A stretch of 64,000 nucleotides of DNA from Patescibacteria group bacterium. Its GTDB lineage: Bacteria > Patescibacteriota > Patescibacteriia > UM-FILTER-42-10. Position 1 is the stretch's first letter. The number at the start of each line of letters is the position of its first letter. The stretch lies in the NCBI GenBank assembly GCA_018825385.1, contig JAHJEX010000071.1, positions 1,547-65,546 on the forward strand, read 5' to 3'. A model generated the notes under the pieces. The model had not been told where the DNA came from. It did not search any database and was given only the letters and a program-made list of their open reading frames with translations. Made by a program: the position numbers and the translations under genes. Below are positions 1 to 64,000 of this stretch, one piece after another.

Positions 1-85
1 TGCCTCACTTAAAGAGCAAACAGGCCAAGGACTCACTGTATATTCAGCAGCAATTCTCTCCCAATTGTACTTTTTATATGACATT

Positions 86-672
86 CTAAGAGTATTTCTT
101 TATTAATAATTTTGCGGCATCTTTAAGAGTTTCTATGCGGTAGAATATGAACTTATTCTGTGTTGTGATGCCCCATTCTAAAATTATTTCTTTTTGCTTT
201 ATCCTTCTTTCTGCTTGTAATATTTTTTTTCTCTCGTCAGATGATAATAGTTTCTTTTTTCCAGATGAGCTGATAAGTTTTCCTTGCTCATAAAAATAGC
301 TGGCATCAACTTTTCCGTACCGCATCAAATCTACAATCGACCCGTTTGCCGATTCAATAACTGTCCGGTTTCTTTCGATTAAAACTGTACCACCCTTTTT
401 CCATTTCCAAGAAGGGTAAATTACAAACAATGCTTTCCCTTTGAGTTTTTTTGCAGTTCATTTATCTTCGCAGGAACCTGTCTTTTTGGCAGCCAATTAA
501 CATACAAATTTTTCCAGGGAGCGCCGACTACCTTCACAGTACGGATAGTCCAACCACAATAATCCCTAATATTATAATACTTATTCAAGTCTTTTGAGGA
601 TTTCACAAACTCCCACTCCGGGTGAGGAAGACCCGCTTTTTCTATTTTATTCAATCCTTGATAAATGTCCAT
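86..672 (-). pseudogene. Hypothetical ~196-aa protein split into ORFs 421..672 and 86..430 by a frameshift in an A7 run at about 424-430; weak resemblance to a minimal ATP-grasp/PPDK_N-like nucleotide-binding domain
   Basis: The two ORFs overlap by 10 nt in different frames. Removing one A from the A7 run joins ...KINELQKK-LKGKALFVIYPSWKWKKGGTVLIERNRTVIESANGSIVD. The N-terminal GLNKIEKAGLPHPEWEFV segment resembles the L..L...G.PVP.GF element of PEP/pyruvate-binding ATP-grasp domains. The resemblance is weak. Confidence 0.3.
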
Positions 673-674
673 AA

Positions 675-2165
675 CTATACTTTCTTAATTATTCCATTTC
701 CGGCATCTACTTCTATCATATCACCATCTTGAAAAACTTTAGTGGCATTTTTGTATGACACTATTGCCGGTACACCAAACTCCCTAGCAACCACAGCCGC
801 ATGGCATGTCAACCCCCCAACCTCAGTAACAAAAGCTGCCGCTCGTTTCATTGCCGGCAAATAATCAACTGTTGTAGCTTGAGCAATCATTATATCTCCA
901 TTCTTAACCTTGTCATTTTGTGTAGGATTCAAAATTATCTTTGCCTTACCCTTAACCATACCAATGTTTGCACACACTCCCTGATTTTCATCGTTACCTT
1001 GCAGATTCTCGGCAGTTTTTTCTAAATGTCTGAATATTCTACTGGCCTCATTCTTTGTAAAATTAATACGCTTAGTCATAGCTCGATTAAATCCCCAACC
1101 ACAAATATTGCCCTTATCTTTTAGCACCTGGATTGGGTCGATCGCTCCTTTTAGCGTTTCTATTATTTCATCTTCGAAGAGATTGCGTATTTGATTAATA
1201 GCTAAATATGTTCTCCTAGAAATCTCTTTGTAAATAGGTAATAAATGAAAACCAGCAAAAGATACTAAGTATTCTTCTTCATTTCTGGTATCTAATGCCA
1301 GGCCAAAATCAATAAATATTTGCAAATCTTTCTTTTGAATATGGTATTTGCCGACCAGTTCACTAACATCCCTATTCCTGATCTCTGAATAGTTTTTCAA
1401 AACATGATAACCTTGTTTAAGCTTGAGCAGATTTTGACTTAGCAAATCTCCTATTTGTTTTTGATAATATTCTGGACCCCAGGGAGTTCCATAAGTAAAA
1501 ACAGGCATCCAACCATACTGCTTAGCTAGTTTTTTGCTGGCTATATCTATAGATTGATTCTTTTCTTTTATCTTTATGACTTCACTCAAAACTGCCCGTT
1601 TTTCTTTTAGAGTAGTAGATATTTCTTCAGGCTTCGTCAGTTTGAATAATACATTATAGTATTCCTTTGAATTTCTCTGTATTTTCAGCTTCTTGACTAA
1701 AATATCTTCCATAATTGGTATCCAATAACCCTCAGCTGTCCAGCCGAACTGATCATAAATGGTCATTCTATGCATCCAATCACGATTTTTTTTATAGATC
1801 TTTATTAGCTGGATATTTGATATTTTTGATAAATCTTTTGGATTGATTTTTTGTATAGCTTGCTTAGCTTTCTTTTTTAATGGATAGAAAGTCTTTAATT
1901 TGCGCTCCAATCCTTTGTAATCTTTCTTATTGATTTTTTTGATGCAGGCATATAAATTATCAAAAAACTCCTGAGGGAAATACATATGCTGAGAATGGTC
2001 TTTGAAATTATGTAAAGCTAAACTACCTTTACTGACACCATAAAGTTTTTTAAAATATTTAGAAGAATCTTCACCGTGCCAAGTCTCACTATCAGATGGA
2101 GCTAGAGCCCATTGCCCCATCTTTCTCATTTTAATTTCTAAATAGTATTGGATTTCTTTTCTCAT
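675..2165 (-). CDS. PEP-utilising-enzyme mobile (phospho-His swivel) domain protein, paralog 1 of a tandem array; unknown ~400-aa N-domain
   Basis: The C-terminus GGLTCHAAVVAREFGVPAIV...DGDMIEVDAGNGIIKKV matches the PEP-enzyme phosphorylation-site signature G-G-x-T-x-H-[AST]-[ASV]-[IV]-V-[AS]-R. The N-domain shares the W-x-x-x-x-YG-x-P motif with neighbouring paralogs. The stop lies 3 nt from the next gene. Confidence 0.75.
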   Translation of the reverse strand: MRKEIQYYLEIKMRKMGQWALAPSDSETWHGEDSSKYFKKLYGVSKGSLALHNFKDHSQHMYFPQEFFDNLYACIKKINKKDYKGLERKLKTFYPLKKKAKQAIQKINPKDLSKISNIQLIKIYKKNRDWMHRMTIYDQFGWTAEGYWIPIMEDILVKKLKIQRNSKEYYNVLFKLTKPEEISTTLKEKRAVLSEVIKIKEKNQSIDIASKKLAKQYGWMPVFTYGTPWGPEYYQKQIGDLLSQNLLKLKQGYHVLKNYSEIRNRDVSELVGKYHIQKKDLQIFIDFGLALDTRNEEEYLVSFAGFHLLPIYKEISRRTYLAINQIRNLFEDEIIETLKGAIDPIQVLKDKGNICGWGFNRAMTKRINFTKNEASRIFRHLEKTAENLQGNDENQGVCANIGMVKGKAKIILNPTQNDKVKNGDIMIAQATTVDYLPAMKRAAAFVTEVGGLTCHAAVVAREFGVPAIVSYKNATKVFQDGDMIEVDAGNGIIKKV

Positions 2166-2167
2166 AT

Positions 2168-3703
2168 TTATAGCTTTGTCACTATTCCTTTATCAGCATC
2201 CACTTCCACCAGATCTCCATTTTGTAAATGCTTCGTTATACCTTCAATCCCAACTATACAGGGTGTATTCTTTTCACGGGATACAATAACCGCGTGATTA
2301 GTTAATCCTCCATATTCAGTAATAATGCCACTTGCCTTTCTTAAGACAGGAACAAAATATGCGCTTGGAGCTTGAGTAACAAGAATCTGACCCTTTTTAA
2401 TATTTTTGGCATCTTTGGGAGCAAAGGCAACTATCACACTTCCCTTGATTTTTCCTAAACAAGCTGCCTTTCCTTTAAAGCTTGTTTGTTTATGTTCAGA
2501 TTTGCCCTGCTCAACAATCCTAATTTGTTGCTTGACTTTCTGACCCACGCTTGTTTTAACTTCTCCATAATAGTAAGTATATGAACAAAACTGCAATCTT
2601 TGTTTGATCTTTGCTTTACTAATTTTTTTATTATTCCTTAGATGGTCAACAATTTCCTGGTCAAGTAGGAATTTAAACTCCTGATAAGTAATTCCTAGCC
2701 GATTAGCAATTTCCAAATAGAGTAGCTTCAATAGATGAGTAGTATAGCCCTGAAAAGCATTATCGATAATTCGAAGATATACTGCTCTTCTTATTCCCTT
2801 GATTAGTAAGCCCGTTTTGTAATCAGGTTTCAATTTCTTGATTGCGACTTTTGCTTTATTTATTGTCGCCTCGTTATAGTCGTCGCCCATACGCTTTGCC
2901 TGGATACGGAAAGGTTCATTTTGAATAACAAACTTTTGAATATCTTGCCAAAGGTCTTTTTTGCTAATTGACTCAGCGTTTACTACTTCAGTTAGATATC
3001 CATATTTTTTTTGATGTCGATCAATCAGCACTTCATATTTTGGATAGTCCTTAAGAATCTTAATTCCTTCTATTTTAGCTTCTTTCTTGAAGATAGTATC
3101 TTTCTTTAATAGCTGAATAATTTTCAAAAATGCGTTACGCTCTTTGAATATTGGCGTCTTCCTATGCGGAGTAATGAGCAACGAAGTAAGTGAGGATATT
3201 TTATCAACACTTTGATTTTTTATTTTCCTTTTTACATAAGACTCAATAATTGGACCGAGGTATCGTTCCAAATAGTAGTCATAATGATCCATGAAAGAAT
3301 TATATTCTAGATGAGATCTGGCCTCTAAAAAGAGAGACGCTAAGGAAAAATCTGAAATGCTCTTATAATCCTTTTTGATAATTCTTTTTATGGCCAATAA
3401 ATCTCTTTTTGTATTCTGTTCATATGGCTTAAGAGTCTCAAGAATAAAAGACGGCCTTTTGTGAAACAGACTAACCATTGTTTTCTCAAGTATGTCTTGG
3501 TCCTTCTGACATAAATAGGCATATACTGTACCCTTTTTGTAGAAACCAACAAATACCTGAGGGGCATATCCTATAGCTTTTTTCCATTCATTTTGATATC
3601 TTCTGGTGAAAAATGGTTGCTCATCAAAGAGTGGCCAATTGCCAGACCAAAACCAGATCCAATTTACTTTTCTCCATTCTTCACCTGATAATTTCTGAGT
3701 CAT
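2168..3703 (-). CDS. PEP-utilising-enzyme mobile-domain protein, paralog 2
   Basis: C-terminus GGLTNHAVIVSREKNTPCIVG...NGDLVEVDADKGIV. The N-domain is paralogous to neighbours. Gene spacing is tight. Confidence 0.75.
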   Translation of the reverse strand: MTQKLSGEEWRKVNWIWFWSGNWPLFDEQPFFTRRYQNEWKKAIGYAPQVFVGFYKKGTVYAYLCQKDQDILEKTMVSLFHKRPSFILETLKPYEQNTKRDLLAIKRIIKKDYKSISDFSLASLFLEARSHLEYNSFMDHYDYYLERYLGPIIESYVKRKIKNQSVDKISSLTSLLITPHRKTPIFKERNAFLKIIQLLKKDTIFKKEAKIEGIKILKDYPKYEVLIDRHQKKYGYLTEVVNAESISKKDLWQDIQKFVIQNEPFRIQAKRMGDDYNEATINKAKVAIKKLKPDYKTGLLIKGIRRAVYLRIIDNAFQGYTTHLLKLLYLEIANRLGITYQEFKFLLDQEIVDHLRNNKKISKAKIKQRLQFCSYTYYYGEVKTSVGQKVKQQIRIVEQGKSEHKQTSFKGKAACLGKIKGSVIVAFAPKDAKNIKKGQILVTQAPSAYFVPVLRKASGIITEYGGLTNHAVIVSREKNTPCIVGIEGITKHLQNGDLVEVDADKGIVTKL

Positions 3704-3705
3704 AA

Positions 3706-5154
3706 CTATACTTTCTTAATTATTCCATTTCCGGCATCTACTTCTATCATATCACCATCTTTTAGTAGTTTAGTGGCTATTTTTGTCCCAATAACGCATG
3801 GCACCTCGAGTTCTCTTGATACAATAGCAGCGTGACAGGTAATCCCTCCTGAATCTGTAATAATAGCTCCAGCCTTTTGCATAGCAGAAATAATTTGGGG
3901 ATTAGTAGAAGTTGATACTAAAATATCACCTTTTTTCATTTTCTTCATTTCTTCTGCCTCATCCACCCTCCTCACAATTCCTCTAACCTTCCCTGGAAAA
4001 GCGGTATTGCCCTCAATCATTTTGAGGTTTGGATTAACATATAGAGATTTTTTTATTTCCTGAGATAGTTTTATTACACTTTTTCCTGATAATACCCTGT
4101 ATTTAGTGCCTTTAAAAAAAACAACCGATTCTTTGATTCTTTCATTCATTAAATCCGGATCAATATTTTCTTTCAGTAGCGCATCCTTCATTTCATTTGG
4201 AGCAATCATAAAAGCCTGAATTTTAGATAAATGATTTCTTTTTGCTACTTCCCGAACAAAATCTTCCATCATTAAATGGGCCTTTTGATTCAAAAACTTT
4301 CGTTCGAACTTCCAGAAACCCAAAGTCCTTAAGGCATTAATTATCCTATTCTCCTTGGCGTTTAATTTGAGTTCCTGCTCTATTTTTCTTTGGTTATTCC
4401 TCAATATACCTGCTGATTTCATTTTTTCTTTAATCAGCTCACCAACTTTAATCTTTTGCTTCGGTAAAGGATTTAAACGATTTTCAATATCTGCTTTTTG
4501 CCAGGCCGGACCATTATAACCATAGCCGACCCAGGCATATTGCTTCAAATGATCCGCAATTTTTCTGTCAGTCAAATCCTTGTTTAGTTGCTTGCCCCGC
4601 AAATCAAGTAATGCCAACTCTTCCCTGAATGCCACTGTTTCCCTTGGTGAAGAAGATAAAACCCGGAAGTACTCACCGAGTTTTTCGTTGTTCTTGCCAA
4701 GTTTCTGTTTAATTATTTGCTCGACTCTATTGCTCAATAACGACTCTTCCATTTCCGCCACCGTCGCCATTGTACTATAAGTCATTAAACTAATAAATTT
4801 GTTCAGCCAGTCCTGCCAACGATTATACAACTCTCCACCACACAATGAAGATAAATCACCTGACAGTTTTTCAGCTGCCTTGAGCATAATTGGTATTTCT
4901 TTTATGTTGGTCGCTTCAATTTTTTTTAGCAGCGCCTCATCTTTTTCTAAACGATTTAGAATTTTTTTTCCAGGAGTGACTAGCCCCCCTTGTGTTGTTA
5001 TGTAACTATACTCATGTTCTTTGTACCAACAACCAATCACATTATTTTTTACTCCAACTTTTTTAGCAGCATACTGCGCACACCACCAATATAACGCGGT
5101 TGGATATAAATAAGCGTTCTTATCATGAGCTAATTCTAGCCACTTGTAGGCCAT
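3706..5154 (-). CDS. PEP-utilising-enzyme mobile-domain protein, paralog 3
   Basis: C-terminus GGITCHAAIVSRELEVPCVIG...DGDMIEVDAGNGIIKKV. The last 61 nt (3701..3761) are identical to 670..730 of paralog 1. The AWVGYGYNGPAW motif is in the N-domain. Confidence 0.75.
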   Translation of the reverse strand: MAYKWLELAHDKNAYLYPTALYWWCAQYAAKKVGVKNNVIGCWYKEHEYSYITTQGGLVTPGKKILNRLEKDEALLKKIEATNIKEIPIMLKAAEKLSGDLSSLCGGELYNRWQDWLNKFISLMTYSTMATVAEMEESLLSNRVEQIIKQKLGKNNEKLGEYFRVLSSSPRETVAFREELALLDLRGKQLNKDLTDRKIADHLKQYAWVGYGYNGPAWQKADIENRLNPLPKQKIKVGELIKEKMKSAGILRNNQRKIEQELKLNAKENRIINALRTLGFWKFERKFLNQKAHLMMEDFVREVAKRNHLSKIQAFMIAPNEMKDALLKENIDPDLMNERIKESVVFFKGTKYRVLSGKSVIKLSQEIKKSLYVNPNLKMIEGNTAFPGKVRGIVRRVDEAEEMKKMKKGDILVSTSTNPQIISAMQKAGAIITDSGGITCHAAIVSRELEVPCVIGTKIATKLLKDGDMIEVDAGNGIIKKV

Positions 5155-5155
5155 T

Positions 5156-6649
5156 TCAGATTTTTTTAATTATTCCTTCTAACATATCCATCTCCACTTT
5201 TTCTCCGTCTTTGAAAAAACGAGAAGCAAATTTAGTGCCAACTATGCAAGGGACTCCTAATTCCCTTGAAACAACAGCCGCATGGCAAGTCATACCACCA
5301 ATATCTGAAATAATTGCCTTAGCCTTTTTCATAACAGGCACAATATCAGGCGTAGTTGCAATTGAAACTAAAATTTCCTCTTGATTGAATTTAACCATTT
5401 CCTCCGGACCATTCACAATTTTTACTACTCCCCTTATTTTATCCCTCTTGTCAGCACATGCCACTTGTCCAGACAATTCTCTGCCATCATTACTAATTTC
5501 TTCTTTCTCGACATTATTTTCGACCCATTGTTTTGCTTCACTATTATATAAGAAGTTCTCCCCCTCTTCAGAGTCAAATAAAACACAATATTTCCATCTT
5601 CTGTTGAGAATATTTATATTCGGAAACTCGCCTGCATCCATGAAATGGTTCATTTCCCGCATTGTCATCATCCCGGCCTGTTTCATAGTTATTCCTTCTT
5701 TTGTGAGAAATGGTTTCATCAACTTATGAATAACATAGTTTGACAAAAACATCATAGGAGTACGAATAATTTTCACATAACTAATATTCTCTGCAACCCT
5801 AATAATTCTCATCTCACTATCTGATAGTTTCAGATGTTTTATAATGCCATCTCTTTGTTCCTTCTTCACCTGCGACTGCTTTTTCATTATTTGAATTTGT
5901 TCTAAAGGAGGAATATCGGAAGACAGCATAGTTATTAGAGAATCATAAGCTCCTGTAAGGCTATATTCAGGACCTGTATACCCATAAGTAACCCAAGCCC
6001 ATTTTGCAACATGTCGTTCAACTTTCCTTACTATTTTAAGGGGCAAATTATTCATTTCCAGTTCGTTACTATAAATTTCTTGAGCTATCTTTGCCAGATC
6101 TTCATGAACTTTTTGATCATATGTCTCTACATCAATAAATCCTAGAATAGAAAGATATTCATTTATTTGTCGTTTGTCTTCTATTTTAGATTTAATAAGT
6201 TTTTTTAAATCCTGGCTTGATCTCGCAGAACCTAATTCAATTATTGCCCCGGTGATACCATAAACACACAGTTCAAAATAAAGATTAAAGAAGACCTTTA
6301 TCACTTTTTTCCTCTTCAAATCATCTATTTTATGTTCCTCTAGATTTTTAAGGGTCTTTTTTGCAATATCATATATTTTCCCAACATATTTTTCTGAATT
6401 TTTTACTATACTCCGATCAAAACCCGGCTCGGTAATTAGTCTATTGTATACAAATTCACCCCAGTCATGCCATTCTTTCTTCAGAACCATAGCTCTAACT
6501 ATGCCTTCTGAAAATTCATATGCAATTCTTGGGATTCCTTTACCCACAAAAATCGCCAATTCTTTGGAGATAATTGCACGAACAATTGGGTTGAGACTCA
6601 AAATATCAACCCCGGGTTCCGAATTGAAGATAAAGTATCTTTTACTCAT
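5156..6649 (-). CDS. PEP-utilising-enzyme mobile-domain protein, paralog 4
   Basis: C-terminus GGMTCHAAVVSRELGVPCIVG...DGEKVEMDMLEGII. The N-domain has AKWAWVTYGYTGPEY. Confidence 0.75.
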   Translation of the reverse strand: MSKRYFIFNSEPGVDILSLNPIVRAIISKELAIFVGKGIPRIAYEFSEGIVRAMVLKKEWHDWGEFVYNRLITEPGFDRSIVKNSEKYVGKIYDIAKKTLKNLEEHKIDDLKRKKVIKVFFNLYFELCVYGITGAIIELGSARSSQDLKKLIKSKIEDKRQINEYLSILGFIDVETYDQKVHEDLAKIAQEIYSNELEMNNLPLKIVRKVERHVAKWAWVTYGYTGPEYSLTGAYDSLITMLSSDIPPLEQIQIMKKQSQVKKEQRDGIIKHLKLSDSEMRIIRVAENISYVKIIRTPMMFLSNYVIHKLMKPFLTKEGITMKQAGMMTMREMNHFMDAGEFPNINILNRRWKYCVLFDSEEGENFLYNSEAKQWVENNVEKEEISNDGRELSGQVACADKRDKIRGVVKIVNGPEEMVKFNQEEILVSIATTPDIVPVMKKAKAIISDIGGMTCHAAVVSRELGVPCIVGTKFASRFFKDGEKVEMDMLEGIIKKI

Positions 6650-8113
6650 AACTTTTTTATAAATCCTTTGTTGGCATCAACTTCTGCTAAATCACCATCT
6701 TTAAAAATTCGTGTAGCAATTTTTGTACCGATCAAGCAAGGTTTTTTTAGCTCTCGTGCAATAATAGCAGCGTGAGAAGTAATACCTTCTAAATCAGTCA
6801 CAATTGCAGCCGCCTGTTTCATGGCCGGTACGATCCCCGGGTTAGTCATATGAGAGATGAGAATATTACCCAGATGTATTTTACCAATTTCAGGAACAGT
6901 GTTAATAATTTTTACTCTTCCTCTTACCCTGCCACCATACGCCGCCTGGCCTTTAATAATTTCTGAAGATTCTTTTTGTAATTATTTGCTGATAGATTTT
7001 CAATTTCTTTCGGATTTTCTTTGCCTGTTTCCCAACATAAATGCTAGTTTCCTTACCTTGAGCAAAATGGATGCTATACTTTTGACGTTCGTTCGTTATG
7101 TTGGAATAATTTTTTCCCTCAAGTGCTTTTTTGAAATCTTCTGGTGCTAAAAAGCGTACTTGCTCTAAAGTTAAACCGGTTCTTCTACCAATCTCCCTAA
7201 ATATTCCTTCCATACAATAGTAACCATAAAACTGTGAATCCTTGCTGTAGAGCCGAATAAAAATTGAGTCCTGGACAATCTTGAAAATCTTTTTATGAGT
7301 GCGACCAATGTTATACTCTTTAAATAGCTTCTGTTGCTTTTTTACTATACCATGTAATTCATTACGCAGTTCATTTACTGTTTTAACTGCTCCTTTTCTT
7401 CGCATAACTTTGATTTCTTTTTTAAAATAGTCCAGAGATAATTTACTTCCTTGCAAACCATATTCAAGCCATTCATACTTTTTAGCATGCTTTGCAAGTG
7501 CTTTTTCTCTATTTATCTGATCATTTATCAAAGCTACTCTTGCTAGATCAAATTTCTCCCGAGTCCAATTACTTCTCCTTAGTGGCGTAATTAGGATTTG
7601 AAATGCTTCTTGAGGACTTGCAGTCAAATTCCTACTATGCCTCTGTTTAGATAAATAGTTATGTAGGTAATTCGTAACTAAATTGTCCGGTGTCTCGAGA
7701 AGCCACATAGGACCACGCGGTACATGCACATTTGCTTGTCCTATTTGAAATTTATCTACCCATGCTATCAATTGCTTATCTGATAGTTTTTCTGGATCTA
7801 GTTTCTTTACCTTATTATCAAAAACAAATAAATTATCAGCGTTTTGTTTATTAAGTTTATGAAGATCATCCCATGATTTCTGATCAGAAAAAAGTAGATC
7901 GAAATTGTGTTTATTAGTTCTTTCAAAATCATCTTTTGGAACAAATAAATTACAGGCAGAATTGATATATTCTGCCCAAGTATTTTCAACCCCAACCATT
8001 TTCCACAGTTTTGGCAATTTCGTAAGTCCCTCCCAAGTGATCACAACAAAAAGATAATTGGCATAATCTTCCTTTTCTAGCAAATACCATACTTTGTTAC
8101 AAGGAATTTTCAT
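6646..8113 (-). pseudogene. PEP-utilising-enzyme mobile-domain protein, paralog 5, split by a frameshift in an A5 run near 6940-6950 (ORFs 6953..8113 and 6646..6849)
   Basis: 6953..8113 encodes the paralog-type N-domain (EWLEYGLQGSKL). The frame of 6646..6849 extends upstream as ...EIIKGQAAYGGRVRGRVKIINTVPEIGKIHLGNILISHMTNPGIVPAMKQAAAIVTDLEGITSHAAIIARE, aligning with the G.A.PG.V.G.V+.I region of the other paralogs. Removing one A from acaaaaag restores a single reading frame. Confidence 0.65.
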
Positions 8114-8119
8114 ACATAC

Positions 8120-9010
8120 TTATTTCACAATCCTAATATCCCCTTTTCTTGTATCAAGCTCTACAACATCTCCGTCCTTCAAAACTTTCGTAGCAATTTT
8201 AGCGCTGATGATGCACGGCTTTTTCATTTCTCTGGCTACGATTGCGGCATGGGAAGTAAGTCCACCAGCATCTGTTACAAATGCTGCTGCTTTCTTCATA
8301 GCAGGAAGCAATGACGGAGTTGTAGCGACTGAGACCAGAATATCTCCCTTTTGTATTTTACTTATTTCAGAAGATTCGTTTACAATCCTCACTTTCCCCT
8401 TGGCATAACCGGTAGCAGCAACCATTCCGTGAATAACTAAAACTTGTTTAATTTTTTGCTTCACCTTTCTTGCATTCTTATTAACATATTCTTTGGCTTT
8501 TTTGCCTGTTAGAATTTCTTGCCTATCTTCACTTATTGCTATCCACACGCAATATCTTTCTCTTTCTCCCAACTTTTTTATATTGATTGCTTTTGATTTC
8601 TTCAGCCAATCAACTAATTCTGTTTTTGAACAATAGTACAATAGCTTTCTAGGAACGATTACTCGCTTTGACATCTCTGTCAATACCCTTTGCCATTGAG
8701 AACATACTCCAAATAGAGTTTCCATTCTCAAACCTTTCAAATATGTAAATAGCTGGGCAACATGGAACAGATATTTTTCTTGGTTGTTTAGATCAAGCTT
8801 TTTGAATAATAAATTCTGTTTGCCTATTAACGTACTAGAATAACCGATCATCTCAGCCAATTCCTCTTTTGCCATTTTTCTATTCTTGAGTAGCTCCTTT
8901 GCAGAAAGCACTAATTCTTCTTTCGTCATTCTGGGACCGAGTTGGCCAAAACTAACCCAGTTCCATCTGCGATAATAGTTGATGATATGTTTTAGTTTTC
9001 TTTCTGACAT
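8120..9010 (-). CDS. PEP-utilising-enzyme mobile-domain protein, paralog 6, short form (296 aa, lacks the first ~200 aa of the family N-domain)
   Basis: C-terminus GGLTSHAAIVAREMKKPCIIS...DGDVVELDTRKGDI. It begins at the family's W-x-W-x-x-G motif (RWNWVSFGQLGP). Confidence 0.7.
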   Translation of the reverse strand: MSERKLKHIINYYRRWNWVSFGQLGPRMTKEELVLSAKELLKNRKMAKEELAEMIGYSSTLIGKQNLLFKKLDLNNQEKYLFHVAQLFTYLKGLRMETLFGVCSQWQRVLTEMSKRVIVPRKLLYYCSKTELVDWLKKSKAINIKKLGERERYCVWIAISEDRQEILTGKKAKEYVNKNARKVKQKIKQVLVIHGMVAATGYAKGKVRIVNESSEISKIQKGDILVSVATTPSLLPAMKKAAAFVTDAGGLTSHAAIVAREMKKPCIISAKIATKVLKDGDVVELDTRKGDIRIVK

Positions 9011-9131
9011 TTTGCCAATTCAATAAACAAAAACAGCCTTTATTGCTGTTTCTATTATACCATTCCTAACCGATTTTAAAAGCTAAGGCAGCATTTCTGA
9101 GATTTTTATTTTATACTATATCAGATTTTGA

Positions 9132-10913
9132 CTACTCAGCAGTAAGATCATTTATTGTCGCCGGTGGAAAAGTATCAGATATCCTTATCAGCCGAACCCA
9201 GCGGGCAGTTAAATCACCTGGACCATCATTAACTAAACGAAAATCCATATCACTATCAAATTGGTTGGCAAAGTTAGCATCATGGATTGTGAAAGTATAA
9301 GTCTTAACCCGGTCATCATTACTATTGCTAATTGTTGTTGTAGATGCTAAAGCTCCGCCATTATCATAATACTCTAAATGCCAATCGGTTTGAGAATTAT
9401 CTATCATTTCCACTTTAATTTGAACCGTATCGGTTGGTATAAAACTATCATCTAAGGCAAAATAAATATAATTATTACCGGTAGCTATATCTGTACGACG
9501 AGCAGTGTAATGAGTGTATGAACCTGCCCCAGCATCAAAGTAGTAGAGCAGACTTGGCACAGTCACGCCACCCGTGATATCGCGTTGCAGTAGCCAGCGT
9601 TCAAAATTCCTTACCTGATCCACCCCATAGGAACTGATAGGAGACTCAAAGAGAAGGGTCCAAGCATCCGGAGAATTGTATACGTCTTTGCCAAAAGAGA
9701 GACGGGCATATTCACTCAAGCCAGGGTTGATTTCTTCACCCGCCTCTGAAGTCCATAACCATCTCATTCGTGCTTGTAAGGCCCGCATGACAGACATCCG
9801 ATACCGATATGGGTCGCTATGTTTACTACCATAACGCCATTCCCAAGCTTCACCGTACTCTTCATTTTCCTCGCCCCAATACCGTCCATCAAAATTCGGA
9901 CTGTCCTCATCTATAATAATATAACCATCATCATCAACCGTACTACCCCAGGATGTTTGCTCTATATGCCAAAAATAAAATTCAATACCGCCGTTTCTAT
10001 TACCAAAACCCTTGCTCCAAGCATAATATAGTAAATTGGTGCTCGCTCCCTCAAAATCCGTACGACCTTGAAACCAACTCGGACCCATCCCCACCCAAGC
10101 TACCTTATACTCTACTCCGGCGAAAGCCTCGGTATAGGCATCCATGCGTGCGCTTAGCCAATCATACATCACCGTAGGTGTCAGTCCCCAGTCAGCTTCG
10201 ATAGTATTGAGATACGGCTGAGTCATCCATAATTCCTCTCCTCGACTTTCGCTGATGCCATGCAAATAAATCGACTCTAATCGTGGGTCATCAGCATACG
10301 CCTCGCCCAAGGCTCTGACCATATTGTTAAAATCACCTCCAATTTCTGGTTGCCATTGTGGGATAACAGTAATGTTGAACGTGCCGCCTACAGTTGGCAA
10401 ATTCTCCGGATCAAGATCATAATATGTAAAAATCCAATCTGGTACCTCTCGAGATACAGAAATGCCGTTGTCAGGATTATATCCGCCGGTTGTAATGCTC
10501 TGGAGATGCAGACTGCCAGTCTTCCCCTGTGCCGCAAGGTTCGCGAGCCTGCTCTCCAGGGATGACCAATCGTACACACCCCTTTCGGGTTCAAAATCAT
10601 TCCAACCCAACCACATACTTCCTGAGACGGAATTGTCGCAATTACCACATACGTATCCAGAAAAGTCTTCAGCTTCAACAGTATCAGGTAACGAATAATC
10701 TTCTCCTTCAACAAATGGTACTGTACTGCTGCCAAGCACAACCGTGTGACTTTCGGCTTTCTGTTGACTGATTTCAACGTTATTTTTTTTTGTTAAACTA
10801 TTGTTTGAGTTGATAAACAAAAAAGCCACTGCAAAAACTAAAAGCGCAGCTAAACAGAAAAATAATGCCAAGCTTCTGGAGTGTCGATTTTTTAATGTCT
10901 GTATTTGAACCAT
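9132..10913 (-). CDS. Secreted/membrane-anchored protein, possibly a glycoside-hydrolase-like TIM-barrel with a C-terminal beta domain
   Basis: It has an N-terminal hydrophobic segment LALFFCLAALLVFAVAFLFI. The segment GWNDFEPERGVYDWSSLESRL is reminiscent of GH5/GH42-type barrels. The gene looks noticeably more GC-rich than the flanking array by eye. Confidence 0.35.
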   Translation of the reverse strand: MVQIQTLKNRHSRSLALFFCLAALLVFAVAFLFINSNNSLTKKNNVEISQQKAESHTVVLGSSTVPFVEGEDYSLPDTVEAEDFSGYVCGNCDNSVSGSMWLGWNDFEPERGVYDWSSLESRLANLAAQGKTGSLHLQSITTGGYNPDNGISVSREVPDWIFTYYDLDPENLPTVGGTFNITVIPQWQPEIGGDFNNMVRALGEAYADDPRLESIYLHGISESRGEELWMTQPYLNTIEADWGLTPTVMYDWLSARMDAYTEAFAGVEYKVAWVGMGPSWFQGRTDFEGASTNLLYYAWSKGFGNRNGGIEFYFWHIEQTSWGSTVDDDGYIIIDEDSPNFDGRYWGEENEEYGEAWEWRYGSKHSDPYRYRMSVMRALQARMRWLWTSEAGEEINPGLSEYARLSFGKDVYNSPDAWTLLFESPISSYGVDQVRNFERWLLQRDITGGVTVPSLLYYFDAGAGSYTHYTARRTDIATGNNYIYFALDDSFIPTDTVQIKVEMIDNSQTDWHLEYYDNGGALASTTTISNSNDDRVKTYTFTIHDANFANQFDSDMDFRLVNDGPGDLTARWVRLIRISDTFPPATINDLTAE

Positions 10914-10945
10914 ATACTGCTATTTCACTGTCTATGACAGTTTGT

Positions 10946-12607
10946 TTAGTTAGGCGGAAAAAATTTGCCTACAGCTATATTTATGCCTGATTGCATTTCA
11001 TTCGGAAACGCCACCACTTCATACAACGGATATTCACCCATCCCTTTCCATATTTTAATTACCGCCCGATCGCCTGATTGGACTGCCGTAACAATCTCGT
11101 CCACTCCATTATAATCAAAATCACCAGTCGCTAAGCTTACACCTCCACGAAATTCAGGATGATATGCATAAAATCCATTGTGATACAGAGTCATAGAACC
11201 GTCCGGCAAACGACGAAATATTCTAACATGCGGTCCGCCCACAGCTACCGGCGCTGTAATAATTTCATCACGGCCGTTTCCCAATAAGTCTCCGACCGCT
11301 ATGTTAACTCCCCCTCTAAAGGTAGCCGGATATGCCATGAATCCCAATATATGAGGCCAAATTTTGTTTCCTTCATAATGAAAAATACGAACATGTGGCC
11401 CACCGGTTAAAATACCAGGTGCTGTGATTATATCAGCATGTCCGTCTGCATCTAAATCTCCACTTGCTATATTCCAACTTCCTCTCAGCCATTCATTATA
11501 TGCAAAAAAGTTTTCAATTGTAGGAACATAGGCTCCATCTCGTTTACCAAATATCCTAATATTTGGTCCCCCGTTTGATGCTGGAGAAACAATTATTTCT
11601 TTATTACCCTTCTTATCTACATCACCTATCGCTACTTTTACACCACTACGAAATCCCTCTTGGTATACTGAAATTTCATTCAGTAAATCACCTTTCCAAT
11701 TAAATATTCTCACCTTTGGTTCATAGCCAGGTCCCGGTCCAACCACGATTTCGTCGATTCCATCGGAATCAAGATCACCCGCCGCAACATTAACTCCACC
11801 TCGAAATGATTCAGAATAAGCAAAAAATTGAGAAAGCAAAGTTCCGGTTTTTGTCAGAATCCTAATTTGAGGTCCGCCACCCTGATTTGGTGCTGCAACT
11901 AAATAACTTTCTTGAATTTGAAGTTCTTCTCCGCCAACCGGAGGTTGAGGTGCTACTTCTGGCGGTGTCTCTTCTGTTGGCGGTATTTCTTCCAACGGTG
12001 ATGTGGGTGAGCTGACTATATTGCATTCTTCCGTTTCATTAGGACGATCTTCTTCTTTACCACAATTGTTCAAATCACTACATTCTCTTGTTTCTGTGCT
12101 GTCAACACATTCTGACCACGCTGAACATGTCCAAGATACAACACAGTCTGTAGTATGTGAAGCGATATTAGAAAGCGCTGACCATTGTCCTTCATTATCT
12201 ACAGTTTTTATCGCAAAATAGTAGGTAGTATTTGGGGCCAATCCCATAACTACAAAAGTTTCTTCAGTTCCGGCAAGTGAAGGAGCGGGAGGATCTGCAA
12301 TCTGCGAAGCAGTTGTCCAACCTGAATCATCTATCACCTGAGTACTGTAACGAATATCATATTCAGAAGCCGTACCAGAAAAATCATCATCCCCTGGCGC
12401 TGTCCAGGTAAGTATTACAGAATTTGTTGAAGTGGCACCGAAACCTGCCTGTACTTCATTCAGATGTATCTGATTTCCATAAGGATATAAAAAACTATAA
12501 GCTAAACCAATAAACGCAGTCAATGCAGCAATAACAGCAATTTCAATATTGATTCTCACAAGTAGTTTTGCATTGTTTTTAATTATTGCGACTGATCTCA
12601 CTTGCAT
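10946..12607 (-). CDS. Membrane-anchored FG-GAP-repeat beta-propeller protein with a fibronectin type III-like domain
   Basis: It has an N-terminal TM segment. An FN3-like segment reads TWTAPGDDDFSGTASEYDIRYS. There are about seven repeats of FxxxxxxFRGGVNxAxGDLDxDGxDEIVxxPGxxGGPxVRIF, the FG-GAP pattern. Confidence 0.6.
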   Translation of the reverse strand: MQVRSVAIIKNNAKLLVRINIEIAVIAALTAFIGLAYSFLYPYGNQIHLNEVQAGFGATSTNSVILTWTAPGDDDFSGTASEYDIRYSTQVIDDSGWTTASQIADPPAPSLAGTEETFVVMGLAPNTTYYFAIKTVDNEGQWSALSNIASHTTDCVVSWTCSAWSECVDSTETRECSDLNNCGKEEDRPNETEECNIVSSPTSPLEEIPPTEETPPEVAPQPPVGGEELQIQESYLVAAPNQGGGPQIRILTKTGTLLSQFFAYSESFRGGVNVAAGDLDSDGIDEIVVGPGPGYEPKVRIFNWKGDLLNEISVYQEGFRSGVKVAIGDVDKKGNKEIIVSPASNGGPNIRIFGKRDGAYVPTIENFFAYNEWLRGSWNIASGDLDADGHADIITAPGILTGGPHVRIFHYEGNKIWPHILGFMAYPATFRGGVNIAVGDLLGNGRDEIITAPVAVGGPHVRIFRRLPDGSMTLYHNGFYAYHPEFRGGVSLATGDFDYNGVDEIVTAVQSGDRAVIKIWKGMGEYPLYEVVAFPNEMQSGINIAVGKFFPPN

Positions 12608-12927
12608 TTAGTTAGTGTTCAAATCCATGGATATTTTATTGATTAAAAAAGTAATCAAGCACACTGAGTTTATAACACCTCAATAAAAAATCGCTGAACA
12701 AACAGCGACTGAAAAAAGAAAAATAACGATTATATGCGCTATTCTATTTTTTTGTTTTGATGCAACAATACCATTACGCATAATACTATAGAATTCATAT
12801 TTCTATGTTTATTGTAACAAAAGTAATCACTTTTGTCAATTTTTAGATTAAATAATTTCAACAATATCTATAACTTTCCCGTACACTTAAGTTCTTTTTC
12901 CCAATTGAGAAATTTGTTCCAGAGACC

Positions 12928-13525
12928 CTAGAGACTGTTACTTTCATATGCCTTCTCCAGTTCCATAGCCATTGAACTAAAAAAACCAATTTTATAGAAA
13001 TATTGGTCGCGGGTTTTTTTATCAAATATTGAACGTAATCTAATTTTATTTTCTTTCATCCAAGCCGAATATTTTCCACCAGTATCATCGAGGATCGCTA
13101 CTATGCTAGAAATTTTCAATTCCCCTTTAGAATTCTTTATGAATACTTGTTTACTTGAACCAGTAGCAATTACATCGTCAACCAGTACAGCACGAGCTCC
13201 TTTTTCTATATATTCCTTCTACCAGAGCATCAGTAGAATAACCTTTAGACTTTTTTCTAATATAAACCCATGGGAGATTCAATTCCATGGCAGTAGTAGC
13301 AGCTAAACTGATCCCGCCCGTTTCGCTACCAGCTATCACTTCAATTTTCGGCTTAATTTTTTTGATTATTCGAGCAAATTCCTGCGCAATTGTTTTTAGC
13401 ACTACTGGATAAGACAAAGCAGCTTTAGGATCCCAATAGATTGGAACAATTCTTCCGGCCTTAATTTTAACGCCTGTAGTATAAAAACGTTCTTGAGCCA
13501 ATACTTCAATCGCTTTATTATTCAT
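12928..13525 (-). pseudogene. Orotate-PRTase-like phosphoribosyltransferase, split by a frameshift in an A5 run near 13178-13185 (ORFs 13178..13525 and 12928..13119)
   Basis: The N-part ends ...ALVEGIYRK. The alternative frame continues GARAVLVDDVIATGSSKQVF...SSIVAILDDTGGKY, the PRPP-binding loop. The last 5 codons come from the 32-nt comM-fragment repeat. Confidence 0.6.
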
Positions 13526-14997
13526 ATCTTTTTTATTACCCCTTTTTCCGCATCTACAAATACTTTGTCACCATCTTTGAAAATTCTTGTCGCAATTTTT
13601 GTTCCTACAATGCAAGGAACTTTTAGTTCTCTAGAAACAATTGCCGCATGTGAAAGCAAGCCTCCTTCATCAGTAACGATTGCGCCCGCCCGTTCCATAG
13701 CAGGAACATAAGTAGGGTTAGTAGAATTGGCTACTAGGATATCCCCTCGTTCTACTTTGCGAACATCATGGACAGTAAAGACAAGCCTGGCTTTCCCTCG
13801 AGCTTGCCCGGGACTTGCTGGTTGACCGATTAACTCTTTTGTTTTTACCAATTCTTGTTCCCTTTTGCGATGTTTCGTTGTGTACTGCTTAAGCTTTACT
13901 CCCGAATATACTTTCCGCTGACCATTTTCTAGAATTAATGCATGATCCGAATGACGAAGTTTTGCCTCCCTTTTCATGTTAGCAGACAATTTTCCTTTTT
14001 TTAGCGCACTAATAATTTCATCTGCTCCTAGTGAATAGAAATGCCTACATGGTATCCCAAGTCTGTGCGATATCTCCTGCCAAAGCCCCCACAAATTATG
14101 TACTACATAGCCATAAGTTTCATCAACATAGTTCGACAATGAACACCAGCGCTTTATATGATATATCTGTAATCTGGTTTCTTCGTCAAGTTCAATCTTT
14201 TTTATTGATTCTTCAGTTAACTTATCATTTCTATCCTGTATTCTAAAATCATCGATTAAAGCTTTGAATTTCTTTGGCGATAATGATAAATATTCCCTCA
14301 ATCTACTTTTTAAATTCTCAACAGTATATGCCACCCCTCGAAAATAGTAGAACCCCAGATAAGCATATTCAGAAAGATGGTTTTCCAGTTTTATTATTAC
14401 CTTTTCGTCATTCATTATGATTTTATTCTTACGGATAGACTCAGCTATTTTCACTAAGCTCCGTTTTTCTGTCCGCATTTCTGAAGGTCTATCAGCTTCA
14501 AAAAATATTCCTATATATTTATTCTGTTCATATAAATCCGGTATTTTAGCCGCTATTTTAGTTGTAACAATGTCCGGTAAAAACTGGTTCAGGTAAATAT
14601 AATCGTATGCAAAACACCATATTTTTTTGGAATGTTCATACCATTCAGCAAATACCCTGATCAATTCTAGATTACTCGACTTTGCAAAGTCAAACGATCC
14701 ATAGTAGTCTGCAAAACGACGATAATCTGTAATTCTTTGTTTATATTCTCGTTCATAGTCAAAAAGATTTGAATCCTTGCCAGTTAATGCTTTTTCCATA
14801 ACCGAACGATACAGTTTGAAATCCTCCCTTCCATACCATCGGGCGTTATCAAACTGCCGATAATTTCTAATATTCTTTTTTACCCGATGTGCCTTCGCCC
14901 ATAGACCTTCTTTATAAAGAGAAATAATCGAATCAATAACCAAAAAAGGATGCGCTTTTCCTCTTCGTGCAATTTCAATCCATTTAGTATTTGTCAT
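13522..14997 (-). CDS. PEP-utilising-enzyme mobile-domain protein, paralog 7
   Basis: C-terminus GGLLSHAAIVSRELKVPCIVG...DGDKVFVDAEKGVIKKI, with a paralogous N-domain. Confidence 0.75.
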   Translation of the reverse strand: MTNTKWIEIARRGKAHPFLVIDSIISLYKEGLWAKAHRVKKNIRNYRQFDNARWYGREDFKLYRSVMEKALTGKDSNLFDYEREYKQRITDYRRFADYYGSFDFAKSSNLELIRVFAEWYEHSKKIWCFAYDYIYLNQFLPDIVTTKIAAKIPDLYEQNKYIGIFFEADRPSEMRTEKRSLVKIAESIRKNKIIMNDEKVIIKLENHLSEYAYLGFYYFRGVAYTVENLKSRLREYLSLSPKKFKALIDDFRIQDRNDKLTEESIKKIELDEETRLQIYHIKRWCSLSNYVDETYGYVVHNLWGLWQEISHRLGIPCRHFYSLGADEIISALKKGKLSANMKREAKLRHSDHALILENGQRKVYSGVKLKQYTTKHRKREQELVKTKELIGQPASPGQARGKARLVFTVHDVRKVERGDILVANSTNPTYVPAMERAGAIVTDEGGLLSHAAIVSRELKVPCIVGTKIATRIFKDGDKVFVDAEKGVIKKI

Positions 14998-14999
14998 AT

Positions 15000-16562
15000 T
15001 TAAACCTTCTTAATAGTTCCTTTTTCAGCATCTACGATTACCCTATCACCGTCTTTCAAAAACAAATCACAATTACGAACCCCCACCACACATGGAATTT
15101 TCATCTCTCGTGCTACAATCGAGGTATGACAAGTCAGACCGCCCGCTCCCCCTACTAATGCAGATGCCTTTTTCATAGCCGGAACCAGATTTGGGTTGGT
15201 ATTGTGCGCCACCATAATATCCCCCTTTTTCATTTTCTTCATTTCATCAGGAATATTTATTACTTTAACTATACCTTCAACTTTTCCGGGATAGGCGCAT
15301 GTACCAATAAGTTTGTTTACATTGTTTTTAGGTTTTTGTAGTTTAATTGATTTCATGAACTGTTCAGCTTGCTTCCCTGTTATGACTTTGTTGATATATC
15401 TAGCGCTCCCCGTTCTTTTGTAATAGTCTACAGCCTTTTTTAGCCTTTCATTTAAAACATTAGCATCAACCTCGCCCTTTTTCAGTGATTCTATTATTTC
15501 GCTGGGTTTCATTGCCTGAACCTGATTTACTGAAAGTCCGAATCTTTTACCAAATTCTCTGAATATTATTTCATAATAATACATTGCATTATATAGCCCG
15601 TTTTTTCTATAACTTTTAATAAATACCATCTCTTGAGCCATTTTGAGAATATTTTTTTCATGCTCCGTAAAGCCAATTTGCCCTATAAGCTTTTTTTGCT
15701 CTTTCAACAAGTCTTGGCGATCTTTTTTCTTTTGCTCCAATACTGTTTGTGGATTACTCTGTTCGCGCAAAAACGCCTGCCAACGTGATATATAATCCTC
15801 TAGAGGATACGCCGGCCCTTTGTATTGATAGGTAAGCGGGCTATAGCGCTGATAATGACTGACAACCTTTTTGTAAATCTCTTTATCCAGATTCGCTAAA
15901 TTATTTTTCAGACCCTGAAGGCTGGACTGTATAAAAGTCTCTTTGAGTTTCCTTTTTTTACTTATATCCGATGCGATTCTTAGGAAACTTTCTTCCTCTT
16001 TTTCCAGTAAACTTTTTTTATTCGGTGATGTTAAGATCGAGAATACTTTTGATGCACTTTCTTGTATTTTGTTGCTTTCCAGCTTTTTAGCAATCAATCT
16101 TAGAATTGCTTTAGTTGTCAGTTGATCACCGGCATCAACATGCCAGCTTACAGCAGTGGCATGCCCATGACTAATCATGTGAATTTTCCATAATTCTTTC
16201 ATCAGTTTAGCGATCTGTATATCAGTCATATTCCCTAAATCCAGCTTTTCAACATTTCTCATTACTTTAAAGAATTCAGTTGTGGCAATTTCTATCCTTT
16301 TTAGGATTTTTAATGCCCATTTTGGATTTTTAATTGCCTTGTCCGAAAGAAATTTGCATTCCGCATCAAACTCCTTCTTAACGTAGATCATTTGAGAAAA
16401 ATCACCATTAAAATATGTAAGAAATTCTTTCTCAAAACTTCCAGATCCCTGTTTTGGATACACGGTATAAAAAGCAATGCTTGGAATCTCCATCATGAAC
16501 ATTGTATTTTGGGGAATATCCTCAACTGCTATGTATGTTTTTTTCGTTCTACCCTTCGTCAT
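15000..16562 (-). CDS. PEP-utilising-enzyme mobile-domain protein, paralog 8
   Basis: C-terminus GGLTCHTSIVAREMKIPCVVG...DGDRVIVDAEKGTIKKV. The N-domain has PLTYQYKGPAYP. Confidence 0.75.
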   Translation of the reverse strand: MTKGRTKKTYIAVEDIPQNTMFMMEIPSIAFYTVYPKQGSGSFEKEFLTYFNGDFSQMIYVKKEFDAECKFLSDKAIKNPKWALKILKRIEIATTEFFKVMRNVEKLDLGNMTDIQIAKLMKELWKIHMISHGHATAVSWHVDAGDQLTTKAILRLIAKKLESNKIQESASKVFSILTSPNKKSLLEKEEESFLRIASDISKKRKLKETFIQSSLQGLKNNLANLDKEIYKKVVSHYQRYSPLTYQYKGPAYPLEDYISRWQAFLREQSNPQTVLEQKKKDRQDLLKEQKKLIGQIGFTEHEKNILKMAQEMVFIKSYRKNGLYNAMYYYEIIFREFGKRFGLSVNQVQAMKPSEIIESLKKGEVDANVLNERLKKAVDYYKRTGSARYINKVITGKQAEQFMKSIKLQKPKNNVNKLIGTCAYPGKVEGIVKVINIPDEMKKMKKGDIMVAHNTNPNLVPAMKKASALVGGAGGLTCHTSIVAREMKIPCVVGVRNCDLFLKDGDRVIVDAEKGTIKKV

Positions 16563-16564
16563 AT

Positions 16565-17131
16565 TTACATCTTATCAATTTTTATTACAGAATTATTATC
16601 CAGGTAATAATTTCGAAATGAGGAGTACTTCCAGTCTTCGGACCTTTTAACCAATCCGGCACGCACAGGATTATTGTGTATGTAATCAAGCTTCTCTTCA
16701 AGATCTTTTTGGTTACGCACAACATGTTCCCAAAATTTCCCTTGGATTACTTTGCCAGAACTTACATTTGCTTTATTGTAGCTATTTGCGAATACTCCAT
16801 CTATATGATGCATTATATCAGAAACTGTTCTTTTCATAGGAGGAATTATCAGTAAGTGAATATGGTCAGGCATGATAACAAAACCTACCAGCTTAAATGC
16901 AAATTTGTTCCGACAATAACTGATAGTTTTAATGTAAAGCGCTTTAAACCTATCCGATTCGAATATTTTTCTTTTTTTATATGGATTCACTGTTATAAAG
17001 TAGCAGTGGTTTTCTAAATAAATTCTTTTCCTCATTTTTTTTATTAGTCGGACCAAACAAGATTTGGTCCTACGTCTTAAAACTAATTCTTTCTCTATTC
17101 GCTTTGCGAGCCTGCCTGCATATAGCCCCAT
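16565..17131 (-). mobile_element. IS200/IS605-family Y1 HuH transposase (TnpA) or REP-associated tyrosine transposase (RAYT)-like gene embedded in the operon
   Basis: The HuH motif reads VMPDHIHLLIIPP, with a Tyr-containing C-terminal region (SFRNYY). The stop lies 3 nt from the downstream paralog start. A 9-bp-stem hairpin sits 64-88 nt upstream of the ATG. Confidence 0.65.
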
Positions 17132-17194
17132 TTCAACTAAACAGGTAAATATCGTTTGATCTTGTATTTAAATAAGCTGGTTTTCTATTCACGT

Positions 17195-17219
17195 AGCTGA
17201 CAAATCTTGTTTGTCAGCT
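17195..17219 (-). repeat. Hairpin agctgacaa-N7-ttgtcagct upstream of tnpA; candidate IS200-type left-end subterminal hairpin
   Basis: This is a near-perfect inverted repeat read directly from the sequence. Its orientation is wrong for a terminator of the upstream minus-strand gene. Confidence 0.35.
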
Positions 17220-17346
17220 CGTTTTACTGCTATGTATGTTTTATTCATATTTTTTATTTTAACGGTGCTTGTAGTGAGTTGGGTTCTTTATGAAGTATAT
17301 GTTCTTCCCACAAAAACTAAAATAAATTATTGCTACTCTATTGCTA

Positions 17347-18036
17347 TTAAAGAATATCGCTTTTCAATGATTTCTTCCACGCCATAAACATGTTCCAATT
17401 CTTTTTGTTTTTGTGCCAGCCGGTGGGATCAGCAAGGTAGGCTTTTTGGATTGCTATCGCTTCTGGAGGCATCTTTTTCGCCCTACACACGCATTCAAGC
17501 CATTCATGCCGATTATAAAGGGTGTCAAAAGTAATTCCAATTTTCTTTAATTGCTTTTTGAATTTCTGATTTTTCATGTGCCAGGGATCATTGATAACCA
17601 TCACATGTTTTATTTTTATCCCATCTTTTGCACAATCTTTAATAGCTTTTAACACTGTACCACCCAAAGCAATTACATCATCAATCAGCACGCCAACAGC
17701 ACCTGATTGATAATCACCTTCCACCCATTTTCTGCGTAAAGTGGATTTTTTTTCTTTATTCAAGTAGGCAAAAGGTATTCTGGTTTTTAAACTTGTCGCC
17801 AGAGCAATAGGAATGCCGGCCATTGGAATTCCTACAATCAGATCTACCTTACCACTCTGGTTGTATTTTCTAATTATCTTGCCCAATTCCCCGGAAATTA
17901 TTTCAACTACTTTAGGGTGAGAGTAAAGGCATCTGCTATCGTTGTAAAATGGCACAATGGCACCGGTAGTCGTTTGATTAAAAGGACCAACATAGATTTT
18001 CATTTTAGCCACTTCTCTTAAAACCTGCTTATTCAT
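17347..18036 (-). CDS. Type I phosphoribosyltransferase (orotate-PRTase-like) with a C-terminal W-x-K-N-x3-W extension
   Basis: The PRPP loop reads VGVLIDDVIALGGTV. The C-tail has DPTGWHKNKKNWNMF. Confidence 0.6.
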   Translation of the reverse strand: MNKQVLREVAKMKIYVGPFNQTTTGAIVPFYNDSRCLYSHPKVVEIISGELGKIIRKYNQSGKVDLIVGIPMAGIPIALATSLKTRIPFAYLNKEKKSTLRRKWVEGDYQSGAVGVLIDDVIALGGTVLKAIKDCAKDGIKIKHVMVINDPWHMKNQKFKKQLKKIGITFDTLYNRHEWLECVCRAKKMPPEAIAIQKAYLADPTGWHKNKKNWNMFMAWKKSLKSDIL

Positions 18037-18038
18037 AA

Positions 18039-18791
18039 TTAAATTTTATCAAAACTCTTATCAAAAATTAAATTCTTTTCCTTTATTGCTATCTTTTTAA
18101 AATTTTTCCAATTTGCCGGATTTTTCTGCCATGCAAATGGATCATCAATTTGTTTGATAATTAGTTCGCTTAGTTCTTTGCTGATGAAATTACTTTCTGC
18201 AGCATATTTCATTAATTCTGGCCAGGTCGTAAGAGCAACAAATTTGTATTTTTTATTTTCTCTCAGCCACTGTTGTGGTTTGCGATATTTTGATCCGTAA
18301 AACGCATCTAAAATAACCACCACTCCCTTCACTTTCAATCCTACGCCCTCTAGTACTTTTACAATTTCCTTTTTATCTCCACCTCTTGATATTGCATCGT
18401 CCACAATTACTACCGTTTGGTTATTTTTGTAAACTCCTTCAATAACGCTATTAGTAGTGTACCCCTTTGGTTCTTTTCTTAGATATAGGAAATCTTTTTT
18501 TAGTTGATTGGCAACAGATACTCCATAAGGTATACCGGCTGCTTCCCTGCTGGCAATTAGATCAGGATTAAGCTTCCTGACTTCCTTCGCCATCTCCTTG
18601 GCAATAACTTGTAAAACTTCATTTTTAGAAAATGCTTTGCGATTATCTGGATATAATGGGAAATAGCCGATTCGAGGACTCTTTAGCCGACAAGCCAAAA
18701 AATACTCCTTAAATAGCAATGAGTTTGCAGCTTTTTTATTCATATTTTTATCATAATAGTTTTGGAATCTCGGCAACGATGTCTGATGCAC
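18039..18791 (-). CDS. Orotate-PRTase-like phosphoribosyltransferase with a W-x-K-N-x3-W tail
   Basis: Motifs LYLRKEPKGYTTNSVIEGVY and VVIVDDAISRGG match the PyrE type. The tail has DPFAWQKNPANWKNF. Confidence 0.65.
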   Translation of the reverse strand: MHQTSLPRFQNYYDKNMNKKAANSLLFKEYFLACRLKSPRIGYFPLYPDNRKAFSKNEVLQVIAKEMAKEVRKLNPDLIASREAAGIPYGVSVANQLKKDFLYLRKEPKGYTTNSVIEGVYKNNQTVVIVDDAISRGGDKKEIVKVLEGVGLKVKGVVVILDAFYGSKYRKPQQWLRENKKYKFVALTTWPELMKYAAESNFISKELSELIIKQIDDPFAWQKNPANWKNFKKIAIKEKNLIFDKSFDKI

Positions 18792-19542
18792 TATAATTGT
18801 ATGATACTTTTTTTAGTAGCTTGTCTGCCGCTGCTCCATTCAAGTACGGCCCTGCACAAGCCGACAAAAACAGATCATTTGTGCAAGCAAGGGCCGCAAT
18901 TAAACCGGCTAAAACATCGCCTGTTCCTCCTTTGGTCATGCCCTGATTTCCGGTTATGTTAAATTTTACTAGCTTGGGAGTGGGAGAAGCAATAATATCT
19001 TTCTTCCCTTTCAATACTATTATACACCCAAATCGCTTTGCCATCTTCCGTACATTCAGCTCAGTAGCTTTGAGACCAAAGAGTATTTCAAATTCCTTGT
19101 GGTGAGGGGTAATTATGTGATTTTTATTCAGTAAACTCATATCCACTATTTTTAAAGCATCCGCATCCAATACAAACTTTTTTTGGGGAAATTTTTTAAG
19201 AAGGGCATTTAGCAATTTTCTTTCCTTAGCAGAAGTGCCTAATCCCGGGCCAGCCAATACAACATCTGATTTAATAATATATTCTGGAATATCAATTCTT
19301 GAAATAGTAATAAATTCGAACAGTTTAGGCTTTAGTTTTTTTATTACTCCATAGTTTTCCGAATCGGAAAAAATATATACAAGGTCAACTATCTTTGACG
19401 CGATAGTTGCGGCCAGCAATAATGCTCCGTGGTATTTCTTCGACCCACCTATAATAAAAAGTGAACCATTATCTCCCTTATGCGAACCGGATTTAGGTTT
19501 ATTCAATTTAGTTATTTCGTTTTTACTGACAATATTTTTCAT
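18751..19542 (-). CDS. nnrD: ADP-dependent (S)-NAD(P)H-hydrate dehydratase (YjeF C-terminal domain)
   Basis: The motifs HKGDNGSLFIIGGSKKYHGALLLAA and GGTGDVLAGLIAALA are read from the translation. Confidence 0.65.
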   Translation of the reverse strand: MKNIVSKNEITKLNKPKSGSHKGDNGSLFIIGGSKKYHGALLLAATIASKIVDLVYIFSDSENYGVIKKLKPKLFEFITISRIDIPEYIIKSDVVLAGPGLGTSAKERKLLNALLKKFPQKKFVLDADALKIVDMSLLNKNHIITPHHKEFEILFGLKATELNVRKMAKRFGCIIVLKGKKDIIASPTPKLVKFNITGNQGMTKGGTGDVLAGLIAALACTNDLFLSACAGPYLNGAAADKLLKKVSYNYSASDIVAEIPKLL

Positions 19543-20174
19543 ATCAACTTTTTCAGGTCTTTGATATTGTTGAAAACATGAATATGGTTTGTAATATTTT
19601 CAGGGAAGATTCCTTTTTCCAACATGGCATTATAAATGCTTTCCCAAAAACTGCTGATATAAACCTCCGGCGGAATTAAGCCTTGCTTTTGACTGGATTT
19701 TACATAACCAATTGCGCCGATCATTTCATCTAATGTACCGGTACCACCTTCATACACCACGACATGCGGTGCGGAAACAATCATCATTTTGCGGGTGAAA
19801 TAGTTGCGTACAATTGCCTTCGGGCCATAGGGTATGATTTTGTGATATTCACATGCTATCCCTAACACCATATCCGGTTCTGCCTCGGCAGCCGCAATCA
19901 TGGAACCGTAGTTTTCACCCCCGTTTATAATTACTCCTCCTTTTTTTACTACATATCTTGTAAACTCCGCAACGTCTTGGTAAACCTTATCCTCTGGAGC
20001 AAATGACGCTCCACCACAAATGCTTATCACCAATCCATTGTGGACAATTTCTGCTTCAGCAGGTTTTTTTGTATTTCTAACTACACATTCTCCTTTAGAA
20101 TTTTTTACTTTGCTCTCTTGAATTACGTTTCCAGGAAGTAGCATATTGTTTTCGGGTAGTAAGGATGACGTCAT
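19539..20174 (-). CDS. LOG-family (TIGR00730, cytokinin riboside 5-monophosphate phosphoribohydrolase-like) protein
   Basis: Motifs ISICGGAS, INGGENYGSMIAAAEA and VVYEGGTGTLDEMIGAIGY match the LOG PGGxGTxxE motif. Confidence 0.65.
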   Translation of the reverse strand: MTSSLLPENNMLLPGNVIQESKVKNSKGECVVRNTKKPAEAEIVHNGLVISICGGASFAPEDKVYQDVAEFTRYVVKKGGVIINGGENYGSMIAAAEAEPDMVLGIACEYHKIIPYGPKAIVRNYFTRKMMIVSAPHVVVYEGGTGTLDEMIGAIGYVKSSQKQGLIPPEVYISSFWESIYNAMLEKGIFPENITNHIHVFNNIKDLKKLI

Positions 20175-20179
20175 CCTTA

Positions 20180-21133
20180 CTACTCCCTTGTATTAATATC
20201 TGTTAATTCATCTGTAATCAAATCTGAAAGTGAAATCACTTTCAATTGACTAAATTTTTTTTCAGGCGGTAAGGCAATGGAATCAGTTACTACAATCTCT
20301 TCGAGACCGGATTTTTTGAGCCTTTGGATTGCCGGTTCGGATAAAACTGCATGGGTAGCTGCAAAATACATTTTATTTGTACCAAGCTTTTTGAGCAATC
20401 TGACGTTTTCCACTAAAGTTCCGGCTGTGTTTATTTCATCATCAATCATCACAACATTCTTTTTTGCGATATTTGCATTTTTCCCTGATACTGTTTTTCC
20501 CGCCTTTGGTGGGACCCCGCCGTAGGCGGTGGTAAGACTGCTCACTTTATCATGCTTGATTCTAATTTTTTTCATAACTAATAATGGAAGTCCCATGTAT
20601 GATGCAAATTTTCTTGAGCGAGCAATACTCCCTTCATCCGGAGCTACTACAATATCTATATCCTTTTTACGGAAATAGTCCGCAAACAATGAAAACGTAG
20701 ATATTTCTTTAACGGGAATTTTGTAAAATCTCTTTATTGCGGGGCTATGAAGATCAATAACAACAAGTTTATCGATTTTATTCGCTTGTAACAATCTCGC
20801 AATCACCTGAGCCGATACGGCATCCCCCTTTTTAGATTCCCTTTCTTGCCTGCGGTAAGGGTAAAACGACAAAACTACTGTTATTTTTTTCGGCTTTAAC
20901 CGCTTTACTGCATCCAGAATTAAAAACAGCTCTAATACATGTTCGTCTGACGGTATAGAGCCTGATTGCAATATTATGACTTCTTTTCCCTTCACATTCT
21001 CCTGCACATTCACATATTTTTCGCCATCACTGAATTTCTTGATTATAATATTTCCCAGTTCAGTATTCATCTGCTTGGCAATTTTTTTTGCCAGAGGGAT
21101 ATTTGAAGATCCGCTAAGTATAATTTTTTTCAT
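20180..21133 (-). CDS. prs: Ribose-phosphate pyrophosphokinase (PRPP synthetase)
   Basis: VVIDLHSPAIKRFYKIPVKEIS matches the DLHA..IQGFF.IPVD region. VVMIDDEINTAGTL is the PRPP-binding loop. The length is 317 aa. Confidence 0.8.
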   Translation of the reverse strand: MKKIILSGSSNIPLAKKIAKQMNTELGNIIIKKFSDGEKYVNVQENVKGKEVIILQSGSIPSDEHVLELFLILDAVKRLKPKKITVVLSFYPYRRQERESKKGDAVSAQVIARLLQANKIDKLVVIDLHSPAIKRFYKIPVKEISTFSLFADYFRKKDIDIVVAPDEGSIARSRKFASYMGLPLLVMKKIRIKHDKVSSLTTAYGGVPPKAGKTVSGKNANIAKKNVVMIDDEINTAGTLVENVRLLKKLGTNKMYFAATHAVLSEPAIQRLKKSGLEEIVVTDSIALPPEKKFSQLKVISLSDLITDELTDINTRE

Positions 21134-21804
21134 TTGCTTGACCCGTTAAAACCTTCTGATCTGGCTATTGCCACAAATTCATCCCATTTTTTTTGATCTT
21201 TTTGCCATATTTTCAGGTTCTTCCAGATATCGTACATATAATTTGCCAGTTTTTTCGAAATATATCCGTTACTAACCATATATTTTACAAGATCATTATG
21301 CCTGACAAAAGAGTGAATAGTTATTTTATTCTTTTCATAAAAAGGAAGATGCCCAACTCCCGCATCATATAGAACCAGAACGTGGTTTACAACCAGACCT
21401 TTTTTTTGGAGCTTTTTTATAAAGCGCTCTTTCGTTTTACCGGTGCCAATTCCGTCATCTACCACCAATACATTTTCTCCTTTTCTGTACAGTCCTTCCA
21501 GCAAAGTTACTATTGAACCGTCTTTTCTTTTCTTTTGTCTAAGATAAATAAATGGTTTGTGGGAAGCAAGAGATACAGCCATAGCTAGCGGGGTTCCTGA
21601 GACCATAGTTCCAGCTACCAAATCAATGTTCTTCCCTTTCATAAACTTCGCAATCTCTTCTGATACAGCCTGCATTTTGTCTGGATGAGAGTAAAGTTTC
21701 TTGCTGGTGATGTAAATAGGAGAAGGTTCGCCAAGTGATCCATAAAACTTTCCAAAAACAAAAAAGCCAAAGTCACTTAATAATTTTGCAATCCGCTTGT
21801 TCAT
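21130..21804 (-). CDS. Orotate-PRTase-like phosphoribosyltransferase with a W-x-K-N-x3-W tail
   Basis: The core reads SIVTLLEGLYRKGENVLVVDDGIGTGKT. The tail has KIWQKDQKKWDEF. Confidence 0.65.
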   Translation of the reverse strand: MNKRIAKLLSDFGFFVFGKFYGSLGEPSPIYITSKKLYSHPDKMQAVSEEIAKFMKGKNIDLVAGTMVSGTPLAMAVSLASHKPFIYLRQKKRKDGSIVTLLEGLYRKGENVLVVDDGIGTGKTKERFIKKLQKKGLVVNHVLVLYDAGVGHLPFYEKNKITIHSFVRHNDLVKYMVSNGYISKKLANYMYDIWKNLKIWQKDQKKWDEFVAIARSEGFNGSSK

Positions 21805-21893
21805 AAATTAATTTGGTCAATAAACGTACTATACTATTGTAGTATATATTATTAAAAGAATAAAGGAGGAAGAATAGTAAATATTTGCGAGAA

Positions 21894-21972
21894 ATCCCGC
21901 ATATGCGGGATGACGAAGCAATCCCGTTTCAACTCAAAACCTGTTCCGAATAAGGAGCGGGATTGCTTCGTC
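21894..21972 (-). promoter_or_regulatory. Structured leader with mutually exclusive hairpins upstream of PRTase gene 21130..21804; candidate attenuator, riboswitch-like element or terminator of 22026..22772
   Basis: A perfect palindrome atcccgcatatgcgggat lies at 21894-21911. It is directly followed by a 15-bp-stem hairpin, gacgaagcaatcccg (21912-21926) paired with cgggattgcttcgtc (21958-21972). The gggat/atccc segments allow alternative pairings. Confidence 0.3.
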
Positions 21973-22025
21973 ACTCCTATTTTAAAATAGTAGCTCCTCG
22001 CAATGGTTACTGCTATTTATCCATT

Positions 22026-22772
22026 TCACAACTCCCTGTTCCTCCTCATTTCATCCACAGCCTCAATGACTTCTTGAGGAATAGGATAGTTTAGTTTCTT
22101 TAATACTTCAAAATAAGTATCCCATTTTGATGCATTTTTGCTCCAGGTTTCAGGATGTTTGGCATAATCAATAAAGTAAGGAAAAATTTCTTCATCAATT
22201 ATTCCTCGTTTATACAAACCTTCAATCAGCTCCTCCCAGGCGAACAAACAATAAATAGGCATGCCGCTGTTTTCTAATTTTTTCCGATCCTCATTTTCCT
22301 GAAAAAATTTAGCCATCGTTTTGAAAATCATTGCCAATGCAACTGTTTCTACTCCATCATGCTTCATATTCTCTATGAACAACTTCTTAGACCCTCCTTT
22401 TGCCATGAGGTCATCTACTAAAATAGCCTTATCACCAGGATTTGCGCCACCAGAAATAAATCTATCATCACCAGTTCCACGCATTTTTTTTCGAATATAA
22501 TTGAAAGGGACCCGTGTCTTATGTGACAGTATTGCGGCTAATGGCATGCCGGCTGTTTCTGCTCCCATTATTATATCAATTCCCTTCCAATCAATTAAAT
22601 TTTTTAATGTATCAGCCAATAAATCCATCAAGTCTGGGTTTGAAAAAGCTCGACGGTTGTCTAGCTGTATAGGAACAGGCCCCACTGTGACTTTGACCGG
22701 ATGTTTTACCACTATATTTGGAGACTTAGCATACAAATCAAATATTTTTTCTTTAGTTTTTTGATCAATCAT
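22026..22772 (-). CDS. Orotate-PRTase-like phosphoribosyltransferase with a W-x-K-N-x3-W tail
   Basis: The core reads PGDKAILVDDLMAKGGSKK. The tail has HPETWSKNASKWDTYF. Confidence 0.6.
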   Translation of the reverse strand: MIDQKTKEKIFDLYAKSPNIVVKHPVKVTVGPVPIQLDNRRAFSNPDLMDLLADTLKNLIDWKGIDIIMGAETAGMPLAAILSHKTRVPFNYIRKKMRGTGDDRFISGGANPGDKAILVDDLMAKGGSKKLFIENMKHDGVETVALAMIFKTMAKFFQENEDRKKLENSGMPIYCLFAWEELIEGLYKRGIIDEEIFPYFIDYAKHPETWSKNASKWDTYFEVLKKLNYPIPQEVIEAVDEMRRNREL

Positions 22773-22913
22773 TTTAGTTGATTCTTAAAAAATGGATAAG
22801 GAAATCGTGAAAAGGCTTCCAGAATCTGTTTTTTGTATTTAATGGTGGTCATATTTTAAGCTTATTTTAGCATAAAATTAGCTAACCCTGCTAGAAGCTA
22901 TTCTCTGTCAGGG

Positions 22914-22942
22914 TTGACAAAATGGGCAATCAGGTATATAAT
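22914..22942 (+). promoter_or_regulatory. Consensus sigma-70-type promoter (TTGACA-17 nt-TATAAT) driving the high-GC cassette gene
   Basis: TTGACA is at 22914-22919 and TATAAT at 22937-22942. A GGAGG Shine-Dalgarno sequence lies at about 23099-23103, 9 nt before the ATG at 23113. Confidence 0.5.
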
Positions 22943-23106
22943 GAGCTGTTAAAATAGAATACTGGAGAGAGTAGTAGGCATTCTGTTGCAAGTGATATAT
23001 CATCGTTTTCAATAGAGTGCCTATTTGAATGGCACGTTGACATATAGACCACTTCCGGCTTTGATTTCTATGAAGCTGGCTTAGGAGTTTTCTCTCAATT
23101 GGAGGT

Positions 23107-23679
23107 TTGCGAATGACGAAGCGTTTGTTTATTCAGGGCGACGGTAATCTCGGTATGGAGCAGGCAGCTACTGCTCAAAGAATCGGCCAGCTCCTAGCTG
23201 CAAAAGGCTGGGAAGCCAACGTGGGGAGTCACGGAGATCTGGTGCCGATCATGATGGAATCCGGCATCCCATGCCACGCACACGTTGCAAAAATGAGGGA
23301 GGATGTTGATTACGGCTGTCTTGCAAGCGTGACCGGCTGTAATCAGCTCGCGAGCGAACTGATTCCCTCATTGCCGACAACCAACGAGGACACCGAGAAG
23401 ATGCTGGCCTGGGGAATTCGCCTTGGCCTGTGGATGTCAACGTCCGACGCCTTCCTGTTCATCGGAGGTGCCGAAGGAACGCTGGCGCATCTCGTGCCCG
23501 TACTGGCATGGAACCGCAAGGCTCTAGCCAAGGAAGGTCGAGCCAAGAAGATCGTCGTGATCGGCTGGACGCGGGAACGAATCCAGGCACTGCAGATGCT
23601 CGGCATCTGCTCACCGTCCGATACTTGGCTCTCGTTTCACTCGAACGAGGAAAGTGTTGTTGAGTTCCTCACTTCGTAA
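23107..23679 (+). CDS. LOG/SLOG-family Rossmann-fold protein encoded in a ~56% GC foreign cassette (probable true start ATG at 23113)
   Basis: SDAFLFIGGAEGTLAHLVPVLAWNR aligns with the LOG PGGFGTLEEL..TW motif. The composition is strikingly GC-rich against the AT-rich flanks, and the region is filled with overlapping spurious ORFs on both strands as expected for high GC. Confidence 0.5.
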   Translation: MRMTKRLFIQGDGNLGMEQAATAQRIGQLLAAKGWEANVGSHGDLVPIMMESGIPCHAHVAKMREDVDYGCLASVTGCNQLASELIPSLPTTNEDTEKMLAWGIRLGLWMSTSDAFLFIGGAEGTLAHLVPVLAWNRKALAKEGRAKKIVVIGWTRERIQALQMLGICSPSDTWLSFHSNEESVVEFLTS

Positions 23680-23717
23680 ATACATGATCTTTCGCGGAAA
23701 TTACTCCGCACCCCCTT

Positions 23718-23772
23718 ACGCATCAAACTGTCTTCGGACGGGGCGATGCGTAAGGGTATTTATTTTGTCAAA
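23718..23772 (+). terminator. Rho-independent terminator of the high-GC cassette
   Basis: A 12-bp stem, cccttacgcatc paired with gatgcgtaaggg, is followed by a T-rich tail gtatttattttg. Confidence 0.5.
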
Positions 23773-24803
23773 ACTCTCCTACACCAATCAGCTGTTGCAT
23801 TTTTTTTACTTGTCACTAGTGCTAGTCCTGTTTCTCTTATTCTACTTTCCCACTGAGGCCACTTTTCATAATATGAGCCAGACTTACCATCAGTTCGTGA
23901 GACCATATACACGCCCATCCACATTACAATCCTTTTTACAATTCCTTTAACATGGTACTCTGAGACGCTATGTGATTTCATTGTATTTATGTATGATTTC
24001 ACAAATCTTCTAACAAAGTTACGGCAATCTTTGGTGATCTTCTCTTTTCCTTCTAATGATTTGATAACCCATTGTGCTAAAAAGACGCCATTATCAAGAG
24101 CAGGATCATGATGCATAGTGAAGTCAAAATCTATTGCAGTAAAATCAGTTTGACTGATAAAAATATTTCTGTGCACTGGATCTCCCCAAACAAGAGCTTT
24201 TTTCGTTTTTTTGGTTTGGTTTACAAATTTGTTAATCACACTTCTGTCTACATATTTTTTTACTCCAAATACCAACCAATTCGTCCATAATTTATAGATT
24301 CTTTTCTGCCAAGCTGAATTATCAAACATTGGTGGTGTATTATATGTCTTGCCGTGCAAATTTCCAAAAAAAACGCCAAATTTGTTTGCGAGTTGGTGAT
24401 ATACTTTATCTTTTTCAAATTCTTCAATCAGCATCTTTCTATTTCCTTGAACATCCAGCATTACCGAAATACAATTTTTGTAATCAACATACAAAACATG
24501 GGGTACAATTTTTTTCCCCAACAAAGATTCCAGAAATTTTATTTTTTCGCTCTCGACAACTGTTCTTATTGGCTCAACTTTGATCTCTTTGTTTCTCTTA
24601 ATATGCCCACGGGACTGTTTTAAGTATAGGATTTTTTTACCCTGACTGGTTTGACAATCTGCCCTATAAATAAAACTAGCGTTAGAGTACTTTGTTACTT
24701 CCTTGACGCTTGTAACTTTTTTTAGTTCAAATGGGAACTCTTTTGCAGAATCTTTCAGGAAACGCAGTATATTCTTTTCGTTTAGAATAAGTCTTTTTTT
24801 CAT
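23760..24803 (-). CDS. Protein-kinase-like-fold phosphotransferase (aminoglycoside/choline/MTR kinase APH family-like)
   Basis: WGDPVHRNIFIS matches the HGD.H.GN catalytic loop. AIDFDFTMHHDPALDNGVFLA matches the IDxE...GDP.YDLA motif. Confidence 0.45.
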   Translation of the reverse strand: MKKRLILNEKNILRFLKDSAKEFPFELKKVTSVKEVTKYSNASFIYRADCQTSQGKKILYLKQSRGHIKRNKEIKVEPIRTVVESEKIKFLESLLGKKIVPHVLYVDYKNCISVMLDVQGNRKMLIEEFEKDKVYHQLANKFGVFFGNLHGKTYNTPPMFDNSAWQKRIYKLWTNWLVFGVKKYVDRSVINKFVNQTKKTKKALVWGDPVHRNIFISQTDFTAIDFDFTMHHDPALDNGVFLAQWVIKSLEGKEKITKDCRNFVRRFVKSYINTMKSHSVSEYHVKGIVKRIVMWMGVYMVSRTDGKSGSYYEKWPQWESRIRETGLALVTSKKNATADWCRRVLTK

Positions 24804-24885
24804 ATTACATTTATTTTAACTTTTAAAGAGCCTGCTGTAAACCCAAAGAAAAAAGGCCTCTCATCCATAAATGGACAGAGGCCAC

Positions 24886-25803
24886 TCATTCAGCAAGTGC
24901 TGCCAAGAAGATTTCATACTCTTCTCTAGTGAGACCGACTGTTCCCATCTCAACCCCCTCTGGCTTGAAGGAGCCGTGGTCGTCAGATCCACCGGTTACA
25001 ATAAAACCGCAGTCTGTAGCGATATTCAGGAGCTCATGGACCGTCGCATCATCATGCAAGGGATAATGGACTTCAATTCCATCCATCCCGAGATCTCTCC
25101 ACTCGTAGAGCTCCGCTTTTGACGGCATCGTCCTGGGACGTTTTTTAGCCGCCAAATGCGCTGCGACCGATTTTCCACCGGCCTGTCGAATCAACTCTAT
25201 AGATCGTGATAAGAGTATGGTCTTTTTGGGCGGGAGGGTGTTTGCATTGACCACCCGGTCATACGCTTTTCGGAAGGCGCGATAGCTCATCTGAAGCGGG
25301 TCAGGCAGACAACCAGCATTAACAAGCGTCATCTTCAAAGCAGCCTGAGTTACAAGGAGCTGAGTCAGATCAATCTCAGCAAGTCTCTCCCGTGGCACTC
25401 CGGCCGCCAAAGCAAAAACATCTTCAGGATCAATGTGGAGATCATGAACCCGGGCAATGTTTTTGCAGGCTTCTCGTATCCGATTAAGTCGAATACAAGA
25501 TATCCCCGCAAGCGCCTCACTTAACTCACGGCTGTCTGCATCGATGTTATAACCCAGTAGATGAATTTCATGTTCTCCAGCTTGGGACGAAATCTCTACT
25601 CCGGAATGGAAGATGAGGCCATGCTTTTTGGCAGTTGCTTCCGACTCCGCCACTCCTGCCATAGTATCGTGACTAAGAATTGTCAGAGCGCCGATCCCCC
25701 TATGCTTAGCCAGTAGGCAAATTTCCTCCGGACTACGAGAGGAATCATTGCCGGGGTAGTTCCGGTGAATATGCAGATCAGCAAAAATCTTTCGTTTCGA
25801 CAT
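24886..25803 (-). CDS. PHP-domain metal-dependent phosphoesterase
   Basis: The N-terminus reads FADLHIHRNYPGNDSSRSPEEICLLAKHRGIGALTILSHD. The C-terminal region reads GGSDDHG. GC is noticeably higher than the local average by eye. Confidence 0.6.
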   Translation of the reverse strand: MSKRKIFADLHIHRNYPGNDSSRSPEEICLLAKHRGIGALTILSHDTMAGVAESEATAKKHGLIFHSGVEISSQAGEHEIHLLGYNIDADSRELSEALAGISCIRLNRIREACKNIARVHDLHIDPEDVFALAAGVPRERLAEIDLTQLLVTQAALKMTLVNAGCLPDPLQMSYRAFRKAYDRVVNANTLPPKKTILLSRSIELIRQAGGKSVAAHLAAKKRPRTMPSKAELYEWRDLGMDGIEVHYPLHDDATVHELLNIATDCGFIVTGGSDDHGSFKPEGVEMGTVGLTREEYEIFLAALAE

Positions 25804-26083
25804 TACGATCCTCCTCTCGCAAACAGGGAAAAGTCAAAGGGCGAATGTCTCTTATGAGACACTGCACAATAGCAATCAATTGCTAGTTTGTCAATATCAT
25901 AACAGACCCTTTAATAAAAAAATCGGGATTATTAGCCCGCCTTTTATAATGATATCTGTAAATCTGAACTGTAACATAGGTGGCGAGTTTACTCGCCTAG
26001 ATATTTTGCCTTAGTCTATTGCATCAGGAAAACAACCTGTTCTCTCTAATAATCAGGAGAGCAAGCTCTCCACCTACTGGTTT

Positions 26084-27418
26084 TTATTTTCCTTGTTCAG
26101 GAATTGACAGTCTTACACCTTCATCTTTCACTTCCTGCCATGCATATTTTCCACTGGCCAAATCGCCATAAACCATACCCTGTACTTCAGCATGCCCTTT
26201 TTCTGCCAAAATGTTTTCAAGCTGTACTCCGAAACGAGCAGATTCTGCATCATCCAGACCCATCTTTTCTTTGAAAACGTGTTGAAGGAAGACGCTTAAA
26301 TAAGAGGCCGTAAATCCGTTTCTCTGGAAATCCGCCATTGTTTCCGGCTTATATTTATCTTGTAAAATCTCCTTTGCCAGTGTGCTGACTCTTTGATTAT
26401 TTTTAAGCTCCACCAATAGATCACCTTTTTCCGCTGCAACTCTCAAGGCCGCAATGGCTTTGTACTTGTCTTTCTGATGTACCGCCTCGACAAATATCTC
26501 TATAACTGGCCTTAGTCCTTCATTACTGACCTGTTCCAAGTTTGTTTCCTCTTTATGGATTCTGTCTCTGTCTTCTTCTGAACCTAAGAACTCTTCGATT
26601 AGTTTTGTTCTTTGTACTTCTGGATCTTTGGCAGGCACAGGCATAGGAACAGATTTAGTCAAAACTGGCTCCTCCTGATTCGGCTCTTCAAACATCACGT
26701 GATCAGTAGGAGTAACATTTAATGGAGTGGGAAAATTTGCATAATCGTATATTCTTATCACCTCTTTTAGAATTTCTTTTTCCTTTGGATCAAGGCCGGC
26801 AACTTTCTTACTGTGACTCATATAGTTAATCTCATCAAGTGGATTTTTCAATCCCGGCCGGTCAAAGAAACTGATAAAGTCTCTGATCCAGTTTTCTACG
26901 AGGGGATCTCTTTTATTGCCTCTCTCTGTTTCCAGCTGGTTATTACCTATCCTTTCTTTATTGTTCTGAATTCCTTTTAGCAATTTTGCCCTATCATCTC
27001 CCAATAAATCAAATGGAAATTTATGAAATACAAAATAAGTGTTCAAAACTTTTCTGACATCAATTTTCCATTCAATCGCCCTGACCAGGGAACTCTCTAG
27101 CAGGGCCTGCACCTGATCAGAAGTTCTGACCGGTATAGTAATAATTTCTCCGTAGAGCAGTAAGTCCTGATATTTTTTGTGGAGATCGGGAAAATCAGTT
27201 TCCAGCTCCCCGACAATCGGCGTGAGAGTATTTATAATTTCCACAGAGTCGCCCATCTCACAGAAGAATTCAGGATCCAGAAACGTAACAAAAAGCCGAT
27301 CAAATGTTTCCACCCGCCTTATGTCCCTTACATCAAGCTTCCGAATTTCCTCTAAACTCATCGGAAATATCCGGAGCTTCAGTATATCTTCTCTTTCTGG
27401 AATATTCGATAAATCCAT
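26084..27418 (-). CDS. Hypothetical cytoplasmic protein (444 aa), last gene of the giant-protein operon
   Basis: The ORF is co-oriented and 17 nt downstream of the VirB6-like gene. No motif was recognised. Confidence 0.4.
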   Translation of the reverse strand: MDLSNIPEREDILKLRIFPMSLEEIRKLDVRDIRRVETFDRLFVTFLDPEFFCEMGDSVEIINTLTPIVGELETDFPDLHKKYQDLLLYGEIITIPVRTSDQVQALLESSLVRAIEWKIDVRKVLNTYFVFHKFPFDLLGDDRAKLLKGIQNNKERIGNNQLETERGNKRDPLVENWIRDFISFFDRPGLKNPLDEINYMSHSKKVAGLDPKEKEILKEVIRIYDYANFPTPLNVTPTDHVMFEEPNQEEPVLTKSVPMPVPAKDPEVQRTKLIEEFLGSEEDRDRIHKEETNLEQVSNEGLRPVIEIFVEAVHQKDKYKAIAALRVAAEKGDLLVELKNNQRVSTLAKEILQDKYKPETMADFQRNGFTASYLSVFLQHVFKEKMGLDDAESARFGVQLENILAEKGHAEVQGMVYGDLASGKYAWQEVKDEGVRLSIPEQGK

Positions 27419-27435
27419 TGCAAAATATTAATTTA

Positions 27436-30400
27436 TTAGCTCTGTTCCCCTTTGCCCTTTTCTTCATCTACTGCTCTATCCGTTTTGCCTCCTCTTTCCT
27501 TATTTTCTCCTTTTTCCGCTGAAGCTCCGGTGCCAGACGGACTGCCGGCACTGCCTTTGGGTCTGTTTTCGGCTTTCATTGCCTTTAGTATCTTGCCCAT
27601 AATATGCAGTAATCGCTGTTGTGAAATAGGATCTTGTATTTGCCCTTCGCCCGCATTTTTCATACCACTCTTAAGATCTCCTAAAGTTTTTTCTAAACTA
27701 TCTCTTTTTCCGGGATCACTTATTTTCACAATAGAATCGCTCAATTTATTGACTACTCCACCAAAACTCTTCGTAAGATCGCTTAGGGATTCGACAGTAG
27801 CCATAGCACCGCGTTCTAACTCTCCCGAAATCTTGCCCAAAGCTTCTTCCATACCAGCCAGGTCCATTCCTACTGTGATATCAGAAATATTCTCTCCTAT
27901 CGCCTCCTCAATTGAACCCATATCAATATCCAGTCCTTTAACTGCTGCTACTTTAGCGTTTTTTTCTTCCACAACTTTATCTTGCGTCAGGGTATCAACT
28001 TGTTTACCGTCCTTCAGTTTCTGCCATACCGGTTTTTTATCGGCGCCGACACCTTTGCTCTTTCTATAGGTATGCCCGCCCATTTCAAATTCCTCTCCCG
28101 CTTCAATTTTCTTTGAAACATCAGAATCCATTTCTGTGGCCACCTTCTTGACATCCGGCACTTCAGCTTCCTTAACTTTCTTTTTAAGATTAATTGGTTC
28201 CCGTTTTTCTTTATTTGCTTTCTCATTTTCGTTATCCTGCGCAAGGCCCTCCCAGCCCTCGTCAATAGGAATGGCTCTGCCAACATCCTTTCTTTCACCT
28301 CTATGCGCCATATTCCAGACTGCTCGCATAATATTAGGGTTTTGATCATATAGTTTTTTCCAGTTTTCCAGTTTCTCCGGAGAAGTCGGCATACCATCAG
28401 CATCAAAAAATGCGTTCTCTTCCCCTATGCCGTTAATCGTCCCGGAAAGAATCTGAGGCACTCTGGTTTGGAGATGGTGGATTTCCGCTACCATCTGAGG
28501 GGTTAGTATTTCTGACAGCATTCTTTTCTGATATCCTGTCATATTTTCAGGATCAAGGTCATAGTTCCATTTCCCATCTTCATCTTTCACCTGGGATACG
28601 AAATTATGAGGCGCCATGTTTTGAATCAGTCCTCTAGTACCCTGCTTTCGCGCTTCACCTTTCACCTCTTCTATCTTTTGATCATCGCTCATCATATAAT
28701 ATTTACCGGTCTCAGGATTCAAGTTAGTTGTAACCTGCTCCCAATGACCAACTTTTCTGGCCCCCTGACTGAGGGCAAAAAGGGTGCTCAGCCGCGCCTG
28801 ATCAATGTCCGATGCGTCAGCGGCACTGTCTCTGGCCGTGTCTTCCACATGTGTTCTGTTTTGTGCCGCAATTGTCCTGGCTTGTTTACGGCCGGATTTT
28901 GTTTCCAGATCCAAATTATTTTCCTTGGCAATATCGTTCAAGTTTAGTTTCAGTCCTTTTCTCGCAGCGATAGCATTAGGATCAAATTTTTCTCTGTCTA
29001 ATCCCATATAGTGCATTGCAAATATTTTCTGTGTTTCTTCATTCATAACCCTTGATTGCTCAAAGCCAGTCATAACCACATTACCTTCCTCATCTTTTTT
29101 GTCCTCAAAACCCCACTCCTTGGCATCTTGTTCAGTCTTCACATAATGATCCATGAAATGGGTAAAAACATCATCCATATTGCCTTTTCCAGTGGCCATT
29201 TCCAAAATAGCCATCCGAGTATCCTCACCCTGCGTACCGCCCTGTTTCCAGCCTCGATCGGCAAATTCCATCATCTTTTCTTTGGCATCTGTAGACGAAC
29301 CCATTGCCTGATTAATATCAGATATACGCTGGTTAATGACTTTACGGCGCGCTTCTTCTGCTCTTGGAAATGCCGCTCCCTTTCTCTCTTCAGTTTTAGC
29401 AAATAAACCGTACCCTTTAAATGTGTTCTTCAGTCTGTCGCCCATGCCCGGCACCCATTCCTGCATAATCTTTTCCATCGCCTCTTCACCTTTACCTGCT
29501 GTTTTTGTATCCTCTATTTCTTTCAGCTTTCTTCCTCTTTCGCCCATACCCTTCCAGAAAGCCGGAGATACAATCGGGACTTTCTCCTGAATTTTTCGGC
29601 CAATTGCCCCGCGCGGTCTTTGGGTAACTCTCCAACCCACTGAAAAAGGTTTAGTAAATGCGCCAACACCCATTGATTTCAGCTTGCCGGGAAAACTACC
29701 AAGAGTTGAACCGCCCATTACACCCAACTGTTGGGTTAACATAATGCCGGTAATAAGTAAGGCAATCGTAATGATGTAGTTGAACATATTCTGAGTTGTC
29801 ATGATTGCTGTCGCACCCTTAGGTAGATCTGCCGATTTGCCATCGGTTTCTATAGCGCCAATAGTACCTCCCAGATCTCCACCGCCGCCGCCTTCCAGTT
29901 CAGAAAGATTAATAGGCATCCCGGCACTGGTAGAAATAATAGAAAGTGATAGCCATAGAAAAAATGCCAAGATTGGGCCGGAAATTAAATTTTTTCCCAA
30001 TGACTGCCACCACTGAGAAGCGTAACGCGATGTATTGGGCAATACAGAGGCAATAAATGCGACCGGGGAAAGAATGACCAGAATCCAAAGCATCAAAATT
30101 CTTGCAACAATAATTATCAACATAGCAATTATTACGGCAATTGCTACTACCAACATAGCATTTGCTAAAAAAATCGCTGCAAGCACAGAAAAGAATCCCT
30201 TAAGTCCATCCGTGTCCTGAGCAAAACTAGTCATTTGTGCCAAATTCAAACCTACTGTCAATACTATTGGAGCAGAATCTTTGAATGCGCCAACAAAAGT
30301 CAACATTATTACTTGCGCAGCGTCTATAAACATGCCGGTAATGGTTTTGCTGAAATTGATCAGCACTGCCATAATAATCATTTTAACCAGCAGACTGCGG

Positions 30401-30771
30401 GCATGATAAGACTGAATTTTCAAGATAGTGCCAAAGGCAATCACCATTAATGCAATAATAAACATCATATTGGAAAGATCTCTAACAATTGTCCAACCGA
30501 TGTGCACTGCTGGTGGTGCTTCTAAATTTACAAAATTATTGAAGCTAAATACGCCGACTAACTGTTCGATCAATATACCCAACAATGTTCCAAGCAACTT
30601 CAAAATCATACTGCCAATATCTCCTATCACTCCAATAAGTGCCTTGGAAAAACCCAAATCTGCTGCTTTTGTTACTCCCGGAAAAATCATTCCCACAAAA
30701 ACAACTACCCCCAACACACCAAGTAGGGGCAGAAATTTTTTCCTAAATCGTGATAAGTTCTTCCTAAACAT
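27436..30771 (-). CDS. Large integral membrane protein, TrbL/VirB6-like topology (signal peptide, ~6 TM helices, Gly-rich loop, ~750-aa charged hydrophilic tail)
   Basis: Signal peptide MFRKNLSRFRKKFLPLLGVLGVVVFVGMIFPGVTKA. Multiple long hydrophobic helices span residues 40-330. The tail is rich in K/E/D. Only the architecture is similar to VirB6/TrbL; no sequence motif supports it. Confidence 0.4.
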   Translation of the reverse strand: MFRKNLSRFRKKFLPLLGVLGVVVFVGMIFPGVTKAADLGFSKALIGVIGDIGSMILKLLGTLLGILIEQLVGVFSFNNFVNLEAPPAVHIGWTIVRDLSNMMFIIALMVIAFGTILKIQSYHARSLLVKMIIMAVLINFSKTITGMFIDAAQVIMLTFVGAFKDSAPIVLTVGLNLAQMTSFAQDTDGLKGFFSVLAAIFLANAMLVVAIAVIIAMLIIIVARILMLWILVILSPVAFIASVLPNTSRYASQWWQSLGKNLISGPILAFFLWLSLSIISTSAGMPINLSELEGGGGGDLGGTIGAIETDGKSADLPKGATAIMTTQNMFNYIITIALLITGIMLTQQLGVMGGSTLGSFPGKLKSMGVGAFTKPFSVGWRVTQRPRGAIGRKIQEKVPIVSPAFWKGMGERGRKLKEIEDTKTAGKGEEAMEKIMQEWVPGMGDRLKNTFKGYGLFAKTEERKGAAFPRAEEARRKVINQRISDINQAMGSSTDAKEKMMEFADRGWKQGGTQGEDTRMAILEMATGKGNMDDVFTHFMDHYVKTEQDAKEWGFEDKKDEEGNVVMTGFEQSRVMNEETQKIFAMHYMGLDREKFDPNAIAARKGLKLNLNDIAKENNLDLETKSGRKQARTIAAQNRTHVEDTARDSAADASDIDQARLSTLFALSQGARKVGHWEQVTTNLNPETGKYYMMSDDQKIEEVKGEARKQGTRGLIQNMAPHNFVSQVKDEDGKWNYDLDPENMTGYQKRMLSEILTPQMVAEIHHLQTRVPQILSGTINGIGEENAFFDADGMPTSPEKLENWKKLYDQNPNIMRAVWNMAHRGERKDVGRAIPIDEGWEGLAQDNENEKANKEKREPINLKKKVKEAEVPDVKKVATEMDSDVSKKIEAGEEFEMGGHTYRKSKGVGADKKPVWQKLKDGKQVDTLTQDKVVEEKNAKVAAVKGLDIDMGSIEEAIGENISDITVGMDLAGMEEALGKISGELERGAMATVESLSDLTKSFGGVVNKLSDSIVKISDPGKRDSLEKTLGDLKSGMKNAGEGQIQDPISQQRLLHIMGKILKAMKAENRPKGSAGSPSGTGASAEKGENKERGGKTDRAVDEEKGKGEQS

Positions 30772-30790
30772 ATTTCGGCTGTATATGAGT

Positions 30791-33700
30791 TTAGCTTGGA
30801 TAGACAGTAATTACTCCGTCAAACCCCTGATAGTCACGAACACCGATACTGCAATCTCGACTACCTGAATCGGTTTCCGGTTGGTCGTTACAGAATCCCC
30901 AGTTGTCGATCAACATTATTTCTATATTATAGTTTAGTATCCCCCCCGGAGCATCATAGGTGTGAGACATTAAGTGTGGCTGGCTTGGGTCAGATTTTGG
31001 CGCACCATTCCACATAATATGACTTGTGGAAGTATCGCCCCAATCCACAACTATATGCTTTAATGCTTCCTGTTCCGGATCAACAAAGCTATTGAAAGTT
31101 AAGGTAACTGATCCTCCACCAAATAATTCCACATCACCGGTTGCACCATTTACAAGTACATTATCAATCGTAGGCAGAATCCCGCATAGGTCAGTTTCTC
31201 CTGGTAATCCCGGCCAAGTCGGGCGTGGTCCCAAGCCTGCATTACAACTGTCCCCAGGGAGAGCACAATCTGTGTCATTAACACATGCTGCACCGGAAAT
31301 ATCACATTCCATATTGCAAAGTGGCATTGTCACGAAAGCATCATTCCAATTTTGCGCCCATACAGCTGTATTGGTTATATCCTGATAACTACCCGTACCA
31401 TCATCCCAGCGCCAAGCACCATAAATATAACCGAAAATTCTTTGCAATCTTTCTATCGCCCAGTCATCTCCGGTAGGATCAGTTGGTCCATCTCCTCTTC
31501 CTCTTACCTCCGATCCAACGCATGAACCGCCATTAATATCTATACAATCCTGATCAATTTCACACGCAACCGTTTGGGCATCACTGCAGAACCCAACACC
31601 CACGCATACACCGCGATCATCTGCCGTACCGCCGCAATCAGCGTCAGTTGAACATGGATACTGGACGCTACGATGCGCTGTATCATAATCACCGCCAAAA
31701 CAAACTTTTGGTACACAGTCACCATCACAACTATATGGCCTGCCTGATCTTTGATTGTTGAAAGCAGGTAGCGGATAATTATCAAAATTATCAACATACA
31801 GCGGATTTAAAAGTTGCTGATCCCCCATACTGTCCCAAGTTTGTCCGGGATCATCTCCCTGCCCCGCTACGATCGCACCGAATGGCGCAGAGTCCGAACT
31901 ATAAGTGTATAAAAGTTCGGGAATTACATAAGAGCTGGTATTAGCGGTCCGCTGAGCCCATGCCTTATCATCAGTTGGGCTTACAACTTTTGCGATTTCT
32001 TTGCACGAATCACGCAAATATATGTATCCCATTACCCACATTCCTCCGAAATTCGTGCTACCGTCGCTCATATGGACAAAATAGCTTTCTATCGTCTTAT
32101 CAACGGAGTCAAAATTAACTTTTACTTCAAAACAGTTCAGGTCTTGGCAATTGATTGACTCACCTGGATCTTTGTTCCAGCCACCCTGATCGCCTAAAAT
32201 ATGCCAGCCATTTTCGGCATTGGCCACCCAGGTATAGGCATTACTGGGCCAGTCACCATGCGACGATCTTTGCTGGACCCATTCGATCCGGTCAATTTCC
32301 CACTCGTGGTAGTTTACATCTTCACCAATTGCCGCGACTGTCCGGTTGATTCCGTTGCCACCGGTGCAGCTGACCCATCCGTAAAACCCGGCCGCCGCCC
32401 CTCCCGGAAGCATCTGCCGTCCGCCGCAGGATGCGACAGACCTTAACTGCGGTATATTTTCCAGAGACCCACAAGCATAGTCGCCACTACAACCTTGATT
32501 AATATAATTCCAAGGGATATCGCATTCCGCATTCAGCCAGTTAGTCTGTACCGGACGGCGATAACCATAAGCTTGTTCCACTAAACCTGTTCTCACATTG
32601 TTTTCACCGCAAAAATCCTGCGTATCTATATTGCCGGGGAGAGTGCGCGTCGTATCGTCAAAATTGCCACTTGCCTCCACACACATATATAGAGGCCTAC
32701 GGCCTTTGTAGCCGGCCGGCTCCACCGTGCCGAACACGCTGGATTCACCAGAAATTACATCAACCGGCCACCAAGTGATACACTTATTAGCATTGGTTGG
32801 ATCCGTTTCAATACAATACCCTTGCCAGCCGTTGAATTCTACCAGGTCACTATTGGTATATTGGCACTTTTCAGAGTCTTCACGCGGATAGGCGCGACAA
32901 GAACGCACTATATAGGCTTCATCGCCGTCTGTAGTAGAAAGGTTTGCCGCCGGCACTATTGTAAAACCAGCTGCTCCTGCCGGTCGCCAGGTGAAAATCA
33001 TTTGAGCATCACCCAAATTTTGGTAATATTCAACCATTATCGGATGCCAGCCAGCATCAAGGCCGAATAGGGTTACAGAATTGTTATTATCTCCATCATT
33101 CCAATCATCCAGAACAGGATTTGCCAGATCATCAATATAAAAACGTAATCCATCATTTGTATTGAATTGGAAACCATAGTTGCCGGCAGTTTCTAATAAG
33201 ATTTGCCCGGTCCAGCGTACCGCCACTTGCTCATCCGTTCCGGCTTGGTCATTGAGATGATTAGCCATCGCCGGAACAGAGTAGTCTAAGTTGTTACTAA
33301 CATATGTTCCTAAGTAACTACCAAAAACCCGTTCAAGTTCCGTAGTTAAACTGCTCTGCGGAATCAGATAGCTGTTTGGAATAGCTGTAATTCGGTTCCA
33401 GTCTGGATGGGCCATTCCTTCAACTACTGATGTAGCTGAGTTGTTTGTCCAAGCAATTGGCGATATTTCTCCGTCTCCATTAGCGTCCCATGCATACTCA
33501 ACGCAGAATGGGTTAGGTATTCCTCCTCCGCAATCAGAAGGATCCCATTGTCCGGTAACCCAGCCAAGTTGTAAGCCACCATATGCACCTTCTGCATTAT
33601 TAAACTCTATTTTTATTGGATGCCAACCTGCTGTGAAGTACTCGGAATACATAAATCCTAAAGTTGGAATATTACCCCAGGCGCTGACTATTTCTGCACC

Positions 33701-36700
33701 GGGTGATAAATCATCTACCCAGATTCTTACTCCATCATTTACATTGAAGAAAAGAGTATAAATTCCTGACGAGGGGAAATTTATACCACCTTCCCATCTT
33801 GCAGAACTTCCTTCAATTATGAGATCATTATTATTTGGTACAAAAGCCTGCATTTCTCCAGGAATAGTAACGAATCTATCCGCATTACCACAAAGACAGC
33901 AAATACTATCTGGTATACTACAATCTATTGCTGCTGGAGATTCGTCATAACATGCCACGCACGGCTCATACCAGTTAATCATTGGTACCTCGTATGGATT
34001 TGCAGCGCACGGCACCGATAGATTGGTATCTGTAAAACACTCCTCATTAAGACCGGGAACGCTGGTAACTGTAGGTTGGTACACATGTGTAAAATAATCA
34101 CCTCGAATACCGGGCGAATCAAAAGCCTTCACCGCCAGCGCCGGTTTCATGGAAACATTATCTAATGCGAATGAAATATTTCCGCCCATATTTCTGATTA
34201 GTAAAAAGGTCTGCGCATTTTCGTCCGGTAGGCCGGTAACTTCGACCGGTTCTAGCACCTGCTGTGTCCACCCCGTAGAACCGTTAAAATAACCCAGAAG
34301 ATTTTCACCAACAATATTTACACCATCAAACTGGGCCAGTGAAACAGCTATTTCTTCACTGCCTTCCTGAGGAAGGTATTCAAATCGAAAATCAAAGCTG
34401 GCAATATATTCAGTATTATTTAGAATATTTGATCCCAGATCTACCTTTACACCTAATCCAACAAACGAACAACTACCACCCCCGGTACATTCTGAACCTG
34501 CTAAGATACAAGTTGTTCCTTCATTATCAGATGCATCGTCACAAACTCCCAGCGCCCCAGCTTTATAAAGAAGATAGTTGTTCTCATCTAGTGCGGCATT
34601 GCCCAACGTCTCTTCACCTTCTACTACTATAATTTCACTATCAAGTGCAGGGAAAATTGGCGACCAGGACGGATCCTCATTTACATCTTTGCAGTTAGCA
34701 GTATCTGTTAATTCTTCATTTGGTATGCAATGAGCATCAACAATACAGGAATCACCTTTGTTCTCTTGCTCGTCATCACATACCATAAAGCCTTCTATTG
34801 CATCTGATTCAAAATCTCCAAATTGCACCAAATCTTTGGTTATTGCACCGCCCATTCCTACTTCAAACATTTCTGAATATGGATACAAGCCTTCTATAAT
34901 ATGACATTCTTCACCAAGAGGCCCCGCACAATCCGTAAGCTCCGTCGCTACTGTGCAGGAAACAGAATGATCGTCCTTACATCCATATTGAAGTCCGGCA
35001 CTGACAAATCCGGAAAGGTTTTGGAAATCGTCAAATGGATACGCTCCCGTATCACCGGTTACATTTGCTGGGGGAGTGGTTACCGTACCAGCACATAGAC
35101 CCCCCGGTCCAAGCTCATCACACAGACCTATTTCAAAACATACATCTTCTTTCGTCTTTCCATCACCATCCAAATCTAATTCATCATCAACTTCAAATGA
35201 TGTTTTACAATAAAGCCATTCATCACATACCCTGTCTCTTCTTACTTTAAGAACAGTGTTGGAATCATTATAAGGACTACTATTCGCTGTATATAGTGGA
35301 TTACATGAACCACCGAGACATTCAGCTCCCGTAGCAGTACAAGGATCTCCTGGGTTTGTGCCACCAGAACATGTGCCATATCTGCCCAGCACCGGCGGTC
35401 CGAATTCAGGATTCTCTATACAAATGCCCGTTGGCGGACTGCAATCAACATCAGTTTCACACTCTTGACCATAAAAAGTTACGTCACTAGGATCCAGATT
35501 ACAGTATTTTTTCAGGCCATCCGGACTGAGGTCGGCCGAATAATTAATTGACTGTGACGTATCGTTAAATAATTTACATCCTTTTTCTTCGTTGACTACG
35601 CCATTGCAACTGGTTGCATCAACCGTTCTGTCTATATAGTAATAGGTTTCACATCCGGGTAATCCTCCTACACTTTCTGCGCAATTCTCATCAAATAGCA
35701 CTCCGTTTTCATATGGACAGTTTGGTTGACAGCCAACCGGATCCACTGGATCACGATATGCTTCACATCCGTCAAATTCTGCTTCACAAACACCCACCCA
35801 TGGTATGCATCGGCTGCCATTCGTGCATTCAACTGGATTATCAGGGTTGCAGACAGTTCCTGCTGGCAATGCCGGGCTTCCTCCTTCACAAACAAAAGCA
35901 GGAATAGCAGGATTAGGCGGAGTGTCAGTCTTGTCGCAAAGTTCTTCTGTTCCGACAATATACCAGTCAAGAACATATGATCCTAATAGCTGCTTATACT
36001 CGCATAAACGACCGGCTGGATCTTTGAAAAATGTTTTTCCGGTACTGCCCGAGAATCCAAACTCTTCACATCCGACCTCTGAGTGTGCACACCATATATC
36101 AGAATACTGATCGGCATTATCTTTTAGATACACCGTATCATATCCGGTTATGTTGTTACGCTCATCAAATACAGGCTCACCCAATTCCGCACAGCCTTTA
36201 TCGCTAGATGAACAACGCACTTCCTCTTTATTAATAAACCTGACTGTCTCGTCTGGTGGAATGGTAATGAAGCTCTGAGTCTGTAGCGGATCACCATAGT
36301 CTTCTGAGAAAGGACTAGAAGTATTCATTGTATCTATGAGCGCTTCACATCCTGCTACATTTTCTTCACATAATTTGGAAAATGATTTTAGGTAATGGAT
36401 ATTTCCGTCACTATCTGAATACGCTTCACAATTTTCAGATCCATAGCATGTTCTAAATGAATCGCGCACTAGATACTGGCTATTTGTTGTTTCTACCAGT
36501 TCAATGTTATCAAGATATATCTGATTTCCAACACTTAAAATTTGTAGACTGCTTGGTAGTCCGGTCCAACCTGCCGGATCAGATATATCTATAGTTACCG
36601 GACCAAGTCTAAACTCTTGCCATTCCGGCACAAGAGTAACTGTAGGTGGAAGTGTTAAAACGGTCTGATCGGCAAACCAAGTATTGCCATTTGCACCCGC

Positions 36701-39700
36701 TACTGTATCAAATCTGACAGTTATCGTTTCTGAAGCTGCGGGAGTCATTCCCCAGAATCTTAATTCATATGTTTTGCCGTCTTCTACTGTCACTGTTTTA
36801 TCAATATCAGTATTAACATTAGAAGCCAATGAGTGCCCACCCGCTATTACTGAATTAGTGCTTACTGTTGCTGGTGTCCAACCCTGAGTAGTACCGTCTT
36901 CAAAATCATCAAAAAATATTTGTCGATAGTTGTAGCCAGAATTTCCCAGATATTCCCTACAGCCCATAAATTCTTGCGGACAAGCTCTACTTTCACTTGG
37001 AATACCATAATAAATGTCTTCATCTATACTGTTTCTTTCAGGGTGACAATCATCTGAAACAGTGATGGTTTGTGATTTATATCTATAAAATACATTTAAG
37101 CTTGCATCAAAGAATTGTGTGCAATCAGGGTTGGTTCCATATTCATTTGTTCCTGCAGGACCACAGTCAATTACAGTATTCGATCCATCTTCACAATCTA
37201 AAGGAAGTGTTGGACCCACTTCTAAATGAGTACAAGGTGCATATGGTAGGCCTATATCACTCTGTTTCAGTCTAAATGCTCTCAACTGATAACCGGCTAC
37301 GGCATCCCCTTCCCAAGCATAGTAAGGAGCAGTATTTATTTCACCTGGAAGAACACATTGTTTTAGATATGTATAATATTCTTTACCTTCGCCACCATCT
37401 GCTACTTCATCTAGATTTGTGTATTCTTCACACCCGACATATGCCGCAGAACATTGTAGACCGGTATTTGGAATGAAAGATATGCTAGGAAAGCAGTATC
37501 CAGTACCGCAATCCAGGCTCGTTAAACATGCTTCTCCCTCATTCCCACCGCCATGACAATAATTGCCAGAACGCTCTATGTGATTTGGATTAGGAACAAT
37601 GGTAGTTAATGGTACTTCCTCAAATGCCTTGCACCCTACATCCTGGCTTGGACACTGATCAGAAGGTGTAATCTGTGCCGGTATTTGATCTCCGCCAGCA
37701 AGCGGGTCATACCACTGACAACCTACATCATCCGGATCACATGTATCTCTTTCTCCGGTTAGATATATCCTGTTTACAGTTCCATAATCAGCATATTGGC
37801 CGGCGCTACTTGATTCTTCTAACATGACCGCGTCATACAACATGTCACAGACACTATCTGCATAAAAACGGACATCAAGCGTTTGTTCAGAAGCAACTAT
37901 CGTGTCAGGAAGGTTTACAGTGACCTCATACCTTTGCCATTGATCACTTACGTTATCAATAGCTGTTGAAGAAGATTCTATGAACCCAGTATTTCCAACA
38001 TCTACCTGACCATCATTGTTGCAAGCAGTTGGATCAAGAGACATGGCATAAACTGAAAATGTAAATGATCTTCCCCTGATAGGAGATCCCGTATTAAATG
38101 AAGACATTATTCCTTCACTGAGTGGTGCGCCAGGAAGCATGCTAAGTGCTGTTATGCCAGAGAAAGGTATAACGCCTGGGGTATCTGGGGTAACGGCTTC
38201 TATAGAAGTACCCCCTATCGGCACCCATGCATCAAATGTGTTAGAAACCAGATTGTCCGGATCGCCTGTGTAGTATTCAAAGCTAGCATTGTTGATTAAA
38301 TTTGTGCCGTGGGTTGTTCTTATGTATTCATTACATCCGGCTACATCAGCAGTACAGGTTTCGGCACCGGCAGTAAGATGTGACATCCAATCTCTATAAT
38401 CCGGCCCAGGAGTATAAACAAGCCCCCATGGATCAAAGAGTCCATCTGACCACATGCTATAATCATCATTATTTACATCATCCCAATAACATTCCCACCT
38501 GTCATCAACCTCATTGTATTCTTTACAATACCATTGGCAGCCGACATTATCAGCGGAACATCCGTTGAAGTCGAGCGTGTCCCTTAGATAGGAATCCGGT
38601 TGTCCTTGACTGTCAATATAAGTTGTACATGTATTGTAATAGTCAGGACACGAATCTCCTCCGAAGCGCCAGATAGGATCCTCTTTTGTGCAGTAACCGT
38701 ATTGCTGACAGTTACCCGCCTCGTCTTCTGATAAACATGATTGATCGTCAACGCAGGAAGTGTTGCGTTGAATTTGACGTACTTTCGGAGTTTCACTTTT
38801 TCCATCGGCATCAAGATATTCATCAAAGAGGAAAGTCTCGCCATAACCACTATTTACACACTGGCTTGCCGGTGCTTTCAAAACCCAGTCCGGATCTATC
38901 AACTGATAGTATTGTGAAGATTCATCATCAAATTCCCTTATCAGATCATTAAGACTTCTAGCCCCGCCACCATATTCTCTGATATATGAAGCAGCCAGTT
39001 CCCAACTGACAGGTACCACTCTATGCCTTCTAAGAAGAACCAGGCTGCGGTAAGGATACCCTTCTGTATAATTCAACTGGGAACCACCATCTCCATAGCC
39101 AAACGGCTTGTTTCCGTTTATATATCCCCGGTCAATCGCCTCTTCTAAACGGAGTTGCTGTTCCACTGCTGTACGGAAACTGGCATCAATAACACAGTTC
39201 TCCGGCTCTGCAAAACTTGTAGGACATGAAGAAAGGGTATTTAAAATATCCACTGATCCACCCGCACTAAGGTTGGGCTGATTGAACGAAGCAAATTTTG
39301 CTTCCGCTGCAGCAATGCTCGAGGTTCTTCCAAATTGTCCCCCGTATTGCGAAGAAGTACTGTCTGCCGCCGGATTCAAACCTTTAACAAGAATGAATTC
39401 CATGTACTTTTTAACCAGTGTATTGGTAAACACGCCAACCATGTCAGCTATAATACTGCCTGTATTTGTTTCTTCTGCCGTAGTTGTTTGGGATAAAGCA
39501 AAATTTTGGGTTGCCTCAATTGTAGCCGCGGGCGTCTTTGTTCGACCGGTAATTGCACTCACTAAATCCTTAAAGCCTTTTTCTTGTGATGCAGCTTCTG
39601 CTGTTTCAGCTTCAAATTTTTTTTCTACTGCCCCTTTATAAACTGTTAAATATTGGCCTACGTTAGTTTGCTCATCGCCCCACATATTAGGAAATTCTTT

Positions 39701-40315
39701 TAGGATTGTCCTAGATAGCTGGGCGGGATCAATTCCTTTTATAGAAAGTCCTCCATCAAATGTTACCTGAGAAAAGATTCCATCATTGAATCTATCCAGA
39801 ATTGAAGTTACAGTACATTTTGCTTGGCGAGGCTCTTCCAGTCCTAAATCTAAAGCTATTCCATACTGGATATTGACTTTGATAGCCGGGTCAATATCGC
39901 ACAAACTCCACCCCCATCCATCGGTTGTGAGAGTATCTAAAAAATCACCAACTGCTGCATTACCGGCATCTCTCACTGACTCCTTAAAATCTTCGGTATT
40001 GAACAAAGGTTCTTGCCCTGCGCCTCCGCTGGCAATTTTTACCGCCGCGTCATAAGCAATTTGTTGAGTAAAGACTCTCAAAGCATTCTTGTAAGCAATA
40101 TCCCCCGAAGTCTTTACTACCGACGTTACAGCCTCTGACAACGCACGAGGGATGTCTTGAATTGTGGTAGAAAAAGTAATATCACCAAAACCAAACAAAG
40201 CATTCGCTGGTTTTGGCATGAAGGTGACAATTTGTACAAAAGCAACAACTAAAACAAAAACACCAATTACTGTTCTTTTAATGTGGTGTTTTGATTTTTT
40301 TTGAGGGCCTTGCAT
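30791..40315 (-). CDS. Giant (3174 aa) signal-anchored, Cys-rich surface protein with two PA14 domains (adhesin-like)
   Basis: N-terminal anchor KRTVIGVFVLVVAFVQIVTF. PA14-like segments: LFFNVNDGVRIWVDDLS...WHPIKIEFNNAEGAYGGLQLGW (about 33500-33800) and FQFNTNDGLRFYIDDLA...WHPIMVEYYQNLGDAQMIFTW (about 32950-33250). There are hundreds of Cys residues in CxxC/CxxxC contexts. Confidence 0.7.
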   Translation of the reverse strand: MQGPQKKSKHHIKRTVIGVFVLVVAFVQIVTFMPKPANALFGFGDITFSTTIQDIPRALSEAVTSVVKTSGDIAYKNALRVFTQQIAYDAAVKIASGGAGQEPLFNTEDFKESVRDAGNAAVGDFLDTLTTDGWGWSLCDIDPAIKVNIQYGIALDLGLEEPRQAKCTVTSILDRFNDGIFSQVTFDGGLSIKGIDPAQLSRTILKEFPNMWGDEQTNVGQYLTVYKGAVEKKFEAETAEAASQEKGFKDLVSAITGRTKTPAATIEATQNFALSQTTTAEETNTGSIIADMVGVFTNTLVKKYMEFILVKGLNPAADSTSSQYGGQFGRTSSIAAAEAKFASFNQPNLSAGGSVDILNTLSSCPTSFAEPENCVIDASFRTAVEQQLRLEEAIDRGYINGNKPFGYGDGGSQLNYTEGYPYRSLVLLRRHRVVPVSWELAASYIREYGGGARSLNDLIREFDDESSQYYQLIDPDWVLKAPASQCVNSGYGETFLFDEYLDADGKSETPKVRQIQRNTSCVDDQSCLSEDEAGNCQQYGYCTKEDPIWRFGGDSCPDYYNTCTTYIDSQGQPDSYLRDTLDFNGCSADNVGCQWYCKEYNEVDDRWECYWDDVNNDDYSMWSDGLFDPWGLVYTPGPDYRDWMSHLTAGAETCTADVAGCNEYIRTTHGTNLINNASFEYYTGDPDNLVSNTFDAWVPIGGTSIEAVTPDTPGVIPFSGITALSMLPGAPLSEGIMSSFNTGSPIRGRSFTFSVYAMSLDPTACNNDGQVDVGNTGFIESSSTAIDNVSDQWQRYEVTVNLPDTIVASEQTLDVRFYADSVCDMLYDAVMLEESSSAGQYADYGTVNRIYLTGERDTCDPDDVGCQWYDPLAGGDQIPAQITPSDQCPSQDVGCKAFEEVPLTTIVPNPNHIERSGNYCHGGGNEGEACLTSLDCGTGYCFPSISFIPNTGLQCSAAYVGCEEYTNLDEVADGGEGKEYYTYLKQCVLPGEINTAPYYAWEGDAVAGYQLRAFRLKQSDIGLPYAPCTHLEVGPTLPLDCEDGSNTVIDCGPAGTNEYGTNPDCTQFFDASLNVFYRYKSQTITVSDDCHPERNSIDEDIYYGIPSESRACPQEFMGCREYLGNSGYNYRQIFFDDFEDGTTQGWTPATVSTNSVIAGGHSLASNVNTDIDKTVTVEDGKTYELRFWGMTPAASETITVRFDTVAGANGNTWFADQTVLTLPPTVTLVPEWQEFRLGPVTIDISDPAGWTGLPSSLQILSVGNQIYLDNIELVETTNSQYLVRDSFRTCYGSENCEAYSDSDGNIHYLKSFSKLCEENVAGCEALIDTMNTSSPFSEDYGDPLQTQSFITIPPDETVRFINKEEVRCSSSDKGCAELGEPVFDERNNITGYDTVYLKDNADQYSDIWCAHSEVGCEEFGFSGSTGKTFFKDPAGRLCEYKQLLGSYVLDWYIVGTEELCDKTDTPPNPAIPAFVCEGGSPALPAGTVCNPDNPVECTNGSRCIPWVGVCEAEFDGCEAYRDPVDPVGCQPNCPYENGVLFDENCAESVGGLPGCETYYYIDRTVDATSCNGVVNEEKGCKLFNDTSQSINYSADLSPDGLKKYCNLDPSDVTFYGQECETDVDCSPPTGICIENPEFGPPVLGRYGTCSGGTNPGDPCTATGAECLGGSCNPLYTANSSPYNDSNTVLKVRRDRVCDEWLYCKTSFEVDDELDLDGDGKTKEDVCFEIGLCDELGPGGLCAGTVTTPPANVTGDTGAYPFDDFQNLSGFVSAGLQYGCKDDHSVSCTVATELTDCAGPLGEECHIIEGLYPYSEMFEVGMGGAITKDLVQFGDFESDAIEGFMVCDDEQENKGDSCIVDAHCIPNEELTDTANCKDVNEDPSWSPIFPALDSEIIVVEGEETLGNAALDENNYLLYKAGALGVCDDASDNEGTTCILAGSECTGGGSCSFVGLGVKVDLGSNILNNTEYIASFDFRFEYLPQEGSEEIAVSLAQFDGVNIVGENLLGYFNGSTGWTQQVLEPVEVTGLPDENAQTFLLIRNMGGNISFALDNVSMKPALAVKAFDSPGIRGDYFTHVYQPTVTSVPGLNEECFTDTNLSVPCAANPYEVPMINWYEPCVACYDESPAAIDCSIPDSICCLCGNADRFVTIPGEMQAFVPNNNDLIIEGSSARWEGGINFPSSGIYTLFFNVNDGVRIWVDDLSPGAEIVSAWGNIPTLGFMYSEYFTAGWHPIKIEFNNAEGAYGGLQLGWVTGQWDPSDCGGGIPNPFCVEYAWDANGDGEISPIAWTNNSATSVVEGMAHPDWNRITAIPNSYLIPQSSLTTELERVFGSYLGTYVSNNLDYSVPAMANHLNDQAGTDEQVAVRWTGQILLETAGNYGFQFNTNDGLRFYIDDLANPVLDDWNDGDNNNSVTLFGLDAGWHPIMVEYYQNLGDAQMIFTWRPAGAAGFTIVPAANLSTTDGDEAYIVRSCRAYPREDSEKCQYTNSDLVEFNGWQGYCIETDPTNANKCITWWPVDVISGESSVFGTVEPAGYKGRRPLYMCVEASGNFDDTTRTLPGNIDTQDFCGENNVRTGLVEQAYGYRRPVQTNWLNAECDIPWNYINQGCSGDYACGSLENIPQLRSVASCGGRQMLPGGAAAGFYGWVSCTGGNGINRTVAAIGEDVNYHEWEIDRIEWVQQRSSHGDWPSNAYTWVANAENGWHILGDQGGWNKDPGESINCQDLNCFEVKVNFDSVDKTIESYFVHMSDGSTNFGGMWVMGYIYLRDSCKEIAKVVSPTDDKAWAQRTANTSSYVIPELLYTYSSDSAPFGAIVAGQGDDPGQTWDSMGDQQLLNPLYVDNFDNYPLPAFNNQRSGRPYSCDGDCVPKVCFGGDYDTAHRSVQYPCSTDADCGGTADDRGVCVGVGFCSDAQTVACEIDQDCIDINGGSCVGSEVRGRGDGPTDPTGDDWAIERLQRIFGYIYGAWRWDDGTGSYQDITNTAVWAQNWNDAFVTMPLCNMECDISGAACVNDTDCALPGDSCNAGLGPRPTWPGLPGETDLCGILPTIDNVLVNGATGDVELFGGGSVTLTFNSFVDPEQEALKHIVVDWGDTSTSHIMWNGAPKSDPSQPHLMSHTYDAPGGILNYNIEIMLIDNWGFCNDQPETDSGSRDCSIGVRDYQGFDGVITVYPS

Positions 40316-40350
40316 ATTGCCTTAAACGAAATAATTAAACACTAAAATGC

Positions 40351-41181
40351 TTAGTATAATTCTTCTTGTAAAGCCTGGTAATACAGAAGCTCCAACGTTT
40401 CATCATCTACCTGGCTTAGATCAGCCTCGCTAACTCCACTGCCAATTAGCAGTTGCCTGATTTGTGCCGCATCAAGTTGTTGCAGAGCATCAAGCGTAAT
40501 TTCCTGACCTGCTGAATCCGCCGGTGCAAGACTATCTGTCTGATTTGTAAGTTCTTGAGGGTCAATGCCTGTTTCCACCACTGTATCTTCATACACTGTC
40601 CTAAGCGTCTCATCATCCATAGCGTCAACAATATTTGCCGGCGCTCCCAATTGTTTCAAAGTATCTCTTAGCTCTCCTGCAGAAAGTTCATTCGTAGTAG
40701 TGGTAGTGACAACAGTATTTGTTAAATCTGACGCAGGTTCAGTTGCTACCGTTGTAATTACACAAACCTCGCCCTTTGGACAATTGGGGTCGTTTCCGCT
40801 GTCCAGCTCGTCTTTATCTGAAATATTGTCGCTGTCTGAGTCAGCTACATACGGACTGGTTCCATATATGTAAAGTTCATCATAGTCATTAAGCCCGTCC
40901 TGATCTGTATCCTTCTCTTTGAGAAAAACCAGCTGGTCATATTCCGAATCACTATTTGTCAGTGCATTTTGTGTATCTTCTCCATCGGAACCGACAAGAG
41001 GAGAACCTATTGTACCGGAAATTTGGAATACTCCCAGTACTATTGCGCTGAAACCAACAAACAGAAGTGCTCCAAAAATGATATTCTGCCTTTTTTGGGA
41101 GTCTAATTGTGATTTTTTGTTTTGATTTTTTTGGGGTGAGACTACATCCATAACCCTTCTATAGAGTGTAAAATAGCTCAA
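40351..41181 (-). CDS. Membrane-anchored protein with thrombospondin-type-3-like Ca-binding Asp repeats
   Basis: TM segment IIFGALLFVGFSAIVLGVF. Repeats DTDQDGLNDYDE and DSDSDNISDKDELDSGNDPNCP. Confidence 0.45.
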   Translation of the reverse strand: MSYFTLYRRVMDVVSPQKNQNKKSQLDSQKRQNIIFGALLFVGFSAIVLGVFQISGTIGSPLVGSDGEDTQNALTNSDSEYDQLVFLKEKDTDQDGLNDYDELYIYGTSPYVADSDSDNISDKDELDSGNDPNCPKGEVCVITTVATEPASDLTNTVVTTTTTNELSAGELRDTLKQLGAPANIVDAMDDETLRTVYEDTVVETGIDPQELTNQTDSLAPADSAGQEITLDALQQLDAAQIRQLLIGSGVSEADLSQVDDETLELLYYQALQEELY

Positions 41182-41264
41182 AAATAATCGTCCCCATTAT
41201 ATCATAATTACCCCAAAGTGTCAAACTGATAGTGCTTTCAATTGCCGATTTTTGTCTTGCTGTG

Positions 41265-42140
41265 CTACTTTTCAAGAATTTTCTTATTATTTAGAGTAAA
41301 AGTCAACTTTTTCCAGCTATTTACGGCAATGTCTTGCGGTCTGAATTCGGGTTTAATACCGCTTTCTACTAATATTTTCTTTATTTTCTGAGTTTCAACA
41401 TGCAAACTGTTCGCAAGATTGTTATGAATCTGTTTACGCTTTGCAGAAAACCCCGCCTTTACTACTTGAAAAAACTGTTTCTCACTAAAATCATAGCCAT
41501 CCGCCTTATTTCTCTCTTTAATTTGCTTGCCTGTTCTAATATTACCTATTTTGACTATAGCACTATCAACTTTTGGCTCAGGCCAAAAGCATGTCCTTGA
41601 AACCCCATGGATAATTTGGGGTTTTCCGTAAAATTGGACTGACACTGCTAAGAGACTAAGTTTCCCTACACTGGCCACCACTCTTTCTGCCACCTCTTTC
41701 TGCATCAGTAATGTCATTGCACAAGGTTTAGGTTCTTGCTCAAGAAACTTTCTAAGTATAAACGAAGTTATATTGTACGGGAGATTCGCAACTATTTTAT
41801 ATTCCTGGCCGCTTACTAGTTTGCTAATATCTAATTTAAGAATGTCCTGATGAATTATTTCGATCAAAGGGAAGGCAGTCCCCAGTTTATTTAACTCGGG
41901 CATAAATCTTTTCTCTAATTCTACTGCCCATACTTTTTTTGCTTTTTCTGCAAGTCTTTTTGTCAGCGGGCCAAAGCCAGCTCCAATCTCAAGCACATTA
42001 TCACTTTTTTTCAGTTGCGCTGCATTAATGATTATGTCCAATGGTTCTTCTTCAATTAAAAAATTCTGCCCGCTTTTGCGTTGAGGGTGGATCCCATATT
42101 TTTTTGTAAGATATTTTGTTTCGTCCTGAAGATTATTCAA
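41265..42140 (-). CDS. rsmA: 16S rRNA (adenine1518/1519-N6)-dimethyltransferase
   Basis: SGQNFLIEEEPLDIIINAAQL...VLEIGAGFGPLTKRLAE is read from the translation. The length is 291 aa. Confidence 0.8.
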   Translation of the reverse strand: MNNLQDETKYLTKKYGIHPQRKSGQNFLIEEEPLDIIINAAQLKKSDNVLEIGAGFGPLTKRLAEKAKKVWAVELEKRFMPELNKLGTAFPLIEIIHQDILKLDISKLVSGQEYKIVANLPYNITSFILRKFLEQEPKPCAMTLLMQKEVAERVVASVGKLSLLAVSVQFYGKPQIIHGVSRTCFWPEPKVDSAIVKIGNIRTGKQIKERNKADGYDFSEKQFFQVVKAGFSAKRKQIHNNLANSLHVETQKIKKILVESGIKPEFRPQDIAVNSWKKLTFTLNNKKILEK

Positions 42141-42155
42141 AATATGATTTCATTT

Positions 42156-43322
42156 TTATAATAAAACATATAAAAGGGTCATGCTACCGCCAATAATAAA
42201 TGCGATTGCGAATCCCCAAGAAGCTGGAAAGATGAACAATAAAATCAAAATTATAAAAGCGGCGAGCAGCTTACCGATTACCAATGCTAATTCAAAATTA
42301 ACAATAGATTTCATAACATTGTGCTTCTGAGCTCTATCATACGTCATAGCCATTAACGGAACAGCGATCGTTTTCTTGGTTATTCGGGAAAGTGAATCAA
42401 TTAAAAATATATGCCAACCAGCCGTTGCAATTAATCGGATGAGCCAGATAAAAGTTGAGCTGATCGAACCGAACCTCACGATGCCTCTTTTGCTTCTCTT
42501 ATCCGTGAGTTTACCGATGTAAAGAGTAGCAAATGTCGTAGTAAATGTTGCCAATGCAACAACCATTCCTACGGAAAAGAAATTTGTCACCACAACATAT
42601 ATGAACACCGGCCATACTACCATCACGATCAATTCTTCCCCAAACCCAATATAAGCGAACAATTTTCTTCTGTTCTTTTTGCTAAACAACCTTTGATAAG
42701 CATCTTGATAAGAAAAGTCCAGCATTTTGAATTTCTCCTTTGTTGTCAGCAGTGGAATGCTTGAAGCAAGAATTAGAACAGCAGCAATAATGAAAAGAAC
42801 GTTAAAATTCCAAATAGCTAAAATTGCTCCGCCAACAAGCGGACCAACTATATATACCAGCGAGTCAATTGCATCCATTTCTCCAATCTCTTTTCCACGC
42901 TCTTTGCCACTAGAAAATTTTGCAAAATCCGCATGATATCCTGTCCAATAGAGAGATTTATTGATGGCAAAGAATAAAGGGGCAATTACTAAAAAAACTG
43001 CGCTTGTCCCTATTGCATATAAAGCTAAATAGTATCCCACCAGAAAGATGGTGCTTAATGTCATGCTGTGCTCATAGCCAAATTTATTGGCATACTTGGC
43101 ACCTAATGGAAGAATAATGAAATAGACTATATATACTTCAATATAAAAAAGTAAAATTACCTTGAGTGAATAACCCAGAGTGTAAATGTATATCGGTTCG
43201 AATAATGAAACAGACGCAACTGCAAAATCCATTATTGCTCTAGACCAATACAACTCTTTTATTTGACGGGTAATATGGTGCGGGAAAAAACTGGGTACGG
43301 GAAGATGAAAATATTTAGCCAT
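42156..43322 (-). CDS. MFS-type transporter (12 TM)
   Basis: It is hydrophobic throughout. The MFS motif-A-like loop reads GKLTDKRSKRGIVRFG. Confidence 0.55.
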   Translation of the reverse strand: MAKYFHLPVPSFFPHHITRQIKELYWSRAIMDFAVASVSLFEPIYIYTLGYSLKVILLFYIEVYIVYFIILPLGAKYANKFGYEHSMTLSTIFLVGYYLALYAIGTSAVFLVIAPLFFAINKSLYWTGYHADFAKFSSGKERGKEIGEMDAIDSLVYIVGPLVGGAILAIWNFNVLFIIAAVLILASSIPLLTTKEKFKMLDFSYQDAYQRLFSKKNRRKLFAYIGFGEELIVMVVWPVFIYVVVTNFFSVGMVVALATFTTTFATLYIGKLTDKRSKRGIVRFGSISSTFIWLIRLIATAGWHIFLIDSLSRITKKTIAVPLMAMTYDRAQKHNVMKSIVNFELALVIGKLLAAFIILILLFIFPASWGFAIAFIIGGSMTLLYVLL

Positions 43323-43328
43323 TTTTGT

Positions 43329-43940
43329 TTAAAAAGTTATGCTGCCTCTCCTCAGAAGCACTATTTTTTTAGATGATGCCTTGACAATGGTTGAAGGTTT
43401 CACTTTTGGCAATTTGCCAATGTTGACTACTAGAGCAACTTTTTTTTCTAGGTTGGAAATTTGTTTTTGGATTGCTTTTACAGAATAACATTCTTTTTCC
43501 ATTGAGTCATTAGCACTAGTGCTAATAATCGGACCGCCTAGTCCTTTTGCAATTTCACGCGCAATAGAGTTTCCGGAAACTCGCATTGCTATAGTTTGTT
43601 TACCAGCTGTCAATAATGCCGGAATTCCTTTTTTCTTTTTTAGGACAAGTGTAAGTGCTCCCGGCCAATACTTTTTGGCCAGCATTGAAGAAACGGGATC
43701 AAATAATGCAAACTTTTTTGCCTGCTCTATATTTCCGACTATTACTGGCAGTGGAAAATTTGCTGTTCTTTTTTTGATTTGGTAAATTTTTTTGATAGTT
43801 TTTTTATTTCTTGCGTCACCTCCAATTGCGTATGCAGTTTCTGTGGGATAAATAATAACCCCCCCTGCTTCAAGGAGGGTAACAATCTTCTGTACAGTTT
43901 GCTTAGAAAGTTTTTTGTTCGAAACAAAAATTTGCTCCAT
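43329..43940 (-). CDS. tsaC: L-threonylcarbamoyladenylate synthase (YrdC/Sua5 family)
   Basis: YPTETAYAIGGDARNKKTIKKIYQIKKR...PLPVIV and ISTSANDS are read from the translation. Confidence 0.75.
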   Translation of the reverse strand: MEQIFVSNKKLSKQTVQKIVTLLEAGGVIIYPTETAYAIGGDARNKKTIKKIYQIKKRTANFPLPVIVGNIEQAKKFALFDPVSSMLAKKYWPGALTLVLKKKKGIPALLTAGKQTIAMRVSGNSIAREIAKGLGGPIISTSANDSMEKECYSVKAIQKQISNLEKKVALVVNIGKLPKVKPSTIVKASSKKIVLLRRGSITF

Positions 43941-43946
43941 GAATAT

Positions 43947-45110
43947 CTACAATACATTAATAAACAATGAAACTAGCGCTGCAACAGGAAAGGCCAAGTT
44001 TATACCGCCAAAAGCGATTATAGCTAACATAAAACAAAGCATAACAACACGACCTAAGTTTATAGACATCTCTCGCATGACCGTATATTCGTCAACATAA
44101 TGACCCGAATCGGCCGCTTTCTCATACATTAGGGCATCAAAAGGAGTACGCATTACGACAGTAGCAAAGTTATGATAAGTTGAGGCAATGAAAATTTGAA
44201 AGCCTGTTGTAACAAATGTCTTAAAAATCCAGCCGGCGGCATAGAGTATTGATCCGGTTCGCATTAATTTCTTTTTTTTCACTTTGTCCGTGTATTTGCC
44301 CATTATCAAACGAATAACAATCGTCACAACCACAACAATAGAAGAAATTAAACCAATAGTTAAATAATTTCCTTCTAGGATTTGCCAGATAAATATCGGC
44401 CACAAAACTACCCCCACTGCATTTTCTGCTCCATCCGCCCCATATGCAAGTATGTTCCTTCTGTTTTTTTTGTGAAAAAGTTTTTTGAAAGTTTCCCAAT
44501 AGCCAAAGCTGTATTTTTCATACACTGCTCTAATCAAGAAAAATGGAATTACTGACATAATAATCAAGATTATTACGATAACAAATAAGGTCTGAAAATC
44601 AAATCTATCTAGAATAAAACCACCGGCAAAAGGAACGGCAATACTGACTAAAGAAGCAATAGACGCTAAGAAGCCAATTTGTTTTCCTCTGTTCCTTTTA
44701 TCTGTGAACTCTGCAAAGTCAGTATGATAAGGGACCCAATAAAACATTCGATACATTGTCAAGAAGAATATAGATGCAATCGCAAATAGAAGAACATCGG
44801 ATTCAAAAAGGTACAAGGAAACATAATACAGCGTCAGAAAAGGAACGCTAAGTATTAGTGTTCTTTTTAGATTTATCTTGGACATTACTTTTGCTCCAAT
44901 CGGGCATGTGAAAAAATATATTATGTGTCCAACCATAAAATAGTAAATAACGTAGTTGATGTTTTGATCAAAACTGAGGTAAAGAAAAACGGGCAAAAAA
45001 AGCCCGAGCATTCCGTTCGCTATTTGCAGAATCACCCGATTCATATATAGCGACACAACCCCCGAAGAAAGTTCACTCTTCAGATAGAATTTTGAAAAGA
45101 AACCTTTCAT
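43947..45110 (-). CDS. MFS-type transporter, paralog of 42156..43322
   Basis: It shares GYW/FKKLFHKKNRRN and TDKVKKKKLMRTG loops with the other transporter. Confidence 0.55.
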   Translation of the reverse strand: MKGFFSKFYLKSELSSGVVSLYMNRVILQIANGMLGLFLPVFLYLSFDQNINYVIYYFMVGHIIYFFTCPIGAKVMSKINLKRTLILSVPFLTLYYVSLYLFESDVLLFAIASIFFLTMYRMFYWVPYHTDFAEFTDKRNRGKQIGFLASIASLVSIAVPFAGGFILDRFDFQTLFVIVIILIIMSVIPFFLIRAVYEKYSFGYWETFKKLFHKKNRRNILAYGADGAENAVGVVLWPIFIWQILEGNYLTIGLISSIVVVVTIVIRLIMGKYTDKVKKKKLMRTGSILYAAGWIFKTFVTTGFQIFIASTYHNFATVVMRTPFDALMYEKAADSGHYVDEYTVMREMSINLGRVVMLCFMLAIIAFGGINLAFPVAALVSLFINVL

Positions 45111-48100
45111 CTATTTTACTACAATATTTAGCAACTTGCCTGGAACAAATATTTTATTTATAACCTGTTTATCAGAAATCAGTTTCTTAATTTTTTCATT
45201 CCTTTCAATGTATTGTAGCACATCTTCTTCGGTTACGTCAGTTGGCATCATGCTTTTATCTTTCAGTTTTCCATTAATTTGAATCACAAACTCAATTTCT
45301 TCATCCTTTGCTAAATTTGAATCAAAGTGCGGCCAGGGTGATAAATGAATAGATTCTTTGTGACCTAGCTTTTTCCATAATTCTTCTGCCAAGTGAGGAG
45401 CAAAAGGAGACAAAAGCAACAGGAATTTTTCAAATGCTTCTTGCCCAACTTCTTTCTGATTGTTCATTTCATTAATCATAATCATCAGTGCCGACACAGC
45501 TGTGTTGAAATGGAATTCATTTATATCCTCTGTAACTTTCTTAATTGTTTTATGAACCAAGTTCCGATCAAATTCTGCACTCTTTTTTACTTTTTCAAAA
45601 AGTAAATTTGCTTTATCCAAAAATCTGCGTACTCCCAAAATACCTTTTGTGTCCCAAGGAATCGCTTCGGCAAAGGGTCCCATGAACATCTCATACATGC
45701 GCATCGTGTCTGCACCGTATTCTTTTATTACATCATCAGGGTTAACCACATTGCCAAGAGACTTTGACATTTTCTTGCCGTCCTCTGCCAGAACCATACC
45801 GTGGGAAATTCTTTTCTGGTAGGGTTCCGGTTGAGGCACCATTTTTAAATCATAAAGCGCCTTGTACCAGAAACGTGAATATAAAAGATGCAGAGTTGTA
45901 TGTTCCATCCCGCCGTTATACAGATCAACCGGCATCCAATATTTCAGTGCTTTTTTAGAAGCAAATTCTTTTGCATTATGTGGATCGCAGTAGCGCATAA
46001 AATACCAGCTGGAACCCGCCCAGTTTGGCATCGTATCTGTTTCTCTCTTTGCATCACCCTTACATTTTGGACACTTAACATTTACCCAGTCTTTTATTCC
46101 AGCCAGAGGTGATTCCCCAGTATCAGTCGGTTCATAGTTTTTCACTTTAGGCAGTTCTACTGGAAGATCCTTTTCCGGGACAGGGACAATACCAACTGGC
46201 ATCTGACTACCTTCTACTATTTCTTCAAATATTTCAGGGAAGGTAAATGCACCGCCATTAAGTATTGTAAAATGACTTCTGCCCTTTAGCATTCTAAAAT
46301 CTGCTTTTAGTACTTTTTTGTAGTGTTTAGGAACTGATTCTGGAATGTAGTGGTCATTGTCTGAATGAAAATAAACAATTTTTTCAGTATTATTATGGAT
46401 TTGATCATAAGGTATATCCGGCTGGTTAAATTTATGTTGATATTCTGTTGGATCATTGGGATGTTTTTTTGCATAAGCTTTCCAATCAATGTCACGACAT
46501 GTTGGTGCAACCAGAATCAGTTTTCCGATCTTCTTTTTTAGTTTGGAAATAAATTGCATTGCAGCTACCCCACCAAGGGAGTGTCCAATTATTACTGAAT
46601 TCTCGTTCAGTTTATCCTTATATTGTTCCAAGAAACTTAACCACGTATCCAGATTAGGTTCCATAGGATCTGGCATATCAGGAGCAACCACTTCATGACC
46701 CAGTTTTTCTAATTCGTCCGCTAGCCAACCATACCAAAGATTTCTACCATAATTACCTGTTCCATGGATAATTAAAACTGTTTTCTTTTCTCTCTCTTTG
46801 CAATTTTCGCAATGAATCAGAGGAATTGGCTCTCCCCAATAATGCTGGCGAGAAAAGATCCAGTCGCGAAGTTTGTAATTGACCTCCGCTTTACCATATC
46901 CTTCTTTTTCTATCCATGTAGTTATCCTTTTTATTCCTTCTTTTGAATTTAACCCATCAAATTGTCCGGAGTTAATTATCTTTCCTTCTCCAGTATAAAA
47001 TTCCTTCTTAATATCACCACCAGAAATCACTTCCTGAATAGGAAGATTAAATTTTTTGGCAAACTCATAATCACGCTCATCGTGAGCAGGCACCGCCATA
47101 ATTGCACCCGTACCATAAGAGATTAAAACATAGTCCGCCACCCAAACAGGCATCTCTTTACCGCTCGCTGGATTGATCGCTTTAATTCCTTTCAATTCAA
47201 CACCGGTTTTTTTCTTTGCTAAATCAGTCCTTTCTAAATCGCTTTTATTTTGTGATGCTTTGACATATTTTTCTACTTCCTTTGAATTGCCAATTTCTGA
47301 CAATAGTTTTTCTACCAATTCATGCTCCGGTGACAATACCATATAGGTCGCACCGAAAAGAGTATCCGGTCTTGTAGTAAATACATTTATTCGATACTTC
47401 AAATCCTTCAATCTAAATTGAACCTTTGCTCCGTCAGATTTTCCAATCCAATTAATCTGTTGGGTTTTAATTTTCTTCAGATAATCTACAGTATCTAAAT
47501 CATCAATTAGGCGCTGGGCATATTGAGTAATTTTGAATATCCATTGTTTAAGATTTTTTTTACCAGTTTCTGTGCCACAGCGTTCACATTTTCCTGCAAC
47601 CACCTCCTCATTGGCCAGCCCGATTTTACAGGAAGGGCACCAGTTGATTGGCATTTCTTTTTGATACAGTAACCCGGCTTTATAAAGTTGTAAAAAAATC
47701 CACTGTGTCCATTTATAATATTCCGGATCGGTTGTTACCACTTCTCTTGACCAGTCAAACGAAAGGCCCAGAGATTTTAGTTGCAAACGAAAACGCTCAA
47801 CATTTTTCTTTGTGATGTCGGCAGGATTTTTTTTGACTTTAATCGCATAATTTTCCGCCGGCAAACCAAAGGCATCAAATCCCATTGGGAATAAAACATT
47901 ATTTCCCTCCATTCGTTTCTTACGCGCAACAATATCCAATGCCGTATAGCTGCGTGGATGACCGACGTGCAATCCATCCGCCGAAGGATATGGAAATTCG
48001 ATCAGGCAATAAAACTTTTTTTTACTGGAATCGTCTTTGGTGGCATAAAGCTTTTGCTTTTCCCATTGTTCCTGCCATTTTTTTTCTATTGATTGATGAT

Positions 48101-48122
48101 CGTACTTCTGAGTTTCAGACAT
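45111..48122 (-). CDS. leuS: Leucyl-tRNA synthetase with a ~190-aa alpha/beta-hydrolase (YdeN/RBBP9-like serine hydrolase) domain inserted at about 46203..46784
   Basis: HIGH is present as HVGHPRSY and KMSKS as KMSKSLGN. The CP1 editing domain shows [12 protein letters not shown] and [19 protein letters not shown]. The insert between [20 protein letters not shown] and [18 protein letters not shown] contains VLIIHGTG...LWYGW, the nucleophile elbow [16 protein letters not shown] (Asp) and GRSHF (His). Confidence 0.85.
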   Translation of the reverse strand: [1003 protein letters not shown]

Positions 48123-48481
48123 ATGAAATAAATTCCTTTCAGAACATTGATTAAAACCCCTATTTATGGTTATTTTAGCACTTTTTGAAGACTTTTGAAA
48201 TCGGTTTTTCCTGAAAAAATGGGGATAAAATGAATTTTTTACTAATTATTTTTGCCAACCTTAGCGAAAATATTACCATATATTCAGAAAATAATTTGAC
48301 AAATAGAAGTGGTCGTGATAGCTTACTCAGTATCCTAAATCATCGTGTATTAACAATATGGTTTAGAGATAAAACTATGCAATACTAAAAAACCAACAGC
48401 TATTTTCTAACCGTTAGAACATGGCTTTTAATTTGGGAGAGAACTATTAGTATCCAAATCAAAAAAACGCTTAGTCATATA

Positions 48482-49771
48482 TTGGTAATCTTCTTGAAAG
48501 GATTAATCTATCTCAAGAGAATACTTTTCTTTTTAGGGAAATACATTTTAGCCATACCCATACAAAAAGTAGGAAATTTTGTTTTCTATTTTTTAATTGT
48601 CAGAATGTATAAAGTATATCTCAATATTAAATCTCAGCTTGGATCAATTTACCGTCCCGCAAAAGGAAAATTTCTATATTCGCTTACTACTCGGTATGTT
48701 GTCCATGCAATAATTATTCTTCTTACAATTATTGTTACTACCAGCAATCTAAACGCTAAAGAGCTAAACACTGAAGTTGGACAGAATAATATTCTTGCTA
48801 CTCTTATTCAGCCTCAAAGTGAAGAACTGTATATGGAAACTTCCGAATCTACGACTGAGGGCAATTCAGTATTTACAGAATCGACAGGAAGCGTAGTAAG
48901 TGCACAAACTATTGGCAATGACAAGATTGCATTTGAAGAAAGTGCTTCTATTACCGCTGAGGGGGCAATTGTAAAACCTAACTTAATTGCCACTACTATT
49001 GGTGACCGTGTGCGCGAGTCTGTTATTTATCATGATGTACAACCCGGAGAAACTGTAAGTGAAATTGCATCATTGTACAAAATATCTACTAACACTATCC
49101 TTTGGGAAAATGAACTTGGTGCCAGAGACTTTATTAAGCCAGGGCAACAACTCACAATTCTACCAACCTCCGGCATTTCATATCAGATAAAGTCTGGTGA
49201 TACGCTAGAGAAAATTGCTGATAAATATGGAGTAACGGTAGATGACATAGTCGAATACAATCAACTAGCTTCTGCTGAGGCTATTTCAAAGGACCAAATT
49301 ATCCTCCTGGATGGAGGGGAACCGCCCGCACCACCCGCACCTGCAATACAGCCAAGTTCTCGTTTTGCCTCTGTTTCTGATTTCTTTGTTCCATCTAGTG
49401 CCACACCAACATATGGAACAAAACTGCAGTGGCCAACACCCAGCCATCGTATTAACCAGTACTACGGCTGGCGACACACAGGAATTGATATCGATGGCAC
49501 AACTGCATCACCAAACTACGCTGCCGATACCGGTCGTGTTATCTATTCTGGTTGGTCAGGTGGATATGGATTAATGGTGAAGGTTGATCATGGAAATGGA
49601 ATGCAGACACTTTATGGACATTTTAGCAAAATATTTGTTAATGTTGGTGATACCGTTAGTAGGGGCCAAACGTTGGGAATGATGGGTTGTACAGGTTGGT
49701 GTACTGGAAACCATCTACATTTTGAAGTGATTGTTGGCGGAAGAAAGCAAAACCCACTAAGTTATTTATAA
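48482..49771 (+). CDS. Membrane-anchored LysM-LysM-M23 metallopeptidase (cell-wall endopeptidase)
   Basis: Two LysM repeats read YHDVQPGETVSEIASLYKIS and YQIKSGDTLEKIADKYGVTV. The M23 core reads HTGIDIDG...YGHFSKIFVNVGDTVSRGQTLGMMGCTGWCTGNHLHFEV. Confidence 0.75.
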   Translation: MVIFLKGLIYLKRILFFLGKYILAIPIQKVGNFVFYFLIVRMYKVYLNIKSQLGSIYRPAKGKFLYSLTTRYVVHAIIILLTIIVTTSNLNAKELNTEVGQNNILATLIQPQSEELYMETSESTTEGNSVFTESTGSVVSAQTIGNDKIAFEESASITAEGAIVKPNLIATTIGDRVRESVIYHDVQPGETVSEIASLYKISTNTILWENELGARDFIKPGQQLTILPTSGISYQIKSGDTLEKIADKYGVTVDDIVEYNQLASAEAISKDQIILLDGGEPPAPPAPAIQPSSRFASVSDFFVPSSATPTYGTKLQWPTPSHRINQYYGWRHTGIDIDGTTASPNYAADTGRVIYSGWSGGYGLMVKVDHGNGMQTLYGHFSKIFVNVGDTVSRGQTLGMMGCTGWCTGNHLHFEVIVGGRKQNPLSYL

Positions 49772-49779
49772 ATACAAAA

Positions 49780-49818
49780 GCGCCCCCACACTTATAGTAA
49801 GCGTGGGGGCGCTTTTTT
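49780..49818 (+). terminator. Rho-independent terminator; GC-rich REP-like hairpin gcgcccccacac-ttatagtaa-gcgtgggggcgc followed by T6
   Basis: A perfect 12-bp GC-rich stem plus T-run lies immediately after the stop of the M23 gene. A near-identical element occurs at 61107-61140. Confidence 0.75.
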
Positions 49819-49846
49819 GATTAGGAAATGATATAATAAATCCACT

Positions 49847-50506
49847 ATGGGAAACTTATATACTGTCGCAACACCAATTGGCAATTTAGAAGATATTACC
49901 TTTAGAGCAATCAACATTCTTAAGGAAGTTAACCTTATTGCTTGTGAGGATACAAGGCATACTTTGAAATTGCTAAACCATTATGATATTAGTAAGCCGT
50001 TAATCAGCTACCACCAGCACAGTAAAGTATCTAAAATTGATCATTTGATTGAGGAATTAAAAGCCGGAAAAGATATTGCCATAGTTACTGACGCGGGCAC
50101 ACCTGGCATTTCCGATCCTGGGCAAGTTCTGATCAGCAAAGCTGTGGAAAAAGGAATAAGGGTAATACCAATCCCCGGGCCTTCTGCTGTGATTGCAGCG
50201 CTTTCTGCCGCCGGAGTGCCTACTGATGCATTTATATTTCTAGGATTCCTTCCGCTGAAAAAAGGCAGAAAGAGAATAATTGAATCCTTTAAGGATGAAA
50301 AAAGAACAATTGTTTTGTATGAATCCCCTCATCGAATAGAAAAACTGCTTGGAGAATTAAAAGATGTATTGGAAGATAGAAAAATTGTGGTAGCTCGTGA
50401 ACTGACTAAAATGTTTGAAGAGATAATCAGAGGCACTGTGTCAGAAGTTCAAGAAAGATTAAAAATAATAAAAGGAGAGTTTGTGGTAATAGTCAGTGCA
50501 AAATAA
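49847..50506 (+). CDS. rsmI: 16S rRNA (cytidine1402-2'-O)-methyltransferase
   Basis: LYTVATPIGNLEDITFRAINILKEVNLIACEDTRHTLKLL...ISYHQHS is read from the translation. Confidence 0.8.
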   Translation: MGNLYTVATPIGNLEDITFRAINILKEVNLIACEDTRHTLKLLNHYDISKPLISYHQHSKVSKIDHLIEELKAGKDIAIVTDAGTPGISDPGQVLISKAVEKGIRVIPIPGPSAVIAALSAAGVPTDAFIFLGFLPLKKGRKRIIESFKDEKRTIVLYESPHRIEKLLGELKDVLEDRKIVVARELTKMFEEIIRGTVSEVQERLKIIKGEFVVIVSAK

Positions 50507-50610
50507 AAATGTCATTCTGAATGTCTCGACCGTGCTAGACACGGGCTCATTTCAGAATCTCTGGGGATGCTGAAACAAGTTCAGCATGACCGATGGATAG
50601 ACCATAAGAG

Positions 50611-50650
50611 TATCAAAAAAGAGCCGGGATCTACTTCAGCTCTTTTTTTG
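50611..50650. terminator. Bidirectional terminator hairpin (A-run, aagagc-N14-gctctt, T-run) between convergent genes
   Basis: A-run 50615-50620, stem 50619-50624/50639-50644 and T-run 50642-50648. Additional small hairpins at 50513-50560 (attctgaa paired with ttcagaat). Confidence 0.5.
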
Positions 50651-50657
50651 CTTCTGA

Positions 50658-51578
50658 CTATTCAGTGAATTGGAAGCTTGCGCGCACCTTCTCTTCTGTT
50701 GAGTCAATCTCCTGATCACCAAGGAATTCAAGACCAAGATACTGTTCAGCTACAGGAACTACATCAGCAACAGTTTCAGATCCACAACTTGGGCCGTCAC
50801 AATACTGATAAATAAAACGATTACCATTAATACCACCCAGAGAAATTACACTATCAGCTGAATTATCAAACCATGTAGGATATTCAGAACGAATTCTAGT
50901 CGAAAGAGTGCTTTGCCCTGTTTCGTCCGTCCAGTAGACATTCTCATTCGTGCTCATTTCAATAATATCCCAATCAGGCGGATAATTTAATGTGTATCCA
51001 TACACATTATTTGTATATGTCTGCCAATCATCAGTTCCAGAAGAATCAATTACTACGGTATTAGTATTAACGGTTGATTCTTCTTCTACTTTCAAACACC
51101 GACCGTCAATACATTGTGCCTCATATTGTGCATATGATTCATCATAATAACATGGGCTAAATGAAACTGGACATTTTGGAGATGCATTACAATTTGATTC
51201 AAATTCGTCAAGATAAGATTCAAACGATTCATTATTTACACTAATCCATCTATCATCACTGCGTGTAGTACAATTGGGTAATTTAGTACAACACGGGAAG
51301 TACTTATTTGTCTCAGTAAATGCAAGCGTACAGTCATCATCAACTAAGCACGAGGTTGAGACTGAAGTAAGATTACTGTCCTTAATACTGCTGGTGTTAA
51401 CATTTACTTCTTCATTAGTGTTCTGATTCACGATTTTTGAATTACTATTTATAGCACTAGTAGTCTCACTAGAATCATTTTGAGCAACAATATACCATAT
51501 ACCCCCTCCAGTAATTGCCAATATTAGAACAATAATAACTGCAGCTACTACAGGAGTCAGTCCTTTTTGATTGAGCAT
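50658..51578 (-). CDS. Secreted/TM-anchored Cys-rich protein with a W-x-x-Y-T-N domain; paralog family member 1
   Basis: TM LTPVVAAVIIVLILAITGGGIWYIV. Cys-rich middle. DDWQTYTNNVYGYTLNYPPDW. Confidence 0.4.
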   Translation of the reverse strand: MLNQKGLTPVVAAVIIVLILAITGGGIWYIVAQNDSSETTSAINSNSKIVNQNTNEEVNVNTSSIKDSNLTSVSTSCLVDDDCTLAFTETNKYFPCCTKLPNCTTRSDDRWISVNNESFESYLDEFESNCNASPKCPVSFSPCYYDESYAQYEAQCIDGRCLKVEEESTVNTNTVVIDSSGTDDWQTYTNNVYGYTLNYPPDWDIIEMSTNENVYWTDETGQSTLSTRIRSEYPTWFDNSADSVISLGGINGNRFIYQYCDGPSCGSETVADVVPVAEQYLGLEFLGDQEIDSTEEKVRASFQFTE

Positions 51579-51596
51579 AGTTTTGGGTTTTTATAC

Positions 51597-52376
51597 TTAG
51601 TTTGTGAATTGGAAGGTTTCCAGTAATTCAGAACCATAATTAAGCTGCTCTGTATTGTTGTCAGGCAGAACAACACGATATTGTACACCATTGTTTTCCA
51701 GATAAACCGAGGTCCACTGTCCATATGGACCATCAAAAACATTCTTCGTGCCTTGAACTCCATTAACATTAATTTCCTCTGAAGAAATCAAACTCACTTC
51801 AGGTGAGTCTAAAACTGAAGTAGAATCGTCACTCTGGTATGTCACAACCACTGCATATATATCGTCTGGATATCCTTCCGAAGCAAGTGGCATAAAATCC
51901 ATATAATCAGCACGATTCCAAAAGCTGGTTTGCCATCCATTTTCGTCTTCAGCACCAGTAGTAGAATCCGTCCTTACGATCAAAGCGTTGGAAGGGTATT
52001 GGATAGACCAGCCTTGTGTCTGATTGGTATAGGTTTCCCAGTTATCGGCCGTAGAAGTATTAGTATCTACCTCTACGGTGGTGTTAGTATTTGCTTCACT
52101 ATTTACGTTTTGATTTAATTCCACGTTAGTATTAGTGATAACTTCCGTAAAAGTTACCCCCTCCACTGAACACTGCCTCGGGTAACTTTCCATAGCAGGA
52201 TTTCCGGCTGCAATACAATCTTCAAATGAATCAATTACTGTAGTAGCATTGGTGTTTGTAGCAGTATCATCTGAATTAACAAAGAAAAACCACCAAACAC
52301 CTAAAAAAACAACCGCAGCTGCTACAAATGATAATACTGCAATTATAATATGGGTAAACCCTTTTTGGTTAATCAT
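51597..52376 (-). CDS. Secreted/TM-anchored protein with a W-x-x-Y-T-N domain; paralog family member 2
   Basis: TM FTHIIIAVLSFVAAAVVFLGVWWFFFV. DNWETYTNQTQGWSIQYPSN. Confidence 0.4.
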   Translation of the reverse strand: MINQKGFTHIIIAVLSFVAAAVVFLGVWWFFFVNSDDTATNTNATTVIDSFEDCIAAGNPAMESYPRQCSVEGVTFTEVITNTNVELNQNVNSEANTNTTVEVDTNTSTADNWETYTNQTQGWSIQYPSNALIVRTDSTTGAEDENGWQTSFWNRADYMDFMPLASEGYPDDIYAVVVTYQSDDSTSVLDSPEVSLISSEEINVNGVQGTKNVFDGPYGQWTSVYLENNGVQYRVVLPDNNTEQLNYGSELLETFQFTN

Positions 52377-52386
52377 TTTTTGCTAA

Positions 52387-53544
52387 TTAATTGTTGATTA
52401 GTTGAAATGAATTATAAAATGTTTCAAATTCGGCATTACGTCCCGCACCGTCATTAATAGCATAAAGCGTATCACTGTCTTCTAGGAAGATTTGTATGTG
52501 TTGCCAGCCGATTATTGTTTCAGTAGTGACCGTTACCTTTGTTGCTTGTTTCCCTCCAACTGTAATTCTTTCCCTTATTTCCTTACGATCAGAAAACTGA
52601 TCACCCATTTTTGCAATCAAAGCATCTTCACCGGTTGAATTGGCACTATAGAGTAAAACAGACCACAAACTGTCACTAATTATTTCTGGCGCAGAAAAAG
52701 TAATAGTTTCTAAAGCAAGATCTGAACCAGATATATCAGCCCGTGCTTCCCATCCACTGGGGTATTGCAATGCAAAATTAGTGTGCGTATATGACTGCCA
52801 ATCATTCTCATCTGATTTGCTTACTAATTTGAATGCTACTATGATATCTTCAAAAATTGGGTAATTAGTATCATCAGAAGCGTTCAGGTCATAGATCCTT
52901 CCATCAAACTCCACTACATAATGGACTCTATTTAAACCAATGGCTGTGCTAAAAACCAGTTTTCTTCCTTTTTGTTGTGAAATTGTAATTTCCTCATCAG
53001 ATATTGGTATGCCGTCTGATAACTGATAGTCTACATTCGTAGATGAAGGCGGATCAATATAGGATATCTGCAAATTATTTACATATGTAGCGACTGTTTG
53101 CTCCGATATTCTGATATTGATAAGTGGCAAGGAAGAGTTTTCAGAAGACCCTATCCATATATCTTCATCATTACTGTCATCATGTATAGAAAAATTAGAG
53201 GGATAGAGAAAAGTAAATCTTTTGTTTTCATCTGTATATTCCTGCCAATTATCTGGAACAGTAGAACTATTAATATTAGCATTGGCTTTGACCTTCGCGC
53301 ATTCACAGCTACATGCACCATTTATTAGTTTATAACTACTGACTGTCCCTGTTTCACAAACCGCTTCTTCCTGACATTTACCAATGCATTCTGTTATTAT
53401 ATTCTTTGAAGGATCCAGATTCTCTTCCACATAATTATTGAAATACCACAAAACACCAAAAGCCAAACCGGTAACTATGGCAACCATGATAAATGCAATA
53501 GAAACTGCGAGAAAAATGTGAATGTAGTTTGTTTGACCCTTCAT
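52387..53544 (-). CDS. Secreted/TM-anchored protein with two W-x-x-Y-T-(D/H) domains; paralog family member 3
   Basis: TM IHIFLAVSIAFIMVAIVTGLAFGVLWYF. DNWQEYTDENKRFTFLYPSNF and NDWQSYTHTNFALQYPSGW. Confidence 0.4.
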   Translation of the reverse strand: MKGQTNYIHIFLAVSIAFIMVAIVTGLAFGVLWYFNNYVEENLDPSKNIITECIGKCQEEAVCETGTVSSYKLINGACSCECAKVKANANINSSTVPDNWQEYTDENKRFTFLYPSNFSIHDDSNDEDIWIGSSENSSLPLINIRISEQTVATYVNNLQISYIDPPSSTNVDYQLSDGIPISDEEITISQQKGRKLVFSTAIGLNRVHYVVEFDGRIYDLNASDDTNYPIFEDIIVAFKLVSKSDENDWQSYTHTNFALQYPSGWEARADISGSDLALETITFSAPEIISDSLWSVLLYSANSTGEDALIAKMGDQFSDRKEIRERITVGGKQATKVTVTTETIIGWQHIQIFLEDSDTLYAINDGAGRNAEFETFYNSFQLINN

Positions 53545-53593
53545 GTTGTGATGGTAAATATACTCCTTCAGTATATACCATTTATTCTATTTC

Positions 53594-55114
53594 TTACAGC
53601 TTCATTCTGTACTGCAGAGCTTCGGCAATATGTTGAGTTTGAATTTTTTCTTCCTGCTCTATGTCAGCGATAGTTCTGGCCACTTTCAAAACTCTAAAAT
53701 ATGCGCGTGCTGATAGTGGAAATTTTTCTACAGCTTGCTTTAGAAGAGCTTGGGCCTCTTTGTTTGCATGGCAATAGCGAATTATCTCTTTTTGAGTCAT
53801 TTCAGAATTTTCCAGTAATCCACTTTCCTGTAAACGGTTCCTTTGGATGGATCGTGCTTTTCTGGTTTTTTCTCTAATTTCAATTGTCTCCTGGAGTGAG
53901 CTAGGTTTTTTTACAAGTTCAGAAAATTCTACTCTGGCCACTTCCACTTGCAAATCCATTCTGTCTAATAACGGTCCGGATATTCTTTTTTGATAATTTA
54001 TAATTTGGTTTGGAGAACATCGACACTCTTGTTTGGGATCAGAAATAAAACCGCATGGGCAAGGATTAGCAGCAGTGATTAACATAAACTTTGCCGGAAA
54101 TTGTATTGTTCCAGAGACCCTAGAGACTGTTACTTTCCCATCCTCCAAAGGTTGGCGAAGGCTTTCCAAAACAATTCTTGGAAATTCCGGAAGCTCATCC
54201 AGAAAAAGTACTCCTCTGTGAGATAAGGAAATTTCTCCCGGCTTTGGGGATATGCCACCGCCAATCAGAGCAGCGGCAGATGCGCTGTGATGTGGACTAC
54301 GAAAAGGTCGCTTAGTAATTAAAGATCCACCTTCAGCAAGCATTTTAACTACACTGTAAATTCTTGTTACTTCCAACATTTCTGAACTCTCCAAGGCCGG
54401 AAGAATTGAAATTATACTTCTGGCTAGCATAGTTTTTCCAGTACCTGGAGGACCGGTCATAAAGAGGTTATGCCCTCCTGCTGCGGCAATAGTAAGAGCC
54501 CGCTTTGCAAACTCTTGGCCTCTCACATGAGAAAAGGTGTCGTCTATATTCCCGTCTTCTTTTTGCTTGGCAATATAGTATGGCGTTGGCATAACTACCC
54601 GTTTCTTTTTGAGGTGATTTACTAGCTGAATAAGTGATGAAATGGGAAAAACATTCACTCCAGAAATAACACGCGCCTCTTCTATATTTTCTGCAGGGAG
54701 AAATATGTTTTTGATATTGTTTTGTTTAGCCATCATGACAACTGATAAAACACCGCTAATCCTGCGAACATTTCCATCTAATGCCAACTCTCCGATAAAT
54801 ACTGACTTTTCACAGGGAAGATCTAAATCTACACCCCTTGTCGCCAGAAGTATTCCTAAAGCTATTGGCAAATCAAAAGATGACCCTTCTTTTTTTAGAT
54901 CAGCAGGTGCCAAATTCACAGTTACTCTTGTTTTGGGAAAGGGAAAGCCGCTGTTAATAATGGCCGATCGAACCCTTATTTTTGCTTCCTGAACAGCTGC
55001 ATCCGGTAATCCTACAACAATCAAATTGGGAAGCCCAGAAGCAACGTCCACCTCTATTTCAATGATTTGGCTCTCTATGCCGATTAAGGCAGCAGAATAT
55101 AATTTTGATGGCAT
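53594..55114 (-). CDS. comM: YifB/ComM-family Mg-chelatase-like AAA+ ATPase
   Basis: YSAALIGIESQIIEIEVDVASGLPNLIVVGLPDAAVQEAKIRV is read from the N-terminus. Walker A reads GPPGTGKT. Confidence 0.75.
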   Translation of the reverse strand: MPSKLYSAALIGIESQIIEIEVDVASGLPNLIVVGLPDAAVQEAKIRVRSAIINSGFPFPKTRVTVNLAPADLKKEGSSFDLPIALGILLATRGVDLDLPCEKSVFIGELALDGNVRRISGVLSVVMMAKQNNIKNIFLPAENIEEARVISGVNVFPISSLIQLVNHLKKKRVVMPTPYYIAKQKEDGNIDDTFSHVRGQEFAKRALTIAAAGGHNLFMTGPPGTGKTMLARSIISILPALESSEMLEVTRIYSVVKMLAEGGSLITKRPFRSPHHSASAAALIGGGISPKPGEISLSHRGVLFLDELPEFPRIVLESLRQPLEDGKVTVSRVSGTIQFPAKFMLITAANPCPCGFISDPKQECRCSPNQIINYQKRISGPLLDRMDLQVEVARVEFSELVKKPSSLQETIEIREKTRKARSIQRNRLQESGLLENSEMTQKEIIRYCHANKEAQALLKQAVEKFPLSARAYFRVLKVARTIADIEQEEKIQTQHIAEALQYRMKL

Positions 55115-55137
55115 TTTAAATTTAATAAATAAAAACA

Positions 55138-55168
55138 GGCGCTAAGAACGCCCATTTGTTCGCATTTA
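55138..55168 (-). terminator. Weak hairpin plus T-run after pckA
   Basis: The minus-strand sequence reads gggcgttcttagcgcc followed by tgttttta. The stem is only 4-5 bp. Confidence 0.25.
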
Positions 55169-55208
55169 TTACCTGTATAGTATCACTCCGTGGACCATCC
55201 AGTCAAGC

Positions 55209-56807
55209 TTATATTGGTCCAGCTGATCGGATCTCATCTGGAGCTTCTTTAAATTTTTCAAAATTATCCTTAAATAGCTTTGCCAATTCTCTCGCCTTTT
55301 TTTCATAACTACTTTTATCTTCCCAGGTATTAATTGGATTCAGAATTTCTGAAGGAACTGACGGACATGTTTTAGGCATATCCAGATTGAATAAAGGATG
55401 TTTTTGATATTCAATCTTTTCTAACTCCCCCTCTAAGGCAGCGGTCACCATTGCTCTAGTAAGTTTTATTGAAATTCTTTCACCAGTTCCATAAGGGCCG
55501 CCAGACCAGCCAGTATTGATTAAAAAAACATTCGCGCCATACTTAGAGATATATTTCCTTAACAGGCTAGCATAGATCATTGGTTTCGAAGGCATGAATG
55601 GTTCGCCAAAAAAAGCAGAGAAAGTTGCCTGCGGCTCTTTGATTCCTCTTTCTGTTCCGGCCAGCTTGCTGGTATAACCGGACATAAAATGATACATAGC
55701 CTGCTCATGATTTAGTTTTGAAACAGGAGGAAGAACACCAAAGGCATCTGCAGTAAGAAAGATAATGGTTTTTGGATGTCCACCCATACCAGACAGTTCT
55801 GCATTGGGTATAAAATCAACTGGATACGCAACTCTGGTATTTTCAGTCATGGAAGAATCTGCAAAATCATATTCTTTAGTTTTGGGATCCATTACAACAT
55901 TTTCCACAACTGCACCAGTTTTAATGGCATCATATATTTGCGGTTCGTTTTCTCTAGTTAGATTAATACACTTAGCATAACAACCTCCTTCAAAATTAAA
56001 TATACCTTCCGGAGACCAGCCGTGTTCATCGTCTCCAATTAATTTGCGGTTAGGATCAGCAGATAAAGTAGTTTTTCCCGTACCAGAAAGTCCAAAGAAA
56101 AGAGCAGTGGCACCGTCTTTGCCGATATTTGCCGAGCAATGCATCGGAAGAATATCTTTCTGGGGTAGAAGATAGTTCATTACTGTAAACAAAGATTTTT
56201 TTATTTCACCGGTGTATCGAGAAGTTCCAATTAATACAATTTTTTCTTTAAAATTGATTAAAATAAACGCTTTAGAATTAACACCATGTTCTTTAGGATC
56301 AGCTTCACAATTCGGTGCAACCAAAACTGTAAATCCAGGGTTGTGTGACGACAATTCTTCTGATGTGGGCCTTCGCAAAAGTTGTCCAATAGCAAGATTG
56401 TGATAAGCAAATTCATTTACTACCTTTACCGGTAGTGAATGCCTAGGATCTGCTCCGATAAATCCGTCAAAAATAAATAACTCCTTAGCTTTTGAAAGAT
56501 GACTAATCATATGATTATAGAGTCTTTTGTAATTCTCAAAAGAAATAGGTATATTTGTTTTTCCCCAGTTTATTTTGTCATGCACCAAAGGATCATCTAC
56601 GATAAAGCGGTCATCTGGAGAGCGACCGGTATATTTACCGGTTTTTACTGTGAGTGCCCCGGTTTTATTTAGTTCTCCCTCTTCCCGCTCGAGAGACTTT
56701 TTTAATGATTTATCAACACTAATATTTTTATGAAGTTTTCCCTTAAACTTAATTCCTAGTTGTTTTAGTCGAGTAGGCATATTATTTTTCTTTATCCTGA
56801 CAGGCAA
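55209..56807 (-). CDS. pckA: Phosphoenolpyruvate carboxykinase (ATP)
   Basis: GLSGTGKTTLSADPNRKLIGDDEHGWS is read from the translation. The length is 532 aa. Confidence 0.8.
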   Translation of the reverse strand: MPVRIKKNNMPTRLKQLGIKFKGKLHKNISVDKSLKKSLEREEGELNKTGALTVKTGKYTGRSPDDRFIVDDPLVHDKINWGKTNIPISFENYKRLYNHMISHLSKAKELFIFDGFIGADPRHSLPVKVVNEFAYHNLAIGQLLRRPTSEELSSHNPGFTVLVAPNCEADPKEHGVNSKAFILINFKEKIVLIGTSRYTGEIKKSLFTVMNYLLPQKDILPMHCSANIGKDGATALFFGLSGTGKTTLSADPNRKLIGDDEHGWSPEGIFNFEGGCYAKCINLTRENEPQIYDAIKTGAVVENVVMDPKTKEYDFADSSMTENTRVAYPVDFIPNAELSGMGGHPKTIIFLTADAFGVLPPVSKLNHEQAMYHFMSGYTSKLAGTERGIKEPQATFSAFFGEPFMPSKPMIYASLLRKYISKYGANVFLINTGWSGGPYGTGERISIKLTRAMVTAALEGELEKIEYQKHPLFNLDMPKTCPSVPSEILNPINTWEDKSSYEKKARELAKLFKDNFEKFKEAPDEIRSAGPI

Positions 56808-58080
56808 GATAGATATTGTTAAATACGTCCTTCAATTTTTTTTGTGCTAAAGATGAATAGGCAATTCTTAAATAATTATTAACAGCAATTATCCCAGTAT
56901 CATATGATTCCAATAGATGTTTTCTTATTTCCTCAGCATCCAGTTTTCCCGATAAAGCCAGGCACATGAAATAGCCAGAATTATAAGGCAGTGGTTTAAA
57001 ATATTTTTCATACTGGGGATTGTCAGAGATAACTTTTTTTATTTCTTCATACCTGGATCTTAATATTTTTTTTCTTTCTGTTTTTTCCTCTTCGTATTTT
57101 TCTTTATCAAAAGCTTGCAGAATTAAGGACTGCGATAAATGTGATACATTAGAAATAGTTGCCCGTACTGCACCTGCTGCTTTATCTTCTAAAGCATTAT
57201 AAAGTTCTGGACTGCCATTTTTGCAGCCAAAGGTTACAAACCCGACTCTTAAACCCCAAGCATAATCCTCTTTAGTGATACCGTCTATTTTCACAGCCAA
57301 TATGTTTTCGCTTAGCTTATAGAATTTCGAGAAGATCGATTCTTCTGACACCCCCGGCTCATATACTAATCCAAAATAGGCATCATCACTTATCACTATT
57401 ACATTTTGCTTTTTTGAATACTCTGATACTGCATTTACAATTGCCTTGGTTTCTTCATTAGTAGGAGTATAGCCAGAGGGATTGTTTGGGAAATTCAAAA
57501 GGATAACTTTTTTAGGCCCACCTGCATTTAATTTTTCTCTAAGTCCTTTGATATTAAACTTACCGTCTTTAAAAAGAGGGAAAGTTATAATCTTTGAGCC
57601 GAAGGTAATATTAAAGGTTAAGTTATAATTTCCCCAATAAGGTTCCGGCATGATAATTTCTGTGTTTGCATCCATAAATAGGTAGCCAACTACATTCAGT
57701 CCATGAGTTAAAGCGCTAGTTACCACTGGCATGCTTATATTAGACTGCTCGATCGTTGGATTTTTTGAAACAATCTTTTTTTGCCAAGACTCTCTTAGCT
57801 TTTTACTGCCAAAGCTGGAAGCATATGGAAAAACTAATTCATCATCAATCGAAATTTCTCCTGACATACAGTCTAAACACATGATAGAACCGTTATCATT
57901 GCAAGCCATACCAATAGTGGCATTCAGCTCCTTCCCTTTCGCTTCTGCAGTTTGGCCTAAGATTCCTGCGTGGGGGAAGAAAATTTCTCTGCCCCTTTCC
58001 GACAGTAGATTGAATATAACTGCACTAGAATGCTGGATTGCTTCATTAAGCTTTGTTGCTTGTGGATTTAATTCTGGCAT
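56782..58080 (-). CDS. PLP-dependent aminotransferase, class I/II
   Basis: LNFPNNPSGYTPT matches the NPxNPTG motif. The length is 432 aa. Confidence 0.6.
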   Translation of the reverse strand: MPELNPQATKLNEAIQHSSAVIFNLLSERGREIFFPHAGILGQTAEAKGKELNATIGMACNDNGSIMCLDCMSGEISIDDELVFPYASSFGSKKLRESWQKKIVSKNPTIEQSNISMPVVTSALTHGLNVVGYLFMDANTEIIMPEPYWGNYNLTFNITFGSKIITFPLFKDGKFNIKGLREKLNAGGPKKVILLNFPNNPSGYTPTNEETKAIVNAVSEYSKKQNVIVISDDAYFGLVYEPGVSEESIFSKFYKLSENILAVKIDGITKEDYAWGLRVGFVTFGCKNGSPELYNALEDKAAGAVRATISNVSHLSQSLILQAFDKEKYEEEKTERKKILRSRYEEIKKVISDNPQYEKYFKPLPYNSGYFMCLALSGKLDAEEIRKHLLESYDTGIIAVNNYLRIAYSSLAQKKLKDVFNNIYLACQDKEK

Positions 58081-58088
58081 AATACATA

Positions 58089-58373
58089 TTATGTTACTAA
58101 TAACGCTTTTTGATCGTCATTCGTGCCTAAACGATTGATTTTTTCTTTTCCGCATTTTTGACAATAATGGATAAGTTTATCTTCTCCATTTTTTTTTGTT
58201 AATCCTATCGGTTTCATTAGACCCCCACATTTTGACTGGCGATCACCAGGGTTTTCATCTACATGCACAGAATATAAACAATATGGACAGTGATTAGTAT
58301 AACCATTACCAGTTACTTTTTTTCGACAATTAGCACACACAAAATCTTCTTTATTTCTAGTGAACTTTTTCAT
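58089..58373 (-). CDS. RNHCP-domain zinc-ribbon protein
   Basis: GYTNHCPYCLYSVHVD carries the RNHCP signature, with CxxC pairs at both ends. Confidence 0.5.
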   Translation of the reverse strand: MKKFTRNKEDFVCANCRKKVTGNGYTNHCPYCLYSVHVDENPGDRQSKCGGLMKPIGLTKKNGEDKLIHYCQKCGKEKINRLGTNDDQKALLVT

Positions 58374-58833
58374 AATTTTTTTTCCTTAAACTGGAAGTTT
58401 TGAAAATCAACATTATCGCTCCTACAATAATTAGACAATCTGCTAAATTGAAAACGGGAAGAAAGCGCAGATTCACAAAATCGATAATAGCCCCATGATA
58501 AATCCGGTCAAGAAAATTACTAAAAGATCCAACTGCAATTAAAGAAAGACTTATAACTAAATTCATGTTTCTTTTTTTGAATGCCCCAAACAAGAAAAAT
58601 GCAACGGCGCTAATTATTGCAACAGTCACAATATAGGTCAACGGCTGATATAATGGAATGCTAAAGATAATTCCCTCATTCATATAGAGTTCCAGTCGAA
58701 AAACGCTTAAAAAGTTCAATGGCCCTTCTTCGGATAATGCATGGAATGCCCACCATTTGGTAATTCTATCAATGATAAACAAAAAAAAGAATCCAATACT
58801 AACAACAATAAATTGTCTGGACTCTTTTTCCAT
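58357..58833 (-). CDS. lspA: Lipoprotein signal peptidase (signal peptidase II)
   Basis: FLPVFNLADCLIIVGAIML matches the FNxAD motif. It has 4 TM helices. Confidence 0.7.
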   Translation of the reverse strand: MEKESRQFIVVSIGFFFLFIIDRITKWWAFHALSEEGPLNFLSVFRLELYMNEGIIFSIPLYQPLTYIVTVAIISAVAFFLFGAFKKRNMNLVISLSLIAVGSFSNFLDRIYHGAIIDFVNLRFLPVFNLADCLIIVGAIMLIFKTSSLRKKNYEKVH

Positions 58834-58844
58834 TTTAAATTTTT

Positions 58845-59204
58845 CTAAACGAATTTATTGCATTCCATACATAACACTGCGGCTGGAAATGCCTCTAGTC
58901 GAGCAACATCTATTTCATTAGCACACTTATCACATTTACCATATGTACCATTTTTTATTCTTTCCAGTGCTATATCAACCTTCCCTAATGTTTTTTCTAG
59001 GTTCTTTTCCAAAGAAAGGTTATCTTGAAAATCAGCAACCTCTGTTGCATTTTCTTCATCCTTGTCTCCATAATTCGGAAAACGCGTATTATAGTCATCT
59101 TCTTTTTTGACACTCTCATCTGCAAAGCTGGAAAGCTCCCCACGTAACTTAGCTTGCTGTTTGAGGAGTTCTTCTTCCATCTTCTTTATAAATTCTTTAT
59201 CCAT
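58845..59204 (-). CDS. DksA/TraR-family C4 zinc-finger protein
   Basis: CDKCANEIDVARLEAFPAAVLCMECNKF carries C4. An acidic coiled-coil lies in the N-half. Confidence 0.6.
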   Translation of the reverse strand: MDKEFIKKMEEELLKQQAKLRGELSSFADESVKKEDDYNTRFPNYGDKDEENATEVADFQDNLSLEKNLEKTLGKVDIALERIKNGTYGKCDKCANEIDVARLEAFPAAVLCMECNKFV

Positions 59205-59261
59205 GTTTTTTTACGTTACAACTTATATGCCCCTACATTATACAGAATTTTAGAAAAAGAA

Positions 59262-59285
59262 AAAGGGCGCAACTAGCGCCTAAAC
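59262..59285 (-). terminator. Hairpin (ggcgc-aacta-gcgcc) followed by a T-run on the minus strand, ~400 nt downstream of the guanylate-kinase-like gene
   Basis: The minus-strand sequence reads ggcgctagttgcgccc followed by tttttcttttt. It may terminate an unannotated transcript in the 486-bp gap. Confidence 0.35.
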
Positions 59286-59690
59286 ATAGTTATTATAGCA
59301 CTGTCACGCCCAAGGCCCTTGCCCAACTTTCGTTCGTCATAAAGACAATTGAGAGATTGGTGATGCAAAGACTCTAAGCATTTTCTTTCCTATGAGGGTT
59401 TTAGGGAGAAAATGACAATTCTCTACCATTTTTGTGGTTGATCATATTTTTATATATGTCTACCTCTTTTATTTTTGTTTTGTACCCTCGTCAAAATAGT
59501 AAAGAACGTTATCCCTACAAGCGCTTATGTTATAGGGAGGAATTCCTTGCTATTTTGCTCAAGAAAGATGTTTTTTCAATATGCGCTTGTACACGTGAAT
59601 TCATTTCACTTACGAACAGTATATCATAATTTTTCCATCATGTCAACAATATTGCCTAATTGCAAAGTGATTTGGCTAATATTAGCCAAA

Positions 59691-61043
59691 TCATATACAA
59701 TTCTTAGCAAGGGAAGTATTTTTGGATAGTATATTTAGGTATAAGTCGCTATTCTCTACATCAATTTCGGCATTTGCGATTATATATTGATATGGGTCGT
59801 TTCCTGAACATCGAGAATATGTGTCTTTCACAAGTCTTTGATTAGAATCACTGTTTGATAATAGTGCTAAACGGACAATCTGAGTTGAGGAGGACACAAT
59901 TATATAATCACCCATAATTGAATAAGCCAGAGTTGAGTCCTCTTTATTCGATAATTCATATATCTTTTCTCCTTTGTATTCAATGACTGTCGGTTCAACA
60001 TTTTCCGGTTTCGGTACAAGCTCATAAACGATCGTGCCATCAGGCAAAGTTAAAGGCACTTGTGAAGGAAATTTCTTCGCCCAAATTTGTGCCACCATTT
60101 GCTTAAAAGATTCCCATTGATCACTTTTTGGCTGATTCAATTCTATTATCACACCCGGTGACAAGTCATCTTTTGGATAAAAGAATAAAGTTTGTTGATA
60201 TGTGGGTGCCTGAATGTCTGAAGAGTTCTGCTCTGTAAAAAAATCAAACGTTACAGGTCCTACAACGTACGCAAGCTGTACATCTTTTGGCACAAATTTT
60301 AATAATCCCTCAAATGACCGTTCTTTGCTTTTTATTTCGTAAGTTACTGAAATATTTTTATAAGAATCTTTGATGATATCTTTAATGTTAGGATGAAAAA
60401 AAACAAACGCCATAAAATATCCTGCTAATATGATCACAACCAGAACACCAAAAATAATTTTAACTCCAACCCTATTTCCTGATGTTTTCTTTATTATGTC
60501 CCTTACCTCTCTAACAGTCTGCTCCAGTTTGCCTTCATGATTTATAACTTTATAGTCATAAATTTTTTCGTACTTTAACCACTCTTTTGTGTATTTCATT
60601 CTTTCCTCAACATAATTGGATTCCACTTTGCTTCTTCTTTTTATTCGGTTCTTTAGAGTCTTAAGATCCGGTGGAGCAATATATATTGATTTCACATCTG
60701 ACAGTTTTTTCTTTATTATCTGTACTCCTTTATACTCTATCTTCCAAATTCCGATTTTCTTGGATTTACCTACTCGCTCTAATTCTTTTTTTGTTGTTCC
60801 ATAAAAATTACCATTATAAGCTTTGGCGTATTCTATAAATTCACCCCTTTTAATCTTGGCTTTAAATTCTTTTTTACTAATAAAGTGATATGGATTACCT
60901 TCAGAATCACCTTTTCTCTTTTTTCTGGTGGTTGTTGTAATAACCCTTTCAATATCAAAATAGTTACGGAGTCCTTCGATTACTGAATCTTCCCCCGCTC
61001 CAGACGGACCGGAAATAATAAATATGTTTTCCCCTGCTTTCAT
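59691..61043 (-). CDS. Guanylate-kinase-like domain with a degenerate P-loop, fused to a TM helix and a ~230-aa extracytoplasmic domain
   Basis: The P-loop reads IISGPSGAGEDSV, with GAGEDS in place of GxGK[ST]S. The GMP-binding region TTTRKKRKGDSEGNPYHF...YGTT is conserved. TM segment VKIIFGVLVVIILAGYFMAFVFF. Confidence 0.6.
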   Translation of the reverse strand: MKAGENIFIISGPSGAGEDSVIEGLRNYFDIERVITTTTRKKRKGDSEGNPYHFISKKEFKAKIKRGEFIEYAKAYNGNFYGTTKKELERVGKSKKIGIWKIEYKGVQIIKKKLSDVKSIYIAPPDLKTLKNRIKRRSKVESNYVEERMKYTKEWLKYEKIYDYKVINHEGKLEQTVREVRDIIKKTSGNRVGVKIIFGVLVVIILAGYFMAFVFFHPNIKDIIKDSYKNISVTYEIKSKERSFEGLLKFVPKDVQLAYVVGPVTFDFFTEQNSSDIQAPTYQQTLFFYPKDDLSPGVIIELNQPKSDQWESFKQMVAQIWAKKFPSQVPLTLPDGTIVYELVPKPENVEPTVIEYKGEKIYELSNKEDSTLAYSIMGDYIIVSSSTQIVRLALLSNSDSNQRLVKDTYSRCSGNDPYQYIIANAEIDVENSDLYLNILSKNTSLAKNCI

Positions 61044-61099
61044 AAATTCCTTTGAATATGTCTTGACTATACTCTATCACAAAACGCTTTCCGAATAAA

Positions 61100-61140
61100 C
61101 CAAAACCGCCCCCACGCTTTATAATAAGTGTGGGGGCGGA
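61100..61140 (-). terminator. Rho-independent terminator of pnp; REP-like hairpin ccgcccccacgc-tttataataa-gtgtgggggcgg
   Basis: The reverse complement is near-identical to the terminator at 49780-49812. The A-run at 61100-61106 gives a T-run on the minus strand. Confidence 0.65.
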
Positions 61141-61157
61141 TATTAGAATCTCTGCAA

Positions 61158-63419
61158 TTAGTTATGACGTCTTCTTGGAGGCCTGTCTCCTCCTCGTCCA
61201 CTATTGCTGCGAAGTCCTCTATGGTCATCACGACTGCGTTCTTCAAAGCCAGCCGGGGCCTGCAATAGTGCCTTAATAGAAAGCTCCACTCTTCCACGCT
61301 CTTTATCAACGCCCATTACCTTTACCTTAGCTATATCACCAACTTTCAATTTGTCGCTTACGGTATTCACATGTTCATGGGCAAGTTGTGAAATATGGAC
61401 CATACCGTCTTTACCATGGGCAAGTTCTACGAGAGCACCAATTTCTTTACCACTGTTGCGATCAGCAACAATCTTGATTACCTTACCTTCATACACTTCT
61501 CCAACTTCCGGATCACTGGTTACGCCTTTAATCCAATCTAGAGCTTCGTCTAGTTTGGAATCCTTATCGGCAGTAACCATTACTAACCCATCATCCTCGA
61601 TATCAATCTGAACGCCTGTTTCATCAATTATTTCGTTGATTATTTTACCGCCAGGACCAATAAGGTCGCGGATTTTGTCAGGATCGATCTGGATTGGAAC
61701 AATTTTTGGAGCATACTCAGAAAGCTCACTGCGAGCAGCCGGAATTGTTTGTTCTATAACATCTAGTATCTTTCCACGTGCTATTTTTGCTTTTTCTAAA
61801 GCGCCTTTAACAACTTCCAGTGTTAATCCGTTATTTTTGATATCGACTTGCATGGCTGTTATTCCTTTGCGGGTTCCTGCTACCTTGAAATCCATCAGAC
61901 CAATATGATCTTCCAGTCCCTGAATATCCGTAAGTAGTTTGTAGTCGGACATATCTTCGTTGGCCATCAACCCGATTGAAATACCAGCCGCTGGGCTGCT
62001 AATTGGCACACCGGCATCCATCAACGCCAAAGAAGATCCACAGATCGAAGCCTGAGAGGTTGATCCGTTTGAGGATAACACCTCAGATACCACTCGAATT
62101 GTGTAGGGGAATTTTTCTTGATCCGGTAGTAGGGGTACAATTGCTTTTTCAGCCAATGCACCGTGTCCGATTTCTCTTCTATTAGCAGACATCATTCTCT
62201 TTACTTCTCCCACTGAAAATCCAGGGAAGTTGTAATGATGCATATAGCGTTTTTTACCGGAAATTTCCATGCCATCCAGTAGCTGTTCATCGCCCGGAGA
62301 TCCCAGTGTTACTACTGACAATACTTGAGTTTCACCACGATTAAACAATCCTGTTCCATGGGTTCTAGGAAGTATTCCCACTTCAGCTGAAAGTGAACGA
62401 ATATCATCAACACCTCTGCCATCCGGTCTGATACCTTCTTCCAGAATCTTTTTGCAGGCTATGTCGTCAATAATTCCTTCAACCATTTTCAAGCCTTTAA
62501 CTCTGCCTTCTTTAGTTACTTTGTTGTCCTCTTTCAGAGTTTCTTCCAGCTCATCCATGAGAGTTTGCATAGCTTTCTTTTGAGCGTCTTTTTCTTTTTC
62601 TGCAAAAACTTTACTACCATTCTCAGTAGTATATTTCTTTACAATTTCTTCTACATGCTCGGCCTCTTTCTTTTCTTCCTCGTTTGGCTCACCGTATTCC
62701 AGTAACATTTTTTCTTTACCAATCTTCTTTTGGACATCATTGATAAAGGTCATTAATCCTTCAATATGCTCATGACCAAAGTTAACTGCATCCTCTACTG
62801 TTTTTTCGTCAACTTCTTTACCTTCAAATTCGATCATTGCTACACGGTCTTCTATCCCTACTAGCAATAGTTCGAATGGACTTTTTTCCGCTACTTCATA
62901 AGTTGGGTTCAATACCCACTCACCATCAACTTGCACTACCTTTACACCAGCTATCGGCCCATTCCAAGGAATAGGTGAAATGCCTAGTGCGCATGATGCG
63001 GCAAGTAGCGAAACGAAATCAGGATCGTTTTCCTGATCAACTGAAAGCACAGTCAGTACCACTTGTACTTCGTGCTTCATACCTTCTGCAAAGAAAGGCC
63101 GAATTGAACGATCAATAAGACGTGCAGTTAATACCGCTTCGTCTGTCGGCCTGCCTTCACGTTTTATAAACCGAGATCCTTTGATTTTGCCGGCGGCATA
63201 CATCTTTTCTTCGTAATCTACGGTTAACGGGAAAAACCCCCGATCTTCATCATAGTCGGGATTAATTACCGCAGTAGCCAAAACAACAGTATCTCCATAC
63301 TGAATGGTACAGCTACCGTGTGCTTGACCGGCAAGTCTGCCGGTCTCTAGGGAGAGTTTTGTTCCCCCAATCTCTGTCTCAAACGTTTGCACGCCAGAAG
63401 AGCTTGTTTTTGGATTCAT
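61158..63419 (-). CDS. pnp: Polyribonucleotide nucleotidyltransferase (PNPase)
   Basis: Two RNase PH-like domains, then KH (LIGPGGKIINEI) and S1 (GKVIKIVADRNSGKEIGALVEL...) domains. The length is 753 aa. Confidence 0.85.
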   Translation of the reverse strand: MNPKTSSSGVQTFETEIGGTKLSLETGRLAGQAHGSCTIQYGDTVVLATAVINPDYDEDRGFFPLTVDYEEKMYAAGKIKGSRFIKREGRPTDEAVLTARLIDRSIRPFFAEGMKHEVQVVLTVLSVDQENDPDFVSLLAASCALGISPIPWNGPIAGVKVVQVDGEWVLNPTYEVAEKSPFELLLVGIEDRVAMIEFEGKEVDEKTVEDAVNFGHEHIEGLMTFINDVQKKIGKEKMLLEYGEPNEEEKKEAEHVEEIVKKYTTENGSKVFAEKEKDAQKKAMQTLMDELEETLKEDNKVTKEGRVKGLKMVEGIIDDIACKKILEEGIRPDGRGVDDIRSLSAEVGILPRTHGTGLFNRGETQVLSVVTLGSPGDEQLLDGMEISGKKRYMHHYNFPGFSVGEVKRMMSANRREIGHGALAEKAIVPLLPDQEKFPYTIRVVSEVLSSNGSTSQASICGSSLALMDAGVPISSPAAGISIGLMANEDMSDYKLLTDIQGLEDHIGLMDFKVAGTRKGITAMQVDIKNNGLTLEVVKGALEKAKIARGKILDVIEQTIPAARSELSEYAPKIVPIQIDPDKIRDLIGPGGKIINEIIDETGVQIDIEDDGLVMVTADKDSKLDEALDWIKGVTSDPEVGEVYEGKVIKIVADRNSGKEIGALVELAHGKDGMVHISQLAHEHVNTVSDKLKVGDIAKVKVMGVDKERGRVELSIKALLQAPAGFEERSRDDHRGLRSNSGRGGDRPPRRRHN

Positions 63420-63540
63420 AAATGTATCCTTATACTTTACCCCTAAAAGGGCTGTTTCTTCTGACTATCAGGCTTTAGACTGCAAAGGAGACAATCCCTT
63501 ATAGCCTAACTGTCTGACGTTCAAAAAAAACAATGATTAA

Positions 63541-64000
63541 TTAATTTTCAAAAAAGAACTCTGTTTTTATTTTTGTTAAGAATTCGTTTGTTCCTTGGAA
63601 GTGGAACAGCTTACCATCCTTTTTTATTAAAATCAAATTTGTTTGCGAGCCGTCCTTATTACTAGTTGCCACAATTTCTGTTCCTTTGACTCCATTAACA
63701 CTTATTTCTTTTTCTGACTGGACTAATATCGCTCCTTTGACAGCACTTTCCATATCTTCATCTAAAATACTCAGTTTATTGCTGTCAAAATACACTGTAT
63801 ATATAGAAGCGGAACTTTCTTCTTTGATCGCCTCTTTTTCAGAAAGATTCAAGGAAAAATTGTATTTCAGATTTTCAAATACACGATCACCATTGTCCTT
63901 TTCTTCGACTACCTGTGAAGTTTCTTCTTCCTCTTCTTGTTGTGCTGTTTGATTTTGACTGATAGATAAGTTTACTATTTCATCAGTTGCCTTGTTCCCC
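63541..64000 (-). CDS. Hypothetical protein, partial; the reading frame runs to the window edge, so the true start is likely beyond 64000
   Basis: The minus-strand frame stays open upstream of the annotated Met at 63852. Confidence 0.3.
   Translation of the reverse strand, partial: GNKATDEIVNLSISQNQTAQQEEEEETSQVVEEKDNGDRVFENLKYNFSLNLSEKEAIKEESSASIYTVYFDSNKLSILDEDMESAVKGAILVQSEKEISVNGVKGTEIVATSNKDGSQTNLILIKKDGKLFHFQGTNEFLTKIKTEFFFEN

Follow-up and report, generated by a model that had tools for sequence, protein, structure and literature searches.

A row of co-oriented genes in a Patescibacteria genome probably encodes, in operon-like order, the H components of two-component small-molecule dikinases together with one miniature ATP-grasp protein. 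The row lies at one end of the window (the whole 64-kb stretch of DNA that was analysed) and contains, between positions 675 and 16562, eight genes whose products end in a PF00391 phospho-histidine swivel domain. The phosphotransfer cycle is proposed by homology with RPH, HpeHI and PpsAB, and the choice of ATP-grasp protein and the substrates are likewise inferred.

Organisation of the gene row

All genes of the array are on the minus strand. Of the eight swivel-domain genes, six are full-length and intact (482-520 aa), another is short (296 aa) and the eighth is disrupted by an A-run frameshift. A Pfam search placed PF00391 at the C-terminus of seven ORFs with E values of the order of 1e-21 to 1e-25, namely p1 (675-2165, 496 aa; E 2.3e-24 over residues 421-491, motif GGLTCHAAVVARE), p2 (2168-3703, 511 aa; E 5e-21, motif GGLTNHAVIVSRE), p3 (3706-5154, 482 aa; E 1.1e-23), p4 (5156-6649, 497 aa; E 1.2e-21), p6 (8120-9010, 296 aa; E 1.4e-25), p7 (13522-14997, 491 aa, the paralog chosen for structure modelling) and p8 (15000-16562, 520 aa; E 1e-23, the first H gene of the row). 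In the alignment, the short form p6 is missing some 200 residues at the beginning of the N-domain, and other short forms of 335-360 aa were found at four related loci (L001, L003, L017 and L021). The remaining gene, p5 (6646-8113), has a frameshift near 6973-6977, within the run ACAAAAAGA; ORF 6953-8113 covers its N-domain only and the swivel domain lies in the next frame. The reconstructed 488-aa protein matches PF00391 with an E value of 1.4e-21. Beyond p1 lie orfX (86-672, 195 aa), whose frame is broken near 445-452 by an A7 run, and the beginning of p0 (1-84), a ninth paralog of the H type, which reads MSYKKYNWERIAAEY... from the ATG at 84-82 and is cut by the window edge. This N-terminus matches that of a 512-aa PF00391 protein that follows orfX in contig L018, from a 97%-identical strain in which orfX is intact. 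A preliminary description of this DNA had counted nine co-oriented genes between 675 and 16562, eight intact and one frameshifted; the common orientation and the A-run frameshift of p5 stand, but the ninth gene starts at 84 and leaves the window, and six of the eight are both intact and full-length.

The tight packing reported in the same description holds within blocks, where intergenic distances range from -4 to +6 nt, but not across the whole array, which is broken at 9011-13521 by ~4.5 kb of unrelated genes. This segment contains two genes of higher GC content (0.43 versus 0.35) for predicted secreted proteins (9132-12607, minus strand; 593 aa with no Pfam match, and 553 aa with fn3 and FG-GAP domains) and an OPRT-like phosphoribosyltransferase gene (12928-13525, minus strand), in which an A5 run near 13200 carries a frameshift and whose start overlaps the stop codon of p7 (ATGA). 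Three A-run frameshifts thus occur within 16 kb, in orfX, p5 and the OPRT-like gene, and either decay or assembly error may account for them. At 2 nt upstream of p8 lies a REP-associated tyrosine transposase-like (Y1/HUH) gene (16565-17131, minus strand; PF01797 E 4e-12, NF047646 130 bits versus a cutoff of 80). Y1 genes ~30% identical to it are found inside or next to the arrays of L003, L007 and L020. Altogether, ~13 kb of the 67-kb contig are devoted to the H family. A promoter and terminator scan returned counts at the level of shuffled sequence.

Positions 670-730 and 3701-3761, at the 3' ends of p1 and p3, are identical over 61 of 61 nt. Over 83 nt the same pair is 92% identical versus 63-67% for the other copies. 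The repeat is a local conversion tract, spanning the stop codon, the spacer and the ATG of the next gene. It had been taken as a sign of ongoing gene conversion or duplication. Recent tandem amplification was rejected for everything except this tract, since the N-domains of the paralogs are only 12-22% identical and some paralogs are closer to orthologs elsewhere than to each other. The N-domains are strongly diversified, in line with the proposal, but the paralogs are old and do not stem from a recent amplification; the sole recent part is the 61-nt tract shared by p1 and p3.

Domains and distribution of the H proteins

All eight paralogs carry the catalytic His motif, with slight variants in three (EGITSH in p5, GGLLSH in p7 and ...CHTSIV in p8). 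Across an alignment of 63 family members, the His, the GG before it and the R-E after it do not vary. The C-terminal mobile domain of PEP-utilising enzymes recognised in the preliminary description is thereby confirmed, as is the absence of partner domains from the same polypeptide: Pfam and NCBIfam scans detected neither a PF01326 ATP-grasp nor a PEP/pyruvate TIM-barrel domain in the H proteins. Alignment also recovered in most paralogs the conserved N-domain block described earlier, in the loose form (K/R)x(Y/W)xW..YGYxGP.

The predicted structure of p7 is mostly helical and confident along its whole length. On structure comparison its N-domain matches the RIF-binding domain of RPH and not the RPH ATP-grasp, which led us to reject the N-domain as a diverged ATP-grasp of the PPDK_N type, an outcome that had been named beforehand as fatal to the interpretation. 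In profile searches, the H family profile matches RPH residues 622-865 (E 1e-27), and the NCBIfam alignments extend over positions 621-866 of PRK06241/RPH for p3 and 628-861 of RIF_Ptrans_rph for p8. In RPH, Arg666 is essential for the second phosphotransfer, and an Arg666-Glu667 dyad (plus Lys670) lies at the site of this reaction (PMC4844700). By sequence alignment, seven of the eight paralogs have K or R at the position equivalent to Arg666 (p7 has Ser); Glu667 is not conserved, and a second basic residue is found at +3 or +4 in five of the eight.

The H family comprises thousands of homologs, mostly of 480-500 aa (near 490), in Patescibacteria and DPANN archaea. Several paralogs have 55-65% identical orthologs in other genomes, among them p3 (65% in L013), and orthologs of p8, 35-42% identical, likewise head the arrays of L003, L013 and L014. 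The repertoire differs from genome to genome. With N-domains only 12-22% identical, the paralogs probably act on different acceptors, one for each.

The candidate charging protein and possible acceptors

The preliminary description held that known enzymes always pair the swivel domain with an ATP-grasp domain. This does not apply to PpsAB, CreHI and HpeHI, two-component dikinases in which the swivel protein and the ATP-grasp are separate polypeptides (PMC12167813). The further suggestion that the product of 86-672 serves as a shared donor agrees with our data. Structure prediction and comparison gave orfX an ATP-grasp fold, the closest structural neighbours of which are the ATP-grasps of RPH and HpeI, and orfX is accordingly a candidate I (charging) component. 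Searches with orfX found no match in Pfam, PF01326 included, in a PDB sequence-profile search or, with a 114-aa fragment, in NCBIfam, and hhalign against the Patescibacteria PPDK_N family returned a probability of 1.2% with a non-significant 15-column match of VLIERNRTVIESARG to VTKDRKQMVIEAGFG. The assignment is thus that of the predicted fold. orfX is also ~40% smaller than the ATP-grasp of HpeI or RPH and may lack catalytic parts, and its frameshift in the window is a further point against it.

In related genomes, where synteny had been proposed as a check, the neighbourhood recurs: orfX lies inside or beside co-oriented H rows in L003 (3 H genes), L005/L013 (9), L006/L015 (6), L007 (11), L008/L014 (6) and L010 (3), with a spacing of 0-10 nt within rows. 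In one genome with H genes on two contigs, orfX was found near one row only. An argument against the partnership is that at five of the 11 distinct loci the nearest H gene, if any, is more than 10 kb from orfX. The H genes adjoining orfX at different loci are ~29% identical and belong to no fixed subfamily, which fits a shared role better than dedicated pairing; orfX as the dedicated partner of the adjoining H gene was rejected on these grounds. Within the window, orfX is most likely the charger, common to all H paralogs.

A canonical PPDK_N of 314 aa encoded elsewhere in the genome may act as an alternative or co-charger. The Patescibacteria PPDK_N family (P0277; 312-319 aa) is very abundant and conserved, with at least 7,944 matches at 61-77% identity, has all the classical motifs, a PF01326 score of 339 bits and a size like that of HpeI, and its genes are less than 10 kb away from H genes in L007, L014, L020 and L021. 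It is therefore possible, though in our opinion doubtful, that the H paralogs are two-component dikinase subunits charged by such a stand-alone protein from outside the window, in which case orfX would have another role, for instance in regulation, in ligation or in charging with a different nucleotide. The coexistence of PPDK_N and orfX in L007 and L014 speaks against simple redundancy. On the other hand, the window contains no canonical ATP-grasp by tblastn or by Pfam on 46 ORFs and reconstructed proteins (a 3,174-aa ORF excluded), and the PPDK_N-family HMM had no match among its ORFs of at least 80 aa in six frames. The gene embedded in the rows is orfX and not PPDK_N, and it is specifically to the RPH and HpeI ATP-grasps that orfX is structurally closest. 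As PPDK_N occurs near H rows elsewhere but not in the window, either protein may be the charger.

Each H protein corresponds to RPH minus its ATP-grasp, a ~400-aa helical substrate-binding domain being followed by the ~75-aa phospho-histidine swivel domain. In the proposed cycle, ATP would be bound by the separate ATP-grasp protein, and the swivel His of the H protein would attack the beta-phosphate with release of AMP and Pi and formation of His~P. The swivel domain would then return to its own helical domain and hand the phosphate to the small-molecule acceptor bound there.

The surroundings of the row include PRPP, phosphoribosyltransferase and pyrimidine-salvage genes as well as HAD phosphatases. 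The first three hint at nucleoside-, base- or ribose-related acceptors. Neighbours of the p7 type include OPRT-like, dUTPase, ThyX, TK and Tmk genes. An anti-phage defence system was also considered but gained no support from PADLOC, in which no match was obtained for the H proteins, orfX, Y1 or the neighbours, apart from a marginal one to a PRTase (E 1.8e-4).

The extreme diversity of the substrate domains, a repertoire varying between genomes and RPH as the closest solved structure, from a family of small-molecule dikinases of which some act on antibiotics (PMC12167813), would also suit a resistance or detoxification battery, each paralog inactivating, as RPH does, a different antibiotic or xenobiotic from hosts or neighbours. 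We regard this as improbable, because the 55-65% identical orthologs in other genomes fit conserved metabolic substrates, the neighbouring genes belong to nucleotide/PRPP metabolism and HAD phosphatases and not to efflux or resistance, and the scores stay far under the RPH cutoff (e.g. 73.7 bits versus 999). Still less credit can be given to H proteins that need no ATP-grasp and either shuttle phosphate from small phospho-donors to acceptors or are charged from PEP via another enzyme. HpeH alone does transfer phosphate from 4-phosphoacetophenone to acetovanillone (PMC12167813), and in L001, L016 and L017 there are H genes with no ATP-grasp gene anywhere near, but net phosphorylation requires the ATP-grasp in all characterised relatives (PMC12167813), searches of the window yielded no PEP-utilizers_C domain, and ATP-grasp genes recur beside the rows. 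Finally, the three frameshifts, the PPS-like transcription regulator (PspR) of the literature and the non-catalytic relative present as the pyruvate kinase C-terminal domain lend next to no likelihood to decaying PEP synthase or RPH fragments, or to non-catalytic regulators keeping a swivel-like domain, against thousands of homologs, mostly of 480-500 aa, in two domains of life, an invariant catalytic motif, a confident full-length p7 model and frameshifts that all fall in A-runs, with orfX intact in the 97%-identical strain.

To our knowledge, few kinases and pathways are recognisable in ultra-small symbiotic bacteria and archaea. Returning to the two-component dikinase reading, we tentatively propose, as a wider and rather speculative extension, that Patescibacteria and DPANN archaea have a modular phosphorylation system: a single stand-alone ATP-grasp charger or a pair of them, among them a so far unrecognised minimal one of 195 aa, might serve at least 12 interchangeable proteins made of a substrate domain and a His carrier, with HAD phosphatases and a domesticated Y1/HUH protein as recurrent accessories. 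If so, organisms with genomes of ~1 Mb would have a wide range of kinases with which to trap or activate the metabolites that they scavenge, nucleosides, bases or ribose derivatives possibly among them. Related loci hold up to 11 H copies in 20 kb, a large outlay for small genomes, and the H substrates, once identified, would fill a sizeable gap in metabolic models of these lineages. One charger with many carriers would reveal how swivel domains are recognised in trans and supply dikinases of new specificity as tools. If active, orfX, far below the ~314-340-aa ATP-grasps of RPH and HpeI, would be useful for modelling what His-directed phosphotransfer minimally requires. Public annotation of these proteins reads "PEP synthase/pyruvate phosphate dikinase" or "pyruvate, water dikinase"; such labels are misleading and could wrongly imply gluconeogenic capacity.

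Comparison with known dikinases

No description of such arrays, or of orfX, in CPR or DPANN was found in the literature available without subscription. PEP synthase provides the closest relative of the H swivel domain in sequence (8a8e, E 4e-49), including the GG-x-T-x-H motif. The H proteins differ from PEP synthase and PPDK in having no PF01326 ATP-grasp or TIM barrel and in carrying the swivel domain at the C-terminus, not centrally; the top PEP-synthase equivalog score was 124 bits, confined to the swivel region, versus cutoffs of 598-740. With RPH (PDB 5FBS, 5FBT, 5FBU and 5HV1; NF041857) the H proteins share the folds and order of the substrate-binding and swivel domains and, in most cases, the basic residue at Arg666. 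They lack its N-terminal ATP-grasp and Glu667, are 14-18% identical to it, and score 43-74 bits against the NF041857 cutoff of 999, which places them outside RPH.

The stand-alone PPDK_N proteins resemble orfX in being separate ATP-grasp polypeptides near H rows and in predicted fold class. They differ in their length, classical motifs and strong PF01326 match, whereas orfX shows neither PF01326 nor profile-profile similarity; by predicted fold it is an ATP-grasp closest to dikinase ATP-binding domains, and by sequence it falls outside the PF01326/PPDK_N profile.

The closest parallel is offered by HpeHI, CreHI and PpsAB, in which one protein combines an RPH-type substrate-binding domain with a C-terminal His swivel and the ATP-grasp is separate, HpeI ranking among the top two structural matches of orfX. 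The H proteins described here are smaller (~56 kDa versus 71 kDa for HpeH), and they resemble the PRK08296 models (~570-630 aa, swivel domain at the C-terminus) in sequence only over the swivel region. The embedded ATP-grasp has 195 aa and is unrecognisable by sequence, versus ~340 aa in HpeHI-type systems. Those systems have one H gene per locus and lie among aromatic catabolism genes, whereas the loci considered here, from Patescibacteria and DPANN, hold 8-11 highly divergent H genes each, with nucleotide-salvage and HAD genes as neighbours.

Organisation and integrity of the H gene row

The window belongs to a metagenome-assembled genome of Patescibacteria (CPR), and all genes of its positions 1-17,400 are carried on the minus strand. 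In transcription order the row opens with a REP-associated tyrosine-transposase-like gene (16565-17131), followed by p8 (15000-16562) and p7 (13522-14997), two of the H genes, which encode a helical domain like that of rifampin phosphotransferase (RPH) and a C-terminal phospho-His swivel domain, without ATP-grasp. The p7 protein is identical to NCBI KKB10_05280, and its stop is overlapped by a frameshifted OPRT-like phosphoribosyltransferase gene (12928-13525). Two secreted-protein genes of higher GC (10946-12607 and 9132-10913; 0.43 vs 0.35) then precede p6 (8120-9010), the frameshifted p5 (6646-8113) and, in this order, p4, p3, p2 and p1, down to 675. Directly downstream of p1 lies the frameshifted orfX (86-672), the candidate ATP-grasp charger, and after it the first codons of one more paralog, p0, which begins at 84. 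H genes are spaced by -4 to +6 nt inside blocks, and 4.5 kb of unrelated genes divides the row; the single array with 0-3 nt gaps of the preliminary description is tight within blocks and split between them. One of the two secreted proteins (593 aa) carries a hydrophobic segment at its N-terminus and has no Pfam match, and the other (553 aa) consists of fn3 and FG-GAP repeats; a terminator-like hairpin at 12710-12689 and, at 12839-12811, the highest-ranking promoter-like site lie just upstream of their genes.

The swivel domain PF00391 was found C-terminally in seven ORFs and in reconstructed p5 (Pfam, E 1e-21 to 1e-25), and therefore eight such genes, not the nine first counted, lie in 675-16562. 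The first 28 codons of p0 match a PF00391 protein of 512 aa, encoded next after orfX in a contig 97% identical to the window. Six of the eight paralogs are full-length (482-520 aa), the N-domain of p6 is reduced to its final ~200 residues, and the p5 frame is broken in the run ACAAAAAGA. The three A-run frameshifts within 16 kb (~445-452 in orfX, A7; ~6973-6977 in p5, A5; ~13200 in the OPRT-like gene, A5) may be homopolymer assembly errors, strain variation, slippage-prone sites or real. The 61 nt shared by p1 and p3 at their 3' ends, where other copies are 63-67% identical, are a short conversion tract; recent amplification, also read into this identity, was rejected on the pairwise identity of the N-domains (12-22%; swivel domains, 36-54%).

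Co-oriented Y1/HUH genes of the transposase-like type occur in or near H rows at four independent loci (the window copy; 10649-11197 in L003, ~9458-9886 in L007 and 1596-2180 in L020, loci from other genomes). Since the copies are just ~30% identical pairwise, their sequences look like those of an old conserved cluster member and not of a recently inserted IS; a search of window 1-17400 for REP-like inverted repeats gave none. In L018 (2409-2723), the strain nearest the window, L019 (3270-3557) and L013 (18432-18755), the H row ends with a gene that has a small GIY-YIG protein (~95-107 aa) encoded behind it; such a protein is expected just past the left edge of the window. Elsewhere in the window, a leucyl-tRNA synthetase ORF (45111-48122, 1003 aa) has an alpha/beta-hydrolase (Ser_hydrolase/Abhydrolase) inserted at residues ~448-623, and a 450-aa ORF (59691-61043) carries a guanylate kinase domain at residues 7-186 only, its ~260 C-terminal residues having no assigned domain.

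The N-terminal domain of the H proteins

NCBIfam alignments of p3, p6 and p8 extend past the swivel domain to ~620-866 of RPH-like models. A 63-member family profile matches the RPH structures 5HV2, 5FBS and 5HV1 (E ~1e-27), its positions 240-487 aligning with RPH 622-865. From the same alignment p7 was modelled with AlphaFold2 (mean pLDDT 94.4), and when the model was compared with the PDB using Foldseek, RPH-Lm entries came top (E 4e-15, query-normalised TM 0.60-0.61, ~570 aligned columns). From the profile match and this ranking, the N-domain, held to be unassignable in the preliminary description, is predicted to be an RPH-type substrate-binding domain, the structural assignment coming from predicted models. 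The structure search proposed there did not reveal a diverged PPDK_N ATP-grasp. An ATP-grasp identity was rejected because both profile and model match the substrate-binding region of RPH, and an orphan fold because RPH-Lm is the top structural match. In RPH, Arg666 and Glu667 are both essential for the second phosphotransfer (PMC4844700); by sequence alignment, seven paralogs have K/R at the Arg666-equivalent position, p7 has Ser there, and the Glu667-equivalent is not conserved among them.

Candidate chargers

Once the reading frames are joined across the A7 run, orfX encodes a 195-aa protein; the site is A8, with an intact frame, in the 97%-identical contig. One intact homolog (96% identity) and ~40 others of 193-205 aa were found in Patescibacteria, and an exhaustive profile search gave 114 cluster representatives, mostly of ~190-205 aa, among which no ordinary ~315-aa PPDK_N protein stands out. 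The family has no Pfam match, no PDB match by sequence and no similarity to Patescibacteria PPDK_N proteins in profile comparison. In a small synteny sample (~15 loci), six other distinct loci have orfX within or next to a co-oriented row of 3-11 H genes. One genome has H genes on two contigs and orfX near just one of the rows, and the adjoining H gene belongs to a varying subfamily across loci. Taken together, these observations fit orfX as a charger shared by the H paralogs, as the preliminary description had proposed.

Canonical stand-alone PPDK_N proteins (312-319 aa, PF01326 at 339 bits), annotated as 'pyruvate, water dikinase' in the sources, compete for this role: they may be the main charger, orfX being an alternative or specialised one. 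They abound in Patescibacteria, with at least 7,944 database matches, and are well conserved (61-77% identity). In four loci they are encoded no more than 10 kb from H genes (L007 20334-20585; L014 19957-20591; L020 8001-8942; L021 8001-8960), together with orfX in L007 and L014. No PF01326 was detected in the 46 ORFs or reconstructed proteins of the window that were scanned. Two very large ORFs lie at 27436-40315 (GC 0.43-0.46), one of 1111 aa, scanned without Pfam match, and one of 3174 aa, outside the scanned set.

Predicted mechanism, acceptors and relation to known dikinases

By homology, ATP would be bound by the ATP-grasp protein and its beta-phosphate loaded onto the swivel His, after which the swivel domain would return to its own helical domain and the bound acceptor would receive the phosphate. 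Compared with other loci, p3 is 65%, p7 55% and p8 35-42% identical, and most others are below 35%. This partly conserved, partly genome-specific repertoire and the divergent N-domains argue for many different acceptors, as judged from sequence.

Genomic context hints that the substrates may be nucleoside-, base- or ribose-related; detoxification, as by RPH, is a less likely reading. PADLOC supports no defence-system match for the H row. Five OPRT-like paralogs form a second diversified family adjoining it (17347-22772 and 12928-13525, minus strand), four intact (229, 250, 224 and 248 aa, all under OPRT equivalog cutoffs) and the fifth the frameshifted gene at the p7 stop. Alongside, also on the minus strand, are genes for PRPP synthetase (20180-21133), a LOG/TIGR00730-like protein (19539-20174) and NAD(P)HX dehydratase (18751-19542). 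A PHP phosphatase of the window resembles nucleoside-bisphosphate phosphatase, and the p7 ortholog of L001 sits amid dCMP deaminase, dUTPase, ThyX, thymidine kinase and thymidylate kinase genes. HAD_2 hydrolase genes (~200 aa) recur inside H rows in bacteria and a Micrarchaeota contig (L001 9402-10004; L013 9390-10004 and 16251-16859; L014 9381-10004 and 13654-14259; L016 17701-18363), one being part of a 705-aa fusion with an H protein (L020 3266-5383); the window's own row has none. L013, L014 and L020 also encode, after their rows, a protein of ~300 aa that faintly matches His_Phos_1.

By the searchable literature, an arrangement of 8-11 or more divergent H genes accompanied by one or two chargers, the prevalence of H rows in CPR and DPANN, and a sequence-orphan 195-aa ATP-grasp, as the predicted fold of orfX suggests, appear undescribed. 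The hypothesis of one or two chargers serving many H proteins is open to direct experimental testing. The component types, RPH-like H and ATP-grasp I, are already known. Two-component small-molecule dikinases were defined in the 2025 JBC paper on HpeHI, in which HpeH combines a swivel with a RIF-binding-like domain and HpeI is the ATP-grasp protein; CreHI and the phenylphosphate synthase PpsAB are their homologs (PMC12167813). As these enzymes are split, the earlier premise of an invariable fusion between swivel domain and ATP-grasp is incorrect. ATP-dependent phosphorylation needs both components, the conserved His is essential, and HpeH by itself can shuttle phosphate among phenolic compounds (PMC12167813). 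The window proteins share this H architecture.

Follow-up and report, generated by a model that had tools for sequence, protein, structure and literature searches.

The best-described relatives of the phosphoribosyltransferases (PRTases) treated here are the orotate phosphoribosyltransferases (OPRTs) of the PyrE type from Listeria, Bacillus, Streptococcus, Bacteroides and Burkholderia, delimited by the equivalog models TIGR00336 (cutoff 106.8 bits) and NF001729 (cutoff 245 bits) and represented by the solved chains 4ohc, 9e5g, 3m3h, 4rv4, 3dez and 2aee. PyrE is encoded by a single gene beside pyrF, as is seen for the control pyrE genes of Bacillus, Listeria and Paenibacillus. Elsewhere, OPRT-like domains serve as sensors. 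LOG/PpnN nucleosidases, the PRPP synthase Prs and salvage PRTases together make up a general logic of nucleotide recycling, and nucleotide auxotrophy belongs to the general background of the CPR. A PRTase-fold protein is also paired with a Rossmann protein of the SLOG superfamily in ShosTA, in which ShosT is a two-domain protein consisting of a HAD-type pyrophosphatase and an APRT-like PRTase, while ShosA is DNA-binding and combines a SAM domain with a DprA-type domain (PMC11961720).

The window analysed here, a stretch of 64 kb, derives from a groundwater bacterium that is small and has a reduced genome, and it contains four working PRTase copies and a decayed one (Table 1). The four intact type I PRTase genes of the earlier note are confirmed as open reading frames on the minus strand, each scoring above the PF00156 cutoff of 26.3 bits (E 6e-10 to 2e-8). 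The frame of PRT-B, given as 18039..18791, is open up to a GTG at 18791, but its start is most likely the internal ATG at 18743, because the orthologs begin there (MNKRAAKALLF). The fifth gene, described as frameshifted at 12928..13525, is truly a pseudogene, but its real span is longer. All intact members are single-domain proteins of 224-250 aa, as judged by Pfam and the PRT-D model.

Table 1. Positions of the PRTase paralogs and neighbouring genes within the 64-kb window
Feature	Position	Strand	Details
PRT-E, OPRT-like PRTase pseudogene, orthogroup E	12868..13525	-	delimited against intact L001/L004 orthologs
Two PEP-utilizer swivel-domain paralogs	13522..14997, 15000..16562	-	PF00391 83-89 bits; directly upstream of PRT-E
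IS200-like Y1 transposase	16565..17131	-	PF01797 46.8 bits; between PRT-A and the PEP-utilizer genes
PRT-A, OPRT-like PRTase, orthogroup A	17347..18036	-	229 aa; PF00156 37 bits; hood N-D-P-W, tail WHKNKKNWNMF...
PRT-B, OPRT-like PRTase, orthogroup B	18039..18743	-	234 aa; PF00156 34 bits
NnrD, NAD(P)H-hydrate dehydratase	18751..19542	-	TIGR00196 210.9 bits vs 129.85; PF01256 164 bits
LOG-family nucleotide phosphoribohydrolase-like protein	19539..20174	-	PF03641 30.0 bits vs 27; GGTGTLDE
Prs, ribose-phosphate diphosphokinase (PRPP synthase)	20180..21133	-	TIGR01251 281.3 bits vs 113
PRT-C, OPRT-like PRTase, orthogroup C	21130..21804	-	224 aa; PF00156 35 bits
PRT-D, OPRT-like PRTase, orthogroup D, longest tail	22026..22772	-	248 aa; PF00156 39 bits
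SLOG190, divergent LOG-fold protein	23113..23679	+	190 aa; hhalign, AF2, Foldseek
MtnK/PsiK-like APH-fold small-molecule kinase	23760..24803	-	PF01636 22.9 bits, cutoff 23.2

The assignment of the paralogs to the OPRT type of type I PRTases holds, with OPRT models as the top NCBIfam matches of all five and with profile matches to PDB chains of PyrE as strong as 1e-28 to 1e-33. The AF2 model of PRT-D (pLDDT 92.7) has only OPRTs of Burkholderia, Streptococcus and Bacillus as its best Foldseek matches (4ohc/9e5g, 3dez, 3m3h; target-normalised TM 0.77-0.78), with about 215 of 248 residues aligned at 19-26% identity. The paralogs thus share with PyrE the type I fold, including the PRPP-binding, PPi and flexible loops, as well as the C-terminal helical region and its motif, whereas the segments of the base pocket are replaced. 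The reported IEG/LEG-x-Y signature needs one correction, as PRT-D has ISG in place of IEG. In spite of this kinship, the scores against TIGR00336 and NF001729 are well below the equivalog cutoffs, with 56.6 and 73.3 bits for PRT-A, 78.4 and 90.5 for PRT-B, 76.0 and 69.2 for PRT-C, and 55.0 and 97.5 for PRT-D. With the NCBIfam models for Apt, Hpt and Xpt, PRT-A to PRT-D reach at best 20-47 bits where 125-243 are required, and none of the four matches an NCBIfam model for Upp. As every curated cutoff is failed, the paralogs lie outside the standard Apt/Hpt/Upp/PyrE complement, in agreement with the earlier note.

These data also bear on the simplest alternative, namely that the paralogs are redundant isozymes of an ordinary orotate PRTase, one true PyrE accompanied by drifting duplicates. 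PyrE is the nearest relative of all of them, they carry the PyrE-class C-terminal motif, and PRT-B and PRT-E have flexible loops close to the canonical form. Such redundancy is nevertheless very unlikely, given that PRT-A to PRT-D are only 25-27% identical to one another and miss both PyrE cutoffs, that each orthogroup has been kept separately across genomes under purifying selection, that the window's annotated ORFs include no pyr gene, and that relatives hold an additional, more canonical 209-aa PRT beside the paralogs (86-89 bits). Where PyrE is a lone gene, the paralogs occur in two to five copies per locus with no pyr operon nearby, and their number and identity vary from genome to genome.

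The C-terminal tail had been regarded as a novel conserved extension of about 60 aa that is foreign to canonical PyrE. The quoted strings WHKNKKNWNMF, WQKNPANWKNF, WQKDQKKWDEF and WSKNASKWDTYF are all found in the paralogs, and W..K..W of the W-x-K-[ND]-x3-W motif is invariant in the alignment of PRT-A to PRT-D. However, neither the novelty nor the absence from PyrE can be maintained. Solved PyrE chains align with the paralogs up to the region of the first motif Trp, and the annotated pyrE products of cultivated bacteria terminate in this motif as well: WKKNPEKWGK in Listeria, WRKDPANWDPK in Parabacteroides and WNKNPNEWGR in Ilyobacter. Control proteins bearing it pass the PyrE cutoffs (114-149 bits for TIGR00336; 250.7 bits for NF001729 in P0115), and the motif is canonical in the PyrE class of Listeria, Bacillus, Bacteroides and Burkholderia. 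Since the motif is ordinary in PyrE, the first half of what the earlier note had named as speaking against its reading is indeed the case. The motif would have been inherited from this PyrE class, with the family adding only one or two terminal helices; the family-specific part comprises just the 15-38 residues that the paralogs carry beyond the second Trp.

The tails of group A are strongly basic, which would suit a further explanation, in which the paralogs are non-catalytic or regulatory sensors that bind PRPP or nucleotides, like PurR, PyrR or the archaeal OPRT-like GfcR. All four intact paralogs weakly match NF002620, the 'orotate phosphoribosyltransferase-like protein' model (30-47 bits, cutoff 115); the GfcR model NF045507 is weakly matched by PRT-C only. 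The archaeal proteins and the cluster PRTases are alike in being OPRT-derived paralogs, none of which is a PyrE, but the cluster PRTases have no HTH, and both their tail and their orthogroup structure differ. A sensor function is improbable, as the single-domain proteins contain no DNA- or RNA-binding domain, all orthogroups retain the DD pair and, in the flexible loop, EG and the basic residues, and co-transcription with a PRPP synthase suits enzymes that consume PRPP.

The best explanation for the paralogs is that PyrE gave rise, within this lineage, to a radiation of type I PRTases, found in a narrow set of groundwater Patescibacteria, that operates in a PRPP-dependent salvage module for multiple bases; we put the probability of this reading as a whole at roughly 0.55. 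Its orthogroups number seven or more, and the window has representatives of five. A midpoint-rooted NJ tree without support values places A to E in five deep sub-clades, separate from one another and from the canonical PyrE clade. The family is rare, a threshold of E<=1e-30 leaving only 103 representatives out of 1.84 billion, and its named relatives belong to Patescibacteria, Uhrbacteria and Kerfeldbacteria, in addition to one MAG binned as Marinimicrobia. PRT-A has orthologs of 43-77% identity in at least five genomes, including Uhrbacteria and Kerfeldbacteria, and those of PRT-C are 65-87% identical. With pN at 0.07-0.20, pS saturated and dN/dS at 0.015-0.10 where calculable (0.015 for PRT-C), the substitution pattern indicates strong purifying selection on each orthogroup. 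The G-x-P of the PPi loop is conserved in all orthogroups along with the DD pair and the flexible-loop residues. The N-terminal hairpin, the loop following the DD pair and the hood differ between orthogroups and are conserved within each; each orthogroup thus has its own version of the stretches that form the lining of the OPRT base pocket.

The Prs, LOG-family and NnrD proteins reported between the PRT genes are all borne out by profile scores. The LOG-family protein carries the motif EGGTGTLDE, which aligns with the type-II LOG 5zi9, and is a divergent member of its family in view of its TIGR00730 score (40.8 vs 96.35 bits). In this sublineage the genes form one tight operon, PRT-C-Prs-LOG-NnrD-PRT-B-PRT-A, with spacings of -4, 5, -4, 7 and 2 nt, so that PRT-C and Prs overlap by 4 nt and PRT-B lies 7 nt past the NnrD stop and 2 nt ahead of PRT-A. 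The block from PRT-C to PRT-B recurs in two more contigs, L022, for which DNA was available, and the P0313 contig, available as a gene table; in both, the PRT-A slot is occupied by a true NAPRTase (PF17767/PF17956). Prs itself lies within the cluster in only three of nine contexts, and LOG adjoins the PRTs in L006, L009 and L018. With LOG/PpnN-based recycling the operon has in common a LOG protein of canonical motif, an ordinary Prs, multiple PRTases and, in the relatives, the NAPRTase. It differs in that its PRTases are OPRT derivatives and not orthologs of Apt, Hpt, Gpt, Upp or PncB, and in the addition of a kinase and of a second LOG-fold protein, SLOG190, that lacks the catalytic Glu.

These two additions, absent from the earlier note, are the most conserved neighbours of the cluster, each being present in eight of nine contexts. 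The kinase scores just 39.3 bits against the MTR kinase model TIGR01767 (cutoff 275), and its nearest solved chains are PsiK 8zic (E 1e-3) and MtnK 2olc (E 0.9), so it can be placed in the MtnK/PsiK branch of APH-fold kinases only in a loose sense. SLOG190 matches no Pfam or NCBIfam model, those for LOG included. It is predicted to adopt the LOG Rossmann fold, as hhalign relates it to LOG (73% probability, E 3e-5) and the best Foldseek matches of its AF2 model (pLDDT 89.1) are LOG 5its, YvdD, TT1465 and YgdH at TM of about 0.66-0.70; the top chains 5its, 1t35, 1wek, 5zbj and 9us2 span about 0.62-0.70. The catalytic PGGxGTxxE is absent from SLOG190, which has G-[RA]-E-G-T-x-A-H instead, and the His in the place of the catalytic Glu is invariant in seven homologs. 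The gene forms a GC-rich island, with a GC3 of 0.65 compared to about 0.30 in the neighbouring genes.

The pairing of PRTases with a SLOG-fold protein recalls the logic of ShosTA (PMC11961720), and a conflict or defence module of this or the retron type III-A kind would imply that the PRTase poisons nucleotide metabolism while the SLOG-fold partner counteracts or senses it. ShosA does occur among the structural matches of SLOG190, and PRT-A and PRT-C weakly match PADLOC PRTase_III-A. However, the cluster encodes single-domain OPRT-like PRTases and a 190-aa LOG-like protein in a metabolic operon, and SLOG190 resembles LOG enzymes much more closely than it does DprA or ShosA. ShosTA membership is rejected on the basis of this domain make-up, the absence of PADLOC matches to ShosT or ShosA at E<=0.01 and the position of ShosA at only rank 29 (TMt 0.35). 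A retron type III-A effector is likewise rejected: the matches of 14-26 bits are limited to the PRPP loop, no RT domain is seen in the neighbouring ORFs, and an Rfam scan over 22700..23850 detected no ncRNA. Together with the syntenic, chromosomal housekeeping context in divergent genomes and the operon with Prs, NnrD and NAPRTase, this makes a defence role very improbable.

The same two partners give more weight to the idea that the product of the cluster is a specialised nucleotide or cofactor outside the canonical set, newly made or remodelled, for example with modified bases or unusual sugar phosphates. In place of general salvage, the kinase, the LOG-fold protein and the PRTases would then each be a step in, or a variant within, a single dedicated pathway. 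Neither the kinase nor the His-for-Glu LOG-fold protein is a standard salvage enzyme, all paralogs are below every curated salvage-PRT cutoff, and the family is phylogenetically narrow. Even so, a dedicated pathway is rather unlikely, because Prs is an ordinary PRPP synthase, NAPRTase and NnrD within the operon indicate housekeeping salvage and repair, a range of two to five paralogs per locus is more in keeping with parallel enzymes that can replace one another than with a linear pathway of fixed steps, and tailoring enzymes such as methyltransferases or oxidoreductases are missing from the cluster.

Toward the other end of the locus, PRT-E has three lesions relative to its intact orthologs in L001 and L004 (223/225 aa, 63-65% identity): a +1 frameshift within an A5 run at 13201-13205, a TAG in frame at 12928-12930, and a deletion of five codons in which DRDNW is lost together with the first Trp of the motif. 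The decay appears to be recent in the source genome. Between the stop of the upstream PEP-utilizer gene and the start of PRT-E there is a 4-nt overlap, which is retained in the L001/L004 arrangement; the Y1 transposase is not at the corresponding position in either contig. PF00391 covers the C-terminal ~72 residues of the PEP-utilizer paralogs, and the ~400 N-terminal residues have no Pfam or PDB sequence match. The earlier suggestion that the PRTases and this phospho-His array form one system is weakly founded. The association does exist in contexts 1-5, a sublineage that shares synteny around a PA14 giant protein, but it is absent from Uhrbacteria, Kerfeldbacteria and L006-type loci, and the PEP-utilizer family, with more than 4000 matches across CPR and DPANN, extends far beyond the PRT family.

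Taken together, diversified acceptors in a PRPP-centred salvage module remain the best-supported reading of the paralogs, based on the pocket segments, the PRPP motifs, dN/dS, the recurring operon and the NAPRTase slot. Each paralog would use PRPP to phosphoribosylate a nitrogenous base of its own. Scavenged nucleotides may be split into bases and ribose-5-phosphate by LOG-type enzymes, while Prs would regenerate PRPP and the PRTases would rebuild the nucleotides that are needed, with pyridine salvage and repair (NAPRTase, NnrD) presumably attached to the module. A simple base-salvage scheme has no obvious need for the kinase or for the LOG-fold protein without the catalytic Glu. It is conceivable, though less likely than not, that in a small clade of Patescibacteria a single PyrE-derived family has radiated to at least seven specificities and, with the kinase and the His-variant LOG-fold protein, constitutes a previously undescribed pathway of nucleobase or nucleotide remodelling, which displaces Apt, Hpt and Upp, and perhaps PncB, non-orthologously or handles non-canonical bases acquired from hosts. 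On the salvage reading, the multiplication of one enzyme family would in effect supply the toolkit of an organism in which de novo nucleotide synthesis is presumed to be lacking.

Four intact phosphoribosyltransferase (PRTase) genes, PRT-A to PRT-D, lie at the coordinates given in the earlier note and are encoded on the minus strand, each with a PF00156 phosphoribosyltransferase domain above the Pfam gathering score. Their assignment to the orotate-PRTase (OPRT, PyrE) type also holds, since OPRT models are the best NCBIfam match for each and the Apt, Hpt and Xpt models are far weaker. Pairwise identity among the four is only 25-27%, with 16 invariant columns that include the W..K..W tail positions. 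PRT-B most likely begins at the ATG at 18743 (234 aa) and not at the GTG at 18791, because its orthologs start at this internal ATG. The fifth gene, PRT-E, is indeed frameshifted (+1, in the A5 run at 13201-13205), but it runs from 13525 down to 12868 instead of ending at 12928. Scored against intact 223- and 225-aa orthologs from two related genomes, it also carries a five-codon deletion, by which the first motif Trp is lost, and an in-frame TAG (12928-12930). As PRT-E is otherwise well conserved, its decay is recent. The IS200-like transposase gene lies 2 nt from the next gene and is absent from that position in the related loci L001 and L004.

Coordinates of the features in the window and in related loci (L numbers)
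Feature	Locus	Position	Strand	Remark
PRT-A	window	17347..18036	-	
PRT-B	window	18039..18743	-	most likely start; frame open to 18791
PRT-C	window	21130..21804	-	
PRT-D	window	22026..22772	-	
PRT-E	window	12868..13525	-	pseudogene
Prs	window	20180..21133	-	
LOG	window	19539..20174	-	211 aa
NnrD	window	18751..19542	-	
Kinase	window	23760..24803	-	MtnK/PsiK-like
SLOG190	window	23113..23679	+	divergent LOG-fold protein
IS200-like Y1 transposase	window	16565..17131	-	PF01797; between PRT-A and PEP-utilizer genes
Seven intact PEP-utilizer swivel-domain paralogs	window	675..16562	-	swivel domain C-terminal
Short PEP-utilizer paralog	window	8120..9010	-	296 aa; one of the seven
386-aa ORF	window	6953..8113	-	
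Swivel domain in another frame	window	6649..6981		
PHP-domain phosphoesterase	window	24886..25803	-	
ATP-dependent PEP carboxykinase (PEPCK)	window	55209..56807	-	PF01293, 720 bits
Guanylate kinase	window	59691..61043	-	450 aa, long C-terminal extension
SLOG190 ortholog	L001	7632..8219		
SLOG190 ortholog	L004	9094..9696		
SLOG190 ortholog	L006	11561..12103		
SLOG190 ortholog	L021	10001..10555		
SLOG190 ortholog	L022	7711..8283		
209-aa OPRT	L001	12509..13138		
209-aa OPRT	L004	13997..14626		
Nicotinate PRTase (NAPRTase)	L022	13678..15060	+	460 aa; PF17767/PF17956; also on the P0313 contig (JGI 3300072015)
bAvd/23S_rRNA_IVP-type gene	L023	9551..9916	+	

The Trp-rich C-terminal tail of the paralogs had been taken for a novel extension foreign to canonical PyrE, a claim that did not survive comparison. 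Sequence alignments with PyrE proteins of known structure (Bacillus anthracis, Streptococcus, Burkholderia) cover most of the supposed extension and reach the first motif Trp. An exhaustive profile search followed by a regular-expression scan showed that many proteins of 205-225 aa that are not in the PRT family also end in the motif, and all eight of those checked exceed the TIGR00336 pyrE cutoff; one of them, P0115 (ending ...EWFKNPEKWAEKFKK), passes the strict NF001729 equivalog cutoff with an alignment that spans the motif. Among annotated pyrE genes from cultivated bacteria (six records, translated), the same motif is found in Listeria monocytogenes (...LKEWKKNPEKWGK), Parabacteroides distasonis (...QEWRKDPANWDPK) and Ilyobacter polytropus (...MKWNKNPNEWGR), and with a two-residue insert in Bacillus; pyrE adjoins pyrF in the records of Bacillus velezensis, Listeria and Paenibacillus (3/6). 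Furthermore, the AlphaFold model of PRT-D (pLDDT 92.7) has the OPRT fold and is nearest to the Burkholderia, Streptococcus and Bacillus enzymes, with approximately 215 of its 248 residues in the alignment. Taken together, the PyrE structures, the pyrE termini and the PRT-D model leave only the 15-38 residues past the second Trp as family-specific, namely an aromatic residue three positions further on, followed by one or two helices. A second, upstream [YW]-x2-[DN]-P-x2-W unit in the paralogs makes the tail alignment ambiguous in register: HMMER and a large MAFFT alignment match their first Trp to the last one of canonical PyrE, whereas a small MAFFT alignment matches the two motifs to each other and has a 7-residue insert upstream of them. 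In either register the tail is ordinary PyrE sequence. A tail-only profile gave only spurious matches in the PDB (PPR-repeat, AphA, Bcl-2) and misses PyrE because the tail is too short.

One rival reading takes the paralogs for simple PyrE isozymes. None of them reaches the PyrE cutoffs (TIGR00336, 55-78 bits vs 106.8; NF001729, 69-97 vs 245) or the curated NCBIfam score of any classical salvage PRTase, so that they do not represent the standard Apt, Hpt, Upp and PyrE complement either. In a neighbour-joining tree (midpoint-rooted, without support values), each of the five window genes belongs to a deep sub-clade of its own within a tail-bearing radiation, which is set apart from the canonical PyrE clade (B. 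anthracis included) and from a short archaeal-like type, and which has extra sub-clades without a member in the window. The family profile at E<=1e-30 retrieved only 103 cluster representatives among 1.84 billion. Every named relative belongs to the Patescibacteria, Uhrbacteria and Kerfeldbacteria among them, with the exception of one MAG binned as Marinimicrobia. Besides the genome of the window, the MAGs JBAYGC01, JACPJN01, JACPGL01 and JAGVFQ01 have the cluster. Group A relatives detectable by pattern scan, with the group A alignment as query, occur in 4 of 185,579 species-representative genomes and on four JGI metagenome contigs. Literature searches turned up no account of this OPRT-derived radiation or its cluster. 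The family consists of type I PRTases of OPRT ancestry that have multiplied, with unusual partners, in a narrow lineage.

Two further OPRT forms were encountered. Tandem-OPRT proteins of about 420-470 aa (P0045, P0047, P0050, P0055 and others) were returned by the representative search, one of them annotated as orotate phosphoribosyltransferase in a Candidatus Helarchaeota MAG (MHA1377831.1). In the two that were scanned, P0045 and P0055, the PyrE equivalog is matched over two stretches and each half contains a W-x-K-[ND]-P-x2-W motif; these proteins seem to be the obligate OPRT dimer in covalently fused form. The second form is a sixth, near-canonical OPRT of 209 aa in L001 and L004 (TIGR00336, 86-89 bits vs 106.8), which ends in ...YLKDPINWGSRIKK without the family extension and shows translational coupling to both PRT-E and a PEP-utilizer gene. 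Its slot is occupied by the second PEP-utilizer gene in the window.

In a group-consensus alignment, every orthogroup retains the acidic DD pair of the PRPP loop, the flexible-loop EG and basic residues, and the G-x-P PPi loop. The N-terminal hairpin, the post-DD residues and the hood, segments that line the base pocket in OPRTs, are each strongly conserved inside an orthogroup and differ across orthogroups. Non-synonymous differences between the window and related genomes amount to 7-20% with synonymous sites saturated, and dN/dS, where calculable, is 0.015-0.10, as under purifying selection. The retained motifs count against the rival reading of the PRT-like proteins as non-catalytic and regulatory; the paralogs are functionally differentiated enzymes under constraint, and they are probably catalytic. 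A conserved lysine in the 'KSP' hairpin was considered as a discriminator of orotate binders and dropped, as the proteins P0115 and P0132 pass PyrE cutoffs without it (they have 'ILSP').

Nine genomic contexts were derived from custom HMMs of the window proteins run on all retrieved loci, together with gene tables.

Gene content of the nine contexts (A-E, PRT orthogroups)
Context	Locus	Genes
1	window	kinase, SLOG190, D, C, Prs, LOG, NnrD, B, A, IS200, two PEP-utilizers, E pseudogene
2	L022, P0313 contig	kinase, SLOG190, 233-aa seventh orthogroup, D, C, Prs, LOG, NnrD, B, NAPRTase, pilin, PEP-utilizers
3	L001	kinase, SLOG190, C, B, A, PEP-utilizer, 209-aa near-canonical PRT, E
4	L004	kinase, SLOG190, D, C, B, PEP-utilizer, 209-aa PRT, E
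5	L021	kinase, SLOG190, seventh type, C, four PEP-utilizers
6	L006, L009, L018	LOG, kinase, A-like, D-like, SLOG190
7	L008 (Uhrbacteria)	kinase, SLOG190, four PRTs
8	L010 (Kerfeldbacteria)	three PRTs, kinase, SLOG190
9	L023	C and NnrD-like gene at contig end; without kinase and SLOG190

Prs, LOG and NnrD pass their family thresholds, LOG only just, and are interleaved with the paralogs as described before; the block sits inside a tight operon (spacings of -4, 5, -4, 7 and 2 nt) and recurs in context 2. Comparison of the nine contexts identifies the kinase and SLOG190, both unmentioned in the earlier note, as the most conserved partners. The true signal is the paralog radiation with its conserved kinase and LOG-fold partners, and the Trp tail that prompted the note is ordinary. 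The kinase has an APH fold, with weak best matches to methylthioribose kinase and PsiK. SLOG190, encoded by the cluster's only plus-strand gene, has no family match and adopts the LOG fold by profile comparison and by structure (model pLDDT 89.1; TM ~0.66-0.70 to LOG, YvdD, TT1465 and YgdH). Whereas LOG enzymes have a catalytic Glu in PGGxGTxxE, SLOG190 has an invariant His instead. Its gene is a persistent GC island (GC 0.56 and GC3 0.65, vs ~0.35 and ~0.30 in all neighbours), and in five further genomes its GC3 lies at 0.60-0.72 despite only 38-57% protein identity and saturated synonymous sites. A structured RNA as the cause was not supported, given the lack of an Rfam match, z-scores of only -2.7 and -3.2 and the saturated synonymous sites. 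Given the PADLOC results and the domain architecture, a reading of the cluster as a ShosTA-like or retron-like conflict or defence system was rejected.

A bona fide NAPRTase occupies the PRT-A slot in context 2. It follows PRT-B in L022, the closest relative of the window, and the corresponding slot in L004 has neither NAPRTase nor PRT-A. One speculative explanation is that, of the classical pyridine PRTase and the OPRT-like paralog, one has displaced the other. In L023, the place of the kinase and SLOG190, directly upstream of PRT-C, is taken by a gene of the bAvd/23S_rRNA_IVP type, which is an accessory gene of diversity-generating retroelements. The PHP-domain phosphoesterase gene of the window (GC 0.50 vs ~0.35 background) is probably a horizontally acquired insertion, because the related loci have no homolog at that position.

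The PRTases and the neighbouring phospho-His array had also been proposed to form one system. In favour of this, a PEP-utilizer gene overlaps the next PRT gene by 4 nt in three related genomes (PRT-E in the window, the 209-aa PRT in L001 and L004), the sole point on that side. However, the cluster is accompanied by PEP-utilizer genes in contexts 1-5 alone, all of which have the same giant-surface-protein synteny, and the ~490-aa PEP-utilizer family has more than 4000 matches over CPR and DPANN archaea, far wider than the PRT family; support for a single system is therefore weak. By sequence, only the swivel domain of the ~490-aa proteins matches solved structures. The family's thousands of patescibacterial and DPANN archaeal members carry no annotation beyond 'PEP-utilizing enzyme'. 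Six of the window paralogs are ~480-520 aa long, and their ~400-aa N-terminal region has no Pfam or PDB sequence match. The 386-aa ORF is homologous to this region by custom HMMs and has a swivel domain beside it in another frame, so that 6649..8113 (-) resembles an eighth member broken by a frameshift. Neither an ATP-grasp nor a PEP-binding partner domain was seen within the window; PEPCK is a possible source of PEP for these proteins.

The best-supported reading of the cluster is a PRPP-centred salvage module. LOG-type enzymes would free bases and ribose-5-phosphate out of scavenged nucleotides, Prs would make PRPP, and each OPRT-derived paralog would put the phosphoribosyl group onto a different base; NAPRTase and NnrD would add pyridine salvage and repair. 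The analysis establishes the fold, the retained motifs, the orthogroup-specific pockets, the purifying selection, and the structure and recurrence of the operon; from these we infer that the paralogs are catalytic and differ in acceptor, and what the kinase and SLOG190 might do. A RuBisCO-linked nucleoside salvage route in CPR is mentioned elsewhere (PMC10811913). A dedicated pathway for an unusual nucleotide is a rival to the salvage module. CPR bacteria show general nucleotide auxotrophy, and Patescibacteria, with their tiny genomes, are thought to rely on other cells for nucleotides. Given such a genome and this presumed dependence, retaining a salvage-type enzyme in five to seven deeply diverged and strongly selected copies is a notable investment. 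If each copy does have a distinct base specificity, the family would be a natural case of a single scaffold re-engineered for many acceptors, would offer new PRTase specificities to enzymologists and would help to explain how these episymbionts rebuild their nucleotide pools.

Follow-up and report, generated by a model that had tools for sequence, protein, structure and literature searches.

Genes and features of the locus

The DNA analysed here (the window, 64,000 nucleotides) comes from a Patescibacteria group bacterium. On its minus strand, an open reading frame (ORF) of 188 aa (16565-17131) encodes the sequence VMPDHIHLL, and its stop codon (TAA, 16565-16567) is followed after 2 nt by the ATG (16562) of the next gene (15000-16562, minus strand). 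The initial annotation of this DNA had correctly seen that the two genes nearly abut, although it gave the distance as 3 nt. The ORF and the elements discussed with it are as follows.

16565..17035, minus strand: RAYT (TnpA-REP) coding sequence in its likely extent, 156 aa and stop codon; homologues begin at the same Met
17036..17131, minus strand: upstream region, probably untranslated 5' sequence, added to the ORF by gene callers as 32 extra codons; contains REP-B
17050..17073, minus strand (the sense strand of the RAYT gene): REP-B, type 2 stem, GTAG (17073-17070) followed by GGACCAAA / TCTTG / TTTGGTCC
17074..17192: spacer between REP-B and REP-A, 119 nt, without recognisable feature on reading of the sequence
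17193..17219, plus strand: REP-A, type 1 stem, GTAG (17193-17196) followed by AGCTGACAAA / TCTTG / TTTGTCAGCT
49780..49818, plus strand: GC-rich hairpin (palindrome 49780-49812) and T6, in terminator position after ORF 48482-49771
61090..61139, minus strand: near-copy of the GC-rich hairpin (61106-61139), then TTTTGGTTTATT, in terminator position

Four short contigs, which come from three sequencing runs, encode exactly this RAYT protein; their DNA is 100% identical, and the gene has the same neighbours in each. Around it, a very large and old paralog array extends over 678-22697, in which about nine regions homologous to 'PEP-utilising enzyme mobile domain' proteins and at least five orotate-PRTase-like genes are interleaved with a PRPP synthase, a LOG-like gene (Lysine_decarbox family) and a Carb_kinase-family gene. 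One PRTase paralog (12886-13525, minus strand) is read in two frames, as an ORF at 13178-13525 and a tblastn continuation at 12886-13260, which is probably a frameshift, a pseudogene or an assembly error. Another is a 250-aa ORF with a GTG start (18039-18791, minus strand) that probably begins at Met17 (MNKKAA...), as does its 76%-identical orthologue in the related locus L155.

Two further elements of the array are not genes. A perfect 28-nt palindrome without a loop, GTAGTAAGGATGAC|GTCATCCTTACTAC (20156-20183), spans the stop codon of the PRPP-synthase-like gene (20180-21133, minus strand) and the ATG of the next gene (19539-20174, minus strand); a perfect 14+14 palindrome would by no means be expected by chance in 64 kb, and the element could bind a protein or act as a hairpin in translational coupling. 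Upstream of the PRTase gene 21130-21804 (minus strand), the intergenic segment 21911-21973 holds a 16-nt perfect inverted repeat, TGACGAAGCAATCCCG ... CGGGATTGCTTCGTCA, with its arms 31 nt apart, followed by a small CCCGCATATGCGGG hairpin; it has no Rfam match and may be an uncharacterised leader or regulatory RNA. A tRNA scan and an Rfam scan of the whole 64-kb window returned no tRNA gene and no Rfam family. GC skew is negative throughout the window, and most large ORFs are on the minus strand in the stretches for which ORFs were listed.

The transposase gene encodes a predicted RAYT

The 188-aa reading of the gene is probably too long. Among homologues of non-identical sequence, the closest (P0002-P0004, 61-70% identical, 155-158 aa) cover 82-83% of the query and their alignments begin at Met33, and the N-terminal extension is absent from every homologue of less than 96% identity. 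In four related loci (L005, L011, L129, and L138) the position upstream of the RAYT ATG is occupied by a REP. Because the homologues align from Met33 and a REP hairpin lies within the first 32 codons, 17035 was taken as the likely start, which would give a protein of 156 aa (16565-17035). The ORF and the HuH motif that were initially described are thus present, whereas the length is probably 156 aa, and the annotation should read 156-aa RAYT instead of 188-aa "transposase".

By profile search, the ORF scores 129.6 bits with the NCBIfam model NF047646 (REP_Tyr_transpos; cut-off 80) and 34.2 bits, below threshold, with the IS200/IS605 model NF033573 (cut-off 55); it also matches Pfam Y1_Tnp (E 4e-12). 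The best match in the PDB by sequence (phmmer) is 4er8, the TnpA-REP of E. coli, at 3e-16, followed by archaeal IS200-type transposases at E > 1e-3. In this alignment, DYIHNNP of the query lies on DYIYINP of 4er8, which places the Tyr on Y115 and the Asn on N119. The HuH residues are His58 and His60 and the catalytic tyrosine is Tyr118 (His90, His92, and Tyr150 in the 188-aa numbering). His58, His60, Tyr118, His120, Asn122, and Pro123 are invariant among 26 homologues, down to ~32% identity.

An AlphaFold2 model built from 24 homologues (pLDDT 92.8) has 4er8_A as its top Foldseek match (E 6.4e-11, TMq 0.79), and the TnpA chains of IS200, IS608, and ISDra2 follow with TMq 0.50-0.61. In E. coli TnpA-REP, W94, Q95, E100, H101, and R104 contact the GTAG, and N119 is essential for transposition (PMC6006769). 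Aligned on 4er8, Q95, E100, H101, R104, and N119 are identical in the query, and W94 is replaced by Ile, so that four of the five GTAG-contact residues are kept. Judged from sequence and modelled fold, the ORF is a real gene for a putative RAYT/TnpA-REP and not for an IS200 transposase. These results bear out the suggestion of the initial annotation that this is a domesticated HuH/Y1 enzyme of RAYT type, and the catalytic Tyr, the position of which it had asked to be checked, aligns with that of 4er8. By tblastn, the window contains one copy of the gene, and each fetched locus of a relative likewise contains one RAYT. The protein type is routinely annotated, for JGI names the proteins of relatives "REP element-mobilizing transposase RayT".

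Two inverted REPs precede the RAYT gene

REPs recognised by RAYTs are defined by their layout, with a GT[AG]G tetranucleotide on the 5' side of the hairpin foot (PMC3479197; PMC6006769). The hairpin at 17195-17219, to which a 9-bp stem had been ascribed, is real; its stem is 10 bp, with a loop of 5 nt, and as single-stranded DNA it folds with -11.8 kcal/mol (z = -6.9 relative to shuffles). It is a canonical REP (REP-A), and a second, inverted REP (REP-B, 17050-17073), overlooked in the first reading, is hidden in the over-extended ORF. The hairpin of REP-B (17050-17070) folds with -8.3 kcal/mol (z -3.9) and ends 14 nt before the likely RAYT ATG. Both hairpins carry a 5' GTAG.

REP-A and REP-B are mutually inverted, with their GTAG heads facing each other over the spacer. 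Read on the RAYT strand, the upstream DNA is GAG-CTGACAAACAAGATTTGTCAG-CTACGTG, 119 nt, ACGTAG-GACCAAATCTTGTTTGGTC-C, 14 nt, ATG. An exact 13-mer, CAAACAAGATTTG, is common to the two in inverted orientation and has no third exact copy in 64 kb. Their shared architecture is a 5' (C)GTAG, the 'guide' tetranucleotide, at the foot of a perfect hairpin of 8-10 bp, in which the upper stem with the loop (AAA-TCTTG-TTT) is nearly invariant and the lower stem is variable. The hairpin that had been taken for an IS200 left end is instead one of two head-to-head, GTAG-tagged REPs, the arrangement of a REPtron.

A covariance model of the family (R1, described below) scores REP-A with 48.9 bits (E 3e-12) and REP-B with 36.4 bits (E 1.6e-8), and finds no further REP in the window at E < 0.01 with filters off. 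Downstream of the RAYT gene, in the 2-nt gap before the next ATG, there is neither a REP nor a right end. The REPs have therefore not spread in this window: there are two copies in 64 kb, and both are next to the gene. Two other candidate structures were rejected. An AT-rich inverted repeat at 16584-16619, considered as a right end, is only 80% complementary and lies inside the coding sequence, and folding of 17036-17232 gives two separate stable hairpins only, not a long hairpin of the REPIN type made of REP-A and REP-B.

The REP family in related genomes

REPs of this family also accompany RAYT homologues (44-70% identity) in seven other loci.

L005 and L007: RAYT 61% identical; two clear REP copies, upstream
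L009: RAYT 63% identical; eleven copies (E < 1e-7), of which six precede and five follow the gene, all within ~260 nt
L011: RAYT 70% identical; one copy 23 nt before the ATG, where the contig begins
L129 (a Patescibacteria MAG, JBIOWE01): RAYT 44% identical; three REPs upstream and one, inverted, downstream
L138: RAYT 69% identical; type-1/type-2 order upstream, as in the window
L145: RAYT 60% identical; seven copies, on both sides

The CAAATCTTGTTTG hairpin adjoins the RAYT in every examined locus of the sub-clade to which the window RAYT belongs, and no fetched RAYT locus has its REPs farther than ~300 nt from the gene. R1 was built from 14 aligned REP copies, among which the 11-nt core AAATCTTGTTT is invariant save for one copy without the loop G, and conservation extends to the (C)GCGTAG head, whose A and G never vary. 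The lower stem is the part that varies, and its three variable inner pairs covary. Over six inner stem pairs in the 14 copies, 97.6% of cells are paired, with 13 double-sided changes; the covariation score was reached in 0 of 500 shuffles, and slid controls were 24-60% paired. The cognate repeat of the RAYT is thus the GTAG-CAAATCTTGTTTG hairpin and not the GC-rich terminators discussed below.

A metagenome scan with the pattern CGCGTAG-N4-5-AAATCTTGTTT returned 23 stretches, seven of them with high-scoring REPs. Two of the seven carry a RAYT (L138 and L145), and the other five hold an inverted doublet with no RAYT match by tblastn in the fetched stretch. Three of these doublets (L135, L146, and L154) are situated between long ORFs, with more than 850 nt of fetched DNA on either side, and the other two (L152 and L153) lie near a contig end. 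A doublet consists of a type-1 stem (GCTGA[C/T]AAA) and a type-2 stem (G[G/A][G/A][C/T]CAAA) in L009, L138, L145, L152, L153, and L154, the pairing being counted only in loci where both stems could be classed, and the two are oriented head-to-head or tail-to-tail. Since inverted doublets occur without a RAYT in the fetched DNA of relatives, the REP family has spread in relatives. A scan of a genome collection of 596 Gb with GTAGN{4,5}AAATCTTGTTT was too unspecific because only 15 bases are specified, and among the matches listed almost all were due to chance, with one real locus (L129).

More distant RAYTs (L159 and L160, 40-43% identity) are accompanied by other hairpin families, again as inverted doublets of two types. 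These are textbook REPtrons of Patescibacteria RAYTs (L159, 2780-3000 and 3510-3600; L160, 1420-1480 and 2020-2140); in one doublet GGTGGAGATGGGGATCTCCACC-CTACGCG is paired with CGCGTAG-GCGGGAATCCCTATTCCCGCC. The head is CGCGTAG in L159 and CCGTAG in L160; that of L159 matches the family in the window, whereas the hairpins are unrelated. The usual pattern is one REP family per RAYT lineage, and both loci fit it. REPs are usually described as species-specific; here, RAYTs of 44-70% identity share one AT-rich core, and the genomes concerned have 38% and 52% GC. Canonical GTAG-REP/RAYT systems with BIME-like doublets of two stem types exist in the ultra-small genomes of the CPR. In the literature surveyed, no paper linking RAYTs or REPs with Patescibacteria was found, and the REP family itself may be undescribed. 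R1 could serve to count REPs in complete, streamlined Patescibacteria genomes.

GC-rich hairpins at 49780 and 61106

The near-identical GC-rich palindromes that the initial annotation had singled out are present at 49780-49812 and, 11 kb away on the opposite strand, at 61106-61139. With one of them reverse-complemented, they are near-identical even in the loop. The first begins 8 nt after the stop codon of ORF 48482-49771 (plus strand), is followed by T6 and was flagged by a terminator scan. The second, read on the minus strand, begins 18 nt after the stop codon of ORF 61158-63419 (minus strand) and is followed by TTTTGGTTTATT; the simple scan missed it, probably because its loop is 10 nt.

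These CCCCCAC hairpins had been proposed as the REP family that the RAYT mobilises, and two such similar copies in an AT-rich window are indeed not expected by chance (0 matches to the pattern in shuffles). However, neither copy has a GTAG at either foot, both stand 8-18 nt past a stop codon and before a T-run on the strand of the gene, and neither is adjacent to the RAYT. No further copy was found elsewhere in the window, in the fetched related loci or in the flanks of RAYTs, and the hairpin that flanks the RAYT and its homologues is another one, tagged with GTAG. That these hairpins are RAYT substrates is accordingly hardly credible. Since they lack GTAG, lie just past stop codons and precede T-runs, the best reading is an intrinsic-terminator module present in two copies and unrelated to the RAYT system. 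Two unrelated genes share this module, and the near-identity of its copies has no link to the RAYT.

The intergenic slot and the paralog array

The arrangement of the paralog array is conserved in three related loci (L155, L157, and L158), none of which has a RAYT at the corresponding site. In L155, where the PEP-utiliser is 74% identical, the orthologue of the 250-aa PRTase (76%) overlaps the PEP-utiliser start by 4 nt. In L157, the order is the orthologue of the 229-aa PRTase (77% identical), tRNA-Arg(CCG), and the PEP-utiliser, and the slot in L158 likewise holds tRNA-Arg(CCG). The slots of L155-L158 contain no REP remnant at E < 0.5; one L157 hairpin, GCTCAAATTAGATTTGAGC, looks similar by eye and obtained no score. 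RAYT homologues of similar divergence sit in unrelated neighbourhoods. The tetranucleotide correlation between L005, where the RAYT is elsewhere, and L155, where the site is empty, is 0.95 with similar GC, a value that does not discriminate the same from a different organism. Comparison with relatives, in which the slot is empty or occupied by a tRNA-Arg, marks the REP-REP-RAYT unit as an insertion; the intergenic slot that it occupies varies from relative to relative. The unit either relocates or is lost and regained.

As a separate observation, L155 contains at 15330-15551 a different Y1_Tnp gene (179 aa) after another PEP-utiliser paralog, a second case, beside that of the window, of a Y1 gene lodged in this paralog array. 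Its first 51 aa have no tblastn similarity to the window RAYT, and two other small hairpins, ATAAACC-TTT-AGGTTTAT and GTAAAGC-TAA-AGCTTTAC, lie ahead of it.

A unit that is missing from the orthologous site in relatives, with a Y1_Tnp protein and a hairpin upstream of the gene, might also be an IS200/IS605-type insertion sequence, possibly decayed, with the 17195 hairpin as the subterminal hairpin of its left end and with loss of the right end. Several observations make this highly improbable. The protein scores 34 bits against the IS200 cut-off of 55 and well above the cut-off of the RAYT model, and no IS200/IS608 TnpA comes as near to its predicted fold as 4er8 does. The gene occurs once in 64 kb and once in each locus fetched from relatives, and no tnpB accompanies it. 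Both hairpins are upstream of the gene, with no left and right ends that bracket it and only 2 nt after its stop codon. Finally, the hairpins carry a 5' GTAG, combine two stem types in inverted pairs, and are also met as doublets in fetched DNA that gave no RAYT match. It had been argued from the outset that there is no room for a right end and that this is not a simple IS insertion. Both points hold, given the 2-nt gap and the model scores on either side of their cut-offs, though the gene does occupy an intergenic slot.

An involvement of the RAYT in duplication or rearrangement of the paralog array, which had also been suggested, is without support. The paralogs of the window are mutually only 25-35% identical and the arrays are present in relatives without a RAYT; therefore, no link between the RAYT and duplication can be drawn, and the gene gives no evidence for transposase-driven shuffling of the PRTase/PEP-utiliser array.

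A probable minimal REPtron and its possible activity

The locus is very probably a minimal REPtron, that is, a RAYT gene present once in the window with two cognate REPs immediately upstream, in a Patescibacteria (CPR) genome; it is called minimal because the 64-kb window holds only two REP copies. By analogy with E. coli TnpA-REP (PMC3479197; PMC3333891), a RAYT monomer would bind the single-stranded REP hairpin together with its GTAG, and Tyr118 would cut and rejoin the single-stranded DNA through a 5'-phosphotyrosine, with a metal ion presumably held by His58 and His60. Chemistry of this kind is thought to spread REP doublets through the genome. On the same analogy, we infer that the window copy may be active and mobilise REPs. 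The lack of a REP downstream of the gene and the presence of only two in 64 kb count against this, for they mean that the genome fragment gives no sign of REP proliferation. The Ile in place of W94, a GTAG-contact residue in E. coli, likewise tells against it.

A variant of the RAYT with 96% identity (L010) differs by seven non-synonymous and three synonymous changes, including L128F at a nearly invariant column; these small numbers are compatible with relaxed constraint. Over 16486-17392 there are 13 differences between L010 and the window, all downstream of RAYT codon 38, and none in the 471 nt that run from the end of the PRTase gene over the two REPs into the 5' part of the RAYT gene. This pattern points either to a recombination mosaic or to a strongly conserved REP region.

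The 7:3 ratio, and the fact that the REPs have not spread in the window, would also suit a RAYT that is a decaying or inactive relic, with hairpins that now serve only as cis-regulatory or mRNA-stability elements of the operon. A hairpin such as REP-B, 14 nt before the ATG, could affect translation, and REP hairpins have been discussed as down-regulating RAYT expression (PMC3733652). The ORF is intact with all catalytic residues, however, four assemblies, derived from three sequencing runs, agree fully in its DNA, and the clade retains the motifs down to ~32% identity. Moreover, the doublets without a nearby RAYT in relatives imply activity, at least in the recent past. We therefore consider a relic improbable and retain the minimal REPtron as the preferred reading.

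A further, rather doubtful possibility is that the locus represents an undescribed Patescibacteria REP/RAYT lineage, in which the CGCGTAG head and the AAATCTTGTTT core are kept while the whole REPtron relocates or is exchanged between CPR genomes. The neighbourhood of the REPtron differs in every relative with readable neighbouring genes, and the REPtron appears to change its chromosomal position faster than the host gene order changes. The usual view is that REPtrons do not move as a unit. Were the possibility true, the RAYT-plus-REP unit itself would move or pass between CPR genomes, against that view.

Comparison with known systems

REPtrons are well described and the RAYT protein type is already known; the main value of this locus lies in the correction of the annotation, of the cognate repeat, and of the idea of array shuffling. 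Its closest characterised counterpart is E. coli TnpA-REP (RAYT, yafM; PDB 4ER8; PMC3479197; PMC3333891), the best match in both sequence and fold, with which the window RAYT shares the core of HuH and Tyr, the Y-x-x-x-N-P helix and most of the residues that contact GTAG, although the identity in the structural alignment is only ~26%. As in the E. coli REPtron with its BIMEs, a 5' GTAG stands at the hairpin foot, two REP stem types occur in inverted pairs, reminiscent of the Y and Z REPs, and there is one gene copy, here in the sequence available. On the other hand, the long, GC-rich REPs of E. coli pair imperfectly and contain a bulge that binding requires, whereas those of the window are short, AT-rich, and perfectly paired, with a 5-nt loop. 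E. coli has hundreds of REPs per genome, and the window has two in 64 kb, only upstream of the gene.

REPtrons lacking an abundant REP family have been described earlier (Di Nocera et al. 2013, PMC3733652). They resemble the present locus in combining a RAYT with a few GTAG hairpins and no abundant family in the sequence available, with the difference that the comparison here spans 64 kb and that relatives carry doublets elsewhere.

The RAYTs of Pseudomonas and Stenotrophomonas (Group 3 of Bertels, subclass 2.5 of Quentin; PMC5581495; PMC6006769) are likewise associated with short-hairpin REPs that have GTAG at or near the foot, and their REPs and REPINs are dispersed as inverted doublets in intergenic DNA. 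Unlike the arms of those REPINs, the arms of the doublet in the window have different stems and fold separately, forming no long REPIN hairpin, and the host is a Patescibacteria genome. The TnpA proteins of IS200/IS605 elements (IS608 and ISDra2) share the superfamily and the chemistry with the window RAYT, as well as subterminal single-stranded DNA hairpins with a guide tetranucleotide. They differ in that the window RAYT falls below the IS200 cut-off and has no pair of left and right ends, no tnpB, and one copy in the window.

Follow-up and report, generated by a model that had tools for sequence, protein, structure and literature searches.

A GC-rich SLOG-fold gene is a long-resident component of a multi-PRTase locus in Patescibacteria

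When the GC content and codon usage of a gene are atypical, this is routinely read as proof of recent transfer. In Bacteroidia the anti-Shine-Dalgarno (anti-SD) sequence is sequestered, and rpsU keeps a strong Shine-Dalgarno (SD) sequence for autoregulation. The LOG family (PF03641) comprises cytokinin riboside 5'-monophosphate phosphoribohydrolases. The 16S anti-SD motif is reported to have been lost in part of Parcubacteria and is missing from many of them (PMC9297842).

Here we analyzed a 64,000-nucleotide stretch of a Patescibacteria contig (hereafter the window), with a focus on a SLOG-like gene that combines these themes. Like the rare SD genes of SD-poor lineages, it has one conserved GGAGG where at least 38 of 41 neighbouring genes have none; unlike SD genes of the rpsU type, it is not a ribosomal-protein gene, and its SD is joined to a maintained GC-rich, over-structured coding sequence (CDS) and a long hairpin leader. 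Like the “alien” genes of islands, it lies far from its host in GC, GC3, codon usage and amino acids. In contrast to them, its deviation is conserved in orthologous position at saturation and with a near-constant offset, where amelioration predicts the opposite. We found no description in the literature of this SLOG-like locus or of its persistent GC-richness.

A GC-rich gene with conserved expression signals

The CDS (23113..23679, + strand, 188 aa) has a GC content of 0.561, with GC1 0.59, GC2 0.45 and GC3 0.65. The neighbouring genes have a GC of ~36% and a GC3 of ~0.30, and the 40 other open reading frames (ORF) of the window range over 0.33–0.50 in GC and 0.24–0.47 in GC3. With a robust z of 7.5 for GC3, the gene is the top outlier among 44 genes, and comparison with the background showed a clear departure in GC, GC3, codon and amino-acid usage. 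A sequence-only reading of this DNA had described a segment of ~870 bp (22900-23772) at 56% GC. The step in GC is real, but the value of 0.56 fits positions 23113-23759, the whole span being at 0.51. The GC-rich block consists of the CDS (0.56) and the 3' UTR with the terminator (0.51); promoter (0.35) and leader (0.39) are barely raised at most above other intergenic DNA (0.35). In six lineages the step falls at the start codon on one side and at the terminator on the other. Within the gene, C-ending and G-ending codons, the choice of CGN over AGR and of CTN over TTR, and the amino-acid make-up are all shifted alike, which argues for a pressure at the nucleotide level and not for optimal-codon selection. 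Translational (optimal-codon) selection as the sole cause was accordingly rejected, since G-ending, C-ending and first-position synonymous choices and amino acids shift together. An effect of strand or replication orientation was rejected as well: + strand genes (48482-50506) have a normal GC, and the GC-rich PHP gene lies on the - strand.

The gene is preceded by a sigma-70-type consensus promoter (22914..22942, + strand; -35 TTGACA at 22914-22919, 17-nt spacer, -10 TATAAT at 22937-22942), as the sequence-only reading had recognized. The match is 12/12; two such perfect promoters occur in the 64 kb, against an expectation of 0.09, and the one described here is retained in every orthologue and also in remote family members. 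The other perfect promoter, at 41196-41224, stands ahead of an AT-rich native gene, so a consensus promoter is native in style.

A 5' leader of ~165 nt (22948..23112, + strand) follows, with the hairpins P1 (22974-22995/23003-23024) and P2 (23055-23062/23073-23079). RNAalifold on six orthologues gave 29 pairs, ten of them with compensatory changes, and 88.8% of cells were paired, against 39–45% in the control with slid partners. A covariance model of the leader matched solely upstream of the SLOG-like gene. No known RNA family was detected with Rfam 15 in the whole window at gathering thresholds, and a search of 22750-23850 at E<=10 returned chance-level matches alone (E>2). A riboswitch-like switch, in which the 3' arm of P1 pairs with a downstream GGCAC or TAGACAC, was considered and rejected, as the alternative has 5–7 bp against ~20 bp for P1. 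Nor did the orthologue leaders contain a conserved terminator or an SD-sequestering helix.

The predicted GGAGG was found at 23101..23105 (+ strand), 7 nt 5' of the ATG at 23113. This ATG, which matches the orthologues, is the real start, and the 190-aa ORF from TTG 23107 proposed earlier has to be shortened to 188 aa. Among the 41 ORFs of the window GGAGG occurs in two, the SLOG-like gene and the PHP gene at 24886-25803, with -10.0 and -12.0 kcal/mol, respectively, for pairing with the anti-SD; LOG211 has a weaker SD, GGAG (-7.9 kcal/mol). The view that native genes essentially lack SD sequences is thus borne out. A strong SD is present in every family member examined, including the L011 copy of native GC, whose neighbours, like those of the other members, have none.

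Downstream of the CDS there is a small 3'-UTR hairpin (GCGGA...TCCGC, 23694..23709, + strand), at the position of which the L005, L007 and L009 loci have an extra ORF for a 43-aa membrane peptide. It is followed by an intrinsic terminator (23713..23767, + strand) with a perfect 12-bp stem (23713-23724/23745-23756), an inner 5-bp hairpin and a T-rich tail. The terminator folds at -37.2 kcal/mol (z -5.8), was also detected as an inverted repeat, and is kept in the orthologues. The 12-bp stem had been noticed before, at 23718-23758, a few bases off the actual 23713-23756. The T-tract overlaps the stop codon (23760-23762) of a convergent kinase gene. With promoter, SD, CDS and terminator all in place, the description as a self-contained expression unit is supported.

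The transcripts are also unusually structured. The CDSs of the six GC-rich orthologues fold more stably than their synonymous permutations (z -1.7 to -5.1) and than dinucleotide-preserving synonymous shuffles (z -2.4 to -3.4), the six being not fully independent, since several are related pairs. In neighbouring genes z scatters around 0, and the L011 copy, which is not GC-rich, is at about 0. The L012 copy, though GC-enriched similarly, lacks this excess (z +0.8 and +1.2), and an AT-rich control gene (43329-43940) is likewise at z -2.0 to -2.5. The PHP/TrpH-like cassette has excess folding too. In a search for conserved RNA structure inside the CDS, alifold gave z -2.0, no better than the kinase gene (-2.25), and among high-probability pairs no column pair was common to at least four of the six sequences; any selection would thus be for general structuredness. 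The excess folding of the orthologue mRNAs may point to selection at the transcript level.

A divergent SLOG-fold protein beside PRTases

The AlphaFold2 model of the SLOG-like protein has a pLDDT of 89.2 and a pTM of 0.86. A Foldseek search of the PDB gave 61 matches at E<=0.001, and the best 50 of the 61 are LOG-like proteins, MCP, DprA and ShosA. The top matches are the LOG enzymes 1t35, 5its, 1wek, 5zbj and 3sbx (TM 0.65–0.72), followed by MCP (2iz5, 6y01) and DprA (4ljk), with ShosA (8zva) also matched. At fold level the protein therefore belongs to the SLOG superfamily, with the Rossmann-like three-layer fold shared with LOG, MCP and DprA, and the assignment to the LOG/SLOG type made from the sequence alone stands. 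The motif on which that assignment relied does align with the LOG signature PGGxGTxxE; in ungapped alignment the LOG segment SDAFIALPGGYGTLEEL corresponds to SDAFLFIGGAEGTLAHL. In the family the aligned motif reads [PAG]G[RAD][EK]GT[LMI]A[HQ], usually with Arg at the second Gly of the LOG motif. Position 126, that of the catalytic Glu of LOG, is His in 35 and Gln in 6 of 44 family members, and Glu in none (0/44). By extending the ungapped alignment, R103 was matched to the Arg of the LOG MHxRK motif, which contacts ribose 5-phosphate, and it is present in 41/44 members. W152 and G41 are invariant residues specific to the SLOG-like family.

At the sequence level the relationship to LOG proteins is remote. 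Identity to the LOG structures is merely 11–18%, and we did not find a match to PF03641 or to any other Pfam or NCBIfam family even at E<=10; PADLOC gave none either, so that no curated family in these three collections matched by sequence. A profile search of PDB sequences reached no more than an E of 0.19, for the LOG protein At2g37210, and an hhalign comparison with the native LOG encoded 3 kb away gave 0.26, neither of them significant. By its profile and its lack of the catalytic Glu the protein falls outside the LOG family (PF03641/COG1611), while it does have the conserved Arg. It belongs to a divergent family of SLOG/LOG fold that has no annotation and whose catalytic motif is altered.

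The gene shares with the LOG family (NMP nucleosidases of the PpnN/YvdD type) the genomic company of PRPP and PRTase nucleotide metabolism. Next to it lies a PRTase cluster (17347..22772, - strand) with four PRTase paralogues, an NAD(P)HX-dehydratase-like kinase, a PRPP synthetase and a canonical LOG gene (19539-20174, - strand), whose match to PF03641 agrees with its earlier identification as a second, native LOG-family gene. On the other side is the convergent APH-like kinase gene (23760..24803, - strand; PF01636, weak), which adjoins or is near the SLOG-like gene in every locus, even in the distant L011 and L012. Beyond the kinase gene there is a PHP or another insert, depending on the lineage. 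In the window this is the PHP/TrpH-like gene (24886-25803, - strand), ~1.2 kb from the SLOG-like unit, a truly lineage-specific, GC-rich cassette with GGAGG. The junction varies too, with a 232-aa gene added in L001 and L014 and a GIY-YIG endonuclease gene beside the unit in L007. The SLOG-like unit is always head-on to the rest of the locus. This conserved neighbourhood supports a functional tie of the gene to the PRTase locus, as had been proposed; from fold and neighbourhood, we infer that the protein would bind a nucleotide or ribose-phosphate compound that the neighbouring PRTases produce or consume, or would cleave it.

An SLOG-fold protein encoded beside PRTase-domain proteins is also reminiscent of Shosta (ShosT PRTase and ShosA, a DprA-like protein). 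No Shosta components were found here: PADLOC gave no match for the SLOG-like protein or LOG211, and two PRTases of the locus had merely weak matches to PRTase_III-A. Unlike Shosta, the locus has a PRPP synthetase, a canonical LOG and kinases, and its synteny is housekeeping-like and not that of a sporadic defence island. Unlike DprA, the SLOG-like protein is a single domain of ~190 aa that lacks the DprA extensions.

Orthologues and persistence of the GC excess

Orthologues occupy the same slot in the same orientation, between PRTase cluster and APH-like kinase, in L001, L005, L007, L009 and L014; together with the window, the set thus covers this lineage and at least five other Patescibacteria lineages, which came from different assembly projects. 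Synteny and orientation are also kept in L011 and L012, with 30–34% identity. The SLOG-like proteins are 53–57% identical to that of the window and 45–79% identical among all six, and the flanking proteins of the orthologous loci are 44–91% identical to the window's. The distances among the SLOG-like proteins fit the tree of the neighbours, and the SLOG-like protein is no less diverged than these neighbours are.

In all six lineages the gene is GC-rich (GC 0.56–0.60, GC3 0.60–0.72; flanks 0.35–0.42) and the highest GC3 outlier of its locus. Where a fourfold codon is conserved, the window agrees with the other lineages at the third position in a fraction of 0.29–0.38, with 0.25–0.31 expected at saturation. 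Across seven lineages, whose background GC4 goes from 0.25 to 0.65, the logit of GC4 is shifted by 0.89–1.39. L012, in a separate clade C, is GC-enriched by a like margin, and the clade B copies, L010 and L011, are at native GC. The most AT-rich genome, L014, has the lowest GC4 of the SLOG-like gene (0.47). Near-saturated fourfold sites and an about constant GC4 excess indicate that the composition is maintained and is not a leftover.

Searches of 5.8 billion and 1.84 billion proteins revealed no closer homologue outside the clade and no donor with a GC-rich genome. The family members with a named taxon are all Patescibacteria, and viral contigs contained no relatives. The donor lineage that had been expected was thus not found. 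Neither was an empty orthologous site, the gene being present at the site in all related loci.

Origin and maintenance of the GC-rich gene

The sequence-only reading took the segment for a very recent acquisition from a high-GC donor, with promoter, SD and terminator included. The GC, GC3 and amino-acid composition sharply unlike the flanks, an SD in an otherwise SD-poor genome, the placement on the strand opposite to the neighbours and the lineage-specific GC-rich PHP cassette 1.2 kb off would all fit. However, slot, orientation and anomaly are alike in at least six lineages close to synonymous saturation, every copy being GC-rich, the protein is no less diverged than its neighbours, no donor-like homologue turned up in the very large databases searched, SD and promoter are family traits even in the L011 copy of native GC, and the terminator tail is interlocked with the kinase stop codon, all of which makes a recent transfer highly improbable. 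Still more remote is a chimeric assembly, with reads of a GC-rich organism built into an AT-rich contig: for all the abruptness of the change in composition, both junctions are crossed by an independent contig from JGI (L013, 4063 bp) at 99.75% identity, the exact protein is found under four NCBI accessions on four contigs, and the arrangement recurs in at least five other lineages from different assembly projects, leaving it a negligible chance. A mobile cassette that inserts repeatedly at the site, as a hairpin-ended passenger of the IS200/IS605 type or in an integron-like manner, is very unlikely. Each end of the unit carries a hairpin (22884-22915; the terminator, 23713-23756), the arms of a perfect 10-bp inverted repeat (TTGACAAAAT / ATTTTGTCAA) enclose it, and a gene for an IS200-like Y1 transposase lies at 16565-17131. 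Yet there is one copy per contig, always in the same neighbourhood, the leader model finds no further copies, the repeat arms are explained separately by the -35 box and by the C-terminal kinase codons (LTK) with the stop, and the transposase gene is missing from the orthologous loci.

Two explanations that accept a long residence deserve more weight. GC-biased gene conversion or recombination at a local hotspot, with no selection on the transcript, is the better of them, though still unlikely. The junction is structurally variable (the 232-aa gene, the GIY-YIG endonuclease, the PHP or other insert, the IS200-like gene nearby), all codon positions and classes are shifted as a fixation bias would do, and S is ~1, within the range typical of such conversion. 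Against it, the GC-rich block is bounded by start codon and terminator in six lineages, sparing the leader (0.39–0.47) and the 3' end of the kinase gene (0.36), which better fits a force bounded by the transcript or CDS than conversion tracts; excess folding relative to synonymous shuffles is not predicted, and the gene distances carry no sign of recent exchange. Somewhat more doubtful is a single ancient transfer into the ancestor of the clade, with incomplete amelioration and the GC excess as a slowly decaying relic. The native GC of the clade B copies indicates that GC-richness is not family-wide, and the low GC4 of the gene in L014 would agree with decay. But at fourfold sites the agreement of the window with the other lineages is close to chance, so the composition should be at equilibrium already, and a logit offset of 0.9–1.4 over a background GC4 of 0.25–0.65, L012 included, suggests a constant bias and not a relic.

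We favour, with a probability of roughly 0.6, a long-resident, vertically inherited monocistronic unit of the multi-PRTase locus, whose GC is held at equilibrium most likely by selection on the transcript. The unit reads from a consensus promoter through a ~165-nt two-hairpin leader and a strong SD to the CDS and a strong terminator. Its GC-richness is a gene-specific equilibrium state, which at fourfold sites exceeds the genome by about one logit unit. The maintaining force would most likely be selection for a GC-rich, unusually structured and probably long-lived mRNA; we infer that mRNA structure or stability may be the selected trait. Other genes start without an SD, and the structured mRNA would need, and hence would have kept, a strong SD for translation.

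A more speculative and rather doubtful extension is that composition itself encodes a regulatory device, in which a GC-rich, over-structured mRNA together with SD dependence, in a lineage whose ribosomes would normally start translation without an SD, would yield SLOG protein in a particular cellular state alone. That state might be an altered ribosome or anti-SD availability, or a particular supply of G/C versus A/U nucleotides. If so, SLOG expression would be coupled to the nucleotide pools run by the PRTase cluster, in an obligate nucleotide-salvaging symbiont, and the same expression class (GC-rich, GGAGG, excess folding) would include, as its second member, the PHP/TrpH-like cassette that lies 1.2 kb off.

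In the long-resident SLOG-like unit, the signature usually taken for recent transfer is a stable inherited property, across genomes of differing background GC. This calls for caution in composition-based calls of horizontal transfer in Patescibacteria, and offers a natural case for asking what holds one bacterial gene ~20 GC points above its genome, be it selection on the transcript, biased conversion or another force. A new 5' leader with covarying hairpins is also defined by the analysis, as are a conserved SD of a kind rare in this SD-poor lineage and an unannotated SLOG/LOG-like family. That family is a constant part of a conserved multi-PRTase/kinase locus, which probably has a central role in the nucleotide salvage of these reduced Patescibacterial symbionts.

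Conservation of the GC-rich gene and its locus

The focal coding sequence (ATG at 23113 to stop at 23679, plus strand) encodes 188 amino acids with a GC content of 0.561 and GC3 of 0.646. The other 40 large ORFs in the window have GC of 0.33-0.50 and GC3 of 0.24-0.47, and in a robust outlier test (n=44 genes) the focal gene was the most extreme GC3 outlier (z 7.5), confirming the earlier observation of a sharply GC-rich gene in AT-rich surroundings. Along the locus, GC rises from 0.32 in the upstream intergenic region through 0.35 in the promoter and 0.39 in the leader to 0.56 in the coding sequence; it is 0.51 in the 3' UTR and terminator and 0.36 in the adjoining 3' end of the next gene. The step is sharp. 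The sequence-only reading had described all of 22900-23772 as a cassette of 56% GC; by this profile the figure belongs to 23113-23759, whereas the full interval has 0.51.

An assembly error is excluded, since an independent JGI contig (L013) matches window positions 20980-25042 at 99.75% identity and covers both junctions, the exact protein is found in four NCBI accessions (each a hypothetical protein of "Patescibacteria group bacterium"), and the same arrangement was found again in other lineages. None of the differences from L013 lies inside the GC-rich unit; 8 of 10 cluster in 21815-21892, a 78-bp intergenic stretch upstream of the PRTase gene 21130-21804.

Our searches identified 8 close relatives among 5.8 billion clusters and 62 family representatives among 1.84 billion; all relatives bearing a taxon name are Patescibacteria. 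In their contigs, one strand carries a series of PRTase genes, along with PRPP synthetase, a canonical LOG gene and an NAD(P)HX-dehydratase-like kinase. The focal gene lies by itself on the opposite strand, followed by a convergent APH-like kinase, a ~450-aa protein, a ~1100-aa membrane protein and a giant PA14 protein. This shared order supports the proposed link of the focal gene to the PRTase locus. Neighbouring proteins are 44-91% identical to those of the window and the focal protein 53-57%, and its pairwise distances group the lineages as those of the neighbouring proteins do ({L001, L014} and {L005, L009, L007}, with the window between). Even in the distant contig L011 and the Uhrbacteria contig L012 (30-34% identity), the gene is still head-on within the PRTase and APH-kinase clusters.

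The multi-PRTase locus (17347-22772, minus strand, in the window; also in L001, L005, L011 and L012) holds four to six paralogous type-I PRTases in each case, of ~225-250 aa with a Trp-rich C-terminal extension (e.g. ...W.KN...W..F). Besides PRPP synthetase, LOG and the NAD(P)HX-dehydratase-like kinase, their companions include NAPRTase in some loci and several 490-530-aa proteins with a PEP-utilizer mobile domain as sole domain. Judging from these contigs, the locus is conserved across Patescibacteria, and it appears undescribed. An IS200-like Y1 transposase gene (PF01797; 16565-17131, minus strand) separates the PEP-utilizer genes from the PRTase cluster and is missing at the orthologous position in L001. 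The slot directly upstream of the unit is variable among lineages: it is empty in the window, holds a GIY-YIG endonuclease-like gene of 94 aa in L007 (5407-5691, minus strand), and a 232-aa protein without Pfam hit in L001 (5069-5767) and L014 (2085-2783), both on the minus strand. Elsewhere in the window, four tandem ORFs of 482-511 aa (675-6649, minus strand) are paralogue-like.

The orthologues in L001, L005, L007, L009 and L014 have GC of 0.56-0.60 and GC3 of 0.60-0.72 against flanks of 0.35-0.42, and each is the top GC3 outlier within its locus. Third-position agreement at conserved fourfold codons between the window and the other lineages is 29-38%, where full saturation corresponds to 25-31%; saturation is similar for the kinase and PRTase genes. 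A very recent horizontal acquisition, as first proposed, is refuted by the common locus order, by an anomaly kept across near-saturated lineages and by the Patescibacterial relatives. The gene looks like a compositional "alien" but behaves in the opposite way, with place and composition stable across saturated divergence.

A second GC-rich unit contrasts with it. The PHP/TrpH-like phosphoesterase gene at 24886-25803 (minus strand; GC 0.50, GC3 0.47) has its own promoter (TTGACA-17-TG-TATTGT, near 25866-25894), its own terminator (near 24800-24885) and a GGAGG Shine-Dalgarno (SD) sequence (-12 kcal/mol). The orthologous loci lack it, L014 having an unrelated AT-rich gene at that site, and the closest protein homologues, a 99% self-match aside, reach no more than 34% identity. 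Unlike the focal gene, this unit looks like a true lineage-specific insertion.

A divergent SLOG-fold protein

The focal protein had no match among Pfam, NCBIfam and PADLOC models. A confident AlphaFold2 model built from an 8-sequence alignment (pLDDT 89, pTM 0.86) gave LOG enzymes as best PDB matches (YvdD 1t35, C. glutamicum LOG 5its, TT1465 1wek, P. aeruginosa LOG 5zbj and M. marinum 3sbx), followed by Moco carrier protein, DprA and ShosA, with TM of 0.6-0.72 and identity of 11-18%. The LOG/SLOG fold assigned from sequence is thus supported, and the motif on which it was based aligns ungapped to the LOG signature (SDAFIALPGGYGTLEEL in At2g37210, SDAFLFIGGAEGTLAHL in the focal protein). Among the 44 members of a family alignment, G41 and W152 never vary, and R103, aligned with the arginine of LOG MHxRK, is present in 41. 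Where LOG has its catalytic Glu, 35 of the 44 have His, 6 have Gln and none has Glu. The protein therefore shares fold and arginine with the LOG family, but not the profile match or the catalytic Glu. The native LOG of the PRTase cluster (19539-20174; PF03641), 3 kb away, is no close paralogue (hhalign E 0.26).

The novelty at protein level is a new family inside the known SLOG/LOG superfamily, divergent and, as modelled, with a predicted nucleotide pocket like that of LOG and with altered chemistry. It is always accompanied by PRTases, PRPP synthetase and a kinase, which supports a function involving a nucleotide or ribose-phosphate as ligand, and the protein may be a hydrolase variant or a binding/regulatory protein.

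Expression signals and the 5' leader

The promoter reported earlier is present as a perfect consensus (TTGACA 22914-22919, 17-nt spacer, TATAAT 22937-22942). Perfect TTGACA-17-TATAAT occurs twice in the 64-kb window against 0.09 expected by chance; the other match (41196-41224, minus strand) lies just 5' of the AT-rich native gene 40351-41181, head of an operon with a 3174-aa PA14 protein, showing that the genome has consensus sigma-70 promoters of its own. The SD sequence GGAGG (23101-23105) is 7 nt 5' of the ATG at 23113. The TTG at 23107, previously taken as the start, is too near to it, and orthologues start at the ATG-equivalent site (MTKR or MP(H/R)V). The 12-bp-stem terminator was also found (23713-23724 / 23745-23756), with perfect pairing, a second small hairpin inside and a T-rich tail (-37.2 kcal/mol, z -5.8). 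Its T-tract shares bases with the stop codon (23760-23762) of the convergent kinase gene, whose last codons (LTK, stop) are conserved; the unit is thus interlocked with its neighbour. Across lineages, both promoter boxes (-35 and -10) can be aligned, as can the SD, the terminator and a large part of the leader. A perfect 10-bp inverted repeat (TTGACAAAAT / ATTTTGTCAA, at 22914-22923 and 23762-23771) flanks the unit, and most orthologues retain 8-9 bp of it. The -35 box forms one arm, and the other encodes the kinase C-terminus (LTK) and stop; the repeat probably arises by chance from two elements that are each conserved on their own account.

The leader contains a ~22-bp hairpin (22974-22995 / 23003-23024) and a second one (23055-23062 / 23073-23079). 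Across six sequences, 10 of 29 pairs show compensatory changes and 88.8% of cells are paired, against 39-45% with slid partners, in a small set from which the structure itself was derived. The leader had no match in Rfam, and its covariance model matches solely in front of the focal gene. On the plus strand of L005 (6593-6724), L007 and L009, the SLOG gene and the shared terminator are separated by a conserved ORF of 43 aa, which encodes two hydrophobic helices (MGFIKPVALLLSLVCLLVATKNHRSDGSLATIGTLLLIVGAMA) and has its own SD; it is likewise GC-rich (GC3 0.70). The window, L001 and L014 lack this ORF and have only a small hairpin in its place.

As the sequence-only reading stated, native genes lack SD sequences: among the 41 large ORFs of the window, GGAGG precedes only the focal and PHP genes, and LOG211 carries a weaker GGAG. 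The same SD-poor pattern, with A/T-rich upstream regions, is found in L001, L005, L007 and L011, which suggests that SD-independent initiation may be the norm in this lineage. Focal-gene pairing with the anti-SD is -9.3 to -11.0 kcal/mol in L001, L005, L007, L009, L011, L012 and L014, against ~0 for nearly all neighbour genes. L011 keeps the strong SD though its focal copy has native GC. From sequence comparison, the strong SD is best seen as belonging to the family and not as a sign of foreign origin. In Bacteroidia, few genes carry an SD, and the rare conserved SD of the focal gene resembles these. A published survey reports that about half of Parcubacteria lack the anti-SD motif in their 16S rRNA (PMC9297842). 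An Rfam scan of the 64 kb found no rRNA.

Maintenance of GC-richness

The logit shift in fourfold-site GC (GC4) of the focal gene relative to pooled neighbours is 1.01, 1.24, 1.39, 1.19, 0.89 and 0.99 in the six lineages with GC-rich copies, and 1.03 in L012, over a background GC4 of 0.25 to 0.65. The distant clade B lacks the offset (L011 -0.33, not significant), and its L010 copy, too, is not rich in GC. A very old transfer whose amelioration is still incomplete is a serious alternative; the near-constant offset over a variable background argues instead for a steady GC-favouring bias (S ~1), not a decaying scar, and on this evidence the anomaly is inherited and maintained. The shift is global, involving C-ending and G-ending twofold codons, fourfold sites, CGN over AGR and CTN over TTR, with Gly, Ala, Arg and Pro up and Phe, Tyr, Met, Ile, Asn and Lys down; such a joint shift argues against simple optimal-codon selection. 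GC-biased gene conversion at the junction, which is structurally variable, is another serious alternative. In the six lineages, the GC-rich block is the translated and terminated part of the transcript, and this match to transcript borders makes a transcript-bounded force the simplest reading.

Selection on a structured, presumably stable transcript would be such a force. The six GC-rich coding sequences fold more stably than synonymous-codon permutations (z -2.3, -4.1, -5.1, -1.7, -4.3 and -3.9) and than a stricter shuffle preserving the protein and all dinucleotides (z -2.9, -3.4, -3.4, -2.4, -3.4 and -3.3), compared with -2.5 to +2.0 for 12 control genes and 0 for the AT-native L011 copy. 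The PHP gene also gave low values (z -3.3 and -2.3), as did an AT-rich control gene of 203 aa (43329-43940, minus strand; z -2.5 and -2.0 against synonymous shuffles). L012 is GC-enriched yet without excess folding, and no specific conserved structure was found within the focal coding sequence. These results support, but do not prove, selection for a generally highly structured mRNA.

SD-independent initiation depends on open AU-rich start regions. A highly structured mRNA would be a poor substrate for it, which would account for the retention of a strong SD by this gene alone. The mechanism of maintenance is plausible but unproven. Our literature search found no published description of the locus or the phenomenon. 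A single SD-led gene with a structured leader and a maintained GC-rich, over-folded mRNA, conserved within AT-rich, SD-poor Patescibacterial genomes, is more unusual than a fresh transfer.
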